DNA of 64,000 bases from an uncultured Methanosarcinales archaeon (lineage in GTDB: Archaea > Nanobdellota > Nanobdellia > Woesearchaeales > DSVV01): contig CAZQHZ010000001.1 in the NCBI GenBank assembly GCA_964593285.1, forward strand, positions 2,124 through 66,123. The letters run 5' to 3'. The translations under genes were made by a program, and so were the position numbers. Numbering within the stretch: the first letter of the stretch is position 1; every line of letters starts with the position of its first letter. Positions 1-64,000 of this stretch are shown here, one piece after another. The notes beneath the pieces are model-generated. The model was not told the origin of the DNA. It worked only from the letters and a program-made list of their open reading frames with translations, and did not search any database.

Positions 1-1
1 T

Positions 2-184
2 TTATCTGATGCAGATTTTGAAAATGCATATCAATTTCAACTAAATAATTTTGATGATATAACAAAAGACGAAGGTCTTATTATTAAAATAAATACGGAG
101 GAAAACGAATTTCAAAATTTAAAAATACTAAGAAATAAATTAGGTGAATATTTAGAATTAGAATTTAAAGATATTGGATATTAA
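2..184 (+). CDS. 3' end of an unidentified gene (C-terminal 60 codons, truncated by the window edge)
   Basis: Open frame from position 2 to the TAA at 182-184, no start within the window; translation ...LSDADFENAYQFQLNNFDDITKDEGLIIKINTEENEF... gives no recognisable family. Confidence 0.3.
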   Translation, partial: LSDADFENAYQFQLNNFDDITKDEGLIIKINTEENEFQNLKILRNKLGEYLELEFKDIGY

Positions 185-192
185 TTATTAAA

Positions 193-879
193 TTATTTTT
201 TTGTAGTATTTTTTTCAATTATTATTACATATTCTCCTTTTGTTTCTTGCTTTTTTCGATTTTTATAATTCTCTGTTATTTTTGTTACTTTATCAATATT
301 AAATTCTTCAAATTTTTTAGTTATCTCTCTTGCAATACATATTTTTCTATCTGGTATTATTTCATTTAATATTTTTAGTGTTTTAATAATTCTATACATT
401 GATTCATAAATAATTAATGTTCTTTTATTTAATTCATCATTTTTGATAATTTTTTCAATTTTATTTTTTGATTTTGGTAAAAATCCAATAAAAGTAAATT
501 GATCAGAGCTAAATCCAGAGGTTACAAGAGCACTAATTACTGCAGTTGCACCAGGAATTGGACTAATTTGTATGTTGTTGTTTAAACACTCATTAATTAG
601 TTGGTAGCCAGGATCACAAATACAAGGTGTTCCTTTTTCGCTAACTAAAGCACAAGTTTTTTCTTTTTTAATTAAGTCAATTATCAATGGTATTTTTTTT
701 TTAGAATTGTAATCATTAAAACTAAGTAAAGGTTTTTTTGGTATTTGATAATATTTTAATAATTTTGTAGTGGTTCTTGTATCTTCACTTACAATAAAAT
801 CAACTTCTCTTAAAATTCTAATAGCTCTAAAGGTTATATCTTCTAAATTTCCAATGGGAGTTGATACAATATATAGCAT
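193..879 (-). CDS. rsmI: RsmI-like tetrapyrrole-methylase-family rRNA 2'-O-methyltransferase
   Basis: 228-aa ORF whose N-terminus MLYIVSTPIGNLEDITFRAIRILREVDFIVSEDTR matches the RsmI signature (TPIGNLEDIT...AEDTR); followed by a GxPxIxDPG-like motif (PCICDPGYQLI). Confidence 0.75.
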   Translation of the reverse strand: MLYIVSTPIGNLEDITFRAIRILREVDFIVSEDTRTTTKLLKYYQIPKKPLLSFNDYNSKKKIPLIIDLIKKEKTCALVSEKGTPCICDPGYQLINECLNNNIQISPIPGATAVISALVTSGFSSDQFTFIGFLPKSKNKIEKIIKNDELNKRTLIIYESMYRIIKTLKILNEIIPDRKICIAREITKKFEEFNIDKVTKITENYKNRKKQETKGEYVIIIEKNTTKK

Positions 880-912
880 TTTAATTTAATATTATCAAAA
901 GTTTTATATATT

Positions 913-1836
913 TTGTTAAAAAAAATAATTTTAATGGTCAAAAACGATTTTTTTTTAAGTTTTAAAGAATCTTTTTTAATTTTTTTAAAGGGATTATTTA
1001 TGGGTTTTTGTGATATAATACCTGGTATTTCTGGCGGAACTATCGCATTAATTACTGGAATTTATGAAAGATTTATGGCTGCATTAAAAAATCTTAATAT
1101 TTTATGGATAATTCCATTTTTATTTTATTTTAAAAATAAAAAAAATAAAGCAATTTTTAAAAAAGAATTTTTTAGAATGGATCCTTTTTTTTTAATTACA
1201 CTAGCATTTGGTATTTTTTTTGCAATTTTAATTGGTTCAAAAATAATACCTTATTTTTTAGATAATTATACGGCATATATATATTGTTTTTTTTTTGGAT
1301 TAATTTTTACATCTTCTATTTATTTAATATTTAAAAATAAATTTAATTTTAAATCTTTATTTTTTTTAATGTTTGGAATTTTAATTGGATTTTTAATTAC
1401 TGGAATTAATGAATTACAAACAAATAATAATTTATACATTTTATTTATTGCAGGTTTCTTTGCAGTTTTTGCAATGCTTCTTCCAGGTGTTTCTGGTTCT
1501 TTTTTATTATTAATTTTTGGGCAATATAATTATATGTTAAATGCATTAAATAATTTTCTTGATTATTTGATTGATATATTTATATTTATTTTAGGAATGG
1601 CGATGGGTTTAATTTTTGGGTCAAAATTTATTGCTCTTTTACTTAAAAATTTTTATAATTATACATTATTTTTTTTGATAGGTTTAATGGTTGGTTCATT
1701 AAGATTACCATTTATTAAAATTTCTACAAATTTTATTGGTATTTTCCAAATACCACTTTTCATTATTTTTGGGATAATTGGTTCAATTTTTATTTTTATG
1801 CTATTTTATTTTGAAAAAAAATATAAGAATAATTAA
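913..1836 (+). CDS. DUF368-family polytopic membrane protein
   Basis: 307 aa, very hydrophobic; motif GLFMGFCDIIPGISGGTIALITGIYERF fits the DUF368 (PF04018) signature; internal second half repeats it (LLPGVSGSFLLLIFG). Confidence 0.75.
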   Translation: MLKKIILMVKNDFFLSFKESFLIFLKGLFMGFCDIIPGISGGTIALITGIYERFMAALKNLNILWIIPFLFYFKNKKNKAIFKKEFFRMDPFFLITLAFGIFFAILIGSKIIPYFLDNYTAYIYCFFFGLIFTSSIYLIFKNKFNFKSLFFLMFGILIGFLITGINELQTNNNLYILFIAGFFAVFAMLLPGVSGSFLLLIFGQYNYMLNALNNFLDYLIDIFIFILGMAMGLIFGSKFIALLLKNFYNYTLFFLIGLMVGSLRLPFIKISTNFIGIFQIPLFIIFGIIGSIFIFMLFYFEKKYKNN

Positions 1837-1876
1837 AAACCTAATATTTAAATATTAATTAAAAATTTAAATTTTT

Positions 1877-2527
1877 ATGATTAAAGCATTTCTTTTTGAT
1901 ATGGATGGAACACTTGTTGATTCATTACCTTTACACATTGAAGCATGGATTGAAACATTAGATAAATATAATATTTTAGTTGATAAATCATTAATAAATG
2001 AAGTAAATGGAATGTCAACTCCAATGATTGCTGATTATATAGTTAAAAAATATAATTTAACAATAAATCCAGCAAATATTGCATTAATGAAACGTGCAAT
2101 TTCTATGAATAAATTAAAAAAAGGTGTCAAATTATTTGATAATACACTTAAAACACTAGTTTTTTTAAAGAAATTAGGTTTTTTTGTTTGCCTTGCAACT
2201 TCTTCAAAATTAAAACATGTAGAATTATCACTTGGTTCAAATCTGGATTTTGAATTTGACAAAATTGTAACACAAGATGATGTAAAATTAGCAAAACCAA
2301 ATCCAGATATCTTTTTAAAATGTAGTGAATTATTAAATATTGAACCTGAAAGTTGTGTTGTTGTTGAAGATTCAATTAATGGAATTATTGCTGCAAAAAA
2401 AGCAAAAATGAAAACAATTGCAATAACTAATTCAACAGATTCAAATTATTTAAAAGATGCAGATATTATAATTTCAAATTTAAAAGAAATAAATTCAAAT
2501 TTGATAAACAAATTAAATGATAATTAA
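1877..2527 (+). CDS. HAD-superfamily hydrolase (beta-phosphoglucomutase-like subfamily IA)
   Basis: HAD motif I FLFDMDGTLVDS at the N-terminus, later K...AKPNPDIF and DS(I)NGI motifs III/IV. Confidence 0.8.
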   Translation: MIKAFLFDMDGTLVDSLPLHIEAWIETLDKYNILVDKSLINEVNGMSTPMIADYIVKKYNLTINPANIALMKRAISMNKLKKGVKLFDNTLKTLVFLKKLGFFVCLATSSKLKHVELSLGSNLDFEFDKIVTQDDVKLAKPNPDIFLKCSELLNIEPESCVVVEDSINGIIAAKKAKMKTIAITNSTDSNYLKDADIIISNLKEINSNLINKLNDN

Positions 2528-2590
2528 AAAATAGTAAGTATTTTAAATTATTATAAATTTTTAGTATAAAATAAAAAATGAGGGAAAAAA

Positions 2591-4000
2591 ATGGAATTTA
2601 ATGATTATAAAGTTAAAGATTTAAATTTAGCAGAATTTGGACGAAAAGAAATTGAAATTGCAGAAAAAGAAATGCCAGGTTTAATTGCATTAAGAGAAAA
2701 ATATGGTGAAGAAAAACCATTAAAGGGTGCAAAAATTACTGGAAGTTTACATATGACTATTCAAACTGCTGTTTTAATTGAAACATTGGTTTTACTTGGT
2801 GCAGATGTTAGGTGGGCTTCATGTAATATCTTTTCAACACAAGACCATGCTGCAGCAGCAATTGCAAAAGCAAAAATTCCTGTGTTTGCATGGAAAGGTG
2901 AAACTTTAAAAGAATATTGGTGGTGTACTAAAAAAGCACTTACTTTTCCAGATGGCATGGGTCCTGATTTAATTGTAGATGATGGAGGAGATGCAACGCT
3001 TATGATTCATAAAGGTGCTGAAATTGAAAAAAATCCAGAATTGCTAGAAAATGACTATGGTGATGAAGGAGAAGACTTTGTTGAATTGATAAATATTTTA
3101 AAATCAACATATCAAGAAAATAAAAATTTATGGACTAATATTTCAAAAGAAATTAAAGGTGTATCAGAAGAGACAACAACTGGTGTTCATAGATTATATC
3201 AATTATTTGAAGAAAATAAATTATTATTTCCAGCAATTAATGTAAATGATTCTGTTACAAAATCAAAATTTGATAATTTATATGGGTGCAGGGAAAGTTT
3301 ACTTGATGGAATTAAAAGAGCAACAGATGTTATGATTTCAGGAAAAGTTGCTGTTGTTTGTGGTTATGGAGATGTTGGAAAAGGATGTGCTCAAAGCTTA
3401 CGTGGACAGGGTGCACGAGTTATTATCACAGAAATTGATCCAATTTGTGCACTTCAAGCTTTAATGGAAGGCTTTGAAGTAAAAACAATTGAAGATACAT
3501 TAGGTGAAGGAAATATTTATGTAACAGCGACAGGAAATTACCATGTAATTACTAAAGAACATATTGAAAAAATGAAAGATCAAGCAATTGTTTGTAACAT
3601 TGGTCATTTTGATAATGAAATAGAAGTTTCACCACTAAATAAAAGAGAAGATGTTAAAAAAATAAATATTAAAGAAGGTGTTGATAAATACATTTTTCCA
3701 AAAGGCAATGAAATTTTTATTTTAGCTGAAGGTCGATTAGTAAATCTTGGTTGTGCAACAGGTCACCCTAGTTTTGTTATGTCAAATTCTTTTACAAATC
3801 AAGTTTTAGCACAATTAGATTTATGGCAAAACAATCATAAAATAAGTGTTATGATGCTTTCAAAAGAATTAGATGAAGAAGTTGCACGATTACATTTAGA
3901 TAAACTTGGCTGTAAATTAACAACTTTAACAGAAAAACAAGCAGAGTATATTGGTGTTAAAAAAGAAGGCCCATATAAACCAAATCATTATAGGTATTAA
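2591..4000 (+). CDS. ahcY: Adenosylhomocysteinase (S-adenosyl-L-homocysteine hydrolase)
   Basis: 469 aa; N-terminus ...[57 protein letters not shown] and the NAD-binding [10 protein letters not shown] segment are diagnostic for SAHH. Confidence 0.93.
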
Positions 4001-4021
4001 TTTTTTAATTTATTTTTTAAA

Positions 4022-4729
4022 ATGTTAATTGATAAAAATATTGAATGTATAATTAAAAATTTTAATAAAATTATTAATAATGATAAATTTAATTATGCTT
4101 TTAATCAAAAAATAAGTTTTAAGATTAATAAAAATAAAACATCTAATGATTTTGGTTTTCAAAAATTATGTTTTCCAATTCCTTTTTTAAAAAAAATAAA
4201 TAATTTTAAAAAAAATAATTCTTCTAATAAAAATATCAATAATCAAAAAAATATTATTAAAAAAATAAAATTAAAAGATAAAAAAAATTCTATTAATTTA
4301 CTAGTAGATGATATTATCAAAGATAATTCTTTAGAAAAAAAATTTCTAAATGAGGATTTAATTTTAAAAAAAAATATTTATAATTTAGATTTATCTAATC
4401 TAAATAATAATTTTTATTTAAATCATACAAGTATTTATAATAATTTTATCTCAAATTATTTAAATTATGGTGGTAAAGCAAATAATGGTTCTTTTCAAAA
4501 TGATAATAATTCTAATTCAAATGAAATTGTTGTTTATCAAAGTGAAGTTATGGGTTATGATAAAAGAAAAAAATTTGAAGAAAAATTAATTGTTAATAGT
4601 GTTTTTAAAAAAACAGATAATTTAATTAATTATTCTAGTGAAAAACAAAATTATGATGTTTGGAAAATGGTTAGTGGTTTTAATATGTATATGAGTTTTA
4701 TTAATTATAATAGGGTTTTTTCTAATTAA
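4022..4729 (+). CDS. Asn/Lys-rich low-complexity hypothetical protein
   Basis: 235-aa ORF dominated by N, K and I; no recognisable domain; could be a real low-complexity protein or a frame artefact of AT-rich DNA. Confidence 0.25.
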   Translation: MLIDKNIECIIKNFNKIINNDKFNYAFNQKISFKINKNKTSNDFGFQKLCFPIPFLKKINNFKKNNSSNKNINNQKNIIKKIKLKDKKNSINLLVDDIIKDNSLEKKFLNEDLILKKNIYNLDLSNLNNNFYLNHTSIYNNFISNYLNYGGKANNGSFQNDNNSNSNEIVVYQSEVMGYDKRKKFEEKLIVNSVFKKTDNLINYSSEKQNYDVWKMVSGFNMYMSFINYNRVFSN

Positions 4730-4804
4730 CTTTTTAAAATTTAAATTATATTTATTTTAATTTTTCCAAAAATATTAAATATCATTAGTCTATATTATTT
4801 TTAT

Positions 4805-5695
4805 ATGGATGTTAGAAAACCATATTTTGCAGGAAAATTTTATCCTGTAGATAAAAAAACACTTGTAAATCAATTAAAAGATTGTTTTTTACATGAACTT
4901 GGAGCTCAAAAATTACCTGAAAATGAAAATTTTCAAACAGTAAAAGGATTAATCGTGCCTCATGCAGGTTATGTATTTTCAGGGATGAATGCTTCTTGTG
5001 GTTATTTTAAATTGAAAGAATCAGGCGTTTATGATTTATTTGTAATTATTGGATTTAGCCACTCATGTGCTGAAAAAGATTTTATTAGTTTATCTAAAAA
5101 AAATTGGCAAACACCAATTGGTTTAGTTAAAACAAATCAAAAAATAGCTGATGAATTATCAAATCATGAATTTTTTAAAATAGATGAAGATGCATTTATA
5201 GATGAACATTCAATTGAAGTTCAATTACCTTTCCTGCAATATTTATATGGTGATAAATTAAATATATTACCAATTTCAATCTCATATAAAGCAAGTTTAG
5301 ATGAAATAAAAAAAATTGCAACTTCCATAAATAAAGTTATAAATAAATCAAAATTAAATGTTTGTTTTATTGCAAGTTCAGATTTTACTCATTATGGTTA
5401 TCATTTTAATTATATTCCTTTCAATAAAGATATAGAAAAAAATCTTTTAAAATTAGATATGGATGCAATTGAATTCATTAAAACACTAGATACAAAAGGT
5501 TTTTTAAATTATATTGATGAAACAGACATAACTATTTGTGGTAAAAATAGTATCTCTTTATTACTTGAAATTTTAAAATATGAGTCAATTAATAGAATAG
5601 AACTATTAAATTATTATACTTCTGCAAAATTAACAAATGATCATGAAAATAGTGTTAGTTATGCTTCAATTTTATTTGAATCAATAAAACTTTAA
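4805..5695 (+). CDS. MEMO1-family protein (AmmeMemoRadiSam system protein B)
   Basis: Starts MDVRKPYFAGKFYPVDKKTLVNQL..., then ...LIVPHAGYVFSGMNASCGYF, both typical of the MEMO1/AmmeMemoRadiSam B family. Confidence 0.8.
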   Translation: MDVRKPYFAGKFYPVDKKTLVNQLKDCFLHELGAQKLPENENFQTVKGLIVPHAGYVFSGMNASCGYFKLKESGVYDLFVIIGFSHSCAEKDFISLSKKNWQTPIGLVKTNQKIADELSNHEFFKIDEDAFIDEHSIEVQLPFLQYLYGDKLNILPISISYKASLDEIKKIATSINKVINKSKLNVCFIASSDFTHYGYHFNYIPFNKDIEKNLLKLDMDAIEFIKTLDTKGFLNYIDETDITICGKNSISLLLEILKYESINRIELLNYYTSAKLTNDHENSVSYASILFESIKL

Positions 5696-5725
5696 AAAAT
5701 ATAATATAAACATAGTAATTGAGAA

Positions 5726-6064
5726 ATGAAAATAATAAATAAAACAAAAAACTATATAATTTCTAATAATTGTATAAAATATAATAGTATTTTATTGAAA
5801 GCAATAGGTTTAATGTTTTCAAAAAAAAAAGATTTACTATTTTTTTTTAAAAAAGAACAAATAATTCCATTACACATGTTTTTTGTTTTTTTTACAATTG
5901 ATGTATTATTTGTTGATAAAAATTATAAAATTGTAGAAATTAAAAAAAATTTTAAACCTTTTAGTTATTATAAACCTAAAAATCCTGCAAAATATATAAT
6001 AGAAATTTCAAAAAAAAAATTAAAAAATACCAAAATTAATGATTTATTAGAATTTAAAAAATAA
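5726..6064 (+). CDS. DUF192-family small protein
   Basis: 112 aa; pattern ...KAIGLMFSKK..LLFFF....IPLHMFFVFFTIDVLFVDKNYKIV... matches the DUF192 (PF02643) consensus GLM.R...mlF.f......fwM.nt.ipLDiiF.d. Confidence 0.55.
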   Translation: MKIINKTKNYIISNNCIKYNSILLKAIGLMFSKKKDLLFFFKKEQIIPLHMFFVFFTIDVLFVDKNYKIVEIKKNFKPFSYYKPKNPAKYIIEISKKKLKNTKINDLLEFKK

Positions 6065-6067
6065 TAT

Positions 6068-6517
6068 TTAAAAGGCTTTAGACATTAAGTAACTTACAGT
6101 TTGCCCCTCCATTTCTACATTAGATATTATTTTATATCCTTTTTTATCAAAAAAATTAATTGCACTAATACTAGAATTTAATTTTATATGGCTATAATTT
6201 TGTGTTTTTATTATCTTTTCTGCATGTTCTAGTAAAATACTGCCATACCCTTTATTTTGAAAATTTAAATCTATAAATAATGTTGTAATATTATTTAAAT
6301 CAACAGCAATTGTTCCAATTATTTTTTCTTCTTTTTTTAGAACAAAAAATTTTCTATGTTTTGCCATTTCGATTAAATTATTAGGTGTATATACATTAAA
6401 TAATTCATTTATTGCAAATTTAGGGGTATCTTTTGAATTTATATGAATTAAATTTTCTTTGATTAATTTTGATGCATCTTCTGAATGCAACTCATTAAAT
6501 TGTTCTATTAAAATCAT
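6068..6517 (-). CDS. GNAT-family N-acetyltransferase
   Basis: 149 aa; acetyl-CoA-binding motif A (FQNKGYGSILLEHAEKI) and a C-terminal ...FFDKKGYKII segment. Confidence 0.75.
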   Translation of the reverse strand: MILIEQFNELHSEDASKLIKENLIHINSKDTPKFAINELFNVYTPNNLIEMAKHRKFFVLKKEEKIIGTIAVDLNNITTLFIDLNFQNKGYGSILLEHAEKIIKTQNYSHIKLNSSISAINFFDKKGYKIISNVEMEGQTVSYLMSKAF

Positions 6518-6569
6518 AATAGATATTTGTTTTAATGAGTTATTTATAAATATTTTTATTTCAACTTGG

Positions 6570-7625
<1,056 letters not shown>

Positions 7626-7681
7626 CTATTTCATTCCAATTATTTATTTAATTTAAAGTTTTTGTTTTTTTAAAAAATATA

Positions 7682-8728
7682 TTAATTTTTTATTTTGTAA
7701 AATTTAATTATTTCAATATATGCTTCTCTTAATATTATTTTATAAATTAAATAAATTGGGATTGAAAAAATCATACCAAAAACACCAAATAACTTTGCTC
7801 CAGCTAAAATTAATATAACTCCAATAAATGGATTAACATTTACCTTACCTGTTATCATAAACGGAATTAAATAAAAATTATCAACTAATTGTGCAATAAT
7901 TATTGTTATTAGAACATAAATTACAAATGTTGGATCATCTAAATATCCAACAATTATTGCAGGAATTGATCCAATTATAGGTCCAAAATATGGTATTATA
8001 TTAAAAAAACCAGCAATAATTCCAAGTATTAACCATCCTTTCAATCCAAATACATAAAATCCAAAACAACAAATTACTGCAATAAAAATGCTCTCAATAA
8101 CTTTTGCAGTTAAAAAATTATAAAGTTTGTTTGCAACTTCTTTTGAAACTCTAACAACTCCTTTATGGAATTTATCTGGAATTAAAGATTCTATATTTTT
8201 GTATATCTCATCTTTTCTCTTAAAAAAAAAATAAAACATTATTGGTATAATTAAAAGCGAATTAAAAATAAATATTGATAATTGAGAAATAATTGTTGTG
8301 GTGTATGAAAAAAGTATTTTTTCAACTTCTCTAATATTTTCAAATTCAAATAAGTTTTCTTTTAAAATATCTGGAATAAATTCAGCAAAATGATTATTAT
8401 AGGCATTAGTTAAAACATTACTTTCAATATTTTGAAAAACGTGTATAAATTCATTTATTGACATTCCAAATAAAAATATTAATATAAATATCCAAAAACC
8501 AATGAAAAAATAACCTACAATTTTTTTAAAAAAATTATTAAAATTATATTTTTTAAGTCTTTTATTAAAATCTGTTTTTAATTCCTGTGTTAAAATTATT
8601 AAAACAATCCCAAGTAAAATAGTTAAAAAAATAGTTTTAAAATAAAATATAATATAAAAAAAAATACTTAATAGAACAAATATAAATATTAAAATCTTCC
8701 AAACTTTTATATTGGTTGTAAGTCCCAT
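7682..8728 (-). CDS. AI-2E family transporter (PerM/UPF0118)
   Basis: 348 aa, 7-8 TM; conserved C-terminal region ...NIIPYFGPIIGSIPAIIVGYLDDP...AQLVDNFYLIPFMITGKVNVNPFIGVILILAG typical of AI-2E/YhhT proteins. Confidence 0.75.
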   Translation of the reverse strand: MGLTTNIKVWKILIFIFVLLSIFFYIIFYFKTIFLTILLGIVLIILTQELKTDFNKRLKKYNFNNFFKKIVGYFFIGFWIFILIFLFGMSINEFIHVFQNIESNVLTNAYNNHFAEFIPDILKENLFEFENIREVEKILFSYTTTIISQLSIFIFNSLLIIPIMFYFFFKRKDEIYKNIESLIPDKFHKGVVRVSKEVANKLYNFLTAKVIESIFIAVICCFGFYVFGLKGWLILGIIAGFFNIIPYFGPIIGSIPAIIVGYLDDPTFVIYVLITIIIAQLVDNFYLIPFMITGKVNVNPFIGVILILAGAKLFGVFGMIFSIPIYLIYKIILREAYIEIIKFYKIKN

Positions 8729-8730
8729 TT

Positions 8731-9249
8731 TTAGTTACATGTAGTTTTCTTTTTATCTAAAATTATTATTCTATAAATTGAAATGATAATAATTATTGTT
8801 ATAAATTGAATAAAATTTTCATAAATAAAAGCTTTTAAAAAATCAAATTTATCAAATAAAAAAACATTAACCACACCAAAGTAATTAAATAATAAATATT
8901 TAATAAAATTTGCAGGAATTATTAATAATGCCACTATAATTGATGGAAATTTACATTTAATTAAACCTGCTATAACACCAACAAAAACATTTGGAATTAT
9001 AACTAATAATCTATCAATTTCATTTGTTATAAAAAAATAATTTACAAATCCACCAATTATTGCAACAAAAAAAGCAATCCTTGAATTTAATATAATTCCT
9101 GCAAGTAGTGGAATAATGATTCCAGATGTTAATAATATTTCATGCATAAAAGGATTTGAACTAATTGATTTTGCATTGGATAAAAGAATATATATAGTAG
9201 TAAATAGAAAAATAAAAGTAATTTCTTTTTTTAGATTAATTTTTTTCAT
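8731..9249 (-). CDS. Small polytopic membrane protein (possibly an ECF-type substrate-binding S component)
   Basis: 172 aa with about five hydrophobic helices; no diagnostic motif. Confidence 0.3.
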   Translation of the reverse strand: MKKINLKKEITFIFLFTTIYILLSNAKSISSNPFMHEILLTSGIIIPLLAGIILNSRIAFFVAIIGGFVNYFFITNEIDRLLVIIPNVFVGVIAGLIKCKFPSIIVALLIIPANFIKYLLFNYFGVVNVFLFDKFDFLKAFIYENFIQFITIIIIISIYRIIILDKKKTTCN

Positions 9250-9404
9250 TTTTAATAAATTTAGTTAAAAAGTATCATTTTATAAGTATAATAAGTAGAT
9301 ATAATATTTAAATACTATCATTTTTTTATTATATAGTAAAACAAATTTTTTTAAAAATTTACAATTGAAAATATTTATATATAACTAGCAAAACTTTTTT
9401 TAAA

Positions 9405-10439
9405 ATGGATGCATTAAAAGAAAATGAATATAGAGAAATACAAAAAGAATTAGATGAATGCAAAAATCCTTTATTCTTTTTTCATGATGATCCAGATGGA
9501 CTTTGTTCTTTTTTATTATTATATCGTTATAAAAAGGAAGGAAATGGAATAATAGTTAAAAGTAATCCAATAATTGATGAAAAATTTATAAAAAAAGTAA
9601 ATGAATATAGACCTGATAAAATTTTTGTTTTAGATATTGCAGATATTAGTGAAGAATTTATTGATAAAATAAATATTCCAATTATTTGGATAGATCATCA
9701 CGGACCTTATAAAAGAGAAAAAGTAAAATATTTTAATCCAAGGGTTCATGATACAAAAAATAATCCTCCAGTTTCATATATATGTTATTTTGTTGTAGAC
9801 CAAGATGAATGGATATCTTTATGTGGTATGGTTGGAGATTGGTTTTTACCAAAAAAAGAGATTATCGATAAATATTTTAGTAATTGTGCTGAATTATTAC
9901 CACAAGATGTAACAAAACCAGATGAAGCTCTATTTAATAGCAAAATAGGTTTTATAAGTAAAATATTTTCTTTTGTTTTAAAAGGTAATTATAAAGATGC
10001 AATGAAATATGTTAAAATAATCTCAAGACTAAAAAATTATAATGAAATTTTAAATCAAGAAACTCCGCAAGGAAAATATATCTATAAAAAATATGAAAAA
10101 ATAAACAAAGACTATATTGAATTATTAAATATTGCTAAAAAAAATATACAAGAAAAGATTATACTTTTTACATATAGTCAAGATAAAATGTCGTTTACTG
10201 GAGATATTGCAAACGAATTATTATATTTATATCCTGATAAAATAATAATCATTGCACGACAAAAAAATAATGAAATGAAATGCAGTATGCGCTCATCAAA
10301 AATTAATTTACCAAAGCTAATAGAAAAATGTATGGTGGGGTTAGATGGTTATGGTGGCGGACATGAAAATGCTGCAGGGGTTGTAATCAAAAAAAGTGAT
10401 TTTAATTCATTTATTGAAAAAATAAATAATGAAATTTAA
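9405..10439 (+). CDS. DHH/DHHA1 phosphoesterase (NrnA-like oligoribonuclease/pAp phosphatase or small RecJ-like nuclease)
   Basis: DHH motif I FFHDDPDGLCS, motif III IIWIDHHGP, and the DHHA1 signature GGGHENAAG near the C-terminus; 344 aa. Confidence 0.65.
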   Translation: MDALKENEYREIQKELDECKNPLFFFHDDPDGLCSFLLLYRYKKEGNGIIVKSNPIIDEKFIKKVNEYRPDKIFVLDIADISEEFIDKINIPIIWIDHHGPYKREKVKYFNPRVHDTKNNPPVSYICYFVVDQDEWISLCGMVGDWFLPKKEIIDKYFSNCAELLPQDVTKPDEALFNSKIGFISKIFSFVLKGNYKDAMKYVKIISRLKNYNEILNQETPQGKYIYKKYEKINKDYIELLNIAKKNIQEKIILFTYSQDKMSFTGDIANELLYLYPDKIIIIARQKNNEMKCSMRSSKINLPKLIEKCMVGLDGYGGGHENAAGVVIKKSDFNSFIEKINNEI

Positions 10440-10510
10440 TTAATATTATTTAAAACAAACAGAAAATATTTAAATTAACTATGATTTATAAGAAATAATT
10501 TTTAAAAAAG

Positions 10511-11485
10511 GTGTTTACTATTATGGAAAACAAAAAAAAAACAGAAAAAAAATCTAATATTGGAAAAATTTTACTATTTGTAATGCTTGGATTTGGTTTA
10601 TTTATAATTATATTTTTTATATTGATTATATTCTTAGCAGTATTTGGTTTATTTTCAGGAGGTTCTAGCTCATCTTTTAAAACAGGTAATATTGCATTAA
10701 TTGATGTTAATGGAATGATTGTTGGAGATAGTAGCGGTGCATTATTTAGTACTGAAGCTTCTTCAAAAAAATTGGTTGATTTAATCGAACAAGCAGATAA
10801 AAATAAAAATATTAATGCTATTATTTTTATGGTTAATTCTCCTGGCGGAAGTGCTGTTGCAACAGATGAAATTGCAAATGCTATTAAAAAAACAGATAAA
10901 ACAACTGTTGCGGTTATTCGTGAAGTTGGAGCAAGTGGTGCTTACTGGATTGCATCTTCTTGTGATTATATTTTTGCAAATAAAATGTCGATTGTTGGAA
11001 GTATTGGTGTTACTTCATCACATCTTGGATTTGAAGGGTTTATAGATAGGTATAATATTAGTTATAGGAGAATTGTAACTGGTGAATATAAAGATATTGG
11101 AACGCCTTTTAGAGAAATGAATGAAGAAGAAATAAACCTAATTAAAGAACAATTATTGGTATTGCATGATGTTTTTGTTGATGAAATAGCACAAAATAGA
11201 AATATGGAAAAAAATGATGCAGAAAAACTAGCTAATGGGTTATTTTGGAGCGGTGTTGATGCAAAAAAATTAAATTTAATCGATGATTTTGGTGGCAAAA
11301 AAGAAGCTATAGAATATATTGAAAAAAAATTAAATATTGAGTCAAAAACTGTAGAAATGCAAAAACCACCAACATTTATGGATCTTTTAATAGGCGTTGT
11401 AAATGATAATTTTTATTCTTTTGGTTATGGTTTTGCAGCTGCATTATTAAAAGAAAAAAATAAAAATAATGTTGCATATTTATAA
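10511..11485 (+). CDS. sppA: Signal peptide peptidase SppA (36K type, ClpP/crotonase fold)
   Basis: N-terminal TM helix, then ...INAIIFMVNSPGGSAVATDEIANAI...VGASGAYWIASSCDYIFANKMSIVGSIGV, the SppA catalytic Ser/Lys region. Confidence 0.8.
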   Translation: MFTIMENKKKTEKKSNIGKILLFVMLGFGLFIIIFFILIIFLAVFGLFSGGSSSSFKTGNIALIDVNGMIVGDSSGALFSTEASSKKLVDLIEQADKNKNINAIIFMVNSPGGSAVATDEIANAIKKTDKTTVAVIREVGASGAYWIASSCDYIFANKMSIVGSIGVTSSHLGFEGFIDRYNISYRRIVTGEYKDIGTPFREMNEEEINLIKEQLLVLHDVFVDEIAQNRNMEKNDAEKLANGLFWSGVDAKKLNLIDDFGGKKEAIEYIEKKLNIESKTVEMQKPPTFMDLLIGVVNDNFYSFGYGFAAALLKEKNKNNVAYL

Positions 11486-11507
11486 TTTAATTTTTAAATA
11501 AAATAGA

Positions 11508-12386
11508 ATGAAAGAAAATTTATCAAATAAAAAATTTCTAATTTTAATTGAAAAAAAAGTTAGAAATACAATTAGAAAATATAAATTATTTTCAAAAAAA
11601 GAAAAAATTGTTGTTGCAGTTTCTGGTGGTAAGGATTCAACTACTTGTTTGTATATTTTAAAACAACTTGGTTTTAATATTGAAGCAATTACTATTGATG
11701 TTTCTATTGGTAAATATACAAAAACTAATTTAGAAAATATAAAAATATTTTGTGAAAATTTAAATGTTCCATTGCATATATATTCTTTAAAAAATGAATT
11801 TAAAATTTCATTAAAAACTATAAAATCAATTTTAAAAAAACAAGACATAAATTATTCTTATTGTATGATTTGTGGAATTTTAAAAAGGTATTTATTAAAC
11901 AAGTATACAAGAGAATTAAATTTTGACTGTGTAGTTACAGGACATAATCTAGATGATGAATCTCAAGCATTTATTATGAATGTTTTTAGAAATGATTTTA
12001 AATTAGCCCTAAGACAAGGACCAATTCCAGGAATTGTTGATTGTAATAAATTTATAAAAAAAGTAAAACCACTTTTTTTTATAACTGAAGAAGACATAAG
12101 AAAATATAGTAAAATAAAAAATTTTTCAATTAATTATGATAAATGTCCATATTCAAAAGATTCTTTTAGAAATGATTTTAAAGAAATGCTAAATAAATTT
12201 GAACTAAAATATCCTTCAATTAAATATAATATTGTTCATTTTCAGCAATCAATAAAAGAAAAAATAATAAATAATAAATCTAAAAGTGATTCTACCGCAA
12301 ATATTTCTTTATGTAAACTTTGCAGTGAACCTTCTTCAAAACAGATATGTAAAGCTTGCTCAATTATAACAAAAATAGTAAAATGA
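11508..12386 (+). CDS. PP-loop ATP pyrophosphatase of the TtcA/NcsA/TtuA tRNA-thiolation family
   Basis: PP-loop SGGKDS in VVAVSGGKDSTTCLYIL; CxxC pairs (YCMICG, C-terminal CKLCSEPSSKQICKAC) typical of Fe-S/Zn tRNA sulfurtransferases. Confidence 0.7.
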   Translation: MKENLSNKKFLILIEKKVRNTIRKYKLFSKKEKIVVAVSGGKDSTTCLYILKQLGFNIEAITIDVSIGKYTKTNLENIKIFCENLNVPLHIYSLKNEFKISLKTIKSILKKQDINYSYCMICGILKRYLLNKYTRELNFDCVVTGHNLDDESQAFIMNVFRNDFKLALRQGPIPGIVDCNKFIKKVKPLFFITEEDIRKYSKIKNFSINYDKCPYSKDSFRNDFKEMLNKFELKYPSIKYNIVHFQQSIKEKIINNKSKSDSTANISLCKLCSEPSSKQICKACSIITKIVK

Positions 12387-12446
12387 ATATAAAGTTTTAT
12401 GTTTAATTTTAATAACTTTTTTAAATAATTACTAATAACACAAATT

Positions 12447-12770
12447 ATGAATAAAATTAAAGAAGAAATTTCTGCAAAAGATGCTTATGATTTAATCAAT
12501 TCAGAGGATATAATTTTAATTGATGTTCGAACAAAAAACGAACATAATTTAGAAAAGATAAAAAATTCAATTAATATAGATCTTTTTTCTAAAGATTTTC
12601 AAAAAGATATTTTAAAATTAAATAAAAATCACAAATATATTGTCTATTGTAGAAGTGGTCAGAGAAGTAGATCTGCAATGGAGATTATGAATAAATTAAA
12701 TTTTAATGAAGTTTATAATTTAGATGGTGGAATTATTTTATGGAAAAATAACAATTTACCAGTTGAGTAA
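12447..12770 (+). CDS. Single-domain rhodanese (sulfurtransferase)
   Basis: 107 aa; IDVRTKNEH...YIVYCRSGQRSRSA...LDGGIILW with the catalytic Cys in CRSGQRS. Confidence 0.8.
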   Translation: MNKIKEEISAKDAYDLINSEDIILIDVRTKNEHNLEKIKNSINIDLFSKDFQKDILKLNKNHKYIVYCRSGQRSRSAMEIMNKLNFNEVYNLDGGIILWKNNNLPVE

Positions 12771-12815
12771 TATGTATATATTAATAAATTAATTTGTTTA
12801 TTTAAAGATTTAAAA

Positions 12816-13280
12816 ATGAAAAGTATACAAATAATATTTATTTTTTCAATATTTTTTTTATTTGGTGTATTTTTAATTATTTTTAATCCAAAAACTACTG
12901 GATTTAGTATTTTAAATTTTAATGATGAAAAAACAGCAGATGATAATTTTTATTTAAATTATAATTTTAATAAAAATATAAATGTTAAAGATGCTTTTAA
13001 TCTGTTAAATAATAATGATTTTTTATTTATTGATGTTAGAACAAAAGATGAATATGTAAATGAAAAAATTAATAATTCTATAAATATAGATTTTAATTCT
13101 AAACATTTTATTGAAGAAATTTCAAAATTAAACAAAGATAAAAAATATATTGTTTATTGCAAAAGTAGTAAAAGATCTAAATCTACAATGAATATTATGA
13201 ATGAACTTGGTTTTAATAATGTTTATAATTTAGAAGGTGGACTAATTTTGTGGAAAAAGAATAATTTACCACTTATTTAA
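12816..13280 (+). CDS. Rhodanese-domain protein with N-terminal membrane anchor/signal (paralog of the upstream gene)
   Basis: 154 aa; N-terminal hydrophobic helix then IDVRTKDEY...YIVYCKSSKRSKST...LEGGLILW; clear paralog of 12447..12770 (active-site loop CKSSKRS). Confidence 0.75.
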   Translation: MKSIQIIFIFSIFFLFGVFLIIFNPKTTGFSILNFNDEKTADDNFYLNYNFNKNINVKDAFNLLNNNDFLFIDVRTKDEYVNEKINNSINIDFNSKHFIEEISKLNKDKKYIVYCKSSKRSKSTMNIMNELGFNNVYNLEGGLILWKKNNLPLI

Positions 13281-13287
13281 ATTTAAT

Positions 13288-14052
13288 TTATAAATTTGTT
13301 GGATGATTAATAAAAATTGTATTTATTTTAAATTTTTTTTCAATAATTTTTGCAAGTGCTCTAACTCCAAGCGTTTCTGTTGCATTATGTCCAGAAAATA
13401 TAACATTTATGTTTGAATCTTTTGCTTCATGATAAATTTCAGATTCTTCTCCAGTTAAAAATAAATCAACATTATAATTAATTGCTTCAATTAATTGATT
13501 AATACTTCCACCACCAGAGCATACGGCAATTGTTTTTATTTTTTCTTTTCCAAAATTTAAAATTTTACATTTTTTATCTAATTTTTTATCTAATATTTTT
13601 GATATTTCAGTTATTGTTTTTGAATTTTTTAATTTACCAATCCATGAAATACTTTGATTTTTATAATTTGCAAATTCATCAATTATTTTAGCATCTAATA
13701 ATTTTAATAATTGTGCATTATTTCCAACAACTTTATGTTTGTCTAATGGTAGATGTGATGCATATAATGATAAATTATTTTTAAATAAAATTTCTAATCG
13801 TTTTTTTTTTGTGTTAATTATTTTTTGATCATTTCCTTGCCAGAATAAACCATGGTGAACAATAAGCATATCTGCATTTTCTTTTATTGCTTTATTAAAT
13901 ATTTCAATTCCAGAATCTACAGCAAATGCTATTTTTTTAATTGTTTTTTTGCCTTCAAATTGTAAACCATTATAAGAACTATCAATAAATTTATCATTTT
14001 CTAGATAAGTGTTTAAAAAATTAACAATATCATTTAACTTTATTTCATTCAT
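13288..14052 (-). CDS. Nif3/YbgI-family dinuclear metal-centre protein
   Basis: 254 aa; ...FEGKKTIKKIAFAVDSGIEIFNKAIKENADMLIVHHGLFW... and a C-terminal ...TGEESEIYHEAKD...FSGHNATE, both Nif3-family hallmarks. Confidence 0.8.
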   Translation of the reverse strand: MNEIKLNDIVNFLNTYLENDKFIDSSYNGLQFEGKKTIKKIAFAVDSGIEIFNKAIKENADMLIVHHGLFWQGNDQKIINTKKKRLEILFKNNLSLYASHLPLDKHKVVGNNAQLLKLLDAKIIDEFANYKNQSISWIGKLKNSKTITEISKILDKKLDKKCKILNFGKEKIKTIAVCSGGGSINQLIEAINYNVDLFLTGEESEIYHEAKDSNINVIFSGHNATETLGVRALAKIIEKKFKINTIFINHPTNL

Positions 14053-14131
14053 TTAGAAATGTTATTATTTGTCATTTATAATTATTTTGGTTTTAAATAA
14101 CTTAATAAATAAGTTTTAAATACAAAAACTT

Positions 14132-14581
14132 ATGAAAATAATCTTAGTTACAATTGGTAAATTTAAAAACGATTATGTAAAAGATGGATTTAATGAATAT
14201 TTAAAGCGAATAAAAAAGTTTTGTAATTTTAATTTAATTGAATTAAAAGAAGAAAAAATTGAAAATGTTAATAAATCAAAAACAATTCATTCAGAAAAAA
14301 TATTAGATTTAGTTAATGGAAAATTTTTTGTATTACTTGATTTGACAGGAAAAGAATACAATTCAAAAGACTTTAGTGATTTTATTTATAAGAATAAAGA
14401 AGAAGAAATTTATTTTGTGATCGGAAATTTTCATGGTTTTTCAGATGAGTTAATTAATAAAGCAAAATATAAAATATCTTTTTCAAAATTAACTTTCCCA
14501 CATCAATTAATTAAATTATTTTTTATTGAGCAACTATATCGTGCATTTACAATAAAAAAAAATATTCCTTATCATAAATAA
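14132..14581 (+). CDS. rlmH: RlmH-like SPOUT rRNA methyltransferase (23S m3Psi1915 methyltransferase family)
   Basis: 149 aa; MKIILVTIGKFKNDYVKDGFNEYLKRI... and C-terminal ...FSKLTFPHQLIKLFFIEQLYRAFTIKKNIPYHK co-linear with E. coli RlmH. Confidence 0.75.
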   Translation: MKIILVTIGKFKNDYVKDGFNEYLKRIKKFCNFNLIELKEEKIENVNKSKTIHSEKILDLVNGKFFVLLDLTGKEYNSKDFSDFIYKNKEEEIYFVIGNFHGFSDELINKAKYKISFSKLTFPHQLIKLFFIEQLYRAFTIKKNIPYHK

Positions 14582-14587
14582 AAATCC

Positions 14588-14600
14588 AAAATATTTATAA
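14588..14600 (+). promoter_or_regulatory. Archaeal TATA-box-like element upstream of tRNA-Gly
   Basis: AAAATATTTATAA sits about 27-39 bp upstream of the tRNA 5' end at 14627, the expected position of an archaeal TATA/BRE. Confidence 0.4.
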
Positions 14601-14626
14601 ATAGTTTAAAAAACCAATAAAATTAA

Positions 14627-14744
14627 GCGTCGGTAGTCTAACGGCTAGGATAGAGGCCTTCCACACGCTAGAATTAAAGATTCGCTGGTTATTTGCCAGG
14701 CGCGAAGAGAGCCTTTGATCCGGGTTCGAATCCCGGCCGACGCA
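14627..14744 (+). tRNA. tRNA-Gly(UCC) with a ~45-nt intron at the canonical 37/38 position
   Basis: Acceptor GCGTCGG/CCGACGC plus discriminator A; D arm GTCT-AACGGCTA-GGAT; anticodon stem GAGGC/GCCTT; loop CTTCCA|intron|A; T arm CCGGG-TTCGAAT-CCCGG. Exons closely resemble archaeal tRNA-Gly(UCC). 118 nt total, no encoded CCA. Confidence 0.8.
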
Positions 14745-14760
14745 TTTTTTCTTTGTTTTA
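14745..14760 (+). terminator. Oligo-T tract immediately after the tRNA (archaeal-type terminator)
   Basis: TTTTTTCTTTGTTTT directly follows the discriminator base. Confidence 0.4.
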
Positions 14761-14835
14761 TAATTTTTTAAAAATTATATCCTTTAGATTTCAAAATCAA
14801 TAAATATAAAAACAATTTAAAAATTCTTTAATTAA

Positions 14836-17061
14836 ATGGCTTATGAATTAATAATTACTGAAAAACCTCAAGCATCATTAAAAATTGCATCTTTTTTAGC
14901 TAATGGAAAGCCAATTAAGAAAAATATTAATGGTGTTCCATATTATGAAATTACTCATTCTAATAAAGATATCGTCGTTGCATCAGCAGTTGGTCATTTA
15001 TATACTGTTGCTGAAATTAAAAAAGGGTGGAATTATCCTTCATTTGATGTAAAATGGGTTGCATCAAGTAAAGTAAATAAAGCTTCTGCTTTTACTTCAA
15101 AGTATGTTACAGCACTTAAAAAATTAGCAAAAGATGCAAATGAAATTACTGTTGCAACAGATTTTGATATTGAAGGTGAAGTTATTGGTTATAATGTTGT
15201 AAAACATATTTGTAAAAAAGATAATGCAAATAGAATGAAATTTTCAACTTTAACAAAAGATGAAATAATTAATGCTTATAAAAATAAAATGAATCAATTA
15301 GTATGGGGTCAGGTAAATGCAGGTTTAACTCGTCATGAACTTGATTGGTATTATGGTATTAATTTATCTAGGGCATTAACTTCGGCTGTTAAAAAAGCCG
15401 GTTCTTTTAAAATTTTATCTTCTGGAAGGGTTCAAGGTCCTGCATTAAAAATGCTTTGTGATAAAGAAAAGGAAATTTCAGATTTTAAGCCTGTCCCTTA
15501 TTTTGAAATAGAACTTATTGGAAATTTAAAAGAAAATGAAATTATTGCATTTCATGAATTAGATAAAATTTTTGATGAAAAAAAAGCATTTGAAATTATT
15601 GAAAAAACAAAAAATAATGATGGATTTGTAAGTGATGTTAATAAATCTTCATTTAAACAGCAACCACCATTTCCTTTTGATTTAACAACCCTTCAAACAG
15701 AAGCTTATAGAACATTAAAAATTCCACCAAAAAATACTTTAGAAATCGCTCAAGAATTATATATTGCAGGAGTTATTTCATATCCTAGAACTTCATCTCA
15801 GCAATTACCAAAAGAAATTGGCTTTTCTAAAATTTTATCTTTACTTTCAAACAATCCAAATTATAAAGAATTAGCTAAAAAATTATTATCTAAAAAAACA
15901 TTAAATCCAAATAATGGTAAAAAAACAGATCCAGCACATCCTGCAATTTATCCAACAGGTAATGTTGATGATTTAGATGGAAGGAAAGCAAAATTATATG
16001 ATTTAATTGTAAGACGATTTTTAGCTACATTTGCAGAACCTGCAATCAGAGAAACTGTAAAAATAAGTATAGATGTAAATTCTGAAAAATTTATTTCAAA
16101 AGGAACAAGAACAACATTTAAAGGGTGGCATGAATTTTATGCACATTTTGTAAAAATGGAAGAGCAAACAATGCCAAGCTGCAGTGTTAAAGATTTTATT
16201 AAAGTAAAAAAGATAAAAAAGCACGATAAAGAAACGCAGCCTCCAAAAAGATATACTCCAGCATCAATTATTAAAGAACTTGAAAAAAGAAACCTTGGAA
16301 CAAAATCAACTAGGGCAACAATTATTGATAATTTATTTTCAAGAGGCTATGTTAATGATAAATCAATTACTGTAACAGATTTGGGTTTTAAAACTTGCAA
16401 TACTTTAGAAAAATATTCTCCAACAATTTTAGATGAACAATTAACTCGTGAATTTGAAGAAGAAATGGAAAATATACGTAATAAGGAAACAAAAAAAGAA
16501 AAAGTTTTAGAAAAAGCAAAAAAAATTTTAACAGAAACTTTGACTGATTTTAAGAAAAAAGAAAAAGAAATAGGTAATGATTTAAAACAAGCAAATATTG
16601 AATCAATAAATGCACAGGCAACTATTGGTGATTGTCCTAATTGTGAAGATGGCAAAATTATGATTAAAAAAAGTAAATTTGGAAGGTTTTTGGCATGTAA
16701 TAAATATCCTGATTGTAAAACAACATTTAACATTCCAAATAAAGGAAATTTAAAATCAACAGATAAAGTTTGTGAAAAATGCAACTATAGTTTAATTTCT
16801 ATACAGCAACCAAGAAAAGCCCCTCAACAATTTTGCATTAATCCAAATTGTTCCTCTAAAACAAATGGTGAAAATGGAGAAGATATTAAATCTAATTATC
16901 CTGAAGAAAATATGACATGTCCTGTTTGTAATAAAGGAAAAATGGTTTTAAGAAAAGGATTTTATGGTGAGTTTTTAGGTTGCAATAATTATCCAAAATG
17001 TAAAACCATGATGAAAATTGTTAATGGAAAAGTTGATACAAACCCAATTACAAAAAAATAA
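14836..17061 (+). CDS. topA: DNA topoisomerase I (type IA) with C-terminal zinc-ribbon repeats
   Basis: 741 aa; Toprim N-terminus (LIITEKP...), catalytic region ...GVISYPRTSSQQLP... (active-site Tyr), and three C-terminal CxxC...CxxC zinc ribbons. Confidence 0.9.
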   Translation: MAYELIITEKPQASLKIASFLANGKPIKKNINGVPYYEITHSNKDIVVASAVGHLYTVAEIKKGWNYPSFDVKWVASSKVNKASAFTSKYVTALKKLAKDANEITVATDFDIEGEVIGYNVVKHICKKDNANRMKFSTLTKDEIINAYKNKMNQLVWGQVNAGLTRHELDWYYGINLSRALTSAVKKAGSFKILSSGRVQGPALKMLCDKEKEISDFKPVPYFEIELIGNLKENEIIAFHELDKIFDEKKAFEIIEKTKNNDGFVSDVNKSSFKQQPPFPFDLTTLQTEAYRTLKIPPKNTLEIAQELYIAGVISYPRTSSQQLPKEIGFSKILSLLSNNPNYKELAKKLLSKKTLNPNNGKKTDPAHPAIYPTGNVDDLDGRKAKLYDLIVRRFLATFAEPAIRETVKISIDVNSEKFISKGTRTTFKGWHEFYAHFVKMEEQTMPSCSVKDFIKVKKIKKHDKETQPPKRYTPASIIKELEKRNLGTKSTRATIIDNLFSRGYVNDKSITVTDLGFKTCNTLEKYSPTILDEQLTREFEEEMENIRNKETKKEKVLEKAKKILTETLTDFKKKEKEIGNDLKQANIESINAQATIGDCPNCEDGKIMIKKSKFGRFLACNKYPDCKTTFNIPNKGNLKSTDKVCEKCNYSLISIQQPRKAPQQFCINPNCSSKTNGENGEDIKSNYPEENMTCPVCNKGKMVLRKGFYGEFLGCNNYPKCKTMMKIVNGKVDTNPITKK

Positions 17062-17063
17062 TT

Positions 17064-17774
17064 TTATCCTCTAATTATTATTTCATCAAAATTAGGCCTT
17101 ATTAATTCTTCAATTTCTTCTAATTCTTTTTTAGTGTATATTTTTTCATTCATAAAAGATAAATCTAAAACGCTTCCTTTATTACAAAATTGTTGCATCA
17201 CATACCTTTTTGCACCTTTTAATTCTTTGCTAATAGTTATTAAATCTTCTTTTGTTAATAATTTTGGAATAACTGTTGTTCTAAATTCATAATCAATATT
17301 AGAATTTTTAATTAAAGAAATTGATTTTTTTATTTTTTCAATATCAACTGTTGTAATAGTTATTTTTTCATATGAATTCATTGGTCCTTTGATATCCATT
17401 GCTATATAATCAATTAATTTTTCATCAAGCATATCCCATAAAAGTTTTGGATTACTACCATTTGTATCAAGTTTTATTTTTAGATTTAATTTTTTTATTT
17501 CACGAAAAAAATCAATTAATTCAGGGTATAGTGTTGGTTCACCACCTGTTATAACAACAGCATCAATCCACTTTTTTTTTGAAATTAAATAGTCAATTAT
17601 CTCTTTTTCATCAATTGTTTTAATTTCTTTATATTTTAATACTAAATTAAAATTATGGCAATATCCACATCTAAAATTACAACCTCCAATGAAAATAACA
17701 CAAGATGTGTATGGTGGGTAATCTATTAGTGAAGTCTTTTGTATGCCTTTAATTGGAAGCATTTTAAAATTCAT
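17064..17774 (-). CDS. nrdG: Anaerobic ribonucleoside-triphosphate reductase activating protein (radical SAM)
   Basis: 236 aa; radical-SAM cluster motif CNFRCGYCHN near the N-terminus; directly downstream of nrdD. Confidence 0.85.
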   Translation of the reverse strand: MNFKMLPIKGIQKTSLIDYPPYTSCVIFIGGCNFRCGYCHNFNLVLKYKEIKTIDEKEIIDYLISKKKWIDAVVITGGEPTLYPELIDFFREIKKLNLKIKLDTNGSNPKLLWDMLDEKLIDYIAMDIKGPMNSYEKITITTVDIEKIKKSISLIKNSNIDYEFRTTVIPKLLTKEDLITISKELKGAKRYVMQQFCNKGSVLDLSFMNEKIYTKKELEEIEELIRPNFDEIIIRG

Positions 17775-18039
17775 CTAAATTTTTATTTTTAACAAAATTT
17801 TGAAATTCTTCAATGTCTGTAACTGAAGCTATTTTTTCACCATTTTTTAAAAATACAATTGTTGGAACTCCACTTACTTCATACTGCTTTGCTTTTTCTA
17901 GACCTTCTTTAGTTGTTGCATCTACTTCTTCTCCTTTAGCTAAAAGTTTTGGATTTTCTTTTAGCCATTCATGAATCTCTCCACAATTTGGACACATAGG
18001 TGTCATAAAAAATAAAAATTTATCAAACATTTTTATCAC
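17764..18039 (-). CDS. Small thioredoxin/glutaredoxin-like redoxin (CPNC active site)
   Basis: 91 aa; Cys pair CPNCGE, ...GVPTIVFLKNGEKI... thioredoxin-fold pattern; overlaps the nrdG start by 11 nt, between nrdD and nrdG. Confidence 0.6.
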   Translation of the reverse strand: MIKMFDKFLFFMTPMCPNCGEIHEWLKENPKLLAKGEEVDATTKEGLEKAKQYEVSGVPTIVFLKNGEKIASVTDIEEFQNFVKNKNLDEF

Positions 18040-18112
18040 ATCTCCATTTATTTATTTTATGAATTTGATTAGAACTTTTTATATAAAAAATTATTGAAAA
18101 AAATAAAAAAAA

Positions 18113-20710
18113 TTATTTTTTACTAACATTAGCCAGTAGTTCTTTTTTAAAACAACTTTTTTCAATATTGTTTTCATCAAAAACAAGTCTTTCACTAAAT
18201 TCTTCTTTTTTCCCTTTATTCCAATTTTGAACAGGTCTATAGTAACCAACAATTCTTGAAAAAACTTCTGTTGGTTTATTACATGTTGGACAATCATGCT
18301 TTTCTCCTTTAATATAACCATGTTCATCGCAAATACTAAATGTTGGTGTTATTGAAAAATATGGAAGTCTTGTGTTATATGCAATCTTTTGAATCAATTT
18401 TTTACAAGATTCACCAGAACTTACTTTTTCACCCAAAAATGTATGAAAAATTGTACCGCCAGTATATAAATGTTGTATTTCATCTTGGTGTTCAATTGCT
18501 TCAATTAAGTTATCAGAATGGCCAACTGGAAGCTGAGTTGAATTTGTCAAATATGGTTCATCCTCTCCTGATGTTTTAATTTTTGGATACATCTTTTTAT
18601 CAAGTAAAGCAAATCTATAACTTGTTGATTCTGCAGGTGTTGCTTCTAAATTATATAAATTACTTGTTTCATTTTGAAATTCTAAACACATATCTCTCAT
18701 GAATTGTAGTGTTTCAATTGCTAAATTTTTTCCTTCACTAGTTGAAATATCTTTATCAATCAAATTCATTGCAGCTTCATTCATTCCACAAAGTCCAATG
18801 GTTGAAAAATGATTATTAAAAGTTCCAAGATATCTTTTAGTATATGGCATTAATCCTTTTTCAAGATTTAGATCTATCATTTTTCTTTTTATTTCAAGAG
18901 AATCTTTTGCAAGTAACATATATTGTTTTATTTTATCAAAAAACTCTTCTTTTGATTTTGCTTCAAATGCCAACCTATTAAGATTAATTGTTACAACACC
19001 AATTGATCCAGTACTATCTCCAGGTCCCCACATGCTTCCTGGTCTTTTCATTAAATCAAATTGGTTTAAATTAAGTCTACAGCACATTGCTCTGATAGAT
19101 TTTGGATCTAAATTTGATCCAATATAATTTTGAAAATATGGTGTTCCATACTTTGCTGTAACTTCAAACAATATTTTTGCATTTTCACTATCCCAATCAA
19201 AATTTTTTGTTAAATTATATGTTGGAATTGGAAATGAAAAAATTCTTCCAGTAGCATCTCCTTCAAGCATAACTTCTAAAAATGCTTTATTTATTATGTC
19301 CATTTCTTTTTGTAAATCGCCATATTTATAATCTACACGCTTTCCACCAATAATTGCTTTTTCATTTTTCATATCTTCAGGGACAACCCAATCAAATGTT
19401 AAATTTGAGAATGGATATTGTGAACCCCATCTTGATGGTATATTTAATGAAAATACTAATTGCTGCATACATTGTTTAACTTCTTTATAAGTCATTTTAT
19501 CTTCTCTAACAAATGGTGCAAGCAATGTATCAACACTTGAAAATGCTTGTGCTCCTGCAAATTCCATTTGTAAGCAACCTATGTAATTAACCATTTGATG
19601 AACTATTGTTCCCATATGTTTTGCACCTTTGCAATCAACTTTTCCAGGAACTCCACCAAATCCTTTCAATAATAAATTTTTCAAAGACCATCCAGCACAA
19701 TACCCGATAACACCATTAGTTAAGTCATGTATATGCATATATCCTTCTTTATGTGCTGTAGATATTGCTGGTGTGTATATATAATTGAGTATATAATTTG
19801 AAATTATTTTTCCAGATGTATATAATAATAAACCAGAAAATGAAAATTGTTCATTACTATTTTCATTAACTTTCCATGTTGCTTTATCTAAATATTCTTT
19901 AACTGTTGATTCAATTTCAATCATTGTATTTTTTGTTGCTCTAAGTTTTATTTGTTGTTGCCTATATAAAATATAACTTTTAACAGTTGTATAGTGTCCT
20001 TCTTCTGTTAAAACTTTTTCAACTAAATCTTGAACATTTTCAACTGTTGGAATATTTTTATCATCATATTTTTCATTTACCAATTGAACTACTTTTTGCC
20101 CAAGTTCTGCTGACAATTCTTTATCTTTTCCACCAACAGATTTTGCAGCTTTCCAAATAGCTTCAACTATCTTTTCTCCATCAAAATCAACAATTGAATT
20201 ATCTCTTTTTTTAACCTTATTTACTTTTAATTTTGTTTTAGGTAAAGGTTTGTCTTTTAAATTTTCAATCTCTTTTTGAAATGCTTCAATACTAGAAAAC
20301 CCTTTAAATACTGATGCAAATCTTAAATAGGAAATATGATCTAATTTTTTTAATTCATTAATAATCATCTTACCTAATTTTTTAGTTTCTATTTCATTTT
20401 CATCTAAAGTTCTAGATTTTGCTTCAATTTTTTCAACTAATTCATCAATAATTTTTTCATCAACAGATCTTTTTTCGCAGGCTTTTAAAATTCCAGATTT
20501 TAATTTTTCTCGATTAAACGGTTCTCTTTCACCATTTTTTTTAATAACATTAAGGTTAATAATCTCAATTCTTTCATATGTTGTAAATCGTTTACCGCAT
20601 TTTAAACATTCTCTTCTTCTTCTAGTGCTATCTTCATCAGAAGTGTTTCTTTTATCTATAACTTTTATTTCATTTGTATTACAATATGGGCATTTCATTT
20701 TATATATCAC
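18113..20710 (-). CDS. nrdD: Class III anaerobic ribonucleoside-triphosphate reductase fused to an N-terminal full-length NrdR-like domain (Zn ribbon + ATP cone), followed by a second ATP cone
   Basis: 865 aa, one ORF. Residues 1-150 align along their length with bacterial NrdR (CPYC...RRRRECLKCGKRFTTYER; REPFNREKLKSGILKACEKR; YLRFASVFKGFSSIEAFQKEI). Then a second ATP cone, the NrdD catalytic core, a C-terminal CPTC zinc site and the glycyl-radical motif RIVGYYRPV. Confidence 0.9.
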   Translation of the reverse strand: MIYKMKCPYCNTNEIKVIDKRNTSDEDSTRRRRECLKCGKRFTTYERIEIINLNVIKKNGEREPFNREKLKSGILKACEKRSVDEKIIDELVEKIEAKSRTLDENEIETKKLGKMIINELKKLDHISYLRFASVFKGFSSIEAFQKEIENLKDKPLPKTKLKVNKVKKRDNSIVDFDGEKIVEAIWKAAKSVGGKDKELSAELGQKVVQLVNEKYDDKNIPTVENVQDLVEKVLTEEGHYTTVKSYILYRQQQIKLRATKNTMIEIESTVKEYLDKATWKVNENSNEQFSFSGLLLYTSGKIISNYILNYIYTPAISTAHKEGYMHIHDLTNGVIGYCAGWSLKNLLLKGFGGVPGKVDCKGAKHMGTIVHQMVNYIGCLQMEFAGAQAFSSVDTLLAPFVREDKMTYKEVKQCMQQLVFSLNIPSRWGSQYPFSNLTFDWVVPEDMKNEKAIIGGKRVDYKYGDLQKEMDIINKAFLEVMLEGDATGRIFSFPIPTYNLTKNFDWDSENAKILFEVTAKYGTPYFQNYIGSNLDPKSIRAMCCRLNLNQFDLMKRPGSMWGPGDSTGSIGVVTINLNRLAFEAKSKEEFFDKIKQYMLLAKDSLEIKRKMIDLNLEKGLMPYTKRYLGTFNNHFSTIGLCGMNEAAMNLIDKDISTSEGKNLAIETLQFMRDMCLEFQNETSNLYNLEATPAESTSYRFALLDKKMYPKIKTSGEDEPYLTNSTQLPVGHSDNLIEAIEHQDEIQHLYTGGTIFHTFLGEKVSSGESCKKLIQKIAYNTRLPYFSITPTFSICDEHGYIKGEKHDCPTCNKPTEVFSRIVGYYRPVQNWNKGKKEEFSERLVFDENNIEKSCFKKELLANVSKK

Positions 20711-20740
20711 CTTTTTCCGTTTTTCATCACCAATCCATAA

Positions 20741-20756
20741 TTACAACATATGGTGT
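20741..20756. promoter_or_regulatory. NrdR-box-like palindrome (proximal), 31-46 bp upstream of the nrdD start
   Basis: TTACAACATATGGTGT matches the bacterial NrdR-box consensus acaCwAtATaTwGtgt at 12/16 positions. Confidence 0.35.
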
Positions 20757-20772
20757 TTTTGTTTTTTTTAAA

Positions 20773-20788
20773 CCACAAGATATAGTGT
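20773..20788. promoter_or_regulatory. NrdR-box-like palindrome (distal), centre 32 bp from the proximal box
   Basis: CCACAAGATATAGTGT matches the NrdR-box consensus at 14/16 positions; centre-to-centre distance to the proximal box is 32 bp, the spacing of tandem bacterial NrdR boxes. Confidence 0.45.
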
Positions 20789-20942
20789 TTTTATGATTTA
20801 GCTGGTTTATATATTTTTCGTAATTTTAATATCTATTTATTAAAATATTTTCTAAAAAATCGAAAATATAAACTAAATATTTTTTATTTTTTTAAATTGT
20901 GATATCAAAAATTTTATAAATAAGATAATATATAATTAACAT

Positions 20943-23003
20943 ATGAATTATATGGATAAATATAAAACAATTGGAAATAATTCAAATAATTATTTTGATA
21001 ATCAACCACCAGAACAAAAAATAGAATCAAAAATTGGAATTAAAGATATCGGACAAACAGTAACTGAAGGAAGTAGATTTGGAACACTAATTAAAACTTC
21101 TATGGATGCAATTAAAAAAGGAACTAGTCAAATTGAACTTCAATTGGGCATGGGCGGTGGTGCTGAAAATGTTGGTGCTGAAAGTTATGGTAATGAAGCA
21201 CGGCAAGCTTTAAGAGAAGTTGCAAGAGCTAATCAAATTAATTTTAGTTCAGTTCACGCACCAACACAAATTGGAAATTTATCAGGGTTTGATCAAAGAC
21301 AAAATAATTTTAGTGATGAAATACGGGCAAGTAGTATTGATGAAATAAAAAAAGCGATTAAATTTGCAGCTGATGTTGGTGGAAAAGCTGTTGTTGTACA
21401 CACAGGTGAATTTCAGCGAGATATGAGTGAAGCACAGTGGAATCGAGAAATTGGTGATGGTGAAGATAAAGTCCACGAATTTTTAAGTTATCCATCAGAA
21501 AAAGAGCAGCAAGTTCATTATTTAGTTGATAAAAGAACAGGTAAATTAATAACAGATGTTAAAAAAAATCAAGTTGTATATGAACCAGTTTATAAAACAC
21601 TTGAAGGTAATGATCATATTTTTGTTGATAGAGATGGCAATCCAATTGCTCATGATGAATACGATAAACGTGTTCCACTATTAAATGAAGATAAAACAGG
21701 TGTTAAAGTTGAAAGACGAGATTTTGAGTATTATAGAAAATTAGCAGATGAATATAATAAAAATTTTTTAAAGAATGGAAAACCTAAAAAAACAGCTGCA
21801 CAAATGTTTATTGAATCAAAATTACACAATCAAATAATGCAAAATCAAGGTTGGGCAAACTATCGAAATGAAGATGTTACGCAAACTAATGCATTATTAG
21901 AGCAAATTGATAAAGACATAGAATTTGTTGAAAAAAATAATATAGATAATTTAAGTGAAGAACAAAAAATTAGTTATTTAAGCAGTCAAAAATATATAGA
22001 TTTAAATGATGAAGATATGAAAAAAATAAAAAATAATACGCCAATTAGAGAAATTTTAAAAGATAGATATGATAAATTTTTAAAAAAACGAGATTATTCA
22101 ATGGATATGAATTCATCATATGAAACATCTGCAAAAGAGACACAAGAAACAATAAAAAATATCATGTCTGTTGAAAATTATGCAAAAGAAAAATCATTGA
22201 ATTCATATGCAGAACTTGGACTTTATGCAATGGAGGAAAGCAGTAGAAAAGATGTAAAAGATTCTGTTTTTGTTGCACCAGAAAATATTTTTCCAGAAAT
22301 GGGTTATGGAAGTCATCCTGAAGAATTAATAGAATTAGTAGAAGATGCAAGAAATAGAATGATAAAATTTTTAACAAATAAAAAAATTGAAGATCCAAAT
22401 GGTAGTGTTGATGAAAATGGTAATATAAAGATGATTAATAATCCATATTATCAAGGTATTAATGAAAAAGAAGCTGAAAAAAAAGCAAAAGAACACATAA
22501 AAGCAACTTTAGACACACAGCATGCTGGTATGTGGTGGAAGCATTTCCAGCCACTTCATGGTGAAACAACTGAGCAGAGGAAAAAAAGGTTTGATGAATG
22601 GTATTTGAAAATGATTGATAAAATGCATGAAAAAGATATAATTGGTAATATTCATTTAGTAGATGCAATAGGCGGGGGACATCATCATTTACCTGCAGGA
22701 CAAGGAAATTTACCTGTTGTAAAAGCTATGGAAAAATTGAAAGAAAAAGGTTTTAAAGGTTCAATAAATTCAGAAGCACATGGAGAAGAAGCTTTATTTG
22801 GTCCTGGAAGAATGCTTACAAAAACATGGGAGGCTTTTAATTCACCAATTTCTTTTTCAGATTATGGTATAAGTGCCCCAACACCTGCATTTGGTGATGT
22901 TTCAGGATTTTATGGTAATCATATTCAATCACCTTATTTTGCTTTTGGCTCATACGTTCCATCAAATGATTGGAGGCTTTGGAGCGAGGTACCCTTTGAA
23001 TAA
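20943..23003 (+). CDS. Xylose-isomerase-like TIM-barrel (sugar-phosphate isomerase/epimerase-like) protein with a ~380-aa internal insertion
   Basis: 686 aa; N-terminal segment (...SSVHAPTQIGN...EIKKAIKFAADVGGKAVVVHTGEF...) and C-terminal segment (...IGNIHLVDAIGGGHHHLPAGQGNLPVVKAMEKLKEKGF...) resemble halves of an AP-endonuclease-2/xylose-isomerase TIM barrel; the ~380 residues between have no recognisable domain. Confidence 0.45.
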   Translation: MNYMDKYKTIGNNSNNYFDNQPPEQKIESKIGIKDIGQTVTEGSRFGTLIKTSMDAIKKGTSQIELQLGMGGGAENVGAESYGNEARQALREVARANQINFSSVHAPTQIGNLSGFDQRQNNFSDEIRASSIDEIKKAIKFAADVGGKAVVVHTGEFQRDMSEAQWNREIGDGEDKVHEFLSYPSEKEQQVHYLVDKRTGKLITDVKKNQVVYEPVYKTLEGNDHIFVDRDGNPIAHDEYDKRVPLLNEDKTGVKVERRDFEYYRKLADEYNKNFLKNGKPKKTAAQMFIESKLHNQIMQNQGWANYRNEDVTQTNALLEQIDKDIEFVEKNNIDNLSEEQKISYLSSQKYIDLNDEDMKKIKNNTPIREILKDRYDKFLKKRDYSMDMNSSYETSAKETQETIKNIMSVENYAKEKSLNSYAELGLYAMEESSRKDVKDSVFVAPENIFPEMGYGSHPEELIELVEDARNRMIKFLTNKKIEDPNGSVDENGNIKMINNPYYQGINEKEAEKKAKEHIKATLDTQHAGMWWKHFQPLHGETTEQRKKRFDEWYLKMIDKMHEKDIIGNIHLVDAIGGGHHHLPAGQGNLPVVKAMEKLKEKGFKGSINSEAHGEEALFGPGRMLTKTWEAFNSPISFSDYGISAPTPAFGDVSGFYGNHIQSPYFAFGSYVPSNDWRLWSEVPFE

Positions 23004-23005
23004 AA

Positions 23006-23548
23006 ATGATTGAAAATTATAATAAAATAAAAACAATTTATGATGAATTTCATAAATTTTTAGAAAAAAATAATCGCTTGCCACTAAAAGATACAGGTAT
23101 TGGCTACTGGGGCGTTACTCCAATTGATGATGCTTTTTCATTTTTTCAAAAAATTAAGTTAAATAATTATAAAAATTTTTTAGATATCGGTTCTGGTGAT
23201 GGAAGGATGGTTTTACTTGCATCTTTATTTAATGTTATAAGTCATGGAATTGAATATGATGATGAATTAGTTTTTAATGCTCTTGATTTTAGACGAAAAT
23301 TAGGGGATGAATTTTTAAATAAAACAAAAATCTTAAAAAAAGATTTTTTAGAACATGACATGAGTTCTTATGATTTAATTTATATAAGCCCTGATAAACC
23401 TTTTTATCGAAGTAATTTAAATAATAAATTATTAAATGAGTTAAAGGGTAAGTTAATTGTTCATGGCTGGGAATTTTTCCCATCTAATTTAAAAGAAGTT
23501 GAAAGTCATGTAATTAATGGTGAGAAATTTACAATTTATGAAAAATAA
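23006..23548 (+). CDS. Small class I SAM-dependent methyltransferase
   Basis: 180 aa; motif I FLDIGSGDGRMVLLAS; starts 2 nt after the upstream stop. Confidence 0.6.
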   Translation: MIENYNKIKTIYDEFHKFLEKNNRLPLKDTGIGYWGVTPIDDAFSFFQKIKLNNYKNFLDIGSGDGRMVLLASLFNVISHGIEYDDELVFNALDFRRKLGDEFLNKTKILKKDFLEHDMSSYDLIYISPDKPFYRSNLNNKLLNELKGKLIVHGWEFFPSNLKEVESHVINGEKFTIYEK

Positions 23549-23570
23549 TTTAATTGTAATTTTTTATAAT

Positions 23571-25976
23571 TTATTTCTCAAAAGAATATTGATTACCATA
23601 CTCAATTTCTTTAATTTTGTGTGTTATCAAAAAATCTTTTTCTATTTCTTTTAATTCTTCTTTTACTTTAGCTTTTGATAATTCAGATTTTAATGATAAT
23701 TGATTATCTTTTTTAAATTTCCAAATTAATGAATTAGCATCAATTATTGTTTCTGTATTTATTTTATTTGGTTTAATTTCTGTTTTTTTTGGAAAATTTA
23801 TTTTATGAATATTTTCATTATATAATGCATTATATAATTTATAAGTTAATATAGGTAAAACAGGTGCCCATAATTTTAACATAGTTTTTAACACTTTATT
23901 TAATGTATAAATTGCTGCATTTTGATTTTCTTTTTTAAATAAATTATCTTCATTATAAGCTCTTGATTTTACTAATTCAAGGTAGTGTGATGCAAATATT
24001 TCAACAATAAAATGTCTTATTGCTTTTGCTGGATTATTAAAATCATATTTTTTATAGCATTTTTTTGATAATTTTATTAATTTATCAGTTTCATTTAAAA
24101 TCCATTTATCAATTTCAAACAATTCATAATCTTTTTCTGTATCATTAGTGTATTGAAATGTTGAAATAAATCGTGCAACATTCCAAATTTTTGTTAAAGT
24201 TTTAGAATGCCCTTTCATTCTCTCAAGACTACATCGTAAATCAATTTCATGAATATTTCCTTCAAGTACTGCCCATAATCTAAAAGCTTCAGCACCATGT
24301 TCTTTAATTATAACTTGTGGGTCTATCCCATTACCTAAAGATTTTGAAAATTTATTTCCTTTTTCATCAACAACATGATGATGTATCCATACATCTTTGA
24401 AAATTGGTTTTTGTATTAAATGATATGCTCTAAGTAAACTATAATAAAGCCAAGTTCTAACAATTTCTTTACCTTGAGGTCTAAGTGAACATTGTTTTAC
24501 TTTGCTGAAAAATTCTTTATTTTCTGAATATTTTAAATTAAAAAAAGGTGAAATTGATGAATCAAACCATGTATCAAAGACTCTTTCTTCTCCAATCCAT
24601 TCATTTGAATTACATTTTGGACATTTTGTTATAGGACATTCATCTCTCCAAGGCTGCCAGTATTTTCCTTTATTTGGAGCGCACACTGTATGATTACAAT
24701 TTTTACAATGCCATAAAGGTATTTCTGTTGAATAAAATCTTCTTCTAGAAACTGGCCAATCAATATTAATTTCATTAATCCAATCAAGTAAAATATGTTT
24801 TGATTTAGGGTCATAAAAATTCATTTCATCTGCAATTTTTCTAATATCATCTTTAAATTCAATTTGTTTTACATACAATTCTTCCATTTCAATGAATTCT
24901 ATTGGTGCTTTACTTCTCTCACATATTGGAGTTCTGTGCATACACTCTTTTATTGATTCAACTAAATTAAGTTTTTCTAATTCTTCAATCATTGTATTTC
25001 TTGCATTTTTTACATATTGACCTTCTAGAAAACCTGCATTTTCATTCATTTTACCATTTATGTCAATAGAAATAATTGGTTTTATATTTTGTTCTCTAAA
25101 AAACCTAATGTCTGTATTATCTCCTGCAGAACACATCATAACTAAACCTGTTCCTTTATCAATCTTAGCATCAGTATGTGGTTTAATTGGAACTACTTTA
25201 TTGTAAATTGGAAGTATTGCATGTTTTCCTTTTAAATGTTTATATCTTTCATCTTCTGGGTTATATATAACCATACCACAGCTTGCAATTAACTCAGGTC
25301 TTGTAGTTCCAATAATTATTTCTTCATTTGTTTCTTTTACTTTCCATTTAACATTTACAAATTGTGATTTTAATTCTGCATATTCAATTTCAGAATCTGC
25401 AATGGTTGTTTTTAGCCCTGGTGAATAATTATTTATTCTTTTATCAAAATAAACTAAATTTTTATTCCAAATATCAATAAATGTATCTTGAGTTAGTGTT
25501 CTATATTTAATAGAATCAGTCATATATGCTTCTCCTAATTCTCCTGTTTCAAATTCCCATGAGTTAAAAGAACATCCTAAATCTTGAAAGCTTTTAATTG
25601 ATTCAAGACTTGTTTCTTTTAAAATTTCTTTACAATATTCAATAGCTTTTTCTCTTTTAATTTCATGTAATTTTACTTTAAATTTTTTTTCAGCAGCAAC
25701 TTCAATTGGAAGACCATTTCTATCAAGACCTAGTGGAAAAATAACTTGTTTTCCAAGCATTCTATTAAATCTTGCAAACATATCTTGCATTACATAAGTA
25801 GCTGCATGACCTATATGGATTGGTGCATTAATATATGGTGGCGGGGTATCTATAATATAAAATTCTTTATCTGAATTAATATCAACTTTATTTTCTTTGT
25901 CATCACGCCATTTTTGTGTAATTTCTTGTTCAAACGATTTATTCCATTTTTTTTCATTAATTTTTGGTTCTGCCAT
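23571..25976 (-). CDS. valS: Class I aminoacyl-tRNA synthetase with editing domain, most likely valyl-tRNA synthetase (LeuRS not excluded)
   Basis: 801 aa; HIGH region IIDTPPPYINAPIHIGHAATY..., editing-domain TTRPE (IIIGTTRPELIAS), KMSKS variant NKFSKSLGN, and a Cys cluster (CKNCNHTVCAPNKGKYWQPWRDECPITKCPKCN). The PPPY plus TTRPE pattern favours ValRS. Confidence 0.55.
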   Translation of the reverse strand: MAEPKINEKKWNKSFEQEITQKWRDDKENKVDINSDKEFYIIDTPPPYINAPIHIGHAATYVMQDMFARFNRMLGKQVIFPLGLDRNGLPIEVAAEKKFKVKLHEIKREKAIEYCKEILKETSLESIKSFQDLGCSFNSWEFETGELGEAYMTDSIKYRTLTQDTFIDIWNKNLVYFDKRINNYSPGLKTTIADSEIEYAELKSQFVNVKWKVKETNEEIIIGTTRPELIASCGMVIYNPEDERYKHLKGKHAILPIYNKVVPIKPHTDAKIDKGTGLVMMCSAGDNTDIRFFREQNIKPIISIDINGKMNENAGFLEGQYVKNARNTMIEELEKLNLVESIKECMHRTPICERSKAPIEFIEMEELYVKQIEFKDDIRKIADEMNFYDPKSKHILLDWINEINIDWPVSRRRFYSTEIPLWHCKNCNHTVCAPNKGKYWQPWRDECPITKCPKCNSNEWIGEERVFDTWFDSSISPFFNLKYSENKEFFSKVKQCSLRPQGKEIVRTWLYYSLLRAYHLIQKPIFKDVWIHHHVVDEKGNKFSKSLGNGIDPQVIIKEHGAEAFRLWAVLEGNIHEIDLRCSLERMKGHSKTLTKIWNVARFISTFQYTNDTEKDYELFEIDKWILNETDKLIKLSKKCYKKYDFNNPAKAIRHFIVEIFASHYLELVKSRAYNEDNLFKKENQNAAIYTLNKVLKTMLKLWAPVLPILTYKLYNALYNENIHKINFPKKTEIKPNKINTETIIDANSLIWKFKKDNQLSLKSELSKAKVKEELKEIEKDFLITHKIKEIEYGNQYSFEK

Positions 25977-26090
25977 TAAAAAATGATAATTAATTCTTTC
26001 TTATAAGCTTTTTGATTTTTTTATTGCAGAAATTTCGGAATTTTGTGTGTTAAATAATTTTAGTAAATTTTTAAGTTGAAAAATTTTATT

Positions 26091-26897
26091 CTAAAATCTA
26101 TGTCTTTTTTCACCTATTAAAAACAAACCAATTATGGTATAAATAATAAATAATCCTAAATGAATATAATATGTATTAATAATTAATAAATTAAAAGGTT
26201 CTATTATTAAATACATTGTAGATGCATAAATAACTATAAATAATAATTTTTTGTTTGTAATTTTAAATTTTGTTAGCAAAGATAATATTTTAATTAAAAT
26301 AAAAATTAATAATATTAATAAAATTACTTTAATTAAAATAAAAAAAGTAATAAATATGCTAATAATTGGTATAAAAACAATAGTTAAAAAAATAATTAAA
26401 CTATTAATTTCATCTTTAAAATTTAATATATCTTTTAATTCATTTGTTTTAATTTCTTTATGTTTATTATTAAAAATACAAAGAGCTGGAATTATAAGGC
26501 ACTCTTTTTTTTTAAATGCAATTTTTTCATTACTAATAAACATAAATTCACCTGAATAATTTCCTTGTTGTGTAATTTTAACATTATCATTTAATAAATA
26601 AATATCTTCAGTTAAATTCATGTTAATATCTATGCTTAGATTATTAAAATAATTTAATCTATCATCTAAAGAATTAATAAATAAAAAGGATTTTACAATT
26701 AATAAAATATTTATCAATAAAAAAATTAAAAGAATTAATGAAAAAAAATATTTTGCTATATCTTTTATTCTTTTATCAGTAAATTTATGATAGTTATCTG
26801 GATATAATGAAAGAAAAAATATTTTTATGAATATTAAAACAGATTTTAAAAAAGGAACTTTTTCATCTTTTAATTTAATTTCTTCTTTTTTTCTCAT
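26091..26897 (-). CDS. Hypothetical polytopic membrane protein
   Basis: 268 aa with multiple hydrophobic helices and an Asn-rich loop; no family motif. Confidence 0.4.
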   Translation of the reverse strand: MRKKEEIKLKDEKVPFLKSVLIFIKIFFLSLYPDNYHKFTDKRIKDIAKYFFSLILLIFLLINILLIVKSFLFINSLDDRLNYFNNLSIDINMNLTEDIYLLNDNVKITQQGNYSGEFMFISNEKIAFKKKECLIIPALCIFNNKHKEIKTNELKDILNFKDEINSLIIFLTIVFIPIISIFITFFILIKVILLILLIFILIKILSLLTKFKITNKKLLFIVIYASTMYLIIEPFNLLIINTYYIHLGLFIIYTIIGLFLIGEKRHRF

Positions 26898-26926
26898 CTT
26901 TTAATATAAATTAATGATTGTTATTT

Positions 26927-27022
26927 TTATATTTTGTTATAGTTTAGTTTATCTTTTGTTAATATCAAAAAAATTATATCTTTTTCTTCTTCAATTATTT
27001 TTAATTTTCCTTCATTAAATAT
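26927..27022 (-). pseudogene. Remnant of a methyltransferase-gene 3' end (about 31 codons homologous to the C-terminus of the 28181..28699 methyltransferase)
   Basis: Minus-strand translation IFNEGKLKIIEEEKDIIFLILTKDKLNYNKI* parallels the MTase C-terminus IFNERNFKIIEEEKDIIVLILTKNKINLKLIF*. A stop occurs immediately upstream in that frame, so only the tail is present; the HEPN-like gene's last codons overlap it in another frame. Confidence 0.5.
26954..27019. repeat. Direct repeat copy A (66 bp, ~90% identical to 28203..28268)
   Basis: ttttgttaatatcaaaaaaattatatctttttcttcttcaattatttttaattttccttcattaaa compared with copy B ttttgtcaatattaaaacaattatgtctttttcttcttcaattattttaaaatttctttcattaaa. Confidence 0.75.
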
Positions 27023-27492
27023 CTCTTTATAAAATTATTTCTTATATTATTTATCTCTTCTATTCTAATTAAATCTATTTTTTCAAGAATTTTTATATTA
27101 AATTTTTCAGCAATATCAATTCCTATTTTTACATCTTCTTTAGTAGATTTAAAATCAATATAATATTGTTTATCTAATCTTTCTTTTTTTGATTCTTTAA
27201 TTTCTTTATTCTCAAAATCAAATAATTCTTTTAATAATATTATTGAACCAGTATGATTTTGACTTTTAATACCACATTTAAATAATAAAGCTAAAAGAGA
27301 ATAATACATCGAATAATAAGTTAAAGCAGTAGCATCATCAAAATTACCAATTTTATAAAGTGTTTTTGATGATGTTAAAGATTTTGATGATTTATCTAAA
27401 TATGATTCACAAATTTCAAGGCTTGGTTCAACTAATTTTATTTTATTTTCTATTATTAATTTTTTAATGAATTGATTCATAAAATTTTTCAA
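27001..27492 (-). CDS. HEPN-like domain protein, putative toxin partner of the upstream nucleotidyltransferase
   Basis: 163 aa, all-helical; overlaps the MNT gene by 29 nt in the standard MNT-then-HEPN order; the canonical Rx4-6H motif is not clear (closest is KSQNHTGS), so the HEPN assignment rests mainly on context. Confidence 0.45.
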   Translation of the reverse strand: MKNFMNQFIKKLIIENKIKLVEPSLEICESYLDKSSKSLTSSKTLYKIGNFDDATALTYYSMYYSLLALLFKCGIKSQNHTGSIILLKELFDFENKEIKESKKERLDKQYYIDFKSTKEDVKIGIDIAEKFNIKILEKIDLIRIEEINNIRNNFIKRYLMKEN

Positions 27493-28202
27493 CTCCTTTA
27501 ATTATTACATGATTTTTTATAATTTCTTTAATTAATAAATTATTTTTATCAAATTCACCTGTTTTTATACTTAATTTTGTGTCTAATAAACTTAATTTTT
27601 TTTTATATTTGCTTTCATTAATATATAAATCGATGTCGCTATCATTTGTATTAGTATTTTTTGTATATGAACCAAAAATTATTGCAATTTCTAAATTTAA
27701 TTTTTTGATTTCATTAATAATTTTTCTTAATCTTGGATTATTTTTTATTAAATTTATTAATTTATAATGTTCCATCATCATTAATTTTTCTTTAGCTTCA
27801 ATTGAATCTTTTATAAAATATACTTTATTTTTACCTTCTTTTTTGAAATCAACTATATTTTGGTTTTCTAATTCTTTTATTTTTCGAGATATGGTCATAT
27901 GATTAATATTTAATATGTTAGATAATGATCTAATATGGTTATTTCTTTTAAATAATTCTTGTAATATATTGTAACTTATTTGTTCCATATGTAACAAATA
28001 TTGTCCAATAATATATAAAGTTTTCTATTTTTTTAAAAATATAAACAAAACAATTTAATAAATTAAACTAATGAAATGTAGAATAATTTTCGATTATTTT
28101 AAAAATATTTATTTATCAATTCAAAAAAAGCATATTTTTTCAATTTTTTTGAAAAGTATTTTTATTATAATGATATGTATTTAAAATATTAATTTAAGGT
28201 TT
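27020..28202 (-). mobile_element. Putative inserted MNT/HEPN-like cassette bounded by 66-bp direct repeats (no integrase or transposase seen)
   Basis: Two-gene TA-like module flanked by imperfect direct repeats derived from a gene 3' end, plus a displaced gene-tail remnant on the far side; this pattern resembles site-specific integration at gene 3' ends. No recombinase is encoded, so this is an inferred insertion, not a demonstrated mobile element. Confidence 0.3.
27464..27997 (-). CDS. Minimal nucleotidyltransferase (MNT, pol-beta superfamily) with N-terminal winged-helix DNA-binding domain, putative antitoxin
   Basis: 177 aa; N-terminal wHTH (...ILNINHMTISRKIKELENQNIV...) followed by the NTase signature IIFGSYTKNTNTNDSDIDLYI (hG[GS]x9-13DhD). 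Confidence 0.7.
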   Translation of the reverse strand: MLHMEQISYNILQELFKRNNHIRSLSNILNINHMTISRKIKELENQNIVDFKKEGKNKVYFIKDSIEAKEKLMMMEHYKLINLIKNNPRLRKIINEIKKLNLEIAIIFGSYTKNTNTNDSDIDLYINESKYKKKLSLLDTKLSIKTGEFDKNNLLIKEIIKNHVIIKGVEKFYESIH

Positions 28203-28699
28203 ATTTTATTTTTTGTCAATATTAAAACAATTATGTCTTTTTCTTCTTCAATTATTTTAAAATTTCTTTCATTAAAAATTTCTTTAATTAACCCCAATAT
28301 CAATTCTTTTTTTGGTGATTTTTTTAAGAAAGTTAATACAAAGTTTTCTTTTCCAACTCTTTTAATTTCAACTAAACCTTTTTTTATATTAGAAAAATTT
28401 TGTATAGCAGTAATTGAAACAACTATATCAAAAAAATTATCTTTAAACGGAATTTTTTCAGCTTGTCCTAATTTATATGTAGGTCCAGGATGCGCTCTTT
28501 CTAATAATTTTTTTGCAGGATCAATTCCAAATCTAATACAATTCCATGGAATTGTAGTAATTCCAGTGCCACATCCAACATCTAATAATTTATCATTTTT
28601 TGATATTTTTAGGTATTGTTTAATTAAAGCAATCTTTTTTTCTTGCTCTTCTCTATGAAGTTCTTCATAACCTTCTGAAATTTCATCATAATAATTCAT
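28181..28699 (-). CDS. Small class I SAM-dependent methyltransferase
   Basis: 172 aa; motif I LLDVGCGTGITT; its last ~22 codons lie in direct-repeat copy B. Confidence 0.7.
   Translation of the reverse strand: MNYYDEISEGYEELHREEQEKKIALIKQYLKISKNDKLLDVGCGTGITTIPWNCIRFGIDPAKKLLERAHPGPTYKLGQAEKIPFKDNFFDIVVSITAIQNFSNIKKGLVEIKRVGKENFVLTFLKKSPKKELILGLIKEIFNERNFKIIEEEKDIIVLILTKNKINLKLIF
28203..28268. repeat. Direct repeat copy B (66 bp) at the 3' end of the methyltransferase gene
   Basis: See copy A; the ~1.18-kb segment between the two copies contains only the MNT/HEPN-like pair and its upstream region. Confidence 0.75.
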
Positions 28700-28748
28700 A
28701 GCAATAAAAAAGAATAAGAAATATAAAAATATTTAGAAAATTAAAAAA

Positions 28749-30554
28749 TTAATAAGAAATTAAAACTTCAGCATCTTTTCCAAATATTTTTTTAATATCA
28801 TCAAATGTCTCTTGTTTAAGTGTTATTTTTTGTGGTGTTTTTATTTCTTTTATTTTTTCTAAAAATTCTTCAATTTTTATTTCTTTAGGATTTTCAAGTT
28901 TTCCTGTTTTTGTTAATTTTGCTTTTAAAATTCCTTCTTTTTGGTTTTCAACATCTTTTATAACATATGCATTTTTTTCAATTAAAACAATTTCACCAAA
29001 TTTTTCACCATGTTTTATTTTAATTTTTGATCTTTCATAATTAATTGAATCTGTTCTTTGCATATGTTCAACTAAAAATTTCATGTATTCAATACCTTGT
29101 TTTTTTGCTTTTTGTACTTCTGTTTTTGTAATTTTATCTTTATCAAAAGCTTTTTTTGCATTTATTACGTCTTTTAGCATTCGCAGGTATTTTCTTGGAA
29201 TTTTTCCTTTGCATATAAGTTCATTATTAAATTCATCAAGTATTTTTTGTTCAGAAATTTTTGTAGTATTACAATGTTTTTTAATAGCATCGGTAGTTAT
29301 AGTAATTACATCATCATATATATCTTTTATTCCTTCCTTTTCTGTTTTTCCTTGGATTTGCTCAAATAATTTTTCAATCCTCTTTAAATATTTTTGAGCA
29401 TCACTAACCATTTGATCAATTTTTTTACCTGAAATACTTTCAAGGGTTCCATGTTCTAATTCTTTTCGAACATTTATAACATCACTTAAAATTTTTACAT
29501 ATTTTTCTTCAAATATTTTTTCTTTTTTTACAAATATCTCTTTCATTAATTTTGCTGTTTCTCTTGGTGCTGGTGGTGGAAGACCATATAACATTAATGC
29601 CGCTTGACTTGGCGATAAAATTGCATAAAAAATATCTTCCATTCCAATTTCTTTAATTTTATGATCTATTCTTTTTAAAATTTGGTCACCAGATGTCATA
29701 AACATATCTATTGCTTCTTTTGAAGGTTTTATTTTACCCATGTTTAATAATTGTTTCCAAGGCATGAAAATTCCTCTATCATATAAAGGAATTCCATCTC
29801 TAAGTAGTGTGAAAATAACTGGATTTGCTTCTTTTAAATTATCCCAAAAGTCTGTTAAAATATAAACTTGAATATTTAATTTATTTAAAATACCTGTAAT
29901 TGATCCAGCTTCCATTCCCATTCCAATAATTATTGCACGAAGTTTATCTTTTAATTCACCTCGTGTCATCTTTTTAACGTCTGTATCATCGATAATGATC
30001 ATAACATCAACATCAGAAGTTTCTGTAGCTTCTCCTCTAACTAAACTTCCAGTTAAAACATAACTAATGATATATTTTTCAAATTTTTTTAAGACCATTG
30101 ATTTGTGGATTTCTGAAATTTTTATTCCACCAAGTAATCCTTTATCATAAATTGGTGCAGAAATTGCAATCATTTGTAATATCTCGTATTTAGAATCATA
30201 ACAACTTTGCCATAATTCTGAATGAATTAATACTTGTGGTTGAATATTTTTATCAGTTTTATGTGATATTTTTTTAACAACTTTTTCAATATTTTCTTTT
30301 AATTCTTCTTTTGATAATTTTTGACTATCTGAATCATCAAACAATAAAAGAACATTAATTTGATCTTTATTTACTTCTTGATTGTCTTCTGGTTTTGGTG
30401 GTGGAAGTAGCGCGACACCTGTCAAATAATCTTCAAATTTTTTTAATAAATCATCTTTAAATTTTTCAAGTGTTTTTTTTATTTTTTCAAGTTTTTTTTT
30501 TGCATCATCTGATAAATTTTCTAAATTAACATTTTGTTCATTTTCATTATCCAT
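28749..30554 (-). CDS. Large nucleotidyltransferase-fold protein of unknown function (N-terminal coiled coil, pol-beta-type NTase core, long helical C-terminal region)
   Basis: 601 aa; NTase motif YVLTGSLVRGEATETSDVDVMIIIDD; ~170-aa acidic/coiled-coil N-terminus; C-terminal ~300 aa helical with a possible small beta domain at the end; no specific family assignable by eye. Confidence 0.45.
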   Translation of the reverse strand: MDNENEQNVNLENLSDDAKKKLEKIKKTLEKFKDDLLKKFEDYLTGVALLPPPKPEDNQEVNKDQINVLLLFDDSDSQKLSKEELKENIEKVVKKISHKTDKNIQPQVLIHSELWQSCYDSKYEILQMIAISAPIYDKGLLGGIKISEIHKSMVLKKFEKYIISYVLTGSLVRGEATETSDVDVMIIIDDTDVKKMTRGELKDKLRAIIIGMGMEAGSITGILNKLNIQVYILTDFWDNLKEANPVIFTLLRDGIPLYDRGIFMPWKQLLNMGKIKPSKEAIDMFMTSGDQILKRIDHKIKEIGMEDIFYAILSPSQAALMLYGLPPPAPRETAKLMKEIFVKKEKIFEEKYVKILSDVINVRKELEHGTLESISGKKIDQMVSDAQKYLKRIEKLFEQIQGKTEKEGIKDIYDDVITITTDAIKKHCNTTKISEQKILDEFNNELICKGKIPRKYLRMLKDVINAKKAFDKDKITKTEVQKAKKQGIEYMKFLVEHMQRTDSINYERSKIKIKHGEKFGEIVLIEKNAYVIKDVENQKEGILKAKLTKTGKLENPKEIKIEEFLEKIKEIKTPQKITLKQETFDDIKKIFGKDAEVLISY

Positions 30555-30710
30555 TTTTTCACCACATAAATTTTTAAATATATAAATATCTTATTAAACA
30601 ATCATTTATATAATTTTTGTCTTTTTGATTAAAAATTTTTGTTACTACTTCAAAAAAATATATGTTTTTTGATAATATTTAAATATTTATTAAATTATAA
30701 TATATAAAAA

Positions 30711-31823
30711 ATGGAAAATTCAAATTATAATCATTTAAGTAATGCACCTGATTTTATTAAAAATTATTCTAACAAGCAAGAAAAAATCGAAAAAATATTA
30801 TCATCTAGGAATTTAATTCACAAAGAAGCAATTTATTCAGGTATATCTCATTTAAGAGATAAAGATGGATACATAAATTTACAAAATAAAAATAAAGATG
30901 ATGTTTTAAGTAAATATGTAGATTCAATGATAAAAACTTATACGAAGCATGCAAAAGAAGAATTAGGTGTTGATGATTCAAATTTTGCATTAAAATTTTA
31001 TACTGGAAAGGATAGTGGTGATATAAAAGAAATATTAAAAAAATCTCATTTTAATTTTGATCACATTATTCAACTTTATTCTCAAGAAATCCATGGGCAC
31101 ACAGAGAAAACAAAAAATGATCTTCAAAAAGCTTCAAGACATGGAATAAAAGAAGAGCATTTAGATGAAATTGTCAATTTTTTAGATAGTAAAACAGATC
31201 TTAAAAAATTTATTAATTATAAAGTTTTAGATTATGAAAATACATTAAAGTTGTTGGATATTTATATAGCTAAGGAAAAATTAAATCCTGAAATAATTGG
31301 TCAGTTTTATAATCATATACCTTATTTTATGGATCCAAATTGCACTAAACAAAATGGAAATGCTTCAACAGATTATTTAAAAAATGAATTAAAAGAACAA
31401 ACAAACAAAAATGACGAGTTAAATGAACAAAAAATTATTAATGGAATTTTAAACAAACAAATTACTCCTGAAGATTTAGTTGCATATGCAGATGAAAATC
31501 TAGATGCTCAAAAAAAAATAGATAATGCTTTAAAATTTATGCATGAAAATAAAACAATGCCCTCTGATTTTAACAATAAATTACGAAAAATTTTGGAACA
31601 AAAACATGAAAAAGAAAATCCTACAAATGAAAATTTAAATGAAGAGTTATTTAATAAAGTAAAAGAACTTGTAGATAAAAATAATTTAAGTCAAGACCAA
31701 GTAATTGAAGTGTTAAAAACGAATAATGTTGCAAGTGATGTTGGTACTAATATTTTACAAAGACTTAATGCAGAAGGTTATTTTAATAAAAACGATCAAA
31801 ATTTAGATGAAATTGTGAATTAG
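30711..31823 (+). CDS. Hypothetical acidic protein
   Basis: 370-aa ORF, hydrophilic, N/K/E-rich, no recognisable motif. Confidence 0.35.
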   Translation: MENSNYNHLSNAPDFIKNYSNKQEKIEKILSSRNLIHKEAIYSGISHLRDKDGYINLQNKNKDDVLSKYVDSMIKTYTKHAKEELGVDDSNFALKFYTGKDSGDIKEILKKSHFNFDHIIQLYSQEIHGHTEKTKNDLQKASRHGIKEEHLDEIVNFLDSKTDLKKFINYKVLDYENTLKLLDIYIAKEKLNPEIIGQFYNHIPYFMDPNCTKQNGNASTDYLKNELKEQTNKNDELNEQKIINGILNKQITPEDLVAYADENLDAQKKIDNALKFMHENKTMPSDFNNKLRKILEQKHEKENPTNENLNEELFNKVKELVDKNNLSQDQVIEVLKTNNVASDVGTNILQRLNAEGYFNKNDQNLDEIVN

Positions 31824-31870
31824 AAAATGAATAATTTTTTATATTAATTATGCATTTAAAAAATTAAATA

Positions 31871-32347
31871 ATGAATAAAAAACAACTTAGAAAATCAGAA
31901 ATTAAAGAATTAAATGATTTGATTAATTCTAATTATTCTTCTTTTTTTAATTTTAATAAAAAAGATAATGTAGAAGTTGTAAAAACTGATGATTTTAAAT
32001 TAGTTTTATTAGATAATGAAGTTGTTTTTTTATATTATAATGATTTAATAATTCCTTCATTAAAATTTATTTTAAAAAATAATAATTTGCCAATTAAAAG
32101 AATTGCTGTTGATATGGGTGCTGTAAAATTTGTTACATCTGGTGCTGATATTATGAGACCAGGAATTGTTGATATTGATGATGGTATTAATGAAAAAGAT
32201 ATTGTAATAGTAGTTGATGAAAATAATAAAAAGCCTTTGGCTGTTTGTTTGGCTTTATTTAATTCTGATAAATTAAAAGAAATGACTACTGGGAAAGTTT
32301 TAAAAAATATTCATTATGTTGGAGATAAAATCTGGAATTATGAATAA
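31871..32347 (+). CDS. PUA-domain RNA-binding protein
   Basis: 158 aa; C-terminal PUA signature ...IAVDMGAVKFVTSGADIMRPGIVDIDDGINEKDIVIVVDENNKKPLAVCLALF... Confidence 0.65.
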   Translation: MNKKQLRKSEIKELNDLINSNYSSFFNFNKKDNVEVVKTDDFKLVLLDNEVVFLYYNDLIIPSLKFILKNNNLPIKRIAVDMGAVKFVTSGADIMRPGIVDIDDGINEKDIVIVVDENNKKPLAVCLALFNSDKLKEMTTGKVLKNIHYVGDKIWNYE

Positions 32348-32350
32348 AAT

Positions 32351-33055
32351 TTATATTTTGCCATATGCTAAATAAAAGTATGATAAATCACTTTTTTTAA
32401 CTAATTTAATTTTAACATCTCTAAAAAATTGACTTAAAATAATTTTTAACTCATTCTTTGAAAAATAATAGTGAGGCACCATATATTCAAAATCTTTTGA
32501 TAGATAATAAAATAAATGTGGTTGTGATTTATCTTGCTTTAACCATGATTTAAATTTTTTACCACCAGAATATACCCAAAAATAATGTAATTTTTTATTT
32601 TTATCAAAATAAATATCTTCATAGCGAAGAAATGTTGCAAAAAACATTCCATCTTTTTTTAAAATTCTTTTAATTTCACTTAAGGTAAGCATAATTTGTT
32701 CAAGTCTTCCATGAAATATTGCTTGAAAACAAATAATAAAATCAAAATATTTATTATTATAAGGAAATTTATTGTACATATTAGCTTTTTTAATAGAAGC
32801 TTTAAGACTATTTTTTTTTAAATTTTCTTTTGTAGCTTTTATTGCTTCATTTGTAAAATCAAATGATGAAGCATTAAAACCTAATTTAATTAATGGAATT
32901 GTTGAGCCAAGACCATTACCACATCCAACATCTAAAAAATTTTTAAAATTATTTTTTTAAATATCATATAAACAATAATTAACAAAATCTGAAACCATGA
33001 TGTTTTTCTTGGTTGGATATTTTTTCCATACATTAGAAAAATTTATTTTAGCCAT
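32351..33055 (-). pseudogene. Class I SAM-dependent methyltransferase gene interrupted by an in-frame TAA
   Basis: Minus-strand frame reads MAKINFSNVWKKYPTKKNIMVSDFVNYCLYDI-TAA(32957..32959)-KNNFKNFLDVGCGNGLGSTIPLIKLGFNASSFDFTNEAIKATKENLKK...MYNKFPYNNKYFDFIICFQAIFHGRLEQIM...LKKDGMFFATF... Motif I (LDVGCGNG) and post-II (LKKDGMF) sit on either side of the stop, in one frame. Confidence 0.6.
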
Positions 33056-33104
33056 TATTAAAATAATAATTAATTATTATAAATATTTTTGAAAATAAAA
33101 AAAT

Positions 33105-33407
33105 TTAAGATAGCATACACATGCAAGGTTTATATCCTTTGTTGTATGCTTGTTCTTTTGTTTTAAAATATATTTTATTTTTTGGCATGATATTTTTTGC
33201 AAAAGCACAAGTTTCTTTATGAACCTTTTTCCCAGTTTTTGATGAAATAATTTTATTTTTTGTAGTTACTTTTTTATTAGTTTTAACAGTTGGTTTGTTT
33301 AAATTGTTTATTTTTTCATTTAATGTTTTTATTTGACTTTTTAAACTTAAAATATCAAATTTAACTTTTTTAAAAGATTTTTTAACAGCATTTTTTGTTG
33401 TATACAT
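33105..33407 (-). CDS. Small Lys-rich protein with a C-terminal Ada-like zinc-binding motif
   Basis: 100 aa; N-terminal coiled-coil-like KxxK repeats; C-terminus ...HKETCAFAKNIMPKNKIYFKTKEQAYNKGYKPCMCM resembles the Ada metal-binding domain ending ...GyRPCkrC. Confidence 0.3.
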   Translation of the reverse strand: MYTTKNAVKKSFKKVKFDILSLKSQIKTLNEKINNLNKPTVKTNKKVTTKNKIISSKTGKKVHKETCAFAKNIMPKNKIYFKTKEQAYNKGYKPCMCMLS

Positions 33408-33519
33408 TTTAGCACCTCATAAGTATGTTTTGTTACTTGGTAGTACTAACTATTATTTAAATGTTACTTTTTTATATAGTTATAACTATAATTAAAAAAT
33501 TTATAGAAAAAATTTAAAA

Positions 33520-33777
33520 TTAGATAATATCTACTTTTTTAGAAATTGATTGTCCTGGCATTCCTCTTTCAAAAAGAACTCTTACAGCACCTTTATTTCC
33601 ATGTGCAAAAGTTATTTTTCCTTTGATTTCTTTGCCACCCTCGGTTGTGTATAAAACTTCTTTTCCAACTATTTGTGAAGTTTTCTCTTTACTATCAATA
33701 TTTTCAACCATTACAATCATTTGATTATCTTTTTGTCTTTTTACTGAAGATCTAAAATTCATTATTGTTCCTTTCAT
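33520..33777 (-). CDS. rpl35ae: Ribosomal protein L35Ae (eL33)
   Basis: MKGTIMNFRSSVKRQKDNQMIVMVENIDSKEKTSQIVGKEVLYTTEGGKEIKGKITFAHGNKGAVRVLFERGMPGQSISKKVDII is co-linear with archaeal L35Ae (...GKIVRVHGNSGAVRARFE.GLPGQALG..V). The listed ORF extends upstream; the real start is probably the MKGTIM Met at 33777. Confidence 0.85.
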   Translation of the reverse strand: MKGTIMNFRSSVKRQKDNQMIVMVENIDSKEKTSQIVGKEVLYTTEGGKEIKGKITFAHGNKGAVRVLFERGMPGQSISKKVDII

Positions 33778-33861
33778 GTTGCTTAGAAAAAATAAGCTAT
33801 TTAAATATTTATCGTTTTTATTTTTATAAATTACACAAAAGCAAAACATATTTATATTTAA

Positions 33862-34842
33862 TTGTTTCTTAAAATAAATATGCTTTTTAATAATAATGAG
33901 AAATATATAAAAAAACATTTAATAGATTATATAATATTTCAATTAAATCAAGGTTATGAATTTAATGATATTAAGACTATATTAATTAATTATGGATATT
34001 CTAGTTCTTTAATTAATGAAATAAAAAATGAAATTGATTTTAAAAATTTGAATATAAAAAAAAACAAAAATACATCAAAAACAAAATTATCAAAAGAAAT
34101 AAAACTTTATTTAGAAGAGCTAATTACTGATTTTATTTTAAAAGAATTAGAACAAGGATATAGTATTTCTGCTATAAAAAAAGCATTGATTAATTATGGG
34201 CATGATAAATATCTAATAGATGATATTGTTTTAAAAATGAATAATTCAAAACAAAATAAAAAAAATTTAATCACTGCAAAAGATTTATTGGATACTAGTA
34301 ATTTAAAATCTAATTTTAAAAAAACTTTTAAAAAAGAAAAAAAATTCAAATTTAAATTACCTTTGTTATTAAATTATTTTTTTTCAATAATTGCTATTTT
34401 GTTTATAATTTTTTTTTTAGTTATTAAAACAAATACTGAAATTTTTATTGTTTTTTTGAGTTTTCTGCCATCTATTTTAGCTATAACATTTTCTTATTTC
34501 ATATTTTTAAAAATAAAAAGTGAATCTAGTTTAAAAATCATACCTGTTTTTTCAGCATTAATTGCTATTTTCATTTTTGTTGGATTATTTTATTTGTTAA
34601 AAGATTTTTTTGTTTTATCAAATCCAGCAATTTTAATTATTTTAAATTTTATATTATCTTTAATTTTATCAACAGTTATTTGTTTTTTTAGTTTTATTGA
34701 AAATAAAAAAAATTGTAGTATAATAGAAAATAATCAATTTTCACTTGAAGATAAAAAAATATTTGATGATTTTGATAGAGAAGAAAAAAAATTAGAAAAT
34801 TTATTAAATAATGATAAATTTGAAAAAATTAAAAAAATATAA
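33862..34842 (+). CDS. Hypothetical membrane protein with an internally duplicated N-terminal soluble motif
   Basis: 326 aa; two copies of a ~30-aa unit (LNQGYEFNDIKTILINYGYSSSLINEI / LEQGYSISAIKKALINYGHDKYLIDDI) followed by ~4 TM helices. Confidence 0.4.
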   Translation: MFLKINMLFNNNEKYIKKHLIDYIIFQLNQGYEFNDIKTILINYGYSSSLINEIKNEIDFKNLNIKKNKNTSKTKLSKEIKLYLEELITDFILKELEQGYSISAIKKALINYGHDKYLIDDIVLKMNNSKQNKKNLITAKDLLDTSNLKSNFKKTFKKEKKFKFKLPLLLNYFFSIIAILFIIFFLVIKTNTEIFIVFLSFLPSILAITFSYFIFLKIKSESSLKIIPVFSALIAIFIFVGLFYLLKDFFVLSNPAILIILNFILSLILSTVICFFSFIENKKNCSIIENNQFSLEDKKIFDDFDREEKKLENLLNNDKFEKIKKI

Positions 34843-34844
34843 TT

Positions 34845-35645
34845 CTATTTTTGTTTATTTATTTTATATAACATTACAAATCCTATTATAATCATAATAA
34901 TACATAAAATTTGTCCCATTGTAAAATAATTTAATATATAACCTATTTGTTCATCGGGTTGTCTAATAAATTCTATTAAAAAGCGTAATGCTCCATAAAA
35001 AATTACAAATAGCCAAAAAATAATTCCATCTTTTAATTTTTTCTTGGTAGCTAAATAAAATAATGGAATAAAAATTAATATATTTTTTATTGATTCAAAA
35101 ATTTGCGAAGGAAATCTACATCCTTCAACATTATTAACATAACTACTTTTTGAATAATCTATACAAAAAATACCTTCATACATTCTACCATATAACTCTC
35201 CATTAATAAAATTACCAATTCTTCCAAGTGCTAATGCTAAAGTTAGTGGAATTATAGTAATATCTGCAAGCTTATAAAATTTAATTTTTTTTTTAACAGA
35301 AAAAATATATCCAAAAAAAACTGCTCCAATAAAACCACCATGAAAACTCATTCCACCTTGCCATATTTTTAAAATGGATAATGGGTCATTTAAAATTATC
35401 GAAGGATTATAAAAAATGAAATAAAATAATCTTGATCCAATAATCATTCCAAGTCCAAGATATAATAAATAATCTAAAATATCATCTTTTGTAAGTTTTA
35501 TATGTTTAACTTTTACCAAGTAATTCAATAAGAAATATGCAATGATAAAACCAATAATATAAAATAAACCATAATATCTAATTTCAAAACTACCAATATT
35601 TAATAATGTTGGATTAATATTGTGTGTAATATTATAAAAACTCAT
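34845..35645 (-). CDS. lgt: Prolipoprotein diacylglyceryl transferase (Lgt)
   Basis: 266 aa, polytopic; exact Lgt signature LGRIGNFINGELYGR (PROSITE G-R-x-[GA]-N-F-x-N-x-E-x2-G) plus an upstream ...GGMSFHGGFIG... segment. Confidence 0.8.
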   Translation of the reverse strand: MSFYNITHNINPTLLNIGSFEIRYYGLFYIIGFIIAYFLLNYLVKVKHIKLTKDDILDYLLYLGLGMIIGSRLFYFIFYNPSIILNDPLSILKIWQGGMSFHGGFIGAVFFGYIFSVKKKIKFYKLADITIIPLTLALALGRIGNFINGELYGRMYEGIFCIDYSKSSYVNNVEGCRFPSQIFESIKNILIFIPLFYLATKKKLKDGIIFWLFVIFYGALRFLIEFIRQPDEQIGYILNYFTMGQILCIIMIIIGFVMLYKINKQK

Positions 35646-35752
35646 TTTATATTAAAAATGTAACTAGTATTTATATTTTACAGAATTTTTTTATTATTTA
35701 ATAATGATTAAATTAAAAAATTTTTTAAATGCTTCTTATTTACTAGAAAAAT

Positions 35753-37492
35753 TTGAGGGTTTTTGAAATGGTTTTAAATGGTTTAAAAGAACAAACAAAA
35801 AGTTTTCGTGAAAAAATGAAAAATTACAACAATGTAATTATAGCATCTCATAAAAAGCCAGATGCGGATTCATTATTTTCGGTAAATTTTCTTGAAAAAA
35901 TATCTAAATTTTTTAATGAAAATTTAAATATTTATCCTGTTTTAAATGTTTCTGATGCCCCCTTAGATTGCTCTGAATTGATAAAAAAATATAATATAAG
36001 TTATTTTGATTCAGCAAATATTTTTGAAGATGATATAAATTCTATTGATGCAATAATTATTGCAGACACGCAATTTAATGAACGACTTTCTTTGCCAAAT
36101 TTTAAAAAACAAGATTCAAATGAAATAATTAATTTATATGATTATATTATAAATAATAAAAAAAAAATTGTTGATATTATCTGTCGAGACCACCATCTTA
36201 AAAATACAAACATAAAATATACATCTTCAATTATTGATTCAGCGTACAATTCAACAGCATCTCTTCTTTTAAAGGAATTTTTAGATACAAATTTTGTTAA
36301 AGAAGATTTAATTCAAGATGAGTTATTGTGCACTTTAGGTTATCAAGCACTTAGAGTTGATACTAGAAAATTTAAAAATATGGCTGAAGATGATGAGAAT
36401 GCAAGAAAAATATTTGGTTCTGGAAATTTAAATTCAAGATTTATCTATGAAATAAATAATCCTAAATTAGATGATGAAACTGCCGATTTATTTGGAATTA
36501 TGCATATGAAAAAAGCTAGAATGCATTATGCAGATTTAGTTACTTTTTGTTATTTAGGTGTAATTGAGCCAACACAAACAGATATTTTAGGTCAAGTTGC
36601 AGATAGTATGTTTAGATTTAAATCAACAAAAAACATCGCAATGGCATCTGCAGTAATAAAGCAAGATGATGACGACCAATATAAATTAGCAATGAGTATT
36701 AGATCAGAAGAGCCTGGGCAAAAAGTAAATGCAACAAAAGTTTCTAATTTATTTAATGGTAATGGTGATGAAAATAAAGCTGGTGCACAATTAGACCTAG
36801 GAATTTTTAAATATAGCGTTAAACATCCTGATTTTGAATCACTAATAAACGAAGAAATAGGTCAAACTATTGTTGGTTCAAAATTGTCAAATTTAGATGA
36901 AGATAAAAAACCAAATCCAACAATTTATGAAGATTCAAAAAAATTAGAAGAAATTATAGGTGCAGGCATGAATGAGCGTGATATTTCTCTTGATTTTGAT
37001 GTTTTATCAAAAATTAGATATACAGAACTTAGATCTAATAATAAATATTTAACTTTATCTGTAAATTTACACAAAGAGCCATTTGATAAAGCAGATATTA
37101 TTTCAGAAAATCAAATTCCATGTATTCTTGAAATAAATAGACAAATAGTTAATAGGTGGGGTACTAAAATTTATAGTGATGTTAATGCAAATTTAATTTT
37201 TGCATTAATTAATAAACCAGTTCAACCATATTTGTTTGGTATTTATTGTAGGGATAAAAAAGATGAGAAAAACGAAAAAGAAACAAGATTAATAAATGAT
37301 TTATTCGGTCCAATTATTACTGAGCAATATGACCATGTTGATAAAATAAATAATAAAGAATATTTATTAACTTTAGTTAAATCACCTATATTAAAATTAA
37401 ACTATACAGACCAAAGTTCTTTATTAATGAAATCTTTAGATTATGAAATGAAAGTTAGAACTGATAAAGCGATTGGTTCAAAAGAAATATAA
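35753..37492 (+). CDS. DHH-superfamily phosphoesterase (RecJ/Cdc45/GAN-like)
   Basis: 579 aa; motif I IIASHKKPDADSLFS, DHH motif ICRDHHLKNTN; the C-terminal half is divergent with no clean DHHA1 GGGH. Confidence 0.5.
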   Translation: MRVFEMVLNGLKEQTKSFREKMKNYNNVIIASHKKPDADSLFSVNFLEKISKFFNENLNIYPVLNVSDAPLDCSELIKKYNISYFDSANIFEDDINSIDAIIIADTQFNERLSLPNFKKQDSNEIINLYDYIINNKKKIVDIICRDHHLKNTNIKYTSSIIDSAYNSTASLLLKEFLDTNFVKEDLIQDELLCTLGYQALRVDTRKFKNMAEDDENARKIFGSGNLNSRFIYEINNPKLDDETADLFGIMHMKKARMHYADLVTFCYLGVIEPTQTDILGQVADSMFRFKSTKNIAMASAVIKQDDDDQYKLAMSIRSEEPGQKVNATKVSNLFNGNGDENKAGAQLDLGIFKYSVKHPDFESLINEEIGQTIVGSKLSNLDEDKKPNPTIYEDSKKLEEIIGAGMNERDISLDFDVLSKIRYTELRSNNKYLTLSVNLHKEPFDKADIISENQIPCILEINRQIVNRWGTKIYSDVNANLIFALINKPVQPYLFGIYCRDKKDEKNEKETRLINDLFGPIITEQYDHVDKINNKEYLLTLVKSPILKLNYTDQSSLLMKSLDYEMKVRTDKAIGSKEI

Positions 37493-37501
37493 AAAAAATA
37501 T

Positions 37502-40500
37502 TTATTCTTCTTTAATACTGATTTCAACTTCTTTTCCCTTAATTTTTTCACTAGATAAAATTTTATGATTTACTCCATCAATAAAAATTTCAATTGCACT
37601 AGCCCCAACTTTTTGCATAATTATTTCTGAATGTTTTGAAAGCATTTTTTCAAGTTCTTCATCGTTTGTTTTAATTCTTAAATTAATTAAATCTGTTTTT
37701 TTTAAATCATGTTTTTTCCTTAAAGTTTGAACTCTTCGCATAATCTCTCTTGCAAAACCTTCTGAATCTAATTCTTTATTTCTAGTTTTATCAATATATA
37801 TTTTTCCAAATTTAAATTTTATTTCAATTAAATGTTCTGGTAAATTTTTAATTATTTGAATATGTTTTTCTTTTAATGTTATTTCTTCTCCGTTAATTGT
37901 CATTTTTTGTCCTTCATTTTTTATTTTTTCAAGTAGTGAATCAAAATTCATAGACATAATTCTTTCAATTATTGTATCTTTTTTACTACCAAATTCTTTT
38001 CCAATTTCTGCCACATTTGGTTTAATTGTTGTTTGTCCTAATTCAAATTTATTGGTTGTTTTAATATTTTTAACATTTGTTTGGTTAATTATTATTTCTT
38101 TTAGTTTCTCAATTGAAGAAATTATCTTTTTTTCATTTGAAACAATTATGCATTCTTTTAATGGCCATCTTTGTCCAAGTTGTATTTTTTCTCTTCCATA
38201 TAAAATGGATTGAATTGCATCAAATGCAATTTCAAATTCTTCTTCAAGTTCAAAATTAATAAGTTCTTCATCATATTTTTCAAATTCAAATTCATGAATA
38301 CTTTTTTTTTCTAACTTTAATTCTTCTTTAAATTCTTGATAAATTGCTTCACTAATATATGGGCAAACCATTGAAAATAATTTTAGTGTTTTAAATAAAA
38401 CATCAAATATAACATTAAAGACTAGTTCTTTTTCTTTCTTTGTTCCAATAGATAATTTATCTCTATTTAACTGAATGTATTTTCTTGATAGTTCTAAGAA
38501 TACTTTCTCTAAAATTAAAGGTGCTTCATTTAATTTATACCTATCTAATTTTTCTTCAATTTCCTTAATTGATGAATTTAATTTTGAATAAATAAATTTT
38601 TCACTAATTCCAAAATCATTTTTATCAGGAATTTTTAATTCAATTTTTTCATTTTGAGCAAAATTTAAAATTAAATTTTTAATATTCCATAAAACTCCTA
38701 AATTTTTGTGCTTTAATTTCATATCATCAAAATTATAATTAATATCATTTCCAGGACTAGTTGATCCAATCATATAATATCTTAATGTGTCTGCTCCATA
38801 TTTTTCAATAACTTCCTCTGGTAAAATGTAATTTCCAAGTGATTTTGACATTTTCCTACCAAGAGAATCTTGAACAAATCCATGCATATAAACTGCTTTA
38901 AATGAAGGTTTTTGCATGCTAACCATTGATGCAACAAATAATAAATTAAACCATCCTCTAATTTGATCTATTCCTTCTAAAATAAAATCTGCAGGAAACA
39001 TTTTTTCAAATTTTTCTTTTTCTTGAGGAAAATTAAGACAATTCCATGACGCAGAGCCAGAATCAATCCAAACATCTAATACATCAGGTTCTCTAATCAT
39101 CTCACCACCACATTTACAATTCCATTTAACTTCATCAATCCATGGTTTATGTAAATCTTGTGGGATTTCGTTTGCTTTAACCTTAAGCTCATTAACTGAC
39201 CCTATTACTTCATATGTTTTACATTCATTACATACCCAAATTGGAAGTGGTGTACCCCAATAAATTTGTCTTGTAATTCCATTATCTCTTAAATTTTCAA
39301 GCCAAGAATCATAATTTTTAGAACCTGCATACTTTGGAATCCAATTTATTTCTTTGTTTATTTCCCGCATATTTTCTTTTAAATCTTCAATTTTGAAAAA
39401 CCATTGTTTTGTTGTTCGATAAATTATTGGTTTTTTACACCTCCAGCAGTGTGCATAATCGTGATTTATCTTTTGTTTAAATAATAACATGTCTTTTTTT
39501 TTTGAAAAATAATCAACAAACTTTTCATCATCAAGCTTTGCAGTATATCCTTTAAACACATTCATTTCTTTTGGAAATATACCCGACCTTGTTAAATTAT
39601 TAAATGGTTTTATTCCTTCCTTGTGTCCTACTTCATAATCTTCAGGCCCACACCCTGGAGCCATATGGACTAATCCAGAACCAGAAGTTGTAGTTACATA
39701 TTCTTTGCTTAATACAACGCTATGTATCTTTGGAGATTTTATTTTTAATTCATCATAAATTGGTTTTAATTCATCATTTAATGGGTGAATATACTTTAAT
39801 CCTTTTAATTTTTCTCCTTTAAATTCTTCAAGTATTTCATAATCTAATTCTAAATTTTCTTTTAAAATTTCTTTTACTAAATCTTTTGCAAGAATTAATT
39901 CTTCATTACTATTTTTTATTTTAACTTTTACATAAAATTCATCTGGATTTACCATAACTCCTAAATTAAAAGGTATTGTCCAAGGTGTTGTTGTCCATAT
40001 AACTAAATATTCATTTTCTGTGCCTTCAATTTTGAATTTTAAAAAAATAGAGTTATCATTAATATTTTCATATTCTAGTTCATGTTTTGCTAATGATGTT
40101 TCACAATTAGAACACCAAGTCATTGTTTTCTCTCCTTTATATAATCTATTATTTTCATGGGCTTTTTTAATAAGCCACCATTCACCTTCAATAAACTCTT
40201 TAGAAATAGGCTGGTATGCATTATCAAAATCCATCCAAACACCCATTTTTTTAAAATCTTCATTCATTAATTTCATATTTTTTAAGGCTGTTTTTTTACA
40301 TTCTTGTATAAATTTAGAAATTCCAATTTTTTTAATTTCATCCCTAGATTCAATGTTTAATTCTTTCATAGTCGCTTGCTCAATTGGCATTCCATGCATA
40401 TCATATCCAGCTCTATCCCATACACAAAATCCTTTCATTCTTTTATATCTTAAAATTAAATCTTTTAAACATTTATTCCAAGTAGTTCCAATATGAACTC

Positions 40501-40654
40501 TTCCAGAAGTATAAGGTGGTCCATCTAAAAAGTAAAACTTTTTTTTATCTTTGTTTTTATTTCTAACCTTATCAATAATTTTATTTTCATTCCAAAATTT
40601 GGTAGTATTTTCTTCAATTTCTTTAAAATCATAATTTTTTGCCATAATTTTCAC
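37502..40654 (-). CDS. ileS: Isoleucyl-tRNA synthetase (archaeal/eukaryotic type)
   Basis: 1050 aa; HIGH region FYFLDGPPYTSGRVHIGTTWNK, KMSKS as RKMSKSLGN, zinc knuckle WNCKCGGEM, and a CP1 editing domain. Confidence 0.9.
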   Translation of the reverse strand: MKIMAKNYDFKEIEENTTKFWNENKIIDKVRNKNKDKKKFYFLDGPPYTSGRVHIGTTWNKCLKDLILRYKRMKGFCVWDRAGYDMHGMPIEQATMKELNIESRDEIKKIGISKFIQECKKTALKNMKLMNEDFKKMGVWMDFDNAYQPISKEFIEGEWWLIKKAHENNRLYKGEKTMTWCSNCETSLAKHELEYENINDNSIFLKFKIEGTENEYLVIWTTTPWTIPFNLGVMVNPDEFYVKVKIKNSNEELILAKDLVKEILKENLELDYEILEEFKGEKLKGLKYIHPLNDELKPIYDELKIKSPKIHSVVLSKEYVTTTSGSGLVHMAPGCGPEDYEVGHKEGIKPFNNLTRSGIFPKEMNVFKGYTAKLDDEKFVDYFSKKKDMLLFKQKINHDYAHCWRCKKPIIYRTTKQWFFKIEDLKENMREINKEINWIPKYAGSKNYDSWLENLRDNGITRQIYWGTPLPIWVCNECKTYEVIGSVNELKVKANEIPQDLHKPWIDEVKWNCKCGGEMIREPDVLDVWIDSGSASWNCLNFPQEKEKFEKMFPADFILEGIDQIRGWFNLLFVASMVSMQKPSFKAVYMHGFVQDSLGRKMSKSLGNYILPEEVIEKYGADTLRYYMIGSTSPGNDINYNFDDMKLKHKNLGVLWNIKNLILNFAQNEKIELKIPDKNDFGISEKFIYSKLNSSIKEIEEKLDRYKLNEAPLILEKVFLELSRKYIQLNRDKLSIGTKKEKELVFNVIFDVLFKTLKLFSMVCPYISEAIYQEFKEELKLEKKSIHEFEFEKYDEELINFELEEEFEIAFDAIQSILYGREKIQLGQRWPLKECIIVSNEKKIISSIEKLKEIIINQTNVKNIKTTNKFELGQTTIKPNVAEIGKEFGSKKDTIIERIMSMNFDSLLEKIKNEGQKMTINGEEITLKEKHIQIIKNLPEHLIEIKFKFGKIYIDKTRNKELDSEGFAREIMRRVQTLRKKHDLKKTDLINLRIKTNDEELEKMLSKHSEIIMQKVGASAIEIFIDGVNHKILSSEKIKGKEVEISIKEE

Positions 40655-40974
40655 CCAAGTACATTAATTAAAGTAAATTTAAATTTTTTTACCTTATATT
40701 TTAAAAACAAGAATTATTAAATAATAAATAATATTTAAATATATCGTAGATAATTATGGAAATATTTTAACTATATACAAAAAATCACTTTATTTAGTTT
40801 TCTATTGGTAATGTTATTTTTTTAATCATTTTTTCTGATCTAATAATCAAATAATCATCTGTTGGAAAATTAATTCTTATCTGTTTTATTAAATCAGTAT
40901 TGTTTAATTCTTCAATAGTAATCATTACTTGATAATTTTTAAGTAATTTTATTAGTTGGGTTTTCTTAATATTT

Positions 40975-42006
40975 TTAAAAACTAATATTATCTAAAACAC
41001 CATGTGCATCATTAGATTTAATATATGGTTTTATTAAATTAAATAATTTTTTATTTTTTGAAGAAATGGTTGTAAGTAACATTTCTGTTTCATTATTGCT
41101 AATTCTTGCAAGACTATCTGCTTTTATTAATCCATATGGGTAGCCTAAGAAAACAGCATCGTTTGAGTAATATGCAAAATAGCTAACTACTTTTTTTATA
41201 TCTAACAATTTTGTTTGTTCTTTATAAATTTCTAATGTAAAAATATAATCTGATAATTTATGAAGTTTTAAAAAATAAATAATTGATTTTTGCATTTCAT
41301 TTTTTAAATCAATAAAATCATCATAATACCAAATTTCTGCTGGTGCAATTTTAGAAATTGATGCTAAAAGACAATTTCCATTATTTGTAATAGCATTATT
41401 AGTTTTTAAAATACTACTTATTAAAATATTGTTTTTAATTGCAATTTCATATAATTTATCCAACTTTTTTTTCTCAAAATCAAATAAAGTTTTAAGCGTC
41501 CCATCAAGTAAAATTATATCTCCTTCATTTAAATAATTTATAGATTCAATAGAAGTTTTAATTTCTAAGATTCTTCTTGATAAATCAATCATTTTTGAAA
41601 TGCTAAATGGTTCATTGTTAATTGAAAAATTTTTATCTTTTGAATTAATAATAATTTCATCAATTAATTGAGAATTTTGATTATATTTGAAATATTTTGT
41701 TTTATAATAAATTTTTTCATTTTCAAAAAAAGTATATGCAAAAACAAAAAATTGATTTGTTATTATTTTTTTTATTTTTTTATTTTTATAAATAATTGAT
41801 GCAGATTTAATAAAACCTAAGGAAAATGAAGGAGAATCAATTAAAACACTACTTCCTCCATCTACAAAACAAATTTGATTATTAAAACATTCTTTTTTTG
41901 TTTTAAAAAAATTATTTTTATCTATTTTATATGAATTATAAATTTCATTCGTTTTATCTTTGGTATTAGTCAAATAATTGTCTAATTCATTTAACATTTC
42001 ATCCAT
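40975..42006 (-). CDS. NurA-like nuclease domain protein (standalone)
   Basis: 343 aa; NurA-type acidic motifs ...ICFVDGGSSVLIDSPSFSLGFIKSASII... and ...GDIILLDGTLKTL...; no herA, mre11 or rad50 nearby. Confidence 0.45.
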   Translation of the reverse strand: MDEMLNELDNYLTNTKDKTNEIYNSYKIDKNNFFKTKKECFNNQICFVDGGSSVLIDSPSFSLGFIKSASIIYKNKKIKKIITNQFFVFAYTFFENEKIYYKTKYFKYNQNSQLIDEIIINSKDKNFSINNEPFSISKMIDLSRRILEIKTSIESINYLNEGDIILLDGTLKTLFDFEKKKLDKLYEIAIKNNILISSILKTNNAITNNGNCLLASISKIAPAEIWYYDDFIDLKNEMQKSIIYFLKLHKLSDYIFTLEIYKEQTKLLDIKKVVSYFAYYSNDAVFLGYPYGLIKADSLARISNNETEMLLTTISSKNKKLFNLIKPYIKSNDAHGVLDNISF

Positions 42007-42058
42007 ATTAAAATAAAAAAAAATAGAATATATAAATTTATTTGAAAAAATTAAAAAC

Positions 42059-42183
42059 TGCGGGGAGTAGGACTCGAACCCACGTAAGCACTAAGCTAAC
42101 AGGTGTCTTTATTTCATTGTAATTTTACTCATCACACCTAAAATACCTAAGCCTGTCCCGTTTGACCACTCCGGCATCCCCGC
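42059..42183 (-). tRNA. tRNA-Leu(UAG), type II (long variable arm), with a 41-nt intron at position 37/38
   Basis: Reverse complement: acceptor GCGGGGA/TCCCCGC plus A; D arm CCG-GAGTGGTCAAA-CGG; anticodon stem ACAGG/CCTGT; loop CTTAGG|intron|A; 15-nt variable arm with AGC/GCT stem; T arm GTGGG-TTCGAGT-CCTAC. Intron TATTTTAGGTGTGATGAGTAAAATTACAATGAAATAAAGAC. Confidence 0.8.
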
Positions 42184-42312
42184 ATAAAGTTAAAAATTCA
42201 CAAATTATTTAAAAATGTTTTTATTCTTATAACTCTATAATTTTTTCGAAAATTATTTAAATAAGTTAAATTGATATAAAATTATAATATACTTTAAAAA
42301 AGGGGTTAATAA

Positions 42313-42753
42313 ATGGTTAAAAAAAACAATTCTAAATATTGTTTAGTAGATTTTAAAAAAGCACAAGCAATGTCAACTGAAACATACATAGCTATTTTAA
42401 TTTTTTTAAGTGTTATAGTTTTATTTTATTCTCTATTTGCATTTACTGATATAGATCAAACACGATCAAAAAATATAATTTTTACAGTTGAAAAAATAAA
42501 ATCTGATTTGGTTTTTGATAAAGGTTTCTTAGATAATGATGATTTAGAATTTCTATTACCCCTAGATTGTTCAGATTTAAAAGATTATTTTCAAGTTAGA
42601 AATGATTTTTGTATCTTTTTAGTTGATTCAAATGATAAAATAATACCTTTTAGAAACATTACTCATTACAAATATGGAATTGGCTGTAAAGATGTTTCTT
42701 TTAATAATGGTACAACAAAATTTGAGTGTGGTAAAATTAGAGAAATTGAATAA
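42313..42753 (+). CDS. Putative pilin-like protein (N-terminal hydrophobic helix after a short charged leader)
   Basis: 146 aa; ...KKAQAMSTETYIAILIFLSVIVLFYSLFAF... is compatible with an archaeal class III (prepilin) signal (K-A | Q...); first gene of the pilus-like locus. Confidence 0.3.
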   Translation: MVKKNNSKYCLVDFKKAQAMSTETYIAILIFLSVIVLFYSLFAFTDIDQTRSKNIIFTVEKIKSDLVFDKGFLDNDDLEFLLPLDCSDLKDYFQVRNDFCIFLVDSNDKIIPFRNITHYKYGIGCKDVSFNNGTTKFECGKIREIE

Positions 42754-42789
42754 AAATTTCTAAAAATTTGTTTATAATATTTAGTAATA

Positions 42790-43335
42790 ATGAAATTAAT
42801 AAAAAAATTCAAAAAAAGAGGGTATTTTTTTATATTTGATGTAGGTTTATCTATATTTGTTTTACTTTTGGGGTTAATAATTGTTTTTTCATATTATTTT
42901 AATGTTTATTCAACTCATCAATCTTCTTATTTTTCAACTAATATAATGGATATTTTATCAAATACAAAAATTTATCAAAGCAATAATAATTATTTTGGTT
43001 TTAATGGTGATTTACATAAAAATGGCAATATAACTAATATTCAAAATTCTTTACTAACCCAAATGTCTGAATTTTATTATAGATCTGAAGAAAAAGATTG
43101 TGATTACTGTCTAAATTTAATTAATAATTCTTTTAATCAAATTACAGATTTATTAATTTCTGAAAATTATTATTATATAGTTAAAATAAATAATACTGTT
43201 GTTTTTAATACTACTAAAGATATTCCATTTTATAATTCAACTCAATTGATACCATCAAAAAAAATAGTATATGGAATTTATGAAAATAATGAAATATTTG
43301 GTCCATATGGTTTTGAGGTATGGGCATGGCGTTAA
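42790..43335 (+). CDS. Putative archaeal type IV pilin-like protein
   Basis: 181 aa; MKLIKKFKKRGYFFIFDVGLSIFVLLLGLIIVF: a KRG|Y class-III-signal-like junction followed by a ~22-residue hydrophobic helix. Confidence 0.45.
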   Translation: MKLIKKFKKRGYFFIFDVGLSIFVLLLGLIIVFSYYFNVYSTHQSSYFSTNIMDILSNTKIYQSNNNYFGFNGDLHKNGNITNIQNSLLTQMSEFYYRSEEKDCDYCLNLINNSFNQITDLLISENYYYIVKINNTVVFNTTKDIPFYNSTQLIPSKKIVYGIYENNEIFGPYGFEVWAWR

Positions 43336-44348
43336 TAAAAAATAAAAAATCAATTTTTTTTACAATAGTTAGCATTTCTTTAGTTTCTTTATTTTTAATT
43401 ACATTTATGGGTGTTTCAAATATCAGTTTTAATAGGCCTGAATTTTTAATTGAAACAGAATTTAATATTTTACATTCTTATACAAAAGAATTAAAAGAAA
43501 ATTTTATAAAAGATGTTTTAATTATAAATTCTATAAATTCACTTGAAGAAATGCTAGATTATGTTGATGATAATAATGGTGTAATAGATAATTTTCAAGC
43601 TAATTTTTCTAATTTAATGATTGATGGCTCGATAAATATTGATGGAAATGAAATAAATATTTCTCAAAATATTTCAAGCTATGTAAATGATTTAGATAAT
43701 GAAGCAAAAAGTTTATTTGGAATAAAATCTAATACTACAATTCATTCAATTGATATAATTCAGTATGAACCATGGAAAGTAAATATTTTAGCTAATATTT
43801 CAATAAATGCATCTTTATTAAATATTTCATACAATATAAATGATTTATTTAATTATTCAATATCTATAACTGGATTTAGAGATCCAGTGTATTTACGAAA
43901 TTTTAATTATAATCATTCAATAAAAAAAACAAAGTTAAATAAATTTGATACAATAGATGATGTTTTAAGGCTTATAGAAGAACGTGAATATAGACACATT
44001 CCTGATAGTCCAAGTTTTATCATGAGATTTGAGAATAAAACAACAAACTCTAATTGTTGTGGGATACAATCATTTATAAATACAACTTTTGCTCAAAAAA
44101 TAATAAATTCAAATCCAAATTATAACAGTCCTTTAAATTTTTCTTTTGTGGATTATTATTCAGCTAATAGAGTAAATTCATGTGCAGATGCTCCAGATTC
44201 ACTTGAAGATTATGAAGTATATAATATTACTGGAATCAGTAATCAAAGTATAGCAATAGGTTTTAATTTAGATGTAAATTTTATAGATTTATATAATATT
44301 TCTAATGATGTAGATCAAGAAATTTGTAAAATTGATGATTTTATATAA
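43320..44348 (+). CDS. Pilus-associated protein with N-terminal TM helix and large Asn/Ser-rich extracellular domain
   Basis: 342 aa; ...KNKKSIFFTIVSISLVSLFLITF... then N-glycosylation-sequon-rich (NxS/T) sequence; overlaps the previous gene by 16 nt. Confidence 0.35.
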   Translation: MGMALIKNKKSIFFTIVSISLVSLFLITFMGVSNISFNRPEFLIETEFNILHSYTKELKENFIKDVLIINSINSLEEMLDYVDDNNGVIDNFQANFSNLMIDGSINIDGNEINISQNISSYVNDLDNEAKSLFGIKSNTTIHSIDIIQYEPWKVNILANISINASLLNISYNINDLFNYSISITGFRDPVYLRNFNYNHSIKKTKLNKFDTIDDVLRLIEEREYRHIPDSPSFIMRFENKTTNSNCCGIQSFINTTFAQKIINSNPNYNSPLNFSFVDYYSANRVNSCADAPDSLEDYEVYNITGISNQSIAIGFNLDVNFIDLYNISNDVDQEICKIDDFI

Positions 44349-44355
44349 TAATAAA

Positions 44356-44387
<32 letters not shown>

Positions 44388-44441
44388 ACTACTATATGTT
44401 AGTTATAAATCTTTTTATATATAAAAACATCTAAAATAAAA

Positions 44442-44888
44442 ATGGAAACTGATATTTTAAAAACTGATGTTGATAAATTTATTAAATTAGTTAGACAAAA
44501 AGAAAAAATAACTGTATCTGAAGCTTCAAAATTATTAAATTTAAGTGAAAAAATAGTTCAAGCATGGACTGATTTTTTAGTTGAAGAGAAAATTCTAGGC
44601 ACAGAATATAAATTTACCACCCAGTATATTTATTTAAATTATGATAAAGATTTAGAATTAAATAAAAGTAATGATGCCGAGGAAGATATAAAAGAAATGT
44701 TTTTTAGAAAAGCTAGATTAAAACAAATTTCTGAATTAAAAATAAAAGAAATGTGGAAAAAATATCTAAATGAAAATCAATTTAATATAAAAGAAAAATT
44801 TTTTAAAAAATGCAAGGAAAAATTAATTCCTGATGAAAAAGTTGATGAATTATGGTTAAAATATTTTAGTATTTTAAAAGAGGATTAA
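44442..44888 (+). CDS. Small soluble protein with possible N-terminal winged-helix
   Basis: 148 aa; ...ITVSEASKLLNLSEKIVQAWTDFLVEEKILGTEYK... looks wHTH-like; K/E-rich tail. Confidence 0.3.
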   Translation: METDILKTDVDKFIKLVRQKEKITVSEASKLLNLSEKIVQAWTDFLVEEKILGTEYKFTTQYIYLNYDKDLELNKSNDAEEDIKEMFFRKARLKQISELKIKEMWKKYLNENQFNIKEKFFKKCKEKLIPDEKVDELWLKYFSILKED

Positions 44889-44890
44889 AA

Positions 44891-45733
44891 ATGGATATAG
44901 ATGATTTTTTAGATTTAGAAATTTCAAAACAAGGAATGAAGGCAGGTTCTTCAGGGAAATTAAAAAACAATGATGAATTGTTTAGTGAATTAGATAATTT
45001 AAAACATGTAGTTGCCCAAAAAGATTTTTTTACAGCACTTAATAATTTAATAAATTTAAAACATAAATATCACGATTTAACAAAAAAACAATTAAATGAA
45101 AATAGATTTATTTTTAATGAATTAATTAAGATTAATTCAGATTTAATTTCAAAAATTGATTTAATTAAACAAGATTTATATAAAAAAATAAATCTTATTC
45201 AAAATTTAATTGTTGATGCTCAAACTAAATTAAATGAAGGAAATATTAGTGAAGCTAATAAAATTTATTTACAAACAAAAAACTTAATTAAAGATATTCC
45301 TGATATTTTAATTGAAGAAAAAAAAGCATTAAATAATCAATTAACTGCATTTTATGTTTCTTATTCTGTTTTAATACAAAAAAAATCTGAACAAATATTT
45401 ATTGAAAAAAAAGATTATCTTTTAAATGTAATTAAAAAAGCATATGAATATATAAAAAGTGGAAATAAATTTCCATTGAAAACTTTTGAGCATATTAATA
45501 AATTATTTAATGATTTACCAGAAGGACATTTATATCAAAAAGCAATAATATACAATGATATTTTAAAATTATTTAGAACAGCTGCACTTTCTGAAGAAAA
45601 TTCAAATATAGTAAATACAATCATTTCACAGACTTTAAATTTAAATAATGAGCATTTAGTAAAAAAACCTACAAATTTAGATTCAGAAAAGAAAGCCATT
45701 AATTTAGATTCACAAAAAAATATAAATAATTAA
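44891..45733 (+). CDS. Coiled-coil hypothetical protein in the pilus locus
   Basis: 280 aa, helical with heptad-like periodicity; no P-loop. Confidence 0.35.
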   Translation: MDIDDFLDLEISKQGMKAGSSGKLKNNDELFSELDNLKHVVAQKDFFTALNNLINLKHKYHDLTKKQLNENRFIFNELIKINSDLISKIDLIKQDLYKKINLIQNLIVDAQTKLNEGNISEANKIYLQTKNLIKDIPDILIEEKKALNNQLTAFYVSYSVLIQKKSEQIFIEKKDYLLNVIKKAYEYIKSGNKFPLKTFEHINKLFNDLPEGHLYQKAIIYNDILKLFRTAALSEENSNIVNTIISQTLNLNNEHLVKKPTNLDSEKKAINLDSQKNINN

Positions 45734-45739
45734 GGGGTT

Positions 45740-47242
45740 TTGATGTCAAAAAATAATAATATAGAATTTCAATTAATTGAGAAAGATAAATTAACAGCTA
45801 ATGAATGGCTTGATTCTTATAAATTGAATGTTAATAATGTGTTAGTCGATGTAAATATATTTTTTAGAGATGAAGATTCTATACCTATCTATGAAGTAAA
45901 TATTGTTAATATGACTAAAAATACTAAAATTATTTTAGAAAAAATTAGAGAAGAATTTATCTCAAAAGTTAATATCAATACTTCTGAAATTTCTGATTCA
46001 AAAGGATTAGATAAATTAAAAGATTTGTTTAGAAAAGAATTAATAGTTTTACTTAAAAAATATTTTCCAAGTTTAGATAATAAAACACAAGATATGCTTA
46101 TGAATTATGTTATTGAACAAAATTTGGGTCTTGGATATATTGAAATTTTGCTTAAAGATAATTTAATTGAAGAAGTTGTTATAAATAATGCAAAAGAGCC
46201 TGTATGGATTTATCATGTAAAATTTGGTTGGATGAAAACAAATATCTTAATTCCAACAGAATCAAGAATTAGACATTTTGCAACAATTATTGCAAGAGAT
46301 GCAATTAAAGAAATTACCAATTTAAATCCATTAATGGATGCACATTTATTGTCAGGAGATAGAGTAAATGCAACGCTTCATCCAGTTTCTAGTTTTGGAA
46401 ATACATTAACTATTAGAAAATTTTCATCAATCCCATGGACCATCACAAGAATGATTAAATCAAATACATTAGATTATAAAACTGCTGCAATTTTATGGTT
46501 ATGTATTCAATATGAATTTTCAATAATAATTGCAGGTGGTACTGGTTCTGGTAAAACTTCTATGTTAAATACGGTTGCTGGTTTTTTTGCATCAAATCAA
46601 CGAATTATATCTATTGAAGATACAAGAGAATTAAAATTGCCACCACAATTACACTGGGTTCCATTAGCAACTCGACAATCTAATCCCGAAGGAAAAGGTG
46701 AAGTTTCTATGCTTGATTTAGTTATCAATTCACTTAGGATGAGACCTGATAGAATTATAATGGGTGAAATTAGACGAAAAAAAGAAGCAGAAGTTTTATT
46801 TGAAGCAATGCACACAGGCCATAGTGTTTATGGAACATTTCATGCAAATACTGCAAGAGAAGTTATTCAAAGACTTACAAATCCACCAATCGATTTACCA
46901 AAAGCATTAGCTTCAGCAGTAAATTTAATTGCTGTTCAAAATAGGAATAGAAGAAATAATACTAGAAAATTATTTGAATTAGCAGAAGTATTGCCCGATG
47001 GTGAAGTAAATATACTTTATAGGTATAATATTTTGGAAGATAAAATAAAAAAAGTTAATGATTTTAAAGTAATAAATAAATTACTTGAATTATATGCTGG
47101 TTTTGATGATAATAAAATAAATGAAGAATTAAAAAAACGAGAAAATATTTTAAAATGGATTGTTGAAAAAAACATTAATTCATTAGAAAAAATAGGACAA
47201 GTAATGTCTAATTTTTATCGTGATAAATTCAAATTTGAATAA
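45740..47242 (+). CDS. Type IV pilus/archaellum assembly ATPase (FlaI/ArlI-TadA/VirB11 superfamily)
   Basis: 500 aa; Walker A IIAGGTGSGKTS, Asp box/Walker B ...RPDRIIMGEIR, His box EAMHTGHSVYGTFHA. Confidence 0.85.
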   Translation: MMSKNNNIEFQLIEKDKLTANEWLDSYKLNVNNVLVDVNIFFRDEDSIPIYEVNIVNMTKNTKIILEKIREEFISKVNINTSEISDSKGLDKLKDLFRKELIVLLKKYFPSLDNKTQDMLMNYVIEQNLGLGYIEILLKDNLIEEVVINNAKEPVWIYHVKFGWMKTNILIPTESRIRHFATIIARDAIKEITNLNPLMDAHLLSGDRVNATLHPVSSFGNTLTIRKFSSIPWTITRMIKSNTLDYKTAAILWLCIQYEFSIIIAGGTGSGKTSMLNTVAGFFASNQRIISIEDTRELKLPPQLHWVPLATRQSNPEGKGEVSMLDLVINSLRMRPDRIIMGEIRRKKEAEVLFEAMHTGHSVYGTFHANTAREVIQRLTNPPIDLPKALASAVNLIAVQNRNRRNNTRKLFELAEVLPDGEVNILYRYNILEDKIKKVNDFKVINKLLELYAGFDDNKINEELKKRENILKWIVEKNINSLEKIGQVMSNFYRDKFKFE

Positions 47243-47250
47243 AATTAAGG

Positions 47251-48084
47251 GTGATTTTTATTGTTGATTTAATTAATTTAATTAAACCTATGTTTCCAGA
47301 TTTAGAATCTAATATAAAAAAGGCTAAATTAAATCAAAAACCAGAAGATTTTATTAAAAAATCAGTAAATGTTGGATTATTTTTTTCTACATTTTCTCTA
47401 ATTATTTCTTTTTTTATTTTAAGCACGCTTAATAAAAATTTATTAGTATTAATACCTATTTTTATTGTTTCTTTCTTCATTATTTTTTTTATAATTATAA
47501 ATTCACCAATTGTTACAATAAAAAAAAGACAAAGAGAATTAGACAAAGAAATATTATTTGCAGGAAGATTTTTACAAATTAAGTTAAAATCAGGTAAACC
47601 ACTACTTAATTGTTTAATTGAAGTTTCTAATGGTTATGGTGTTTGTGGAAAATATTTTAAAGAAATAACTGATGATATCAATATGGGTAAAAGTATTGAA
47701 AAAGCCCTAGAAAATGCAATGATTTATTCACCATCTGATAAAATGAAAAGAATTTTATTTCAAATAAACAATTCATTAAAAATAGGAATTGATGTTGGTG
47801 AATCACTTGATAGAACACTTAATGAAATAACAAAAGAACAAATAAATGATATACGAATTTATACAAAAAAATTAAATTCTTTAAGTTTGTTTTATTTAAT
47901 GCTTGCAATTGTTGTTCCGGCTATTGGAACAGCAATTGTTGTAGTTATTGGTGCACTAATTGGTTTATTAACAGATGATCAAGGAGCAAAGCAATTATTT
48001 TATGCGATTTGTATTTTGATTATTATTTTACAATTTATATTTATTGCTGTCTTTAAAAATACAAGATTAACGGTGAATATATAA
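47251..48084 (+). CDS. Pilus platform membrane protein, first half (single T2SSF domain; FlaJ/TadB-like)
   Basis: 277 aa; 2 TM, cytoplasmic T2SSF-type helical domain (...KSIEKALENAMIYSPSDKMKRILFQINNSLKIGIDVGESL...), then 2 TM. Confidence 0.65.
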   Translation: MIFIVDLINLIKPMFPDLESNIKKAKLNQKPEDFIKKSVNVGLFFSTFSLIISFFILSTLNKNLLVLIPIFIVSFFIIFFIIINSPIVTIKKRQRELDKEILFAGRFLQIKLKSGKPLLNCLIEVSNGYGVCGKYFKEITDDINMGKSIEKALENAMIYSPSDKMKRILFQINNSLKIGIDVGESLDRTLNEITKEQINDIRIYTKKLNSLSLFYLMLAIVVPAIGTAIVVVIGALIGLLTDDQGAKQLFYAICILIIILQFIFIAVFKNTRLTVNI

Positions 48085-49130
48085 TGAAATTTTTATTTGC
48101 ATATGAATTTGGAAAATCTTTTATTCCAGATAAAATTAGACCAAATTTGCGAAAATATTTATTTAAAGCAGGTATTGTAAATGAACCTTATTCTTTTTTT
48201 GGAATTTTATTTTATTTTTCTTTAATTTTTTCAATTTCTTTTTATTTTCTATATATTAAATTGTTATTAGATCAGTTTGTTGGACTTGAAAATATTACTA
48301 ATATTTTTTTAAATTTTTTAATAACTTTTAGTTCGATTGTTTTACTAAATTTTTTAATTATAGGTTTTTTTATAGTGATTGTTTATTTTTTTATTGATTT
48401 AATAATTTATAATAGAACTAAAAAATTAGAAGAAATATTACCTTATTTTTTTGATAATTTATCAGCTAATTTAAAATCTGGTATGTCTTTTGATAATGCA
48501 TTATTTATGTCAATAAAACCTGAATTTGGTATTTTAGCAGATGAAATTGCAATAACTGCAAAAAAAGTAATGACTGGAAATGATATTGAATTAGCACTTG
48601 AAGAGTTTTCTAAAAAATATGACTCACCAATGCTTAAGCGTTCAATGGAATTAATTATCAATCAATTAAAAGAAGGAGGTGCAGTTTCTGATATTATTGA
48701 TAAGATTGCTTTTAATTTAAAAAATACAATGGAATTAAAACAAGAAATTAGAACTTCTGTATATAGTTATGTATTATTTATATCAATAATTGTTATTTTA
48801 ATTTCTCCAGTTTTATTTGCATTATCGCAAAATTTATTTGAAATTATTAAAAGCGTTGTTAATGTTTTAGCATTTTCAATGGGTTCAACTGATGCAGTAG
48901 GTTTTAGTGTAAGTGAAATTACAATCACTAAAGAAGTTTTTAATTGGTTTTCATTTATTGCATTAAGTATTATTGCAATTTTTTCTTCAATGATTGTTTC
49001 AATTATAGAAAAAGGTGATATAAAATCAGGAGTAAAATATATTCCTATGTATTTTATCGGTTCGCACGTTGTTTATTTAATTGCATCCAATGTTTTAGGG
49101 ATTGTTTTTGGTGGATTTATTATGAGTTAA
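48084..49130 (+). CDS. Pilus platform membrane protein, second half (single T2SSF domain; FlaJ/TadC-like)
   Basis: 348 aa; same TM-T2SSF-TM layout (...NDIELALEEFSKKYDSPMLKRSMELIINQLKEGGAVSDII...); start overlaps the previous stop (ATGA). Confidence 0.65.
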   Translation: MKFLFAYEFGKSFIPDKIRPNLRKYLFKAGIVNEPYSFFGILFYFSLIFSISFYFLYIKLLLDQFVGLENITNIFLNFLITFSSIVLLNFLIIGFFIVIVYFFIDLIIYNRTKKLEEILPYFFDNLSANLKSGMSFDNALFMSIKPEFGILADEIAITAKKVMTGNDIELALEEFSKKYDSPMLKRSMELIINQLKEGGAVSDIIDKIAFNLKNTMELKQEIRTSVYSYVLFISIIVILISPVLFALSQNLFEIIKSVVNVLAFSMGSTDAVGFSVSEITITKEVFNWFSFIALSIIAIFSSMIVSIIEKGDIKSGVKYIPMYFIGSHVVYLIASNVLGIVFGGFIMS

Positions 49131-50300
49131 TTTATTGTTAATATTTTTTATTGAAATCAAAGGAAAATCTACTATGCTTTTTAATAACCGTGAAAAATGT
49201 TCTGTTATGTAGTTTAAATGTCTAAAAATAGGTAAAATTTTTGGATTAAAAAGATTTGGTATTTTTTCAATTAATTCTACATGTTCAATTCCAATTTTAC
49301 CATAATATAATTTATTTAAATTATTTCCATTTTTTATGAATTTTTTTATTAAAATATATCCTTTAAGATAATTTATATCCTTAGTACAAGCACCAGCTTT
49401 AGTTGTATCACCAAGGCCGCGTTTAGCTCTTAATGTTAATCTAAAAGCCGTATCTTTATTAAAATATTTTCTTAAATTTTCATAAGTTTCTCTAAATGAA
49501 TATTTTAATGCAAAATCTATTGCAATAACTCTTCCAGCATATATTTTTAAAATATAATCATTCAAACAATCATTAATTTCTTCATTATAAACAGCAAGTC
49601 CTTCTTCTGTTTTTAAATATCCTAAAAGTCCTCTTTTAAAAAATAAATAGGGTTGCATTTTTCCGTTTTCAAATCTTGCAACATGTGTTCCTATTTCATG
49701 TACTATTAATCGCTTTAGAAAATTCTCAGAAAATTTCATATCTTTTTTAATATAAATTGTCATTTTATTTGTATTAACAGCAGCTTTTGAAACCATTTCT
49801 TTTTCCTTTACATTCCAAGGAAATCCATATTTTAAAAAAGCAAATTTAAATTTATTAACAACTTGTTTTGATGTATATATTTCTGTTTCTTTTTTAAATT
49901 TAATATGCATAAATTTTTTTGCTTCATTTAATAATTTTTTATTTGGCGAACCATAAATTTTTTTTGAATATTTAGTAAATTTAACATTATCTTTTCTATA
50001 TTGTAGTAGATATGTTTTATCAATGTAATTTTGTTTAATTTCTTCTAATATTTTTCCAATTATAGTATTATTTGTTTTAATTTCTTTTAATTCATTTCGA
50101 ATTTCTTTTAAATTTTCTTTATATTCACTATATTTAAAAATTGGATTGTAATTAATATTTTCAAAAAATTTTTTTTTTTCAGTTTCAACATTTATTGGAT
50201 TAATTGCATAAAATGATAATTTTTTACTTATATTATCTAATTTGAGATCAATTTTATGTAATTTATTAAAAAATAAATCTTTAAATTTAAAATTTACCAT
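49095..50300 (-). CDS. DUF1704 / QEGLA-motif family putative zinc metallopeptidase
   Basis: 401 aa; HExxH-like LIVHEIGTHVARFENG and an EEGLAVYNEE (EGLA) motif; 3' end overlaps the platform gene's 3' end by 36 nt (convergent). Confidence 0.55.
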   Translation of the reverse strand: MVNFKFKDLFFNKLHKIDLKLDNISKKLSFYAINPINVETEKKKFFENINYNPIFKYSEYKENLKEIRNELKEIKTNNTIIGKILEEIKQNYIDKTYLLQYRKDNVKFTKYSKKIYGSPNKKLLNEAKKFMHIKFKKETEIYTSKQVVNKFKFAFLKYGFPWNVKEKEMVSKAAVNTNKMTIYIKKDMKFSENFLKRLIVHEIGTHVARFENGKMQPYLFFKRGLLGYLKTEEGLAVYNEEINDCLNDYILKIYAGRVIAIDFALKYSFRETYENLRKYFNKDTAFRLTLRAKRGLGDTTKAGACTKDINYLKGYILIKKFIKNGNNLNKLYYGKIGIEHVELIEKIPNLFNPKILPIFRHLNYITEHFSRLLKSIVDFPLISIKNINNKLTHNKSTKNNP

Positions 50301-50396
50301 TTTTGTAGTTTATTATAGTATTTAGTATATTTAAATATTTGGTTTTTAAATTTTAAATAAAAAACTTTTTATATTAATAATAGTTTCTAATTAATA

Positions 50397-50825
50397 ATGG
50401 CTATTATTAATAACTTATTAAAATCAAATTTAAATAAATGTAAATGTAAGCGTTTAACTTTTCAAAAACAAAAAGTATATGAATTATTAAAATCTACAAA
50501 AACGCATCCACGAGCAGAAGATATTTTTAATGCATTAAAAAAAATTATTCCAACAATTACTCTTGCAACTGTTTATCGAAATTTACATACATTAGCAAAC
50601 GAAGGTAAAATTTTAAAATTAGAAATAAATAAAGAATATAGATTTGATGCAGATTTATCAAATCATTTACATTTTGTCTGCAATAATTGCAATTGTATTA
50701 TTGATTTACATAATAATGAAATAAATAGTTTTATTAAAAAAAAATTATCAAATTTTAATTTAGAAATAAATTGTATAAATATTATAGTTAAAGGTATTTG
50801 TAATAAATGTCAAAAAGAGAATTGA
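50397..50825 (+). CDS. Fur-family metalloregulator (PerR-like)
   Basis: 142 aa; ...THPRAEDIFNALKKIIPTITLATVYRNLHTLANEGKI... (Fur DNA-binding helix) and C-terminal metal site HLHFVCNNCNCII...C..C. Confidence 0.8.
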   Translation: MAIINNLLKSNLNKCKCKRLTFQKQKVYELLKSTKTHPRAEDIFNALKKIIPTITLATVYRNLHTLANEGKILKLEINKEYRFDADLSNHLHFVCNNCNCIIDLHNNEINSFIKKKLSNFNLEINCINIIVKGICNKCQKEN

Positions 50826-50971
50826 AAATGTTTTTTTATAACCATAATCAAAATTATTATAGTACTAATACATACAATTTATATAAGGAAAATTATGCTC
50901 AAAATAAATGTAGCCATTGTATAAGTTGTGGTTATTGTAAATGATTTTAGAAAAAATAAAAGGTGTTTTAA

Positions 50972-51469
50972 ATGAATGAAAAAGAAGATATTTTTGTTAA
51001 AGCTTTAGAATTTGAAAAAAAAGGTTACAAGTTATATAAAGAAGCAGGAGATAGTTCTTTTAATCCGTTTGTAAAAAAAATATTTTTATTTTTAGCAAAT
51101 GAAGAATTAAACCACATAATGGCTATTGAAAAATATATTAAAGAAAATGATTTAAGTATTAATTTTGGTTTTAATAAAAATGAAGTAAAAGATTTTTTTA
51201 ATATGACTATTGATGAATTTAAAGAAGGAATTGAATTTACTGAAAATGAAATAAAAGTTTATGAAAAAGCATTAGATTTAGAAAAATCAGGATTTGATTT
51301 TTATAAAACTAAAGCAAATGAAACAAATAATAATGAAATTAAAGATTTTTTATTATTTTTAGTAGAGCAAGAAAAAAGTCATTATTTAATGCTTGAAAAA
51401 TCCTTAAAATTCATAAAAAACCCAGTAAACTTTTTTGCATTACAAGAGGACTGGAGTTTTGAGGGTTAA
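50972..51469 (+). CDS. Ferritin-like diiron protein (rubrerythrin family, no rubredoxin domain)
   Basis: 165 aa; two ExxH half-sites (ANEELNHIM, LVEQEKSHYLM) in a four-helix-bundle pattern. Confidence 0.55.
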   Translation: MNEKEDIFVKALEFEKKGYKLYKEAGDSSFNPFVKKIFLFLANEELNHIMAIEKYIKENDLSINFGFNKNEVKDFFNMTIDEFKEGIEFTENEIKVYEKALDLEKSGFDFYKTKANETNNNEIKDFLLFLVEQEKSHYLMLEKSLKFIKNPVNFFALQEDWSFEG

Positions 51470-51491
51470 TTTAAAACAACGAGGTGTAAAA

Positions 51492-52037
51492 ATGGAAAAA
51501 ACAATAGAAAATTTAAAAACTGCATTTGCAGGAGAAAGCCAAGCTAGAAACAAATATGATTATTTTGCTAAAGTTGCAAAAAAAGAAGGATATTTGTATA
51601 TTGCAAAAATTTTTGAAGAAACTGCAATAAATGAAATGCAACATGCAAAAGATGAGTTTAAATTACTTGGTGTCTTGGGAGATACTAAAAAGAATTTAAA
51701 AGAAGCAATTAATGGAGAAAATTATGAACACAAAGACATGTATCCAAAGTTTCAAAAAGAAGCAGAAGAAGAAGGAAATGAAAAGGCAGCAAAATTATTT
51801 AAACAAATTGCAAAAGTAGAAGAGGAACATGAAGCACGATTTAAAAATTTATTAAAGTTAGTTGAAGAAGGAAAGGTCTTTAAAAGAGATAGTGAAATTA
51901 GATGGAAATGTTCTAAATGTGGTTATATTTACAAATCAACAGAGCCACCAGAAGAGTGTCCTTCGTGCAAACATCCAAAAGAATATTATGAACCTGAATG
52001 TATGTGTTTTGAGGATGATTGTAGTTGCTGTAAATAA
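51492..52037 (+). CDS. rbr: Rubrerythrin with a Cys-rich C-terminal extension
   Basis: Starts MEKTIENLKTAFAGESQARNKYDYFAKVAKKEGY... (ferritin-like diiron domain), then a rubredoxin-like WKCSKCGY...ECPSCKHP, then an extra tail ...YYEPECMCFEDDCSCCK. The listed ORF begins at 51435; the Met at 51492, preceded by GAGGTG, is the likelier start. Confidence 0.8.
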   Translation: MEKTIENLKTAFAGESQARNKYDYFAKVAKKEGYLYIAKIFEETAINEMQHAKDEFKLLGVLGDTKKNLKEAINGENYEHKDMYPKFQKEAEEEGNEKAAKLFKQIAKVEEEHEARFKNLLKLVEEGKVFKRDSEIRWKCSKCGYIYKSTEPPEECPSCKHPKEYYEPECMCFEDDCSCCK

Positions 52038-52082
52038 ATTTTATTTTTTTAATTTTTTTATAATAAATAAAGGTTTTTAAAA

Positions 52083-52598
52083 ATGGTAAAATTATTTAGA
52101 TGTGTTATTTGTGGGGATTCATATATTGGGGATAATGCGCCAACAAACTGTCCTTTCTGCGGGGTTTTGGGTGAAAATATTAAAGAATATAAAGATGCAA
52201 ATGTAAATTATGATGTTACATTAAATGAAGTTGATTTAGAAAATGTAAAAAAAGCATTAGATGTTGAAATTAGTAATACTGAATTTTATTTTTCTGCATC
52301 AAAAAAAATGGAAAATAGTGAAGCAAAAAATTTATTTAAAGCACTTGGCAAAATCGAAGCAGAACATGCATCCATTTTTAAGAAAATTTTAAAACTAGAT
52401 TCAATTGAAATTAAGTCAATTGATGTATCTAATGATTATATTGAAATTTTAAATGAATCTAATAGACGAGAACAGCGAGCAATTAATTTTTATAAAGATG
52501 CAGCAAAAGTTTGTGAAAATGAAAGAGTAAAAGAAATCTTTTTAGCATTAATTTATGTTGAAGATGACCATTTGGATTTGTCAAAACAAAGATTATAG
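52083..52598 (+). CDS. Reverse rubrerythrin (N-terminal rubredoxin-like domain + C-terminal ferritin-like domain)
   Basis: 171 aa; N-terminal FRCVICGDSY...NCPFCGV then a diiron helical domain (...KIEAEHASIF..., ...YVEDDHLD...). Confidence 0.75.
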   Translation: MVKLFRCVICGDSYIGDNAPTNCPFCGVLGENIKEYKDANVNYDVTLNEVDLENVKKALDVEISNTEFYFSASKKMENSEAKNLFKALGKIEAEHASIFKKILKLDSIEIKSIDVSNDYIEILNESNRREQRAINFYKDAAKVCENERVKEIFLALIYVEDDHLDLSKQRL

Positions 52599-52608
52599 GT
52601 GAATTAAA

Positions 52609-52992
52609 ATGAATGAAGAAAATGATATTTTTAAGTGCAATATTTGTGGAAATGTTGTTGAATTATTTATTGCAAAACAAGGAAGCTTAGTTTGCTGTGG
52701 TAAGGATATGGTAAAATTAACTGCAAATACAGTTGATGCTGCAGTTGAAAAACATGTTCCAGTAGTTGAGATTAATGATAATATTGTAACTGTAACTGTT
52801 GGAGAAGTAGAGCATCCAATGAATGATGAGCATTATATCAGATTAATAGAATTATTGCAAAATGGTGCTATCATAAAATCAAGATATCTAAAGCCAAATG
52901 AAAAACCTGTTGCAAAATTTGTAGTTGATGATACTTCTAACTTAAAAGCTAGAGAATATTGCAATTTACATGGTTTATGGGCAAATAAATAA
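52609..52992 (+). CDS. dfx: Desulfoferrodoxin (2Fe superoxide reductase)
   Basis: 127 aa; desulforedoxin-like N-domain CNICGNVV...LVCCG; SOR domain EKHVPVVE...VEHPMNDEHYI. Confidence 0.85.
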   Translation: MNEENDIFKCNICGNVVELFIAKQGSLVCCGKDMVKLTANTVDAAVEKHVPVVEINDNIVTVTVGEVEHPMNDEHYIRLIELLQNGAIIKSRYLKPNEKPVAKFVVDDTSNLKAREYCNLHGLWANK

Positions 52993-53018
52993 ATTTTTAT
53001 TTTTTATTTTTAATTAAA

Positions 53019-53657
53019 ATGGATTTAATAACTAAAATTAAAAATTTAAAAAAAACACAAATTAAATTAAGAGTAGATAAAAAACTAAAAGAATTTTCAA
53101 GTTTTAAAAATAAAAATTCTAATGAATGGTTTTCTGAATTATGTTTTTGTATTTTAACTGCAAATTCAAAAGCAAAAACTGCAATTAATATTCAAAATGA
53201 TTTAAAAGCGATTGGTTTTTGTAATTTTTCAGAAAATAAAATTAAAAAGTGCATTATAAAAAATAAACACAGGTTTCATAATAATAAAACTAATTATATT
53301 ATATGTGCACGTGAATTTATTAATATAAAGCAAATAATAAATGAAATTATTAAAAAAGATGATGAAATAGTTTTGAGAGATTTTATTGTAAAAAATATTA
53401 AAGGTCTTGGATATAAGGAAGCTTCACATTTTCTTCGAAATGTTGGTTTTTTTAATTTTGCAATTTTAGATAGGCACATTATAAATTTAATGATTGAAAA
53501 TAAAATAATTAAAGAAAAGCCAAGTAATTTATCTAATAAAAAAACATATTTTGAATTAGAAAAACAAATTTTAAACATTGCAAATAAATTAAAAATGAGT
53601 GCTGCAGAACTTGATTTATATATGTGGTATCTAAAAACTAATGAAGTCTTAAAATAA
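53019..53657 (+). CDS. ogg: N-glycosylase/DNA lyase (archaeal Ogg2-type 8-oxoguanine DNA glycosylase)
   Basis: 212 aa; HhH-GPD-type pattern ...ELCFCILTANSKAKTAINIQNDL... and a conserved Lys/Asp region (...IKGLGYKEASHFLRNVGFFNFAILDRHI...). Confidence 0.7.
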   Translation: MDLITKIKNLKKTQIKLRVDKKLKEFSSFKNKNSNEWFSELCFCILTANSKAKTAINIQNDLKAIGFCNFSENKIKKCIIKNKHRFHNNKTNYIICAREFINIKQIINEIIKKDDEIVLRDFIVKNIKGLGYKEASHFLRNVGFFNFAILDRHIINLMIENKIIKEKPSNLSNKKTYFELEKQILNIANKLKMSAAELDLYMWYLKTNEVLK

Positions 53658-53662
53658 AAAAA

Positions 53663-53932
53663 TTAATTTTTTGAAAAAAATAACATACAATGGCATCTAC
53701 CATCTTTTAATATTTCATCTTTATGATAAATACACGGGCAAATTATTTTTTTATCTTCTTCTTTATTTCCTGTTCTTTTTCTACATGGACAATATATTTC
53801 ACCATATAATTCTTTATTTTTAAAAAGACCAAAAATAATTATTTCTCGTACCTTCTCATTTGGATTTAAAACAAAATTATTTTTAGTAGCATAATTTTCT
53901 AAATATTCTTTTAATTCTTCTTTAGTTTTCAT
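53663..53932 (-). CDS. Ferredoxin-thioredoxin reductase catalytic-subunit-like protein
   Basis: 89 aa; Cys pattern CPCR...CPCIYH...GRCHCMLF matches the FTR-B signature (CPC..x..CPC..H....G.C.C.LF). Confidence 0.65.
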   Translation of the reverse strand: MKTKEELKEYLENYATKNNFVLNPNEKVREIIIFGLFKNKELYGEIYCPCRKRTGNKEEDKKIICPCIYHKDEILKDGRCHCMLFFSKN

Positions 53933-53949
53933 TTTTAAAAATAAAAATA

Positions 53950-54279
53950 TTAAATTTTATTTAAAATTGAATTAATTGCTTCTATAAGCTCTTCTTTTTC
54001 AAGGTATCCAACAATTCTATCAACTTCAGCCCCATTATTAAAAACAATTAAACATGGAATTCCATCAATTGAATATTTACTTGAAATATTTTTAGCATTA
54101 TCTGTATTGATTGTTAAAAATTTCATTTTATCAGTAAATTCATCACTAACTTCTTTAAAAATAGGCTTTAACATAACACAAGGACCACACCAATTAGCAA
54201 AAAAATCAACAATTACAGGCATATTTGATTCTAGTGCTTCCTTTTCAAATTCATTTTCACTAATTTCTTTTACTACCAT
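53950..54279 (-). CDS. trx: Thioredoxin
   Basis: 109 aa; active site WCGPC (FANWCGPCVMLKP), ...GIPCLIVFNNGAEV... Confidence 0.85.
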   Translation of the reverse strand: MVVKEISENEFEKEALESNMPVIVDFFANWCGPCVMLKPIFKEVSDEFTDKMKFLTINTDNAKNISSKYSIDGIPCLIVFNNGAEVDRIVGYLEKEELIEAINSILNKI

Positions 54280-54552
54280 TTTTTTATTACCCCCTTATTA
54301 TCTATTTATATAATAAAAAAATAAAATAGTTTATAAATTTATTTATTTCAAAAATTATAGGTTGAATTAAATAAAAAGAAAAAATATTTTAATTTCTAAA
54401 AAAAATTATGTGAATAGTTTACAATGCATAAATTGTTTTAGTTGTATAAGTAAATGTTCAAAAAATAATGCACTTAAATATAAATTAATTAATTTTAAAC
54501 ATTTTATAAAAAAATAGTTAATTATTTAAATTAAATAATATCAATAAAAAAA

Positions 54553-55209
54553 ATGGGTGATAAAATTATTAATCTTGAATCTTCCTTTTATGATTATGGT
54601 CTTTTAGAAAAAAAGCGAAATCTTTTATTTAATTTAATTATTTTAATTTCAATTTTATTAGTTATATATATATATTATTTCATTGGAAGAAATTATCTGG
54701 GTTTTATCGATGATTTTTTAATTTCTGTATTTAATCATGTAAAATATAATACCGCAATTAGTAATATTAGTTATCTTGGAATGTTTTATATTACTTTTTT
54801 TGGAGGACTTTTTTTTTTAACAATTCCAATTGAACCGATGTTTTTACTAGCAGTTAATAAACCTTTGAATAATCCATTTATTTTAATTATTGTTGCACTA
54901 ACTGGTGCAGTTATATCATATTCAATAAATTATATTTTAGGAAATAAATTTTCAAATTTTGCAAAAAAATTAATTTCAGTTAAACAATTTTACAAATTAA
55001 AAGCCATAATTAATAAACATGGTGGTATTGCAATTTTAGTTTTTAATATCATTGGTTTTGGCTCGCAGCAAATTACATTCATTTTAGGAGTTTTTAGATA
55101 TAATAGAACAAGATTATTTATTTTAGCTTTTAGTGGTCAATTAATTAAATATTTTGGAATTTTAGCATTTGTTTATTTTTTTGATTATATAAAATCCTTT
55201 TTTTTATAA
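54553..55209 (+). CDS. DedA/VTT (SNARE-associated) family membrane protein
   Basis: 218 aa; ...FFGGLFFLTIPIEPMFLLAV... and the G-rich LTGAVISYSINYILG segment typical of the VTT domain. Confidence 0.6.
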   Translation: MGDKIINLESSFYDYGLLEKKRNLLFNLIILISILLVIYIYYFIGRNYLGFIDDFLISVFNHVKYNTAISNISYLGMFYITFFGGLFFLTIPIEPMFLLAVNKPLNNPFILIIVALTGAVISYSINYILGNKFSNFAKKLISVKQFYKLKAIINKHGGIAILVFNIIGFGSQQITFILGVFRYNRTRLFILAFSGQLIKYFGILAFVYFFDYIKSFFL

Positions 55210-55272
55210 ACTTTTATGAAAAAATTTTAAATTAAAAAACATAATAAAAACAAAATTTGAGGTAATATTAAA

Positions 55273-55734
55273 ATGAAAGAAAAATATGAACTAATAGTTG
55301 AAAATGATGCTAATATAAAAGATGAATTTAAATTAAAACAAATCATTGGTAAAAGAATTTTATCAAAAGATGCTGAAGTTATTTCAAAAGTTAAAGATGT
55401 AATAATTAAAGATTTTAATTTAATTGGAATTATTTTTAAAAAAGGATTTAAGACAATTTATTTAGATAAAAAATATATTGAATCAATAAATGAAAAATCA
55501 ATTATGTTAAATGTTAATTTATCAATTAGTTTATTAGGTAAACAAGTTATCGATAAAAATGGGTTAATAGTTGGGCGAGTAAAAAAAGTTATAAGGAAAA
55601 ATAATTCAAATACTTTAGTTGAATTAATTGTAAAAAAAGGAATTTTTGGAAAAGAAATTTCTATTTTAAATGGTGCAATTTCAAAGGTTAGTGAAATGAT
55701 AATTTTAAATAAAGAAATTGATGAAATAAAATAA
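55273..55734 (+). CDS. PRC-barrel-like domain protein
   Basis: 153 aa; two ~60-aa repeats each ending ...LIG/VGRVKKVI... consistent with archaeal tandem PRC barrels; weak call. Confidence 0.3.
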   Translation: MKEKYELIVENDANIKDEFKLKQIIGKRILSKDAEVISKVKDVIIKDFNLIGIIFKKGFKTIYLDKKYIESINEKSIMLNVNLSISLLGKQVIDKNGLIVGRVKKVIRKNNSNTLVELIVKKGIFGKEISILNGAISKVSEMIILNKEIDEIK

Positions 55735-55743
55735 TTTTTTAAT

Positions 55744-57141
55744 TTAATATTTACAATTTTTTGGTGTTCTTGGATATGCTATTGTATCTCTTATATTTTT
55801 CATCCCTGTAAAAAGCATAATTAGTCGTTCAAGACCAAGACCAAAACCTGAATGTGGGATTGAGCCAAATCTTCTAGTATCTAAATACCAGTTATACTCT
55901 TCTTCATTTAATTTAAATTCTTTTACTCGCTTCATTAAAAAATCCATTCTCCACTCTCTCTCAGAGCCACCAATAATCTCTCCAATATTTGCAACTAAAA
56001 CATCAGTACCTCGTACAGTTTCATTATCATCATTTAAATACATATAAAATGCTTTAAATTTTTTTGGAAAATTATATAAAATTATTGGTTTTTTAAAATG
56101 TTTTTCTGTTAGATATTTTTCATGTTCAGATCCTATTTCAACATCCATTGATGGAGATATTTCAAAATTTATCTTTTCATCATCTTGTGCTTTTTTAAGT
56201 ATTTTAATAGCATCTTTATAAGTTAGCCTTTCAAATGTATTATTTCTAATATGTTCTAATGATTCAATTAAGTTTGAGTCAATTTTATTATTTAGAAATT
56301 CTAATTCCTTAAAACATTTTTTTTTTATATAATCAATTAAAAATTTAATAAATTCTTCTTCTAAATCCATTAGTTCGTTAATTGTGTAAAACGCCATTTC
56401 AGGTTCAATCATCCAAAATTCTGATACATGTCTACTAGTATTTGAATTTTCTGCTCTAAATGTTGGACCAAATGTATAAACTTGGTTGTGGCTAAATATA
56501 AATGGTTCAACAGTAATTTGACCCGAAACTGTTAAATTAGTTTCCTTTCCAAAAAAATCTTTTGAATAATCAACTTTGTTATTATTCTTTGGAATGTTAT
56601 TAAAATTTAATGTTGTAACTTTAAACATTTCTCCAGCACCCTCGCAGTCATTTCCTGTAATTATTGGTGTTTGAATATATTCAAATCCTTTTTCTTGAAA
56701 AAATTTATGTATTGCAAATGAAAGTTTGCTTTTGATTCGAAATACTGATTGAAAAGTTGTTGTTCTATTTCTAAGATGAGCATACTCTCTTAAGTATTCT
56801 AATGGAAGTTTTTTTTTTTGAAGAGGAAACGATTCACAAGATGTAGCTAAAATTTCTATTTTTTTTGCATTTATCTCAAATGTTTGACCGCTTCCAGGAG
56901 ATTTAACTAATTTTCCTACCATCTTTAAAGAAGTTCCAATAGTTAAATTTTTAGTTATTTCTTCAAAATTCTCCATTTCTTTTTCTAAAACTATCTGTAT
57001 AGAGTCAATAGTTGTTCCATCATTTAAAGAAATAAATCCAACATTTTTTGAAATTCTTTTAGTTTTAAGCCAACCTTTAAGAATAATATTTTCTTTTTCT
57101 TCTTGTAATTTTAATACATCTATTATTTTTGTATGTTCCAT
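55744..57141 (-). CDS. asnS: Asparaginyl-tRNA synthetase (class IIb)
   Basis: 465 aa; N-terminal OB anticodon-binding domain; motif 2 FRAENSNTSRHVSEFWMIEPEMAF (AsnRS-type); motif 3 ...GSIPHSGFGLGLERLIM. Confidence 0.8.
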   Translation of the reverse strand: MEHTKIIDVLKLQEEKENIILKGWLKTKRISKNVGFISLNDGTTIDSIQIVLEKEMENFEEITKNLTIGTSLKMVGKLVKSPGSGQTFEINAKKIEILATSCESFPLQKKKLPLEYLREYAHLRNRTTTFQSVFRIKSKLSFAIHKFFQEKGFEYIQTPIITGNDCEGAGEMFKVTTLNFNNIPKNNNKVDYSKDFFGKETNLTVSGQITVEPFIFSHNQVYTFGPTFRAENSNTSRHVSEFWMIEPEMAFYTINELMDLEEEFIKFLIDYIKKKCFKELEFLNNKIDSNLIESLEHIRNNTFERLTYKDAIKILKKAQDDEKINFEISPSMDVEIGSEHEKYLTEKHFKKPIILYNFPKKFKAFYMYLNDDNETVRGTDVLVANIGEIIGGSEREWRMDFLMKRVKEFKLNEEEYNWYLDTRRFGSIPHSGFGLGLERLIMLFTGMKNIRDTIAYPRTPKNCKY

Positions 57142-57176
57142 TTAATACCTCTAATTAATAAAAAATTAATTTTATT

Positions 57177-58502
57177 TTAGAAAAGAAAATTTTTTACATT
57201 TATATATTTACTTAAAATAAAATATAGTAAAATAATAATATATGATATTATTGTATAAAATATGGTTCTATTAAGAATTGCTTTTTTTATATTTTTAGTT
57301 TTTTTGAAGAATAAATAAAAAAGTGTAAATGGAAAATGGTGGTATTTTAAATATCTATTATAATTAAATTTTGTTGTTTTTTTGATTAAATATATTGATA
57401 TTATTAAGTATGATGTAAAAAAAATGAGTAATGTTGGAACTATTAATATTATTAATAAACTAATTAAATTGAATGTTTCTATAAAATAATTATAAAAAAT
57501 TATAAAAAATAAAGTAATTGTAAGTGCAAAAATTATACTTATAAAGTAATTAAGGAAAATATATCTTAAATTATCTTTATTTTTTGAATTAAAATAATAA
57601 AAAACTGAATTTAAAAAAGCGATTAAAAATAATAAAAATAAAAAATAAGTTTCAAAAATAAAAATTGTAATAATTGTAATAATTATACATATGATACCAA
57701 CAAATTTTCCTAAAAATATTTTGTTTTTTTTATGTAAAGAATCAATTAATATATATTTTGAAAGTAAGATAAAAAATACGATTAAATTATTATAGTATTC
57801 ACCAGTAAGATAATTAAATAAAAAGACAAATGAAATTATAAAAATAGTAAATAATAAAAGAGAAATTGATTGTAAATAATTTAAAAAGAAATCTAATTTT
57901 TTATTGATAATACTAAGTAAAACAATTGAAAATAAAATATAAAGTATTATTAAAATTATATTAAAAATAATTACATTATTAATAGATAAAAAAGAAATAA
58001 TTTGATTTATTAATTCATGATAAAGTGAAGTATTAATTATACTAATAAGCAGGGTATAAGAAAAAATAATACTGATAAAAAGTGTTAGAAATATTGTTTT
58101 TATATCATGTTTTTTTGTTATTTTTACATATAAATATGAATGGACAAGTAAAAGTAAAAGTATTAATCCAAAATTTAAATTAAAAAAGATTATTGTATAA
58201 AATATCAATAAAAGTGTAAAAATTATTTCAAAAAGAATTATATTTTTATATTTTTTTATATACAATTTGTTAATTATAAAAATTGATATAATTAATATAG
58301 TTGTAAAAAAAATACCTTCAAAAAATTTATCTGTTAGATAAAAAAATATAAATAATGTTGTAATAAATAATATGAATGTAGAAAAAGATATTAAATTAAT
58401 ATATTTTGAAATTAAAAAAAATTGATCTTTATTTTTCATTATTTTTACTTTAGATAAGATGATATTTAAATATTTTTTTAAGAAAATGTTATAAATAACC
58501 AT
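57177..58502 (-). CDS. Hypothetical polytopic membrane protein (10 or more TM)
   Basis: 441 aa, almost entirely hydrophobic (I/L/F-rich) with short K/N loops; no motif recognised. Confidence 0.4.
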   Translation of the reverse strand: MVIYNIFLKKYLNIILSKVKIMKNKDQFFLISKYINLISFSTFILFITTLFIFFYLTDKFFEGIFFTTILIISIFIINKLYIKKYKNIILFEIIFTLLLIFYTIIFFNLNFGLILLLLLVHSYLYVKITKKHDIKTIFLTLFISIIFSYTLLISIINTSLYHELINQIISFLSINNVIIFNIILIILYILFSIVLLSIINKKLDFFLNYLQSISLLLFTIFIISFVFLFNYLTGEYYNNLIVFFILLSKYILIDSLHKKNKIFLGKFVGIICIIITIITIFIFETYFLFLLFLIAFLNSVFYYFNSKNKDNLRYIFLNYFISIIFALTITLFFIIFYNYFIETFNLISLLIILIVPTLLIFFTSYLIISIYLIKKTTKFNYNRYLKYHHFPFTLFYLFFKKTKNIKKAILNRTIFYTIISYIIILLYFILSKYINVKNFLF

Positions 58503-58531
58503 TTATTTTCAAAAATTTAGGTGTATTTATT

Positions 58532-59731
58532 ATGTTAATTGGTGTTGTTGGAAAAGCAAATGTTGGAAAAAGTACATTTTTTAAGTCATTAACCTTAGCT
58601 GATATTGAAATTGCAAATTATCCTTTTGCAACTATTAATCCAAATAAAGGTGTTGGTTTTGTGAAAATTGATTGTGTTTGCAAGGAATTTAATAAACAAT
58701 GTAATCCAAGGGAAGGATATTGTACTGGTAAATATAGATTTATTGCAGTTGATGTAATAGATGTTGCAGGTTTAGTTCCTGGAGCTCATGAAGGAAAAGG
58801 CATGGGTAATCAATTCTTAGATGATTTAAGGCAAGCTAATTGTTTAATTCATGTAATAGACTGTTCTGGGAGCACCAATGAAAGAGGAGAATCTGTAACT
58901 CCAGGTTCATATAATCCTGAAAAAGACATTTTATTCTTAGAGGTTGAATTAGATATGTGGTACCTTGGAATACTAAAAAAAGGTTGGGAAAAATTAGCAA
59001 GACAAATACAGCAAGAAAGTTTAGATACACACAAAGTTTTAGCAAAACAATTATCTGGGTTAGGAGTTAGTGAAGATATGATTAAAGAATCATTAAGGAA
59101 ATTAAATTATAATATTGAAAAACCAATCTCATGGACTGAAGATGAATTGGCAAAATTAGCATCACATCTTCGAAAATTAACAAAACCTATGGTTATTGCA
59201 GCAAATAAAGTAGATACAGAAACTGGTAAAAAAAACTATGAAGAATTAAAGAAAAAGTTTAATGATAGATTAATCATTCCATGTAGTGCTGAATCTGAAT
59301 TAGTTTTAAGACAGGCATCAAAAGCAAATTTAATTAATTATGTCCCAGGAGAGAATAATTTTAAAATTATTGCACCAGAAAAATTAAATGAAAAGCAATT
59401 AAAAGCATTAGATTTTATTCAAAAAAATGTTTTGGATGTTTATGGTAGCACTGGTGTTATCAATACATTAAATTCGGCAGTTTTTGATTTACTTGAATAT
59501 ATGGCAATATTTCCAGGAGGCGTTGGTAAGATGGAAGATCAACATGGTAATGTTTTACCAGATTGTTTTTTAATGCCAAAAAATACAACTGCTCTTGATT
59601 TTGCATTTAAATTACATACAGATTTAGGTAAAGGATTTATTAAAGCAATAGATGTTAAAACAAAAATGGTCGTTGGAAAAGATCATAAATTAAAACATCG
59701 AGATGTTATAGAAATTGCAAGTAAATCTTAA
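58532..59731 (+). CDS. Obg-like ATPase/GTP-binding protein of the YchF/OLA1 family with C-terminal TGS domain
   Basis: 399 aa; G1 GVVGKANVGKST, ...ANYPFATINPNKGV..., G3 DVAGLV; C-terminal TGS-like ...ALDFAFKLHTDLGKGFIKAIDV... Confidence 0.65.
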   Translation: MLIGVVGKANVGKSTFFKSLTLADIEIANYPFATINPNKGVGFVKIDCVCKEFNKQCNPREGYCTGKYRFIAVDVIDVAGLVPGAHEGKGMGNQFLDDLRQANCLIHVIDCSGSTNERGESVTPGSYNPEKDILFLEVELDMWYLGILKKGWEKLARQIQQESLDTHKVLAKQLSGLGVSEDMIKESLRKLNYNIEKPISWTEDELAKLASHLRKLTKPMVIAANKVDTETGKKNYEELKKKFNDRLIIPCSAESELVLRQASKANLINYVPGENNFKIIAPEKLNEKQLKALDFIQKNVLDVYGSTGVINTLNSAVFDLLEYMAIFPGGVGKMEDQHGNVLPDCFLMPKNTTALDFAFKLHTDLGKGFIKAIDVKTKMVVGKDHKLKHRDVIEIASKS

Positions 59732-60106
59732 TTATTCTTTTTTAAGAAAGCTTTGTGCTAAGTCAATTACATATTTACCTTCTTCTAATTTGTAAACAAG
59801 AGGTTTATCTTTTTTAAATAAAGAAACTAAATCAACTTCAAATTTACCTGGTTTTAAAATTCTAATGCTTTCAAAATCTAAAATAACTGCATTATCATTT
59901 TCTTCTTTTACACCAACTATATCCAAAACATCTTTTTCGATTTGTTTTTTATCTTTAGTGGTTAAATTTTCAACAGCTTCTTTTGCTTCTTCAATATTTT
60001 TTTTTTTAACAAAAAAGAATAATTTAGCACCACAGCTACATCCACTCAAAATTGCTTTTGATCCATCATCATATACAGTTCCACATCTAACACATTGGTG
60101 AGGCAT
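59732..60106 (-). CDS. Zn-ribbon domain protein (conserved hypothetical)
   Basis: 124 aa; N-terminal CVRCG...GCSCG zinc ribbon, remainder acidic/helical. Confidence 0.35.
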   Translation of the reverse strand: MPHQCVRCGTVYDDGSKAILSGCSCGAKLFFFVKKKNIEEAKEAVENLTTKDKKQIEKDVLDIVGVKEENDNAVILDFESIRILKPGKFEVDLVSLFKKDKPLVYKLEEGKYVIDLAQSFLKKE

Positions 60107-60196
60107 TTTAAATATATGGATATTCTCTTAATTTATAAAACTTTTTTATTATTTTTAACAATTAACTTTAAATAATATTATTTTTTTAAGCAAATT

Positions 60197-60961
60197 ATGT
60201 TAAATGAAGCTATAAAAATTTCAAAACTTGCAGGAGATTATTTATTAAAAAACTTTAAACAAGATTTACTAATTTTAAAAGAGCGAGGAATGTCTAAAGA
60301 AATTGTAACTAAATATGATAAAGAAGCTGATAAAATTATTATTAATGAAATTGAAAAAAATTTTAAAAATCATAGTATCTTAACTGAAGAAACTGGTTTA
60401 ATTGATAAAAAAAGTGACTATTTATGGATAGTTGACTCAATGGATGGTAGTGGTAATTTTGCTAATCAAAATCCTTTTTATTCTGTATCAATTGCGTTAA
60501 TGCATAAAAATGAATTAATTATAGGTGTAATTTATGCTCCATCTTTAAATGAATTGTATGTTGCAGAAAAAGATAAAGGTTCTACATTAAATGGTGAAAA
60601 ATTAAAAGCTTCTAAAATTTCAAATTTAGATAAATCTTATATTGTAACATGCGAGGGCGGTTCAAAGGACAATAAAAATATTGCAAATTTATATTACAAG
60701 TTATATCCAAAAGTTAAAGATTTACGAAAAATTGGAAGTGCTGCAATTGAAGGGGGTTTAATTGCAAGTTCTAGGGCTGATGGGTATGTTACTTTTAATA
60801 TTTCTCCTTGGGATGTTGCTGCAACTATTTTGGTCTCAAAGGAAGCTGGATGCATTGTTACAACATTTGACAATAAACCATGGCAGTTAAAAAATACAGA
60901 TTTAGTTATTTCCAATGGTAAAATACATAGTGATTTGTTAAAAATTGTAAATTTATTATAA
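60197..60961 (+). CDS. suhB: Inositol monophosphatase / fructose-1,6-bisphosphatase family (SuhB/IMPase)
   Basis: 254 aa; metal-binding motifs ...LTEETG... and WIVDSMDGSGNFA (IMPase DPIDGT motif), C-terminal ...GSAAIEGGLIASSRADGYV... Confidence 0.8.
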   Translation: MLNEAIKISKLAGDYLLKNFKQDLLILKERGMSKEIVTKYDKEADKIIINEIEKNFKNHSILTEETGLIDKKSDYLWIVDSMDGSGNFANQNPFYSVSIALMHKNELIIGVIYAPSLNELYVAEKDKGSTLNGEKLKASKISNLDKSYIVTCEGGSKDNKNIANLYYKLYPKVKDLRKIGSAAIEGGLIASSRADGYVTFNISPWDVAATILVSKEAGCIVTTFDNKPWQLKNTDLVISNGKIHSDLLKIVNLL

Positions 60962-61073
60962 TTCTTCTAAAAATATGTGGTAAGTAATATAGGTTTTACT
61001 ATACAAATATTTATAAATGTGGTATTTAAAAAAATTAAAAAAAACAAAATAGAGGTGATTTATAGTGAGTGAA

Positions 61074-61181
61074 ATGAAAATTTGTCCAAAATGCAACAAA
61101 AAAACCTTGGATTTAAAGGTTTTATTAAATGGAGATAAAATAATGTATTGTTCTTCTTGTGGATATAAATCAAAAGAATAA
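61074..61181 (+). CDS. Unannotated small zinc-ribbon protein (35 aa)
   Basis: MKICPKCNKKTLDLKVLLNGDKIMYCSSCGYKSKE; two CxxC pairs 17 residues apart; AGAGGTGA Shine-Dalgarno-like sequence ~15 nt upstream; below the ORF-track size cutoff. Confidence 0.4.
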   Translation: MKICPKCNKKTLDLKVLLNGDKIMYCSSCGYKSKE

Positions 61182-61185
61182 GTGA

Positions 61186-61911
61186 TTATATTTTTACATG
61201 GTCATTCCATATTTTTATTATTTTTTTTTTTGTATCATCAGTTGTTGTTGGGGGGTTTGTGTTTAAAAATATTAATTTTGAATTATAGTGGCTAAATAAT
61301 TTTTTAAGCCAGTCACTTTCAAATCTGTGTTGAACTTTTTTTTGAAACATTAAATTTTCAAAAATTGCATTGTCTTTTTTTTCTCGCTTCATTAATCTTT
61401 CAATTACAACTTCAGGTTCTACTTTTATAATAACTAAAATATCTGGTGCATTTTTTATTGCTAGTTTATTTCCAGGTAAATTAATAATATCATTTAATAA
61501 TATTCGTTCATTTTGCACAGGTTGATATACTAGTGATGTAGTAATTCCTCGTTCTTGAATAATAATTTTCCCTGCTTTTTTTGCAGGAATTAATAATTTT
61601 CTATACAAAATTTCTCTATCTAAAGAAAATGCTTGTGCTGTACTAATTCCAGAATATTGTCTTTCATTATTTCTAATAATTTCTTCTCGAATAACTTTTC
61701 CAACTCCATAAAATGTTGGTTCACTACTACAAATAACATCATATTTTTCAATTTCTTTAAGTTCTGGAATTTCATTATGTTTTTGCCAATATTTTCGTAA
61801 ATCAAATACTTTTTTATCCTGGCTTTCAAGATATTCTTTTAGTGCATTAATTACTGTACCTTTACCACTACCATCAAGCCCATCAACCATAATAAAAAAA
61901 CCATTAGCCAT
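61186..61911 (-). CDS. P-loop nucleotide/nucleoside kinase, thymidylate-kinase-like
   Basis: 241 aa; P-loop FIMVDGLDGSGKGT, later ...SEP...DREI... and lid-like RE/K residues in Tmk-like order; substrate not assignable. Confidence 0.45.
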   Translation of the reverse strand: MANGFFIMVDGLDGSGKGTVINALKEYLESQDKKVFDLRKYWQKHNEIPELKEIEKYDVICSSEPTFYGVGKVIREEIIRNNERQYSGISTAQAFSLDREILYRKLLIPAKKAGKIIIQERGITTSLVYQPVQNERILLNDIINLPGNKLAIKNAPDILVIIKVEPEVVIERLMKREKKDNAIFENLMFQKKVQHRFESDWLKKLFSHYNSKLIFLNTNPPTTTDDTKKKIIKIWNDHVKI

Positions 61912-62018
61912 AAATAAAGAAAGATAATAGATTATTTTAACTTTGCGGTTTATTTATGCTTTTTTTGTTTATTTAAACAAATAACAATATAAATACTTCT
62001 TAATTTTTCTATTTTATT

Positions 62019-63533
62019 ATGCAATATGATATTATATTTATAGTAGGTGAAGTGTTTTTTGATCATCCACTAAGTGGCATTGCTATTTTAAAGAGATATC
62101 TAGAAAAGAATGGATATACCATAGGAATAATTGAAATGCCAAAAACTGAGGATGATATAAAACAATTAGGAAAGCCCAAATTGTTTTTTGCAATTAGTTC
62201 TGGAAGCATTGATAGTATGGTTAGAAATTATACACCACTAAAAAAATTAAGAAAACTAGATGAGAATTTAGATTATACAGATGATGTACCAAATAGAGCA
62301 ATAATTGTATATTCTAATTGGGTTCGAAAGAATTTTAAAGATAGTTTAATTGTAATTGGTGGAGTTGAAGCAACTTTAAGAAGATTTGTCCATTATGATT
62401 ACTGGGATAATAAATTAAGAAAACCAATCTTATTTGATTCAAGAGCAGATATTTTATCATATGGTTATTCTGAAAAACAAATTCTAGAAATAGCAAATAG
62501 AATTAAAAATAAAAAAGATTTATTTAAAATACCAGGTACCTGTATTATTTCAAAGGAAGTAGTTGATAATTTTAAATTGATGCCATCATTTAATGAAGTT
62601 AATAATTCTAAAGAAAAATTTTGTGATATGCATAATATGATTTCAATTAATGAAAATTTAGCTCAAAAAATAGATAATAGATATGTTTTACAATTTATAG
62701 CTCCAGTATATACAACAAAAGATTTAGATGAATATTATGCATTAGATTTTTCAAGGGAAGTTCCAAAAAACCTTCGAGGATTTCAATTTAGCATTGTAAC
62801 TCATAGAGGCTGTATTGGTGAGTGTAATTTTTGTTCAATAAAAGCTAGTTTAGGAAGTAGAATAATTTCAAGAAGTATCAATTCAATTTTAGATGAGATT
62901 AAAACAATCACAAAACATCATTTTTTTAGAGGTAATATTGATGATTTAGGTGGGCCTTCTGCTAATATGTATGGAATGGATTGTAATAAATGTAATAATA
63001 GTTGCATTGATTGTTTAAAATTAGATAGAAGTAATAGTCAATTGATAAAACTTTTAAGGCTTGCAAGAAAAATTGATGGTGTAAAAAATATTTTTATTAG
63101 AAGTGGAATTAGATATGATTTAGTAAGTGATGAATATTTAAAAGAATTATCAAAACATCATATTTATGACACATTAAAAGTTGCACCAGAACATATTAAT
63201 AAAAATGTTTTAAAATTAATGAATAAGGATAAAGGTAATTTAAAAAAATTTATTGATAGATTTAATAAATTAAAAATTGACAAAAAATTATCATTTTATT
63301 TTATGGTATCGCACCCTGGATGTAATTTAGAAAATTCAAAAGAATTATCTAAATTTATAAAAAATTTTGATAATTGTGAGTTTGTTCAAGTATTCACTCC
63401 AACTCCACTAACAACATCTACCTGTATGTATTATACTTCAATGGATCCAAAAACAAAACAAAAAATATATGTACCATATAACTATTCTGAAAAAAAACAG
63501 CAAAAAAGAATTGTTATGAGGAATGTAAACTAA
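62019..63533 (+). CDS. ygiQ: YgiQ-family (UPF0313) radical SAM protein
   Basis: 504 aa; N-terminus DIIFIVGEVFFDHPLSGIAI...LGKPKLFFAISSGSIDSMVRNYT co-linear with E. coli YgiQ; radical-SAM cluster HRGCIGECNFCS. Confidence 0.8.
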   Translation: MQYDIIFIVGEVFFDHPLSGIAILKRYLEKNGYTIGIIEMPKTEDDIKQLGKPKLFFAISSGSIDSMVRNYTPLKKLRKLDENLDYTDDVPNRAIIVYSNWVRKNFKDSLIVIGGVEATLRRFVHYDYWDNKLRKPILFDSRADILSYGYSEKQILEIANRIKNKKDLFKIPGTCIISKEVVDNFKLMPSFNEVNNSKEKFCDMHNMISINENLAQKIDNRYVLQFIAPVYTTKDLDEYYALDFSREVPKNLRGFQFSIVTHRGCIGECNFCSIKASLGSRIISRSINSILDEIKTITKHHFFRGNIDDLGGPSANMYGMDCNKCNNSCIDCLKLDRSNSQLIKLLRLARKIDGVKNIFIRSGIRYDLVSDEYLKELSKHHIYDTLKVAPEHINKNVLKLMNKDKGNLKKFIDRFNKLKIDKKLSFYFMVSHPGCNLENSKELSKFIKNFDNCEFVQVFTPTPLTTSTCMYYTSMDPKTKQKIYVPYNYSEKKQQKRIVMRNVN

Positions 63534-63537
63534 TAAA

Positions 63538-64000
63538 ATGAATAATGATCAAGAAAAAGCAATAAAAAAAATAAACGGCCCATGTATTATTTTAGCTGGG
63601 GCTGGTACTGGAAAAAGTTATACTATTAAAAAAAAAGCAAATTACTTAGTAAATGAATTAAAAAAATACAAACCTGAAGATATTTTATGTTTAACTTTTT
63701 CAAATGAAGCAACAAATTCATTAAAAATTGGTATGCGTGAAGAATTAAAAACAACAACTAATGTAACAGTTAAAACATTTCATGGATTTTGTTCAGATAT
63801 TATAAAAGAACATGGTAACTTAATTGATATTGATTCTAATTTTGAAATTTTACTAGCAGATGATGCAAAAATTATGATTCATAAATATTTAAATGTCCTG
63901 CCTTATTGGGCTAATCGTTTTATTAATACAATCATGACTGCAAAAGATTTTGGTATTAGTTTAGATGATATTAAAAAACATTTAAATGAAATAAAAAAAA
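63538..64000 (+). CDS. UvrD/Rep/PcrA-family DNA helicase, N-terminal part (runs off the window)
   Basis: ...INGPCIILAGAGTGKSYTI... (motif I/Walker A), ...ILCLTFSNEAT... (motif Ia); open to the window end. Confidence 0.7.
   Translation, partial: MNNDQEKAIKKINGPCIILAGAGTGKSYTIKKKANYLVNELKKYKPEDILCLTFSNEATNSLKIGMREELKTTTNVTVKTFHGFCSDIIKEHGNLIDIDSNFEILLADDAKIMIHKYLNVLPYWANRFINTIMTAKDFGISLDDIKKHLNEIKK

Follow-up and report, generated by a model that had tools for sequence, protein, structure and literature searches.

The window (the whole 64-kb stretch of DNA that was analysed, to which all coordinates refer) carries on its minus strand a gene in which the coding regions of the repressor NrdR and of NrdD, a class III ribonucleotide reductase (RNR) that produces DNA precursors in an oxygen-independent manner, are joined, with genes for a thioredoxin-like protein and for NrdG downstream. 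The coding features are as follows, from the 5' end of the fused gene.

20707..20711 (−), Shine-Dalgarno-like GGTGA, 8 nt 5' of the ATG at 20698
18113..20698 (−), fused nrdR-nrdD coding sequence, 861 aa from the ATG at 20698, stop included
20573..20698 (−), NrdR-type Zn ribbon, aa 1–42 (PF22811, Zn_ribbon_NrdR, 63 bits against a cutoff of 27.2)
20258..20557 (−), ATP-cone 1 (NrdR-type), aa 48–147 (TIGR00244 over aa 1–147; gapless against PDB 9fzf)
20225..20257 (−), Lys/Pro-rich linker, aa 148–158, without a start codon or Shine-Dalgarno site
19937..20224 (−), ATP-cone 2 (RNR-type allosteric cone), aa 159–254 (Pfam/NCBIfam, cone matches to 5olk and 9d3x, AlphaFold)
18182..19864 (−), class III RNR catalytic core, aa 279–839 (PF13597, 609 bits; NF006126; Foldseek)
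17764..18039 (−), thioredoxin-like gene, 91 aa, second in the operon (ORF, Pfam/NCBIfam)
17064..17774 (−), nrdG, activating radical-SAM enzyme, 236 aa (TIGR02495 NrdG2, 217 bits against a cutoff of 131)

ORF analysis of the window found 18113..20698 (−) to be a single open frame with no interruption. The ORF list also holds a longer version, 18113..20710 (−), that starts at a GTG (20710) and gives the length of 865 aa claimed in the original prediction. However, the ATG at 20698 is the likelier start and 861 aa the likelier length, because this ATG coincides with position 1 of the NrdR model, the Shine-Dalgarno-like site lies upstream of it, and the resulting product is 100 % identical to a database protein (P0001/MFP4402792.1) that is also 861 aa long. 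The identical fused protein is present in three independent assemblies. Comparable GGTGA or GGAG sites were found in related loci.

The position of the thioredoxin-like gene is also occupied in related loci, and no further RNR genes were found among the large ORFs of the window. ARAGORN reported no tRNAs in the window and Rfam two, both intron-bearing.

Domains of the fused protein

The N-terminal part matches the NrdR model TIGR00244 end to end (176.4 bits against a cutoff of 124.65, model positions 1–147 of 147 on aa 1–147; NCBIfam) and aligns over about 150 residues and without gaps to E. coli NrdR (PDB 9fzf, E 5.7e-40), and is thus the co-linear, full-length NrdR that had been proposed; the peptides quoted for its Zn ribbon and ATP-cone are present in the translation. 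Whereas free-standing NrdRs have about 150–200 aa, the module here is the N-terminus of an 861-aa reductase. It is 45–55 % identical to free NrdRs in a search of 50%-identity representatives, which are uninformative on prevalence as the fused proteins collapse into very few clusters.

The two CxxC pairs of the Zn ribbon are formed by C3, C6, C31 and C34, and these cysteines are invariant in 49 homologues. Mapping onto the DNA contacts of S. coelicolor NrdR (R12, D15, R17, R26–29 and R37; PMC9110341) found the equivalent positions filled in the fusion by K12, D15, R17, R26–R29 and R37, and these residues are invariant or at least 90 % conserved across the 49 fusions. The first cone retains the inner-site residues V51, K53, E59, F61 and K65. 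F131 replaces Y131 of E. coli NrdR (Y128 in S. coelicolor), a residue that moves between the ATP and dATP states.

The remainder of the protein matches NrdD (NF006126, 1027 bits against a cutoff of 548, over aa 164–845; NCBIfam), and Pfam assigned 63 bits to Zn_ribbon_NrdR, 139 bits to two ATP-cone stretches and 609 bits to NRDD. The glycyl-radical motif RIVGYY lies at aa 815–820 (18239..18256) with C790, C803 and C806 close by; the alignment shows no variation at C790 and C803 and keeps the RIVGYY stretch in its consensus. Foldseek matched the predicted fold to NrdD and NrdR structures separately, with NrdD at E 1e-31. By domain and motif content, the 3' part of the ORF is a complete class III reductase, and both it and the second ATP-cone lie in frame behind NrdR, as had been described. 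The AlphaFold model includes low-confidence linkers at residues 149–155 and 254–259, the former with pLDDT <50. In-frame ATG, GTG and TTG codons were looked for in the linker between module and reductase and none was found; with neither a start codon nor a Shine-Dalgarno site there, the NrdD part is not translatable by itself from the linker.

Paired NrdR boxes upstream of the fused gene

Three features, listed here in the direction of transcription, lie upstream of the start codon.

20806..20820 (−), archaeal BRE/TATA-like element CGAAAAATATATAAA, read from the sequence
20773..20788 (−), NrdR box 1, ACACTATATCTTGTGG, 22.2 bits, over the predicted transcription start
20741..20756 (−), NrdR box 2, ACACCATATGTTGTAA, 16.2 bits, 32 bp downstream of box 1, in the 5' leader

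On the plus strand box 1 reads CCACAAGATATAGTGT, with two mismatches to the consensus ACACWATATWTWGTGT, and box 2 reads TTACAACATATGGTGT, with four, and their spacing is 32 bp, start to start, in line with the roughly three helical turns between NrdR boxes at nrd promoters. Coordinates and mismatches agree with the two 16-mers, matching the consensus at 14 and 12 of 16 positions and 32 bp apart, of the original prediction. Box 1 sits just downstream of the BRE/TATA-like element, over the transcription start predicted from TATA spacing.

That the palindromes stand out against the background held for the pair and failed for single boxes. The window is AT-rich, and single boxes with up to three mismatches are not enriched in it (15 found, 13.9 expected), so that the pair statistic alone is informative. 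The 64-kb window has a single pair with ≤2 and ≤4 mismatches at a spacing of 30–33, against 0.0033 such pairs expected per 64 kb (order-1 Markov model; 1 of 300 simulations), and its position weight matrix score of 38.4 bits was reached by none of the 63 635 other window positions. Other paired boxes, as candidates for further regulon members, were found neither in about 700 kb of flanks nor in the window.

The boxes are conserved upstream of nearly all fused loci in relatives. Matches to the bacterial consensus (≤3 mismatches) occur at 8.0 per kb in the 200 nt upstream of fused genes and at 0.048 per kb in the flanks (371 kb), an enrichment of approximately 170-fold, and with this fixed consensus at least one match was found in 31 of 35 fused loci, while three loci that seemingly lack boxes carry them 310–470 nt upstream. 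The consensus of the derived matrix, ACACAATATATTGTGT, is the bacterial NrdR box; this matrix was partly derived from the same loci, and the fixed-consensus enrichment test is independent of it. In related loci box spacing peaks at 31–32 bp, and TATA-like matches peak 22–28 nt upstream of box 1 (61 loci). No boxes were found at three archaeal nrdD loci that do not include an NrdR module. Metagenome loci with a non-fused NrdD were left out as a control, being mostly of 52–62 % identity and unknown taxonomy, with many labelled human gut. Judged by sequence and conservation, the palindromes are a genuine tandem NrdR operator.

Distribution and origin of the fusion

A search of public genomes found that in 35 of 81 loci (80 GTDB loci and the window; the fused loci represent species-level genomes), which come from several DPANN phyla, the frame runs from the Zn ribbon into NrdD without a stop, and more than 100 protein clusters (90 % identity) combine PF22811, an ATP-cone and NRDD. 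The absence of a stop separating the two parts, on which the original prediction depended, is hence borne out in these loci and by the same ORF in independent assemblies. Coverage of residues 1–861 by tblastn is insufficient to call a fusion, L072 and 38 others being split, and statistics are given per class.

In about half of the relatives (L161–L167 and 39 GTDB loci) a separate nrdR lies directly upstream of nrdD, gaps of 2–20 nt occurring among them, and the same boxes are found upstream of nrdR; look-ups of exact proteins likewise found that non-fused relatives carry an adjacent nrdR. This shared layout indicates that the fusion is a merged nrdR-nrdD operon, and on comparative grounds it is a derived form of an operon common in DPANN archaea. 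On a rough tree of NrdD, split forms are interspersed among fused ones. In a second type of fusion, type B, NrdR's own cone has been lost and the Zn ribbon is left on the allosteric cone of NrdD; all 12 of these single-cone fusions retain box pairs.

Earlier work records NrdR in archaea, though as a rarity (PMC9110341, PMC3019208). To call the archaeal setting unexpected was thus an overstatement, and the view of NrdR as rare in archaea needs revision, since the nrdR-nrdD unit, split or fused and with canonical boxes, appears common in DPANN. A search of the openly accessible literature for an NrdR-NrdD fusion found no paper, though the domain combination is already registered in JGI product names and as a Pfam architecture.

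Probable self-repression and relation to known systems

The best explanation as a whole, to which we give a probability of roughly 0.65, is that the window contains an archaeal (DPANN, Woesearchaeota-type) nrdRD-trx-nrdG operon that is self-repressed by the fused NrdR-NrdD via the two boxes. The best-supported reading is that the fused enzyme probably represses its own production when dATP is plentiful. A rise in dATP relative to ATP would place nucleotide on the cone or cones, upon which two NrdD dimers would form a dimer of dimers displaying two Zn-ribbon pairs; these would clamp both boxes and block the recruitment or the start of RNA polymerase, and the enzyme would thus repress the operon that encodes it, with catalysis throttled by the reductase cone. 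With both functions on the same polypeptide, the amount of repressor would equal that of enzyme, a direct autogenous feedback. The mechanism is drawn by analogy with bacterial NrdR, from which we infer the DNA binding of the fused protein, its nucleotide dependence and its oligomeric state. For the oligomer there is a precedent in the dATP-induced NrdD tetramer of P. copri (PDB 8p28), though a DNA-bound tetramer of 100-kDa subunits would exceed all characterised NrdR complexes in bulk and may face steric limits. The odds are slightly in favour of the fused protein being a bifunctional trigger enzyme, i.e. a glycyl-radical reductase that senses dATP/ATP and acts as its own repressor, with one ATP-cone governing both catalysis and operator binding in the type B relatives.

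The NrdR-like module might instead be merely an extra allosteric or oligomerisation module, with a free NrdR from another locus of the genome binding the boxes. This would fit with the mobility of ATP-cones, which are often duplicated in RNRs and act through oligomerisation (PMC11226230), and with the free NrdR that adjoins nrdD in about half of the related genomes, and the search for NrdR covered the regions around the fused genes rather than whole genomes. However, those regions (378 kb of fused loci, window included) contain no second NrdR-like Zn motif, and the free nrdR of split genomes is the very gene that became fused. The Zn-ribbon DNA contacts, invariant or nearly so across 49 fusions, are hard to explain if DNA is not bound, and type B fusions lost the cone and kept the Zn ribbon, the opposite of what an extra cone predicts. 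Hence, we consider this unlikely.

Less probable again is that the fused ORF is a co-expression device from which linker cleavage or recoding releases ordinary NrdR and NrdD. The predicted disorder of the linker (pLDDT <50 at residues 149–155) would permit this, and the interleaving of split and fused forms suggests that the two states are functionally interchangeable. Against it, the linker has no internal start codon or Shine-Dalgarno site and differs among homologues, no protease site or recoding signal was seen, and type B fusions contain no complete NrdR to release.

An origin of the palindromes by chance in AT-rich DNA, or a role in leader RNA structure rather than as protein operators, would accord with the chance-level count of single boxes in the window and with the probable transcription of box 2, but is effectively refuted by the comparative data: the box pair is unique in the window, the approximately 170-fold upstream enrichment holds across 71 loci, genomes of 50–62 % GC included, the 31–32 bp phasing is fixed, and what is conserved is the sequence itself (ACAC...GTGT), beyond mere complementarity. 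An assembly or sequencing artefact, in which a lost stop or a frameshift joined adjacent genes that in relatives are 2–20 nt apart and could be fused by one error, is the least credible of all and effectively refuted by the recurrence of the fusion in 35 species-level genomes and more than 100 protein clusters from independent projects, by the three independent assemblies with the window protein, and by a linker that forms a coding segment of its own.

In the textbook example, NrdR and the ATP-cone of RNRs, a single mobile domain governs an enzyme's expression and its activity from two separate proteins. In the self-repression reading both controls are united in one chain, and in type B they are exerted through one and the same cone. 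Should the fusion bind its operator, an essential pathway would have a new enzyme-repressor ('trigger enzyme'), a repressor of bacterial type would work on an archaeal BRE/TATA promoter by occupying the transcription start, and structural biology would gain a stable, naturally tethered NrdR, the free protein being notoriously unstable on purification (bioRxiv 10.1101/2025.03.28.645925). Were the trigger-enzyme reading true, no known control of dNTP supply would couple allosteric to transcriptional feedback more compactly, and ATP-cone signalling to two outputs could be dissected in a system provided by nature.

With bacterial NrdR (E. coli and S. coelicolor; PDB 7P3F, 9FZF) the module shares the Zn ribbon and ATP-cone at 40–44 % identity, the DNA-contact residues, the 16-bp palindrome consensus, the 31–32 bp phasing of the boxes and their placement over the core promoter or transcription start (predicted here) of an nrd operon. 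It differs in its covalent attachment to the reductase it would regulate, its archaeal host and BRE/TATA promoter, and F131 in place of Y131. Other RNR fusions are also known, namely an ATP-cone or a glutaredoxin on NrdB and eukaryotic NrdD-NrdG (PMC5794259, PMC3019208), and in these, as in NrdR-NrdD, regulatory or accessory modules have accrued at the ends of RNR proteins and the ATP-cone is mobile, but none of them adds a DNA-binding domain or a link to transcription. Co-transcription of nrdR with an RNR gene is found in nrdRJ of S. coelicolor and in the haloarchaeal nrdR-nrdB-nrdA (PMC3019208). There nrdR leads an autoregulated nrd operon, as is proposed here, and the layout is exactly that of the split DPANN loci, whereas the window has no stop codon or gap and encodes a single polypeptide, and the partner is a class III NrdD and not a class I or II enzyme. 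In the trigger enzymes PutA, BirA and NadR, one polypeptide catalyses a pathway step and represses the genes of that pathway on a metabolite cue. Their folds and DNA-binding domains are unrelated to those of NrdR-NrdD, which, if it binds DNA as proposed, would like them combine enzyme and repressor in one chain.

The nrdR-nrdD reading frame and its neighbourhood

A single open frame without a stop codon between the NrdR-like part and NrdD spans window positions 18113..20710 on the minus strand, as originally predicted. The predicted length of 865 aa is that obtained in the ORF listing by beginning at a GTG, and an 861 aa product starting from the ATG at 20698 is likelier, because this ATG corresponds to position 1 of the NrdR model TIGR00244, has a GGTGA Shine-Dalgarno-like site 8 nt ahead of it, and yields the exact sequence of database protein P0001 (MFP4402792.1, source MAG Candidatus Woesearchaeota archaeon). 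The genes and tRNAs considered here are:

14627..14744, plus strand, tRNA gene of 118 nt (Rfam)
14836..17061, plus strand, topoisomerase I gene with C4 zinc ribbons, converging on the end of the nrd operon
17064..17774, minus strand, nrdG (TIGR02495, 217 bits), downstream of the fused gene and in the same direction
17764..18039, minus strand, thioredoxin-like gene, likewise downstream and in the same direction
18113..20698, minus strand, fused nrdR-nrdD gene
20943..23003, plus strand, divergent gene of 686 aa, with a xylose-isomerase-like TIM barrel as the sole domain recognised
42059..42183, minus strand, tRNA gene of 125 nt (Rfam)

Pfam recognises Zn_ribbon_NrdR, two ATP-cones and NRDD in the fused protein. 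The first 150 or so residues are indeed a co-linear NrdR: the NCBIfam equivalog TIGR00244 is matched from end to end (1–147 of 147, 176.4 bits vs a cutoff of 124.65), and E. coli NrdR (PDB 9fzf) aligns to residues 1–150 without gaps (E 5.7e-40). The second ATP-cone and in-frame reductase that were expected to follow are also present, with the NrdD model NF006126 (NCBIfam) scoring 1027 bits (cutoff 548) over residues 164–845. In the AlphaFold model (mean pLDDT 80), the Zn ribbon, cone 1 (NrdR-type, aa 48–147), cone 2 (the reductase's allosteric cone, aa 159–254) and the reductase core form separate confident blocks, with low-confidence linkers at 43–46, 149–155 and 254–259. By Foldseek, the core resembled NrdD structures already solved and the N-terminus those of NrdR; none of the PDB entries spanned both. 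The linker between the NrdR module and the reductase, KDKPLPKTKLKVNKV, has neither a Shine-Dalgarno site nor an in-frame start codon (ATG, GTG or TTG); hence, internal initiation cannot yield a separate reductase. There is no second RNR gene among the large ORFs of the window.

In the S. coelicolor NrdR-DNA structure, R12, R26–29 and R37 contact the backbone and D15 and R17 confer base specificity (PMC9110341). The window protein has K12, D15, R17, R26–29 and R37 at these positions. Across 49 aligned fusions, no variation is seen at R17, R27–29, R37 or the four cysteines, and K12, D15 and R26 show conservation of 90 % or more. The nucleotide-site residues V51, K53, E59, F61, K65, F127 and V130 are kept and Y131 is replaced by F. 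A second NrdR-like Zn motif was not found in 378 kb around fused genes.

The divergent gene and the nrd promoter have a common 244 nt intergenic region. The topA gene of P. aeruginosa has an NrdR box, and none was found near the window topoisomerase I gene. Both tRNA genes were missed by bacterial-mode ARAGORN and are probably intron-bearing, which fits an archaeal genome; BRE/TATA-like promoter elements in the window are a further archaeal sign.

Fused and split forms among relatives

Public genomes proved to hold further NrdR-NrdD fusions. A homologue search over 5.8 billion proteins recovered the PF22811, ATP-cone and NRDD architecture in more than 100 clusters at 90 % identity, with named sources either DPANN-type (Woesearchaeota, Nanoarchaeia/Nanobdellota, Aenigmatarchaeota) or an unspecified 'archaeon', and the cluster of the window protein has members from three independent assemblies. 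The best 80 of 446 GTDB relatives (L001–L080) and the window were then classed by the presence or absence of a stop codon after the Zn ribbon, full-length tblastn coverage not being sufficient. Including the window, 35 loci are truly fused, and one more (L071) is fused yet cut by a contig end. In 39, a separate nrdR of 145–167 aa lies directly upstream of nrdD (split). An NrdR module is absent from three archaeal loci (L053, L056, L078), the bacterial nrdD of L077 has boxes yet no nrdR next to it, and L037 and L080 begin at a contig end and are too cut to be classed.

In exact look-ups, four 'non-fused' close relatives proved to be split as well: nrdR precedes nrdD by 2–155 nt, and trx and nrdG come next. 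Hence, judging from gene order, the fusion is a merged form of an nrdR-nrdD-trx-nrdG operon. Fused and split forms are interleaved in a neighbour-joining tree of the NrdD core, which, though rough and of low resolution, suggests several fusion or fission events.

Two types of fusion were distinguished. Type A (about 800–890 aa), which includes the window protein, keeps both NrdR's cone and that of the reductase, and type B (about 750 aa; P0043–P0119) has one. The type B cone shares 49–59 % identity with window cone 2 vs at most 32 % with cone 1, indicating that NrdR's cone was lost and that, by this comparison, the reductase's allosteric cone follows the Zn ribbon directly. Paired boxes are retained in all 12 type B loci (L026, L033, L038–L040, L047, L049, L050, L054, L057, L060 and L067).

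Bacterial contigs from Candidatus Muiribacteriota / Muiribacterium halophilum (L022, L068, L072) carry split nrdR-nrdD pairs with 62–66 % identity to the DPANN proteins, suggesting transfer between domains. The L072 promoter is sigma70-like (TTGACT...TATACT), and the L022 boxes are about 41 bp apart, counted by eye. Seven proteins (P0036, P0038, P0039, P0047, P0073, P0081, P0082) are 1070–1280 aa, 200–400 aa above other fusions, and five (P0038, P0047, P0073, P0081, P0082) include intein domains (PF14890, PF14528) within the reductase core. P0272, a 449 aa fragment in the window protein's cluster, is named 'transcriptional regulator NrdR, partial [bacterium]' by PGAP and, thus, fragments of the fusion are mislabelled.

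The paired NrdR boxes

The promoter elements upstream of the fused gene are:

20820..20806, archaeal BRE and TATA-like element, CGAAAAATATATAAA
20788..20773, coding (minus) strand, box 1, ACACTATATCTTGTGG, 2 mismatches to the bacterial NrdR-box consensus
20756..20741, coding (minus) strand, box 2, ACACCATATGTTGTAA, 4 mismatches to the same consensus

The predicted matches (14/16 and 12/16) and 32 bp spacing were both confirmed. The prediction that these palindromes stand out from background holds for the pair: at 25 % GC, the window contains about as many single matches with at most 3 mismatches as chance predicts (15 vs 13.9), while a pair of such quality occurs once in 64 kb vs 0.0033 expected (order-1 Markov model), and its matrix pair score is reached at none of 63,635 other positions. 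No further pairs were found elsewhere in the window or in about 700 kb of flanks.

Enrichment was assessed using the fixed bacterial consensus (≤3 mismatches), which is independent of the matrix trained on these loci. In the 200 nt upstream, fused loci have 8.0 hits per kb vs 0.048 in flanks (371 kb) and split loci 7.0 vs 0.033, with at least one hit in 31 of 35 and 32 of 36, respectively. The three fused loci without boxes inside 250 nt have them 310–470 nt upstream, split loci have them ahead of nrdR and not of nrdD, and no boxes accompany the three archaeal nrdD loci that lack an NrdR module. Pairs are also present in genomes of 50–62 % GC, and the consensus of the matrix built from the locus sites, ACACAATATATTGTGT, is the bacterial NrdR box. 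Spacing peaks at 31–32 bp, with minor classes at 33, 41, 54–56 and 85–87 bp. The last two represent a third box upstream of the TATA, 54–56 bp from box 1 and 85–87 bp from box 2, so that the TATA is bracketed by operators (L015, L021, L038, L039, L041, L058, L060, L074).

Across 61 loci, TATA-like octamers most often lie 22–28 nt ahead of box 1, counted to its first base. If the well-established spacing between an archaeal TATA box and the start is applied to the window TATA, transcription is predicted to begin within box 1, with box 2 covering about +27 to +43. Archaeal repressors that act by keeping polymerase from being recruited classically bind at such a position.

A three-codon mini-ORF (ATG GAT TGG TGA; 20727..20738, minus strand) lies in the leader directly after box 2. 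The four closest loci (L001–L004) retain its ATG-N6-TGA frame with varying inner codons, and L005 has ATG CAT TAG at this place. The mini-ORF could be a leader peptide or just a conserved UTR element.

Proposed self-regulation and comparison with known systems

The interpretation of the fusion as self-regulating is supported at the level that computation allows. Bacterial NrdR binds DNA as a tetramer in which paired Zn ribbons read one box each and paired cones join the two halves; ATP alone gives non-binding oligomers, and dATP plus ATP the form that binds (PMC9110341). NrdD itself is dimeric, and in P. copri dATP induces a tetramer via the cones (PMC11226230; PDB 8p28). Beyond the conserved residues and boxes, we infer each step from these two tetramers: rising dATP would assemble two fused dimers as a dimer of dimers, whose four N-terminal modules would bring two pairs of Zn ribbons onto boxes 1 and 2, shutting off the operon while the same nucleotide signal inhibits catalysis.

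Alternatively, the module may serve solely as an allosteric accessory to the enzyme, the boxes being bound by a free NrdR encoded elsewhere, though such a role is difficult to reconcile with DNA-contact residues that are invariant and with type B, which retains the ribbon and not the cone. The fused protein may instead be cleaved into an ordinary NrdR and NrdD; however, no cleavage signal was seen and this is impossible for type B. That the fusion is an artefact or the palindromes chance matches is effectively refuted by the comparative data. PDB 9a6n models a Soj-NrdR complex and hints at NrdR partners other than DNA.

To the RNR field, the interest of a self-regulating fusion is that a single protein, and in type B a single cone, would serve both outputs of ATP-cone signalling. 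According to recent NrdR papers, which make no mention of an NrdR-RNR fusion, NrdR is rare in archaea or missing from them, and full-text literature searches, whose coverage excludes most subscription journals, found no description of an NrdR-NrdD fusion. The domain combination is already on record in databases, and some fusions carry the JGI product name 'anaerobic ribonucleoside-triphosphate reductase/transcriptional regulator NrdR'. In function, PutA, BirA, NadR and similar enzyme-repressors come nearest. The window module has every sequence hallmark of NrdR save being free-standing, and its operator is a canonical bacterial NrdR tandem with a placement that parallels the boxes over the core promoter in bacteria (PMC9110341; bioRxiv 10.1101/2025.03.28.645925). 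The split DPANN operon is like nrdRJ of S. coelicolor and the haloarchaeal nrdR-nrdB-nrdA operons (PMC3019208). This is a known regulatory system in a new form and not a new kind of system.

Follow-up and report, generated by a model that had tools for sequence, protein, structure and literature searches.

The minus-strand open reading frame at positions 34845 to 35645 of the window (the whole 64-kb stretch of DNA that was analyzed) is, by every sequence and predicted-structure test applied, a full-length prolipoprotein diacylglyceryl transferase (Lgt), and the gene belongs to an archaeon, a very AT-rich DPANN host of the Woesearchaeota/Nanoarchaeota type. We assign a probability of about 80% to the reading that the gene encodes a functional Lgt that entered this lineage from bacteria in ancient times, was then inherited vertically, adopted the base composition of its host, and has been kept under selection. 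A canonical, apparently active Lgt embedded in a DPANN genome, as one of a diverse archaeal set, contrasts with the literature on archaeal lipoproteins, in which no archaeal homolog of Lgt, Lsp, or Lnt has been identified (PMC6098224, PMC12462473) and this absence is used to argue for a separate lipidation machinery suited to archaeal lipids (PMC6098224 and PMC12462473, the latter being the 2025 study in which AliA/AliB were identified).

Sequence and predicted structure of the lgt product

The reading frame begins with an ATG at 35645 and ends with a stop codon at 34845-34847. The following features were located on it:

34845..35645, minus strand: lgt coding sequence, 266 aa plus stop, homolog of phosphatidylglycerol:prolipoprotein diacylglyceryl transferase
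35571..35573, minus strand: Y25, equivalent to E. coli Y26
35334..35357, minus strand: GGMSFHGG (arm-2/HGG motif), with H102 equivalent to the essential E. coli H103
35187..35225, minus strand: Lgt signature G141-RIGNFINGELY-G153 (GRIGNFINGELYG), holding R142, N145, E150, and G153, equivalent to E. coli R143, N146, E151, and G154
35118..35165, minus strand: extracytoplasmic head loop C161-IDYSKSSYVNNVEG-C176, with a Cys pair and, in the subgroup of the window protein, an insertion
34953..34985, minus strand: RFLIEFIRQPD, with R221, E225, and R228 equivalent to E. coli R239, E243, and R246

The first-pass annotation, made from the sequence alone, had reported an exact Lgt signature and a polytopic architecture in this frame, and both observations were borne out. 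The string LGRIGNFINGELYGR was found in the translated frame, and the signature motif G-R-x-G-N-F-x-N-x-E-x-x-G is present at the end of TM4; in E. coli the same element is written G142RLGNFINGELWG154 (PMC4728403). A degenerate nucleotide pattern back-translated from the core GRIGNFINGELYG matched the window at a single place, 35188-35225 on the minus strand, with 0 mismatches and matched none of 100 shuffled sequences. The Pfam profile PF01790 (LGT) matched the protein with an E value of 2.7e-68 and 230.3 bits (cut-off, 24.9) over profile positions 1 to 239 of 240, the TIGR00544 lgt equivalog scored 211.7 bits against a cut-off of 118.9, and E. coli Lgt (PDB 5azb) matched at 1.3e-43. An AlphaFold model computed with 20 relatives as input (pLDDT, 84.3; pTM, 0.82) contains seven long helices. 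When this model was searched against the PDB with Foldseek, the sole significant match was E. coli Lgt 5azb (E value, 2.3e-13; TM, 0.82/0.77). The model thus predicts the Lgt fold, with seven transmembrane segments and a head domain on the extracytoplasmic side.

Conservation of the catalytic residues

The crystal structure paper on E. coli Lgt lists the immutable residues and the catalytic hydrogen-bond network of the enzyme (PMC4728403). In that structure, Y26 forms a hydrogen bond to the sn-2 ester oxygen of phosphatidylglycerol, and R239, E243, and R246 make up a hydrogen-bond network at the catalytic center (PMC4728403). We compared these positions in one profile alignment of the window protein, 47 other sequences of an archaeal set (n = 48 with the window protein), and 74 bacterial Lgt sequences. 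At the positions of Y26, H103, D129, R143, N146, E151, and G154, the window protein and 48/48 sequences of the archaeal set carry the E. coli residue. Y235, R239, E243, and R246 recur in the window protein as Y217, R221, E225, and R228 and are matched in 43 to 47 of the 48. All residues that are essential in E. coli Lgt, tested as a list of ten, are present in the window protein, and the near-invariance of the Lgt catalytic residues holds across archaeal sequences down to ∼40% mutual identity. The head-loop Cys pair (C161 and C176) occurs in 45/48 sequences of the archaeal set and may well form a disulfide. Some positions lining the cavity have shifted in the archaeal set: the equivalent of E. 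coli G138 is Ala in 39/48 sequences, that of M100 is Leu in 37/48, and that of E202 is Ala in 17/48.

Because all of the catalytic residues are conserved, the gene can be argued still to work as an lgt, and its product is apparently a functional Lgt. Membership in the family, the catalytic residues, the fold, the archaeal setting, and the age of the gene are shown by the data, whereas enzymatic activity, the substrates, and the donor lipid discussed below are inferred.

Genomic neighborhood and the origin of the contig

The genes surrounding lgt in the window are as follows:

33520..33918, minus strand: ribosomal protein L35Ae (1e-16), ∼0.9 kb from lgt, an archaeal/eukaryotic marker
33862..34842, plus strand: convergent gene for a membrane protein predicted to have five transmembrane helices, with an N-terminal soluble domain that is repeated
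35646..35752, no strand: intergenic region of 107 bp, AT-rich, between lgt and a divergently transcribed DHH-family gene
35753-37492, plus strand: DHH-family protein, archaeal neighborhood
37502-40654, minus strand: IleRS, archaeal neighborhood
40975-42006, minus strand: NurA, archaeal neighborhood
35753..42006, no strand: conserved archaeal neighborhood of DHH, IleRS, and NurA, in an order common to the lgt loci of JGI contigs L083 and L084

The 3′ end of lgt abuts that of the convergent membrane-protein gene, so lgt appears monocistronic; the membrane-protein gene is also syntenic with lgt in the closest relative (JGI contig L083). The lgt promoter presumably lies in the 107-bp intergenic region. 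The Pfam domain of L35Ae covers residues 48 to 131 of its reading frame, so the true start of this protein is probably the Met at residue 48. Further genes of archaeal context in the window encode a PUA/DUF1947 protein, OapC, a FlaI-like ATPase, and two FlaJ-like T2SSF proteins. Two tRNAs of 118 and 125 nt, neither of which was detected by ARAGORN, span the whole 71-position Rfam model and thus contain introns. The archaeal context that had been proposed on the basis of L35Ae, tRNA introns, and FlaI is therefore sound, and the reading frame is a true Lgt in a true archaeal (DPANN) contig.

Lgt is typically a bacterial gene, and it had been pointed out that misassembly or misbinning might have placed a bacterial lgt segment in an archaeal contig. 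The tetranucleotide distance is indeed somewhat raised in two 2-kb segments over 33 to 36 kb (z, ∼1.8 to 1.9). However, the skewed composition there is attributable to the two membrane-protein genes that this region holds, and the highest tetranucleotide distance occurs outside this region, at 21 kb. The GC content of the window is 16 to 28% throughout, and lgt matches its surroundings in GC content (21.5% versus 22.2 ± 4.1% for the window's 65 genes), in GC3 (10.1% versus 9.7 ± 2.4% for the same genes), and in codon usage, for which its distance is less than the average of window genes of similar length. The gene is also bracketed by archaeal genes, with L35Ae to one side and DHH, IleRS, and NurA on the other. 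The order NurA-IleRS-DHH-lgt-membrane protein is repeated in two JGI assemblies (contigs L083 and L084) whose Lgt is 70% identical to the window protein. On a contig of 1.84 Mb, an Lgt that is 54% identical is encoded among aS21, EF-1beta, aIF2-gamma, S6e, and archaeal flagellin, and in other relatives lgt adjoins archaeal flagellin, NurA, translin, or FEN1. The closest labeled bacterial Lgt, on the other hand, is only ∼45% identical. Composition, flanking genes, and synteny in independent assemblies together exclude a chimera or contaminant for practical purposes. We regard a misassembled or misbinned bacterial segment as extremely improbable and the gene as native.

Spread of archaeal Lgt and its probable bacterial origin

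The exact 266-aa sequence is present in a large protein collection, where its NCBI entry has no name. Its mates in a cluster at 90% identity, MFW6220356.1 and MFP4402807.1, carry the NCBI name prolipoprotein diacylglyceryl transferase; one is from Nanoarchaeota and the other is from a Candidatus Woesearchaeota metagenome-assembled genome. The best 120 relatives are 52 to 70% identical to the window protein, and all 10 that have an organism name are Woesearchaeota or Nanoarchaeota. A scan of species-representative genomes returned, among the matches listed, at least seven archaeal-labeled genomes at 40 to 49% identity (trimmed alignment), and close archaeal relatives are undersampled in it. One of the archaeal-labeled genomes with an Lgt is called Methanosarcinales, a label that may be a binning error. 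A scan of metagenomes with the window protein gave at least eight relatives, at least six of them at 37 to 41% identity, among the matches listed. The nearest labeled bacterial Lgt sequences among the matches listed are 41 to 45% identical and come from Geobacter/Desulfuromonadales, Acidobacteria, and Nitrospirae (Nitrospirota). The statement that a canonical Lgt is generally not found in archaea has its counterpart in the papers on archaeal lipoproteins, but relatives in Woesearchaeota and Nanoarchaeota are already annotated in the databases, and the gene is not rare in this lineage. Full-text searches for Lgt, lipobox, or signal peptidase in DPANN lineages found no paper that discusses Lgt there. 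The gene has therefore been annotated already and, apparently, overlooked in the literature searched.

The phylogeny of the protein was examined against bacterial Lgt by neighbor joining. In a tree of 102 taxa, all of the archaeal-labeled sequences group with the window protein in a single clade (bootstrap, 82%) that branches from within bacterial Lgt. When the 147 closest representatives at 50% identity, which are unlabeled, were added, the monophyly of archaeal Lgt was not recovered; the archaeal sequences were divided between a group with 35 tips and another with 54, both of which hold archaeal-labeled sequences and neither of which has a bacterial-labeled one. About 70 of the 150 closest cluster representatives at 50% identity fall into these two groups. 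No particular bacterial group was supported as the donor lineage in the neighbor-joining trees. We claim only one or a few transfers because the single clade with 82% support is lost with the larger taxon set. The trees and identities suggest that lgt derives from one or a few ancient bacterial transfers, followed by vertical diversification within Woesearchaeota and Nanoarchaeota. That the nearest bacterial Lgt is ∼45% identical indicates that the transfer is ancient and that the gene was inherited vertically thereafter. The first-pass annotation had offered horizontal acquisition and bacterial-style diacylglyceryl anchoring of lipoproteins as alternatives. An ancient transfer from bacteria is supported, but the opposition of the two does not stand, as both can hold; bacterial-style anchoring may take place in this host.

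Pathway partners in the window and in related loci

A search for signal peptidase II (LspA) and lipobox-containing proteins had also been suggested, and a combination of profile, Pfam, and lipobox scans found no LspA and no convincing lipobox protein in the 64-kb window. The LspA profile was built from E. coli LspA (a sequence that matches the LspA chains in the PDB) and two PDB sequences. With the HMMER filters off, no LspA (PF01252) was detected in the six-frame reading frames of the window or in 101 fetched loci, and Pfam found no Peptidase_A8 among the window's membrane proteins. Bacterial loci around lgt also gave no match to the LspA profile, so linkage of LspA to lgt is not to be expected. 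One candidate for a divergent LspA, the 172-aa product of 8731-9249 with its five predicted transmembrane helices, was rejected, as it has no Pfam or NCBIfam match and none of the LspA Asp motifs.

No convincing lipobox preprotein was found among the ∼65 genes of the 64-kb window. A DUF411 protein starting MNSKKLIFVGLVTLLFVISAC|NKS, which has a canonical lipobox, is encoded 4 kb from lgt on a Woesearchaeota contig (L085), and the same contig encodes a second, probable lipobox precursor with a weak Lpp/OprI-like match. Compared with control patterns, lipobox matches showed no excess in ∼270 kb of archaeal loci and an approximately 2-fold excess in bacterial loci, in a comparison of low power (517 reading frames). 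The 64-kb window also contains no phospholipid synthesis genes and no Lit-family gene. A window of 64 kb covers little of the genome, and the absences of LspA, substrates, and lipid genes therefore carry little weight. Lnt is a protein of ∼500 aa with a transmembrane domain. The CN_hydrolase genes found near lgt in some relatives (L089 to L091) encode proteins of ∼280 to 300 aa and are very unlikely to be Lnt.

In two relatives, Nanoarchaeota UBA9640 (L001) and contig L092, a Lit-family gene (PF07314) follows FEN1 and overlaps the start of lgt. The L092 protein is 66% identical to its L001 counterpart, and the two Nanoarchaeota contigs have diverged. The Lit-family protein matches PF07314 at 1.1e-31 over positions 1 to 176 of 176. 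The family model TIGR01906 is matched with 90.3 bits (cut-off, 74.8), and the score against the Lit equivalog NF051877, 59.8 bits, falls below the cut-off of 400. The His85/His153 dyad and its flanking aromatic residues align with those of B. cereus Lit (7b0o). By these sequence comparisons, the gene is a member of the Lit family with an intact dyad and not an established equivalent of Lit. In the Lit reaction, the ester-linked acyl chain at sn-2 of diacylglyceryl-cysteine is passed on to the free alpha-amino group, and His85 and His153 are catalytic in the B. cereus enzyme (PMC8275575). If the archaeal homolog acts likewise, the anchor would be ester linked and the signal peptide would be removed in those archaea. 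The overlap of lgt with the Lit-family gene points, by analogy, to ester-linked lipid anchors of the bacterial type. Some Woesearchaeota have genes for bacterial fatty acid synthesis and glycerol-3-phosphate dehydrogenase, along with hints of bacterial hosts (Castelle et al., PMC8204110), a report that would fit a bacterial-type donor lipid.

Proposed reaction and alternative explanations

Acting as E. coli Lgt does, the seven-helix enzyme would take a phosphatidylglycerol-type lipid into its central cavity, where R142 and R221 would activate the bond that joins the phosphate to the glyceryl C3. An exported preprotein would then attack this bond through the thiol of its lipobox Cys, releasing glycerol phosphate and leaving a diradylglyceryl anchor in thioether linkage. 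The lipids normal for archaeal membranes, sn-glycerol-1-phosphate diethers, might not suit a bacterial Lgt, which counts against our best explanation.

DPANN genomes are reduced and often retain partial pathways, and the sequence searched around lgt yielded neither LspA nor, in the window, lipobox substrates, as would suit a relic or an Lgt-fold protein with another function, such as the transfer of another lipid or of glycerol phosphate. The essential Lgt residues are nonetheless invariant or nearly so at the divergence described above, which is not expected of a relic and suggests that the chemistry is the same. At least one canonical lipobox protein is encoded near lgt in a relative, and in one subclade the gene is overlapped by a Lit-family gene, the product of which would act on lipoproteins. 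Loss or change of function is, in our estimation, very unlikely, and a working Lgt remains the preferred reading.

The lipid that such an enzyme would use is less certain. Since the host is an archaeon and the archaeal lipoproteins that have been studied bear thioether-linked archaeol (PMC12462473), the enzyme could have adapted to archaeal lipids, using archaetidylglycerol as the source of a diphytanylglyceryl (archaeol) group for the lipobox Cys and so filling the role that AliA/AliB have in Haloferax. The shifts at the cavity positions corresponding to G138, M100, and E202 speak for such an adaptation, as does a gene for a UbiA-family prenyltransferase, weakly similar to DGGGP synthases, which the closest relative has at a distance of two genes from lgt. 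Set against these points, the residues that contact the ester oxygens, Y26 and R143 in E. coli, are unchanged, although both are also catalytic, and archaeal lipids have the opposite glycerol stereochemistry. Moreover, the chemistry of Lit needs an sn-2 ester acyl chain, which diethers lack, and the bacterial-type lipid genes of some Woesearchaeota (PMC8204110) likewise disfavor an archaeol donor. We consider the transfer of archaeol less likely than not, yet a serious rival. A diacyl donor has a modest edge over a diether donor of the archaeal kind, given the Lit linkage and the unchanged ester-contacting residues.

Implications for archaeal lipoproteins and DPANN membranes

As a protein, the window's Lgt is unremarkable within a familiar family, and its value lies in its link to open questions rather than in any novelty of type. 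Should the enzyme be active, archaeal lipoprotein lipidation uses more than one machinery, and the donor lipid becomes a testable readout of the membrane makeup of DPANN archaea that would also show if there are Woesearchaeota that live on bacteria or that synthesize lipids of the bacterial type. We tentatively propose, at somewhat less than even odds, that much of Woesearchaeota and Nanoarchaeota runs a bacterial-type lipoprotein pathway, comprising Lgt and in some members a Lit-family protein, with ester-linked diacylglycerol phospholipids. The phospholipids enter this proposal through the requirement of Lit for an sn-2 ester acyl chain, under which these archaea would hold ester-linked diacylglycerol phospholipids, either made by themselves or taken from bacterial hosts. 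Were the proposal true, it would run counter to the published view that Lgt is absent from archaea, and the pathway would serve as a genetic marker of bacterial-type or mixed membranes, or of bacterial hosts, in DPANN archaea. The gene thus offers a concrete experimental handle on the membrane lipids of DPANN archaea and on the number of archaeal lipidation machineries.

Comparison with known systems

One of the closest known counterparts of the window protein is E. coli Lgt (PDB 5AZB/5AZC; EC 2.5.1.145), to which it is ∼32% identical. Both have seven transmembrane segments, the signature, the HGG motif, and the essential residues, and the model and the structure superpose with a TM of 0.82. 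The window protein is shorter (266 versus 291 aa), and its head loop, measured from the signature to the RxPSQ motif, has 24 residues, whereas that of E. coli Lgt has ∼40. The window protein has the head-loop Cys pair, which E. coli Lgt lacks, and its host is an archaeon in which no LspA was seen within the window. The annotated Lgt proteins of Woesearchaeota and Nanoarchaeota (MFW6220356.1, MFP4402807.1, and MBI2657207.1) share the same annotated function and differ in nothing substantive; this archaeal Lgt group is known from automatic annotation alone. The Lgt proteins of Geobacter/Desulfuromonadales, Acidobacteria, and Nitrospirota are the closest labeled bacterial ones, yet they fall outside the archaeal groups in the neighbor-joining trees. 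Nitrospira Lgt shares with the archaeal set the Cys pair in the arrangement W-C...C-R-H-P-S-Q.

Among archaeal proteins, AliA and AliB (arCOG02177/02178) of Haloferax volcanii have the same proposed task, the formation of a thioether between the lipobox Cys and a glycerolipid. AliA/AliB and Lgt reportedly have a pair of conserved arginines in common (PMC12462473), but AliA/AliB form a family apart from Lgt, with marginal similarity to PF01790 (HHpred, 29%) (PMC12462473). The window protein was also considered as an AliA/AliB-type protein, and this assignment was ruled out by its match to PF01790, the strength of which identifies it as an Lgt and not a protein of the AliA type.

Lit-family genes and lipobox precursors in relatives

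In two diverged Nanoarchaeota contigs that carry relatives of the window lgt, the UBA9640 contig (L001) and a second one (L092), a gene of the lipoprotein intramolecular transacylase (Lit) family overlaps the start of lgt, and FEN1 lies upstream of the pair:

L001:9355-10008, + strand: Lit-family gene (PF07314/TIGR01906), overlapping the start of lgt at L001:9995-10762
L092:8001-8642: Lit-family gene (PF07314/TIGR01906), overlapping the start of lgt (8635-9402)

The lgt-overlapping Lit-family protein retains the catalytic His85/His153 dyad of Bacillus cereus Lit and scores far under the NCBIfam Lit equivalog cut-off. A further PF07314/TIGR01906 member was seen in Woesearchaeota GCA_016935175.1, surrounded by archaeal genes (PolB, Endo_dU).

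Two lipobox-type precursors are encoded on the lgt contig (L085) of Woesearchaeota GCA_016185755.1, the first within a gene cluster for copper/metal handling and the second with a weak, sub-threshold match to the Lpp/OprI alanine-zipper lipoproteins:

L085:14657-15121, + strand: DUF411 protein (…VISAC|NKS)
L085:5461-6018, - strand: 185-aa precursor (MNRLAAALAAVYVAAAAYGC|ATRG)

The window itself encodes two peptidases whose substrates are signal peptides:

6570-7625, - strand: presenilin-type signal-peptide peptidase (intramembrane aspartyl protease)
10511-11485, + strand: SppA-type S49 peptidase

That these enzymes would matter if the genome is without the signal peptidase LspA is pure speculation.

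Linkage of lgt and ileS

The isoleucyl-tRNA synthetase gene (37502-40654, - strand) lies within ∼1 to 2 kb of lgt (34845-35645, - strand). The same proximity recurs in the closest relative, a JGI contig (L083) whose Lgt is 70% identical to that of the window, and in a Woesearchaeota contig (synthetase gene at L005:5620-8796) whose Lgt is just 46% identical. In Escherichia coli, lspA classically shares an operon with ileS. The proximity of lgt and ileS may be a coincidence.

Other genes of the window

A type IV pilus or archaellum-like locus, whose genes are syntenic with those of L083, is adjoined by a MATCAP-family gene:

42313-49130, + strand: pilus or archaellum-like locus
45740-47242: FlaI-like ATPase of this locus
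49095-50300, - strand: 401-aa protein with a strong match to PF08014 MATCAP (3.5e-52), a family whose namesake is the eukaryotic microtubule-associated tyrosine carboxypeptidase

Besides the ATPase, the locus encodes two soluble proteins, two FlaJ-like T2SSF membrane proteins and three pilin-like proteins with one predicted N-terminal transmembrane helix apiece; the two pilin-like proteins that were searched had no Pfam match.

Further genes are the following:

18113-20710, - strand: anaerobic ribonucleotide reductase NrdD, 865 aa
913-1836, + strand: VCA0040-like/DUF368 protein (5e-61)
54553-55209, + strand: VTT/DedA-domain protein
14132-14581, + strand: RlmH-family SPOUT methyltransferase (PF02590; 3e-46)
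14627-14744, + strand: tRNA gene, 118 nt
42059-42183, - strand: tRNA gene, 125 nt

At its N terminus, NrdD is fused to a zinc ribbon of the NrdR type and to a pair of ATP-cone domains, so that the enzyme carries a regulator-like module; the ORF at 17064-17774 is probably its activase, an NrdG-like radical SAM protein. The DUF368 and VTT/DedA families are implicated in bacterial polyprenyl-phosphate recycling, and the substrates of the window proteins are presumably dolichyl- or polyprenyl-phosphate carriers. Since RlmH is an rRNA methyltransferase that is typically bacterial, its gene, like lgt, is of bacterial type within an otherwise archaeal context.

Both tRNA genes cover the entire 71-position Rfam model, and their lengths therefore indicate introns of ∼45 to 55 nt; ARAGORN reported no tRNAs anywhere in the 64-kb window. 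The mechanical ORFs of L35Ae (33520-33918, - strand) and the adjoining membrane protein (33862-34842, + strand) overlap by 57 nt. Because the L35Ae domain starts at residue 48, the gene probably begins at the internal Met near 33777. ORF calling, not the genes themselves, is then the probable source of the overlap.

Possible Lgt outside DPANN, and the head-loop cysteines of Lgt

An Lgt that is 40% identical to that of the window and groups with DPANN sequences is encoded on CAZTTX010000014.1, a contig of 46% GC labeled uncultured Methanosarcinales, where lgt adjoins an M50 peptidase gene and an AlaX-like gene. This is explained either by mis-binning of a DPANN contig or by the presence of Lgt in archaea other than DPANN.

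The extracytoplasmic head loop of the window Lgt contains a cysteine pair that may form a disulfide:

35118-35165, - strand: C161 and C176 of Lgt

The pair is present in 45/48 sequences of the archaeal set and may be a clue to the donor lineage of archaeal Lgt. The Nitrospira Lgt has it also, as in the archaeal set, whereas few other bacteria do.

Follow-up and report, generated by a model that had tools for sequence, protein, structure and literature searches.

The 64 kb stretch of DNA analysed here (64,000 nucleotides, called the window in what follows) derives from a Woesearchaeota (DPANN) MAG and contains, between positions 42313 and 49130, eight co-directional ORFs on the plus strand (Table 1). 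These are the eight genes that an earlier note on this DNA had described, and all of them were recovered at the same positions. The DPANN origin suspected in that note was borne out by the finding that ORF1 and ORF2 have identical matches among Woesearchaeota/Nanoarchaeota MAG proteins and that the related loci were of DPANN type in all cases (80/80).

Table 1. ORFs of the locus in window coordinates; a slash marks the putative cleavage site.
ORF	Product	Length (aa)	Position	Strand	Features
ORF1	Pilin-like protein	146	42313..42753	+	KKA/QAMSTE class III-type site; TM 26-44; Cys-containing extracellular domain
ORF2	Pilin-like protein	181	42790..43335	+	KKRG/YFFIFD site; single TM helix 14-32
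ORF3	Large pilin-like protein	342	43320..44348	+	KNKKS/IFFTIV site; conserved CCG motif
ORF4	Predicted cytoplasmic winged-helix protein	148	44442..44888	+	wHTH 9-65, linker, 4-helix C-terminal domain
ORF5	Predicted cytoplasmic alpha-helical repeat protein	280	44891..45733	+	Two 74-residue repeats: IPDIL at 136, LPEGH at 209
ORF6	Secretion-superfamily assembly ATPase	500	45740..47242	+	Pfam T2SSE 2.8e-37
ORF7	Platform, N-half	277	47251..48084	+	One T2SSF (residues 110-226), Pfam 5.7e-10
ORF8	Platform, C-half	348	48084..49130	+	One T2SSF (residues 122-246), Pfam 6.7e-13

The winged-helix and helical-repeat proteins

In the case of ORF4, the AF2 model yielded a confident winged helix (pLDDT 82.8), in agreement with the wHTH-like character assigned to this protein before; comparison of the model using Foldseek returned only generic wHTH matches (MarR, ArsR, AspA and TFE-alpha; E about 4e-4, TM about 0.4), and a Pfam domain was found in none of its 53 homologues. 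ORF5 had been called a coiled-coil protein, but a helical repeat of 74 residues, present twice, describes it better; it shows no Pfam family above threshold, no TM segment and no signal peptide. The ORF4-type wHTH is joined to the ORF5-type region as one protein in 36 of 55 relatives, in which the wHTH is followed by a helical-repeat or coiled-coil region of 300-750 aa and the gene abuts that of the ATPase, with six repeats at an exact spacing of 74 aa in fused homologues. Furthermore, in 52 of 63 loci the ORF immediately preceding the ATPase gene is of wHTH type. These comparisons show that ORF4 and ORF5 are two pieces of one wHTH and 74-residue-repeat protein that most relatives encode as a single gene, and because this protein presents neither a signal nor a TM segment it is predicted to be cytoplasmic.

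ORF4, with or without ORF5, could instead regulate transcription of the operon by binding DNA, without being a scaffold or structural partner of the motor. The wHTH model is canonical, its best structural matches being MarR/ArsR-type repressors and the centromere-binding protein AspA, some ORF4 homologues are annotated as 'ArsR family' or 'antirepressor', and dedicated regulators are frequent in T4P loci (PMC4858521). The Foldseek scores are, however, weak and generic, the fusion of the wHTH to long helical repeats beside the ATPase gene is an architecture more typical of a scaffold, and in position and conservation the wHTH gene is tied to the ATPase more closely than the pilin genes are. We regard the regulatory role as possible but rather unlikely, and favour a scaffold or motor partner.

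Pilin-like subunits and the assembly ATPase

ORF1-3 each present a short basic leader followed by one N-terminal TM helix, and theirs were the only class III-type N-termini found in the window. The earlier note had pointed to hydrophobic N-termini on three proteins, one of them with a class III-like KRG/Y junction that corresponds to the site of ORF2, and this observation was strengthened by the conservation of the cleavage-type motifs in all three families. Alignment of the ORF1 family showed invariant Gln at +1, a residue typical of EppA substrates, Ser at +4, an acidic residue at +6 and Cys100/Cys139; the ATG of ORF1 is preceded at 8 nt by an SD-like GGGG. The ORF2 family follows the motif KK[RK][GA]/[YF]FF.[LI]D, with Asp17 invariant, and its homologues occur in 27 of 80 related loci, each time adjoining an ORF3 homologue. 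ORF3, whose true start is likely the ATG at 43326, belongs to a family of 517 representatives (E<=1e-3), mostly of 305-360 aa, across which the CCG motif is conserved. Among the best 150 members of this family, 110 carry the strict motif at the extreme N-terminus (median position 9), the -1 residue being G in 67, A in 35, S in 7 and T in 1. The Phe at +2 of ORF2 and ORF3 and the Ser at -1 of the window's ORF3 fall outside what we take to be the FlaFind pattern.

ORF1-3 are also the most sequon-rich proteins of the window. ORF3 has the highest count among 66 window proteins, with 16 N-X-S/T sequons against 6.7±2.3 expected (0 of 2000 shuffles reached 16), and ORF1, with three, ranks fourth; from its sequence, ORF3 is probably an N-glycosylated extracellular protein. 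The Gly, Ala or Ser at -1, the hydrophobic helix and the extracellular domains, rich in sequons and containing Cys, together point to ORF1-3 as putative substrates of pilin or minor-pilin type. None of the three matched a curated pilin family in Pfam or NCBIfam or a sequence in PDB, nor was a confident structure obtained, the AF2 model of ORF2 (pLDDT 48, a low confidence) giving in order a long N-terminal helix, two helices and a 4-stranded sheet. Neither the locus nor the window showed a small (~70 aa) major pilin of Epd/Flp type, and only about half of the relatives (22/45) have a trio of ORF1-3 type linked to the ATPase. Searches for the prepilin peptidase (Peptidase_A24, including PibD, FlaK and EppA) found none in the 64 kb window, in about 10 kb flanks taken from a related assembly, or by a motif scan of 80 related loci. 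PibD is commonly unlinked. Because no such peptidase was found, the description of the locus as complete is not established.

The proposal that ORF6 is an ATPase of the FlaI/TadA family agrees with its T2SSE match and with the Walker A GGTGSGKTS, RPDRIIMGEIR and HTGH of its translation, the true start of which is likely the ATG at 45743. Among NCBIfam models the FlaI model (NF058587) scored highest, with 269.6 bits where the cutoff is 550, the TadA family reaching 199 bits and the BasE (bindosome) model 164 bits, and the PDB matches were AfGspE, FlaI (195 bits) and CpaF (160 bits). The ATPase was present in 80 of 80 related DPANN loci, and ORF6 shows 48-71% identity across more than 590 DPANN loci. 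In a quartet limited to AfGspE, FlaI and CpaF as references and with no outgroup, the DPANN ATPase fell outside the AfGspE and FlaI pair, on the side of CpaF, in 282 of 300 bootstraps, its core identity being about 35% to each of the three; this suggests a position outside the archaellum/AfGspE group.

The same machinery might build a short pseudopilus or piston for protein secretion, bindosome-like display of surface proteins, or DNA/nucleotide uptake, ORF1-3 then being pseudopilins. An obvious small major pilin is missing from both locus and window, ORF2 and ORF3 are minor-pilin-like, being always paired and ORF3 large, and the strong conservation of the ATPase across DPANN phyla suggests a central physiological function in organisms needing imported building blocks; moreover, the TFF superfamily gave rise to secretion and uptake machines repeatedly (PMC6668835). 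However, genes for a ComEC-like channel, a secreted substrate or a binding protein were found neither in the locus nor elsewhere in the window, the BasE score is lower than those of FlaI and TadA, and pili are favoured by published interpretation and proteomics (PMC11291902). We judge a pseudopilus improbable, and a pilus-like filament is the reading that we retain.

The two-gene platform

ORF7 aligns to positions 23-220 of 484 of the UpsF model, which is its N half, and ORF8 to positions 199-462 of 465 of the ArlJ/FlaJ model, which is its C half, the two proteins being paralogous (25% identity over 190 aa, E=1e-5). Their junction, previously described as an ATGA overlap of 4 nt, is actually TAATG (stop TAA at 48082-48084, ATG at 48084-48086), with a 1-nt overlap. 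ORF7 and ORF8 would, translationally coupled, rebuild the usual platform of two T2SSF domains as a heterodimer. An ORF7 homologue was found in 75 of 80 loci, and in 71 loci the ORF8 homologue is a separate ORF adjoining it, the fused form being found in none; the junctions across DPANN loci comprise 22 four-nt overlaps, 10 one-nt overlaps and, for the rest, short gaps. Of the 71 related DPANN loci that extend far enough downstream, 66 keep the two platform genes side by side, so that the split is ancient and no frameshift is involved. The earlier note had also argued for a genuine split, but from the ATGA junction, which is not present. The same conservation removes the claim that the arrangement is unusual, since it is the rule in DPANN relatives and has also been published for Epd-like pili/System 1, Tad and 4A/4B. 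Denise 2019 (PMC6668835) describes pairs of genes with one T2SSF domain each in Epd-like pili and in Tad, the preprint of Sivabalasarma & Albers 2026 reports two platform genes in System 1, also in DPANN, and in subsystems 4A/4B, and Makarova 2016 (PMC4858521) gives two tadC-like genes in clade 1, in many loci of clade 2 and in 4A/4B.

Two further explanations can be dismissed, each with a negligible probability. An assembly or frameshift artefact, or a single FlaJ/TadC gene that has recently become a pseudogene, might be read from the adjacency of ORF7 and ORF8 in different frames with one base of overlap, but it is ruled out by the conservation of the same pair (median 274 and 344 aa) across 71 independent assemblies from several DPANN phyla, never fused and with its own start codon, TM segments and full T2SSF domain in each half. 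An archaellum (motility) operon might be read from the FlaI model being the best NCBIfam match of the ATPase and from the match of ORF8 to the ArlJ model, but the two scores lie far below the equivalog cutoffs (32 against 400 for ORF8), the ATPase falls outside the FlaI and AfGspE pair, and archaellin (PF01917), FlaH/KaiC and FlaF/G, whose lack led us to reject this identity, were found neither in ORF1-8 nor in the Pfam scan of the window, which covered most ORFs of at least 70 aa, those of the RNR and of two aminoacyl-tRNA synthetases excepted. These results support the earlier assignment to an archaeal type IV filament other than the archaellum.

The putative filament and its relation to known systems

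The core of a type IV filament system is represented in the locus by an ATPase with T2SSE domain, Walker A and His box (ORF6), by a platform with two T2SSF domains (ORF7 and ORF8) and, at the level of sequence motifs only, by subunits with class III signals (ORF1-3). Taking these results together, we consider it probable that the locus is an intact type IV pilus-like filament gene cluster, and the Woesearchaeota copy of a DPANN-wide biogenesis operon. Under this model, a class III signal peptidase encoded elsewhere would cleave the leaders, and a hexamer of the ATPase would dock on the ORF7/ORF8 platform and drive the insertion of the cleaved subunits into a filament that does not rotate and is probably N-glycosylated. 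ORF2 and ORF3, always adjacent, may constitute the minor-pilin or tip set, the main subunit being ORF1 or an unlinked pilin, whereas the wHTH/repeat protein would act as a cytoplasmic scaffold or motor regulator. Filament formation and adhesion by the products of the locus are putative, and the filament may serve for attachment to surfaces or host cells, the latter being a role that we infer and that has been proposed in print for such loci (Hamm et al. 2024).

The bacterial Tad/Flp pilus (TadA/CpaF, TadB, TadC) shares with the locus the split platform and the CpaF-like catalytic motifs GGTGSGKT, LRMRPxRII and HAN of the ATPase alignments, together with the core identity to CpaF given above. 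It differs in that no secretin, TadZ, Flp-type pilin or TadV is present here, the genome is archaeal, and the ATPase has an archaeal-type C-terminal extension that aligns to AfGspE and FlaI only. In the case of the euryarchaeal Clade 2 pili (AfGspE AF0659/Haloferax PilB-PilC), which include N. equitans and Nst1 and often have two tadC-like genes (Makarova 2016, PMC4858521), AfGspE is the best full-length PDB match of the ATPase (216 bits); on the shared core, however, the DPANN ATPases stand apart from AfGspE, which pairs with FlaI, and the Walker A is GETASGKT in AfGspE and FlaI but GGTGSGKT here. Subclade 4F pili have, by description, an intracellular coiled-coil protein (arCOG07564) as signature accessory, like ORF4/5, and a nanoarchaeal ATPase was placed in this subclade, its cognate pilins not being identified (Makarova 2016, PMC4858521); 4F is nonetheless mainly halobacterial and differs in the status of the split platform.

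The Epd pilus of Methanococcus maripaludis and System 1 share with the locus, by description, the two single-T2SSF platform genes, and System 1 has been reported in DPANN (Sivabalasarma & Albers 2026 preprint), like the host of this locus. The position of the DPANN ATPase on the CpaF side of the split from AfGspE and FlaI comes from a quartet with no Epd or clade 4 references. In contrast to Epd/System 1, the gene order here is ATPase, N-half and C-half, and the window has no ~70-aa major pilin devoid of a globular domain, no EppA-type peptidase and no second ATPase of FlaH/KaiC or FlaH/TadZ type, markers that could be unlinked.

Conserved T4P-like loci with CpaF, TadC and coiled-coil proteins have been described across Woesearchaeota and other DPANN, with expression in Ca. 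Nanohaloarchaeum antarcticus (Hamm et al. 2024, Nat Commun, PMC11291902). Compared by description, the 'cluster 2' loci of that study share with the present one their lineages (Woesearchaeota being named), a CpaF-type ATPase, TadC and an adjoining coiled-coil protein, 'locus 1' shares the presence of filament proteins, and the same host-interaction role was proposed. The coiled-coil proteins were likened there to the reovirus sigma-1 attachment fibre (PMC11291902), whereas the protein here has an N-terminal wHTH and 74-aa repeats, with no signal or TM segment, and is predicted to be cytoplasmic. The cluster, including its two-gene platform, is common in DPANN archaea and already in the literature, this locus being an ordinary representative; what this analysis adds are the class III-type motifs and sequon richness, the split wHTH/repeat protein, the placement of the ATPase, the lack of a prepilin peptidase in the window and the TAATG junction.

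Pilin-like N-termini of ORF1, ORF2 and ORF3

The eight co-directional open reading frames (ORF1 to ORF8) proved to be exactly as the earlier note had listed them, and the first three encode proteins with a short basic leader followed by one N-terminal transmembrane helix each, a type of N-terminus that within the window is confined to ORF1-ORF3. Homologues of these proteins from related loci showed conserved cleavage-type motifs that are specific to each family (arrow, cleavage position): K[RK][GAS]↓Q[TSA]WS[ILM][ED] for ORF1, with invariant Gln at +1 and Ser at +4 and an invariant Cys pair (C100/C139); KK[RK][GA]↓[YF]FF.[LI]D for ORF2, in which Asp17 is invariant; and KK[KR][GA]↓[IV]FFTFIAI for ORF3, which has a conserved CCG motif besides. 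An exhaustive HMMER search of the ORF3 family yielded 517 representatives (174 at E <= 1e-10), mostly of 305-360 amino acids. Among the 110 of its best 150 members that matched the strict motif, the residue at -1 was Gly in 67, Ala in 35, Ser in 7 and Thr in 1 (median position 9), and because Gly and Ala dominate this tally the Ser at -1 in the ORF3 of the window is a minority variant. ORF3 also contains 16 N-X-S/T sequons, that is 4.7 per 100 residues against a window mean of 0.81, a number reached by none of 2000 composition-preserving shuffles, and when the 66 window proteins are ordered by sequons ORF2 comes third and ORF1 fourth. This enrichment supports the view that ORF1-ORF3 are probably extracellular and glycosylated.

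Scanning the three family alignments member by member against Pfam identified no family, with only faint touches of DUF7287/DUF7288, and profile searches with the same alignments gave nothing significant among PDB sequences. Word-indexed searches returned three matches for ORF1 and four for ORF2, and it is due to so few homologues that the AF2 model of ORF2 was unusable (pLDDT 48). No prepilin peptidase was detected: Peptidase_A24 was not found in the 64-kb window (Pfam scan of most ORFs of at least 70 residues), nor was such an enzyme in the contig flanks or, using a GxGD[..]K regular expression, in the 4280 ORFs of the related loci. Sequence signatures are now available for three unannotated pilin-like families, all labelled 'hypothetical', including the one with 517 representatives.

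The accessory protein and the proposed mechanism

The predicted structure of ORF4 is confident (pLDDT 82.8) and consists of a winged helix (residues 9-65) and a small helical domain, in agreement with the wHTH-like fold proposed before. ORF5, described in the earlier note as a coiled coil, is not a generic one: its family is made of a strict 74-residue repeat (signature Y..[IL]P.GF...K..L...LY), with six copies in fused homologues and two in ORF5. In Micrarchaeota and Aenigmatarchaeota an ordinary coiled coil, devoid of this repeat, follows the wHTH. The wHTH and the helical region form a single protein (median 591 amino acids), abutting the ATPase gene, in 36 of 55 loci; in 17, the window and its nearest relatives among them, they are two genes. 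A wHTH-type ORF immediately precedes the ATPase gene in 52 of the 63 loci with enough sequence. Since no homologue has a signal peptide or transmembrane segment, the ORF4/ORF5-type protein is cytoplasmic, which bears on the published likening of such 'coiled-coil' proteins to viral attachment fibres.

Foldseek searches with the ORF4 model matched generic wHTH proteins only (MarR/ArsR/AspA/TFE-alpha), and that ORF4 is a plain transcription factor, a reading compatible with our main model, is possible although we would not favour it. Equally tentative is the joint reading in which the wHTH and 74-residue-repeat protein would not be a transcription factor or an extracellular 'attachment fibre' but an obligatory, DPANN-specific cytoplasmic motor subunit, the functional counterpart of TadZ, FlaH, FlaX or PilM, and ORF1-ORF2-ORF3 would be the pilins that belong to the DPANN ATPase, a cognate set not recognised before, both together making up a conserved host-engagement device.

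In the mechanism that we consider most likely, an unlinked PibD-like peptidase would trim ORF1-ORF3, and a hexamer of the ATPase would act on a heterodimeric ORF7/ORF8 platform to yield a glycosylated, non-rotating filament. ORF2 and ORF3 may be minor or tip pilins, with ORF1 or an unlinked pilin as main subunit; the wHTH/repeat protein would scaffold or regulate the motor, and the filament would mediate attachment. By sequence ORF1-ORF3 match no curated family or solved structure, and the one model obtained for them, that of ORF2, is unreliable, so that it is motifs, topology and context that support the pilin assignment. We regard it as rather improbable that the machine is instead of the pseudopilus type, devoted to secretion or uptake.

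The ATPase and the two-gene platform

ORF6 carries a T2SSE domain (2.8e-37, Pfam), and its translation contains both motifs previously noticed, Walker A (GGTGSGKTS) and the His box HTGH. Over its full length it scored higher with AfGspE (Clade 2; 216 bits) than with FlaI (195) and CpaF (160), and its C-terminal ~70 residues were aligned by AfGspE and FlaI only. The catalytic motifs of the DPANN ATPase (GGTGSGKT, LRMRPxRII and HAN) are CpaF-like. DPANN ATPases are ~35% identical to each of the three references over 309 gap-free core columns, and in a tree with these three as the only references AfGspE paired with FlaI, which in 282 of 300 bootstraps left the DPANN sequences on the side of CpaF. 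Because of this pairing and because ORF6 widely missed the FlaI equivalog cutoff (269.6 against 550, NCBIfam), it is not an archaellum motor, nor does it fall inside Clade 2. Its placement in this comparison with three references appears compatible with the System 1/Epd-Tad-like label of DPANN loci.

ORF7 and ORF8 have a single T2SSF domain each (residues 110-226 and 122-246, Pfam). With NCBIfam models, ORF7 aligned to positions 23-220 of the 484 in UpsF, its N-terminal half, and ORF8 to positions 199-462 of the 465 in ArlJ/FlaJ, its C-terminal half; neither protein matched a PDB sequence. They share 25% identity across 190 residues (E = 1e-5) and are therefore two halves of a platform that is normally duplicated internally. 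Using the ATPase as query against one genome per GTDB species we obtained over 590 relatives. The 80 best loci were analysed, and every one of them is DPANN-type (Woesearchaeota/Nanobdellota, Aenigmatarchaeota, Micrarchaeota and Iainarchaeota; 48-71% identity). ORF7 and ORF8 homologues were adjacent but separate in 71 of these best 80 loci and fused in none, and the separate pair was present in 66 of the 71 loci having at least 2.5 kb downstream. The junction in the window (ATA-TAA-TGA) is a 1-nt TAATG overlap, not the ATGA overlap first described, and among the related loci 22 junctions overlap by four nt and 10 by one nt, the rest being short gaps. The pervasiveness of the separate pair and these junctions indicate that the split is ancient, fixed and translationally coupled, the two-gene platform being the fixed state in this DPANN family. 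The readings of the locus as an archaellum and of the split as a frameshift artefact were both weighed and rejected as extremely improbable, as the 64 kb encode no archaellin, KaiC-like FlaH or FlaF/G (Pfam scan of most ORFs of at least 70 residues) and the two platform genes are never fused in the 80 loci.

Other architectures were seen among the relatives. Twelve Micrarchaeota-type loci (L062, L068 and about 10 more) have an extra gene between the ATPase and the platform N-half, with a gap of 1.35-2.1 kb. The product of the extra gene in L062 and L068 is acidic, rich in Pro and about 510-540 amino acids long, and that of L062 had no Pfam match. Two Nanobdellota loci (L057 and L058) have an orthologous ATPase with a 240-280-residue Lys-rich N-terminal extension, and downstream of it come genes of the CBS and metallo-beta-lactamase-fold kinds, another, divergent T2SSE ATPase (~755 residues) and a ~730-residue protein with 8-10 transmembrane segments. 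No ORF7/ORF8 homologues were found in L057/L058, and the large membrane protein was rejected as an unsplit platform for having no T2SSF match.

Genome setting and comparison with described loci

The GC content of the window is 20-27% and Pfam identified the archaeal markers L35Ae, NurA, OapC, PUA/DUF1947, Memo and a presenilin-type SPP. The locus is flanked by an intron-containing tRNA on one side and a convergent MATCAP/DUF1704 gene on the other. Both tRNA genes have ~44-48-nt insertions after the anticodon loop, which are archaeal introns; ARAGORN reported no tRNA across the whole window, though Rfam finds these two. The Lgt is of bacterial type, encoded here in an archaeal (Woesearchaeota) genome. 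The presenilin/SPP protease is the sole GxGD protease in the window and shares a Pfam clan with prepilin peptidases, but is itself no Peptidase_A24, and 35 kb separate it from the pilus locus. TATA-like strings upstream of ORF1 are weak evidence in a 22% GC genome, and scanning this archaeal sequence for sigma-70 promoters and terminators gave no useful information.

Coordinates of features in the window and, where named, in related loci
Feature	Position	Strand	Evidence
ORF1-ORF8	42313-49130	+	
Stop TAA of ORF7	48082-48084	+	
ATG of ORF8	48084-48086	+	
AT-rich intergenic region upstream of ORF1	42184-42312		
TATA-like string	42256-42263		TTTAAATA
Shine-Dalgarno-like GGGG	42302-42305		8 nt 5' of ORF1 ATG
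tRNA gene with intron	14627-14744	+	Rfam tRNA, 53.3 bits
tRNA gene with intron, long variable arm (Leu/Ser type)	42059-42183	-	Rfam tRNA, 43.3 bits
Bacterial-type prolipoprotein diacylglyceryl transferase Lgt	34845-35645	-	PF01790, 226 bits
Presenilin/SPP-type GxGD intramembrane aspartyl protease	6570-7625	-	PF06550, 40.5 bits; LGGGDIAFP
L062 (Micrarchaeota-type locus), region of the extra gene	9549-11168		
L068 (Micrarchaeota-type locus), region of the extra gene	9503-11029		
L057, variant Nanobdellota locus	1255-8928		
L058, variant Nanobdellota locus	7155-15005		

'Hypothetical proteins' of Woesearchaeota/Nanoarchaeota MAGs are 100% identical to ORF1 and ORF2. The title 'uncultured Methanosarcinales archaeon' is borne by many contigs with the DPANN-type locus (TPA binchicken/SRP co-assemblies; L001, L005-L007, L010, L011, L015, L020 and others), and the title 'Candidatus Aminicenantes bacterium' by one with the same locus type (L034). 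These labels look wrong, because the ATPases are 55-70% identical to those of Woesearchaeota loci and the gene order is the same.

The observation is real and was described accurately save for small details, and its reading as a pilus rather than an archaellum locus in a DPANN genome is supported; the claim that the platform split is unusual is not. Two-gene platforms have been described: in the Epd-like pili of archaea and in bacterial Tad, fission has given rise to a pair of platform genes with one T2SSF domain each (Denise et al. 2019, PMC6668835), and two tadC-like genes occur in clade 1, many clade 2 loci and subclades 4A and 4B (Makarova et al. 2016, PMC4858521, whose supplements are without Woesearchaeota, Aenigmarchaeota and Micrarchaeota). 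Two platform genes characterise System 1 (methanogens, Thermococcales and DPANN), and they are also reported for 4B and, in some DPANN, for 4A (Sivabalasarma & Albers, 2026 preprint).

DPANN need host-cell contact, and the foremost candidates for bringing it about are type IV pilus-like loci. The value of our results is descriptive and leaves the current understanding of archaeal type IV filaments unchanged, the pilin motifs and the architecture of the wHTH/74-residue-repeat accessory protein being modest additions. Hamm et al. [quoted passage not shown] The locus of the window fits this description; it is a clean, complete-looking example, from Woesearchaeota, of a type already in the literature.
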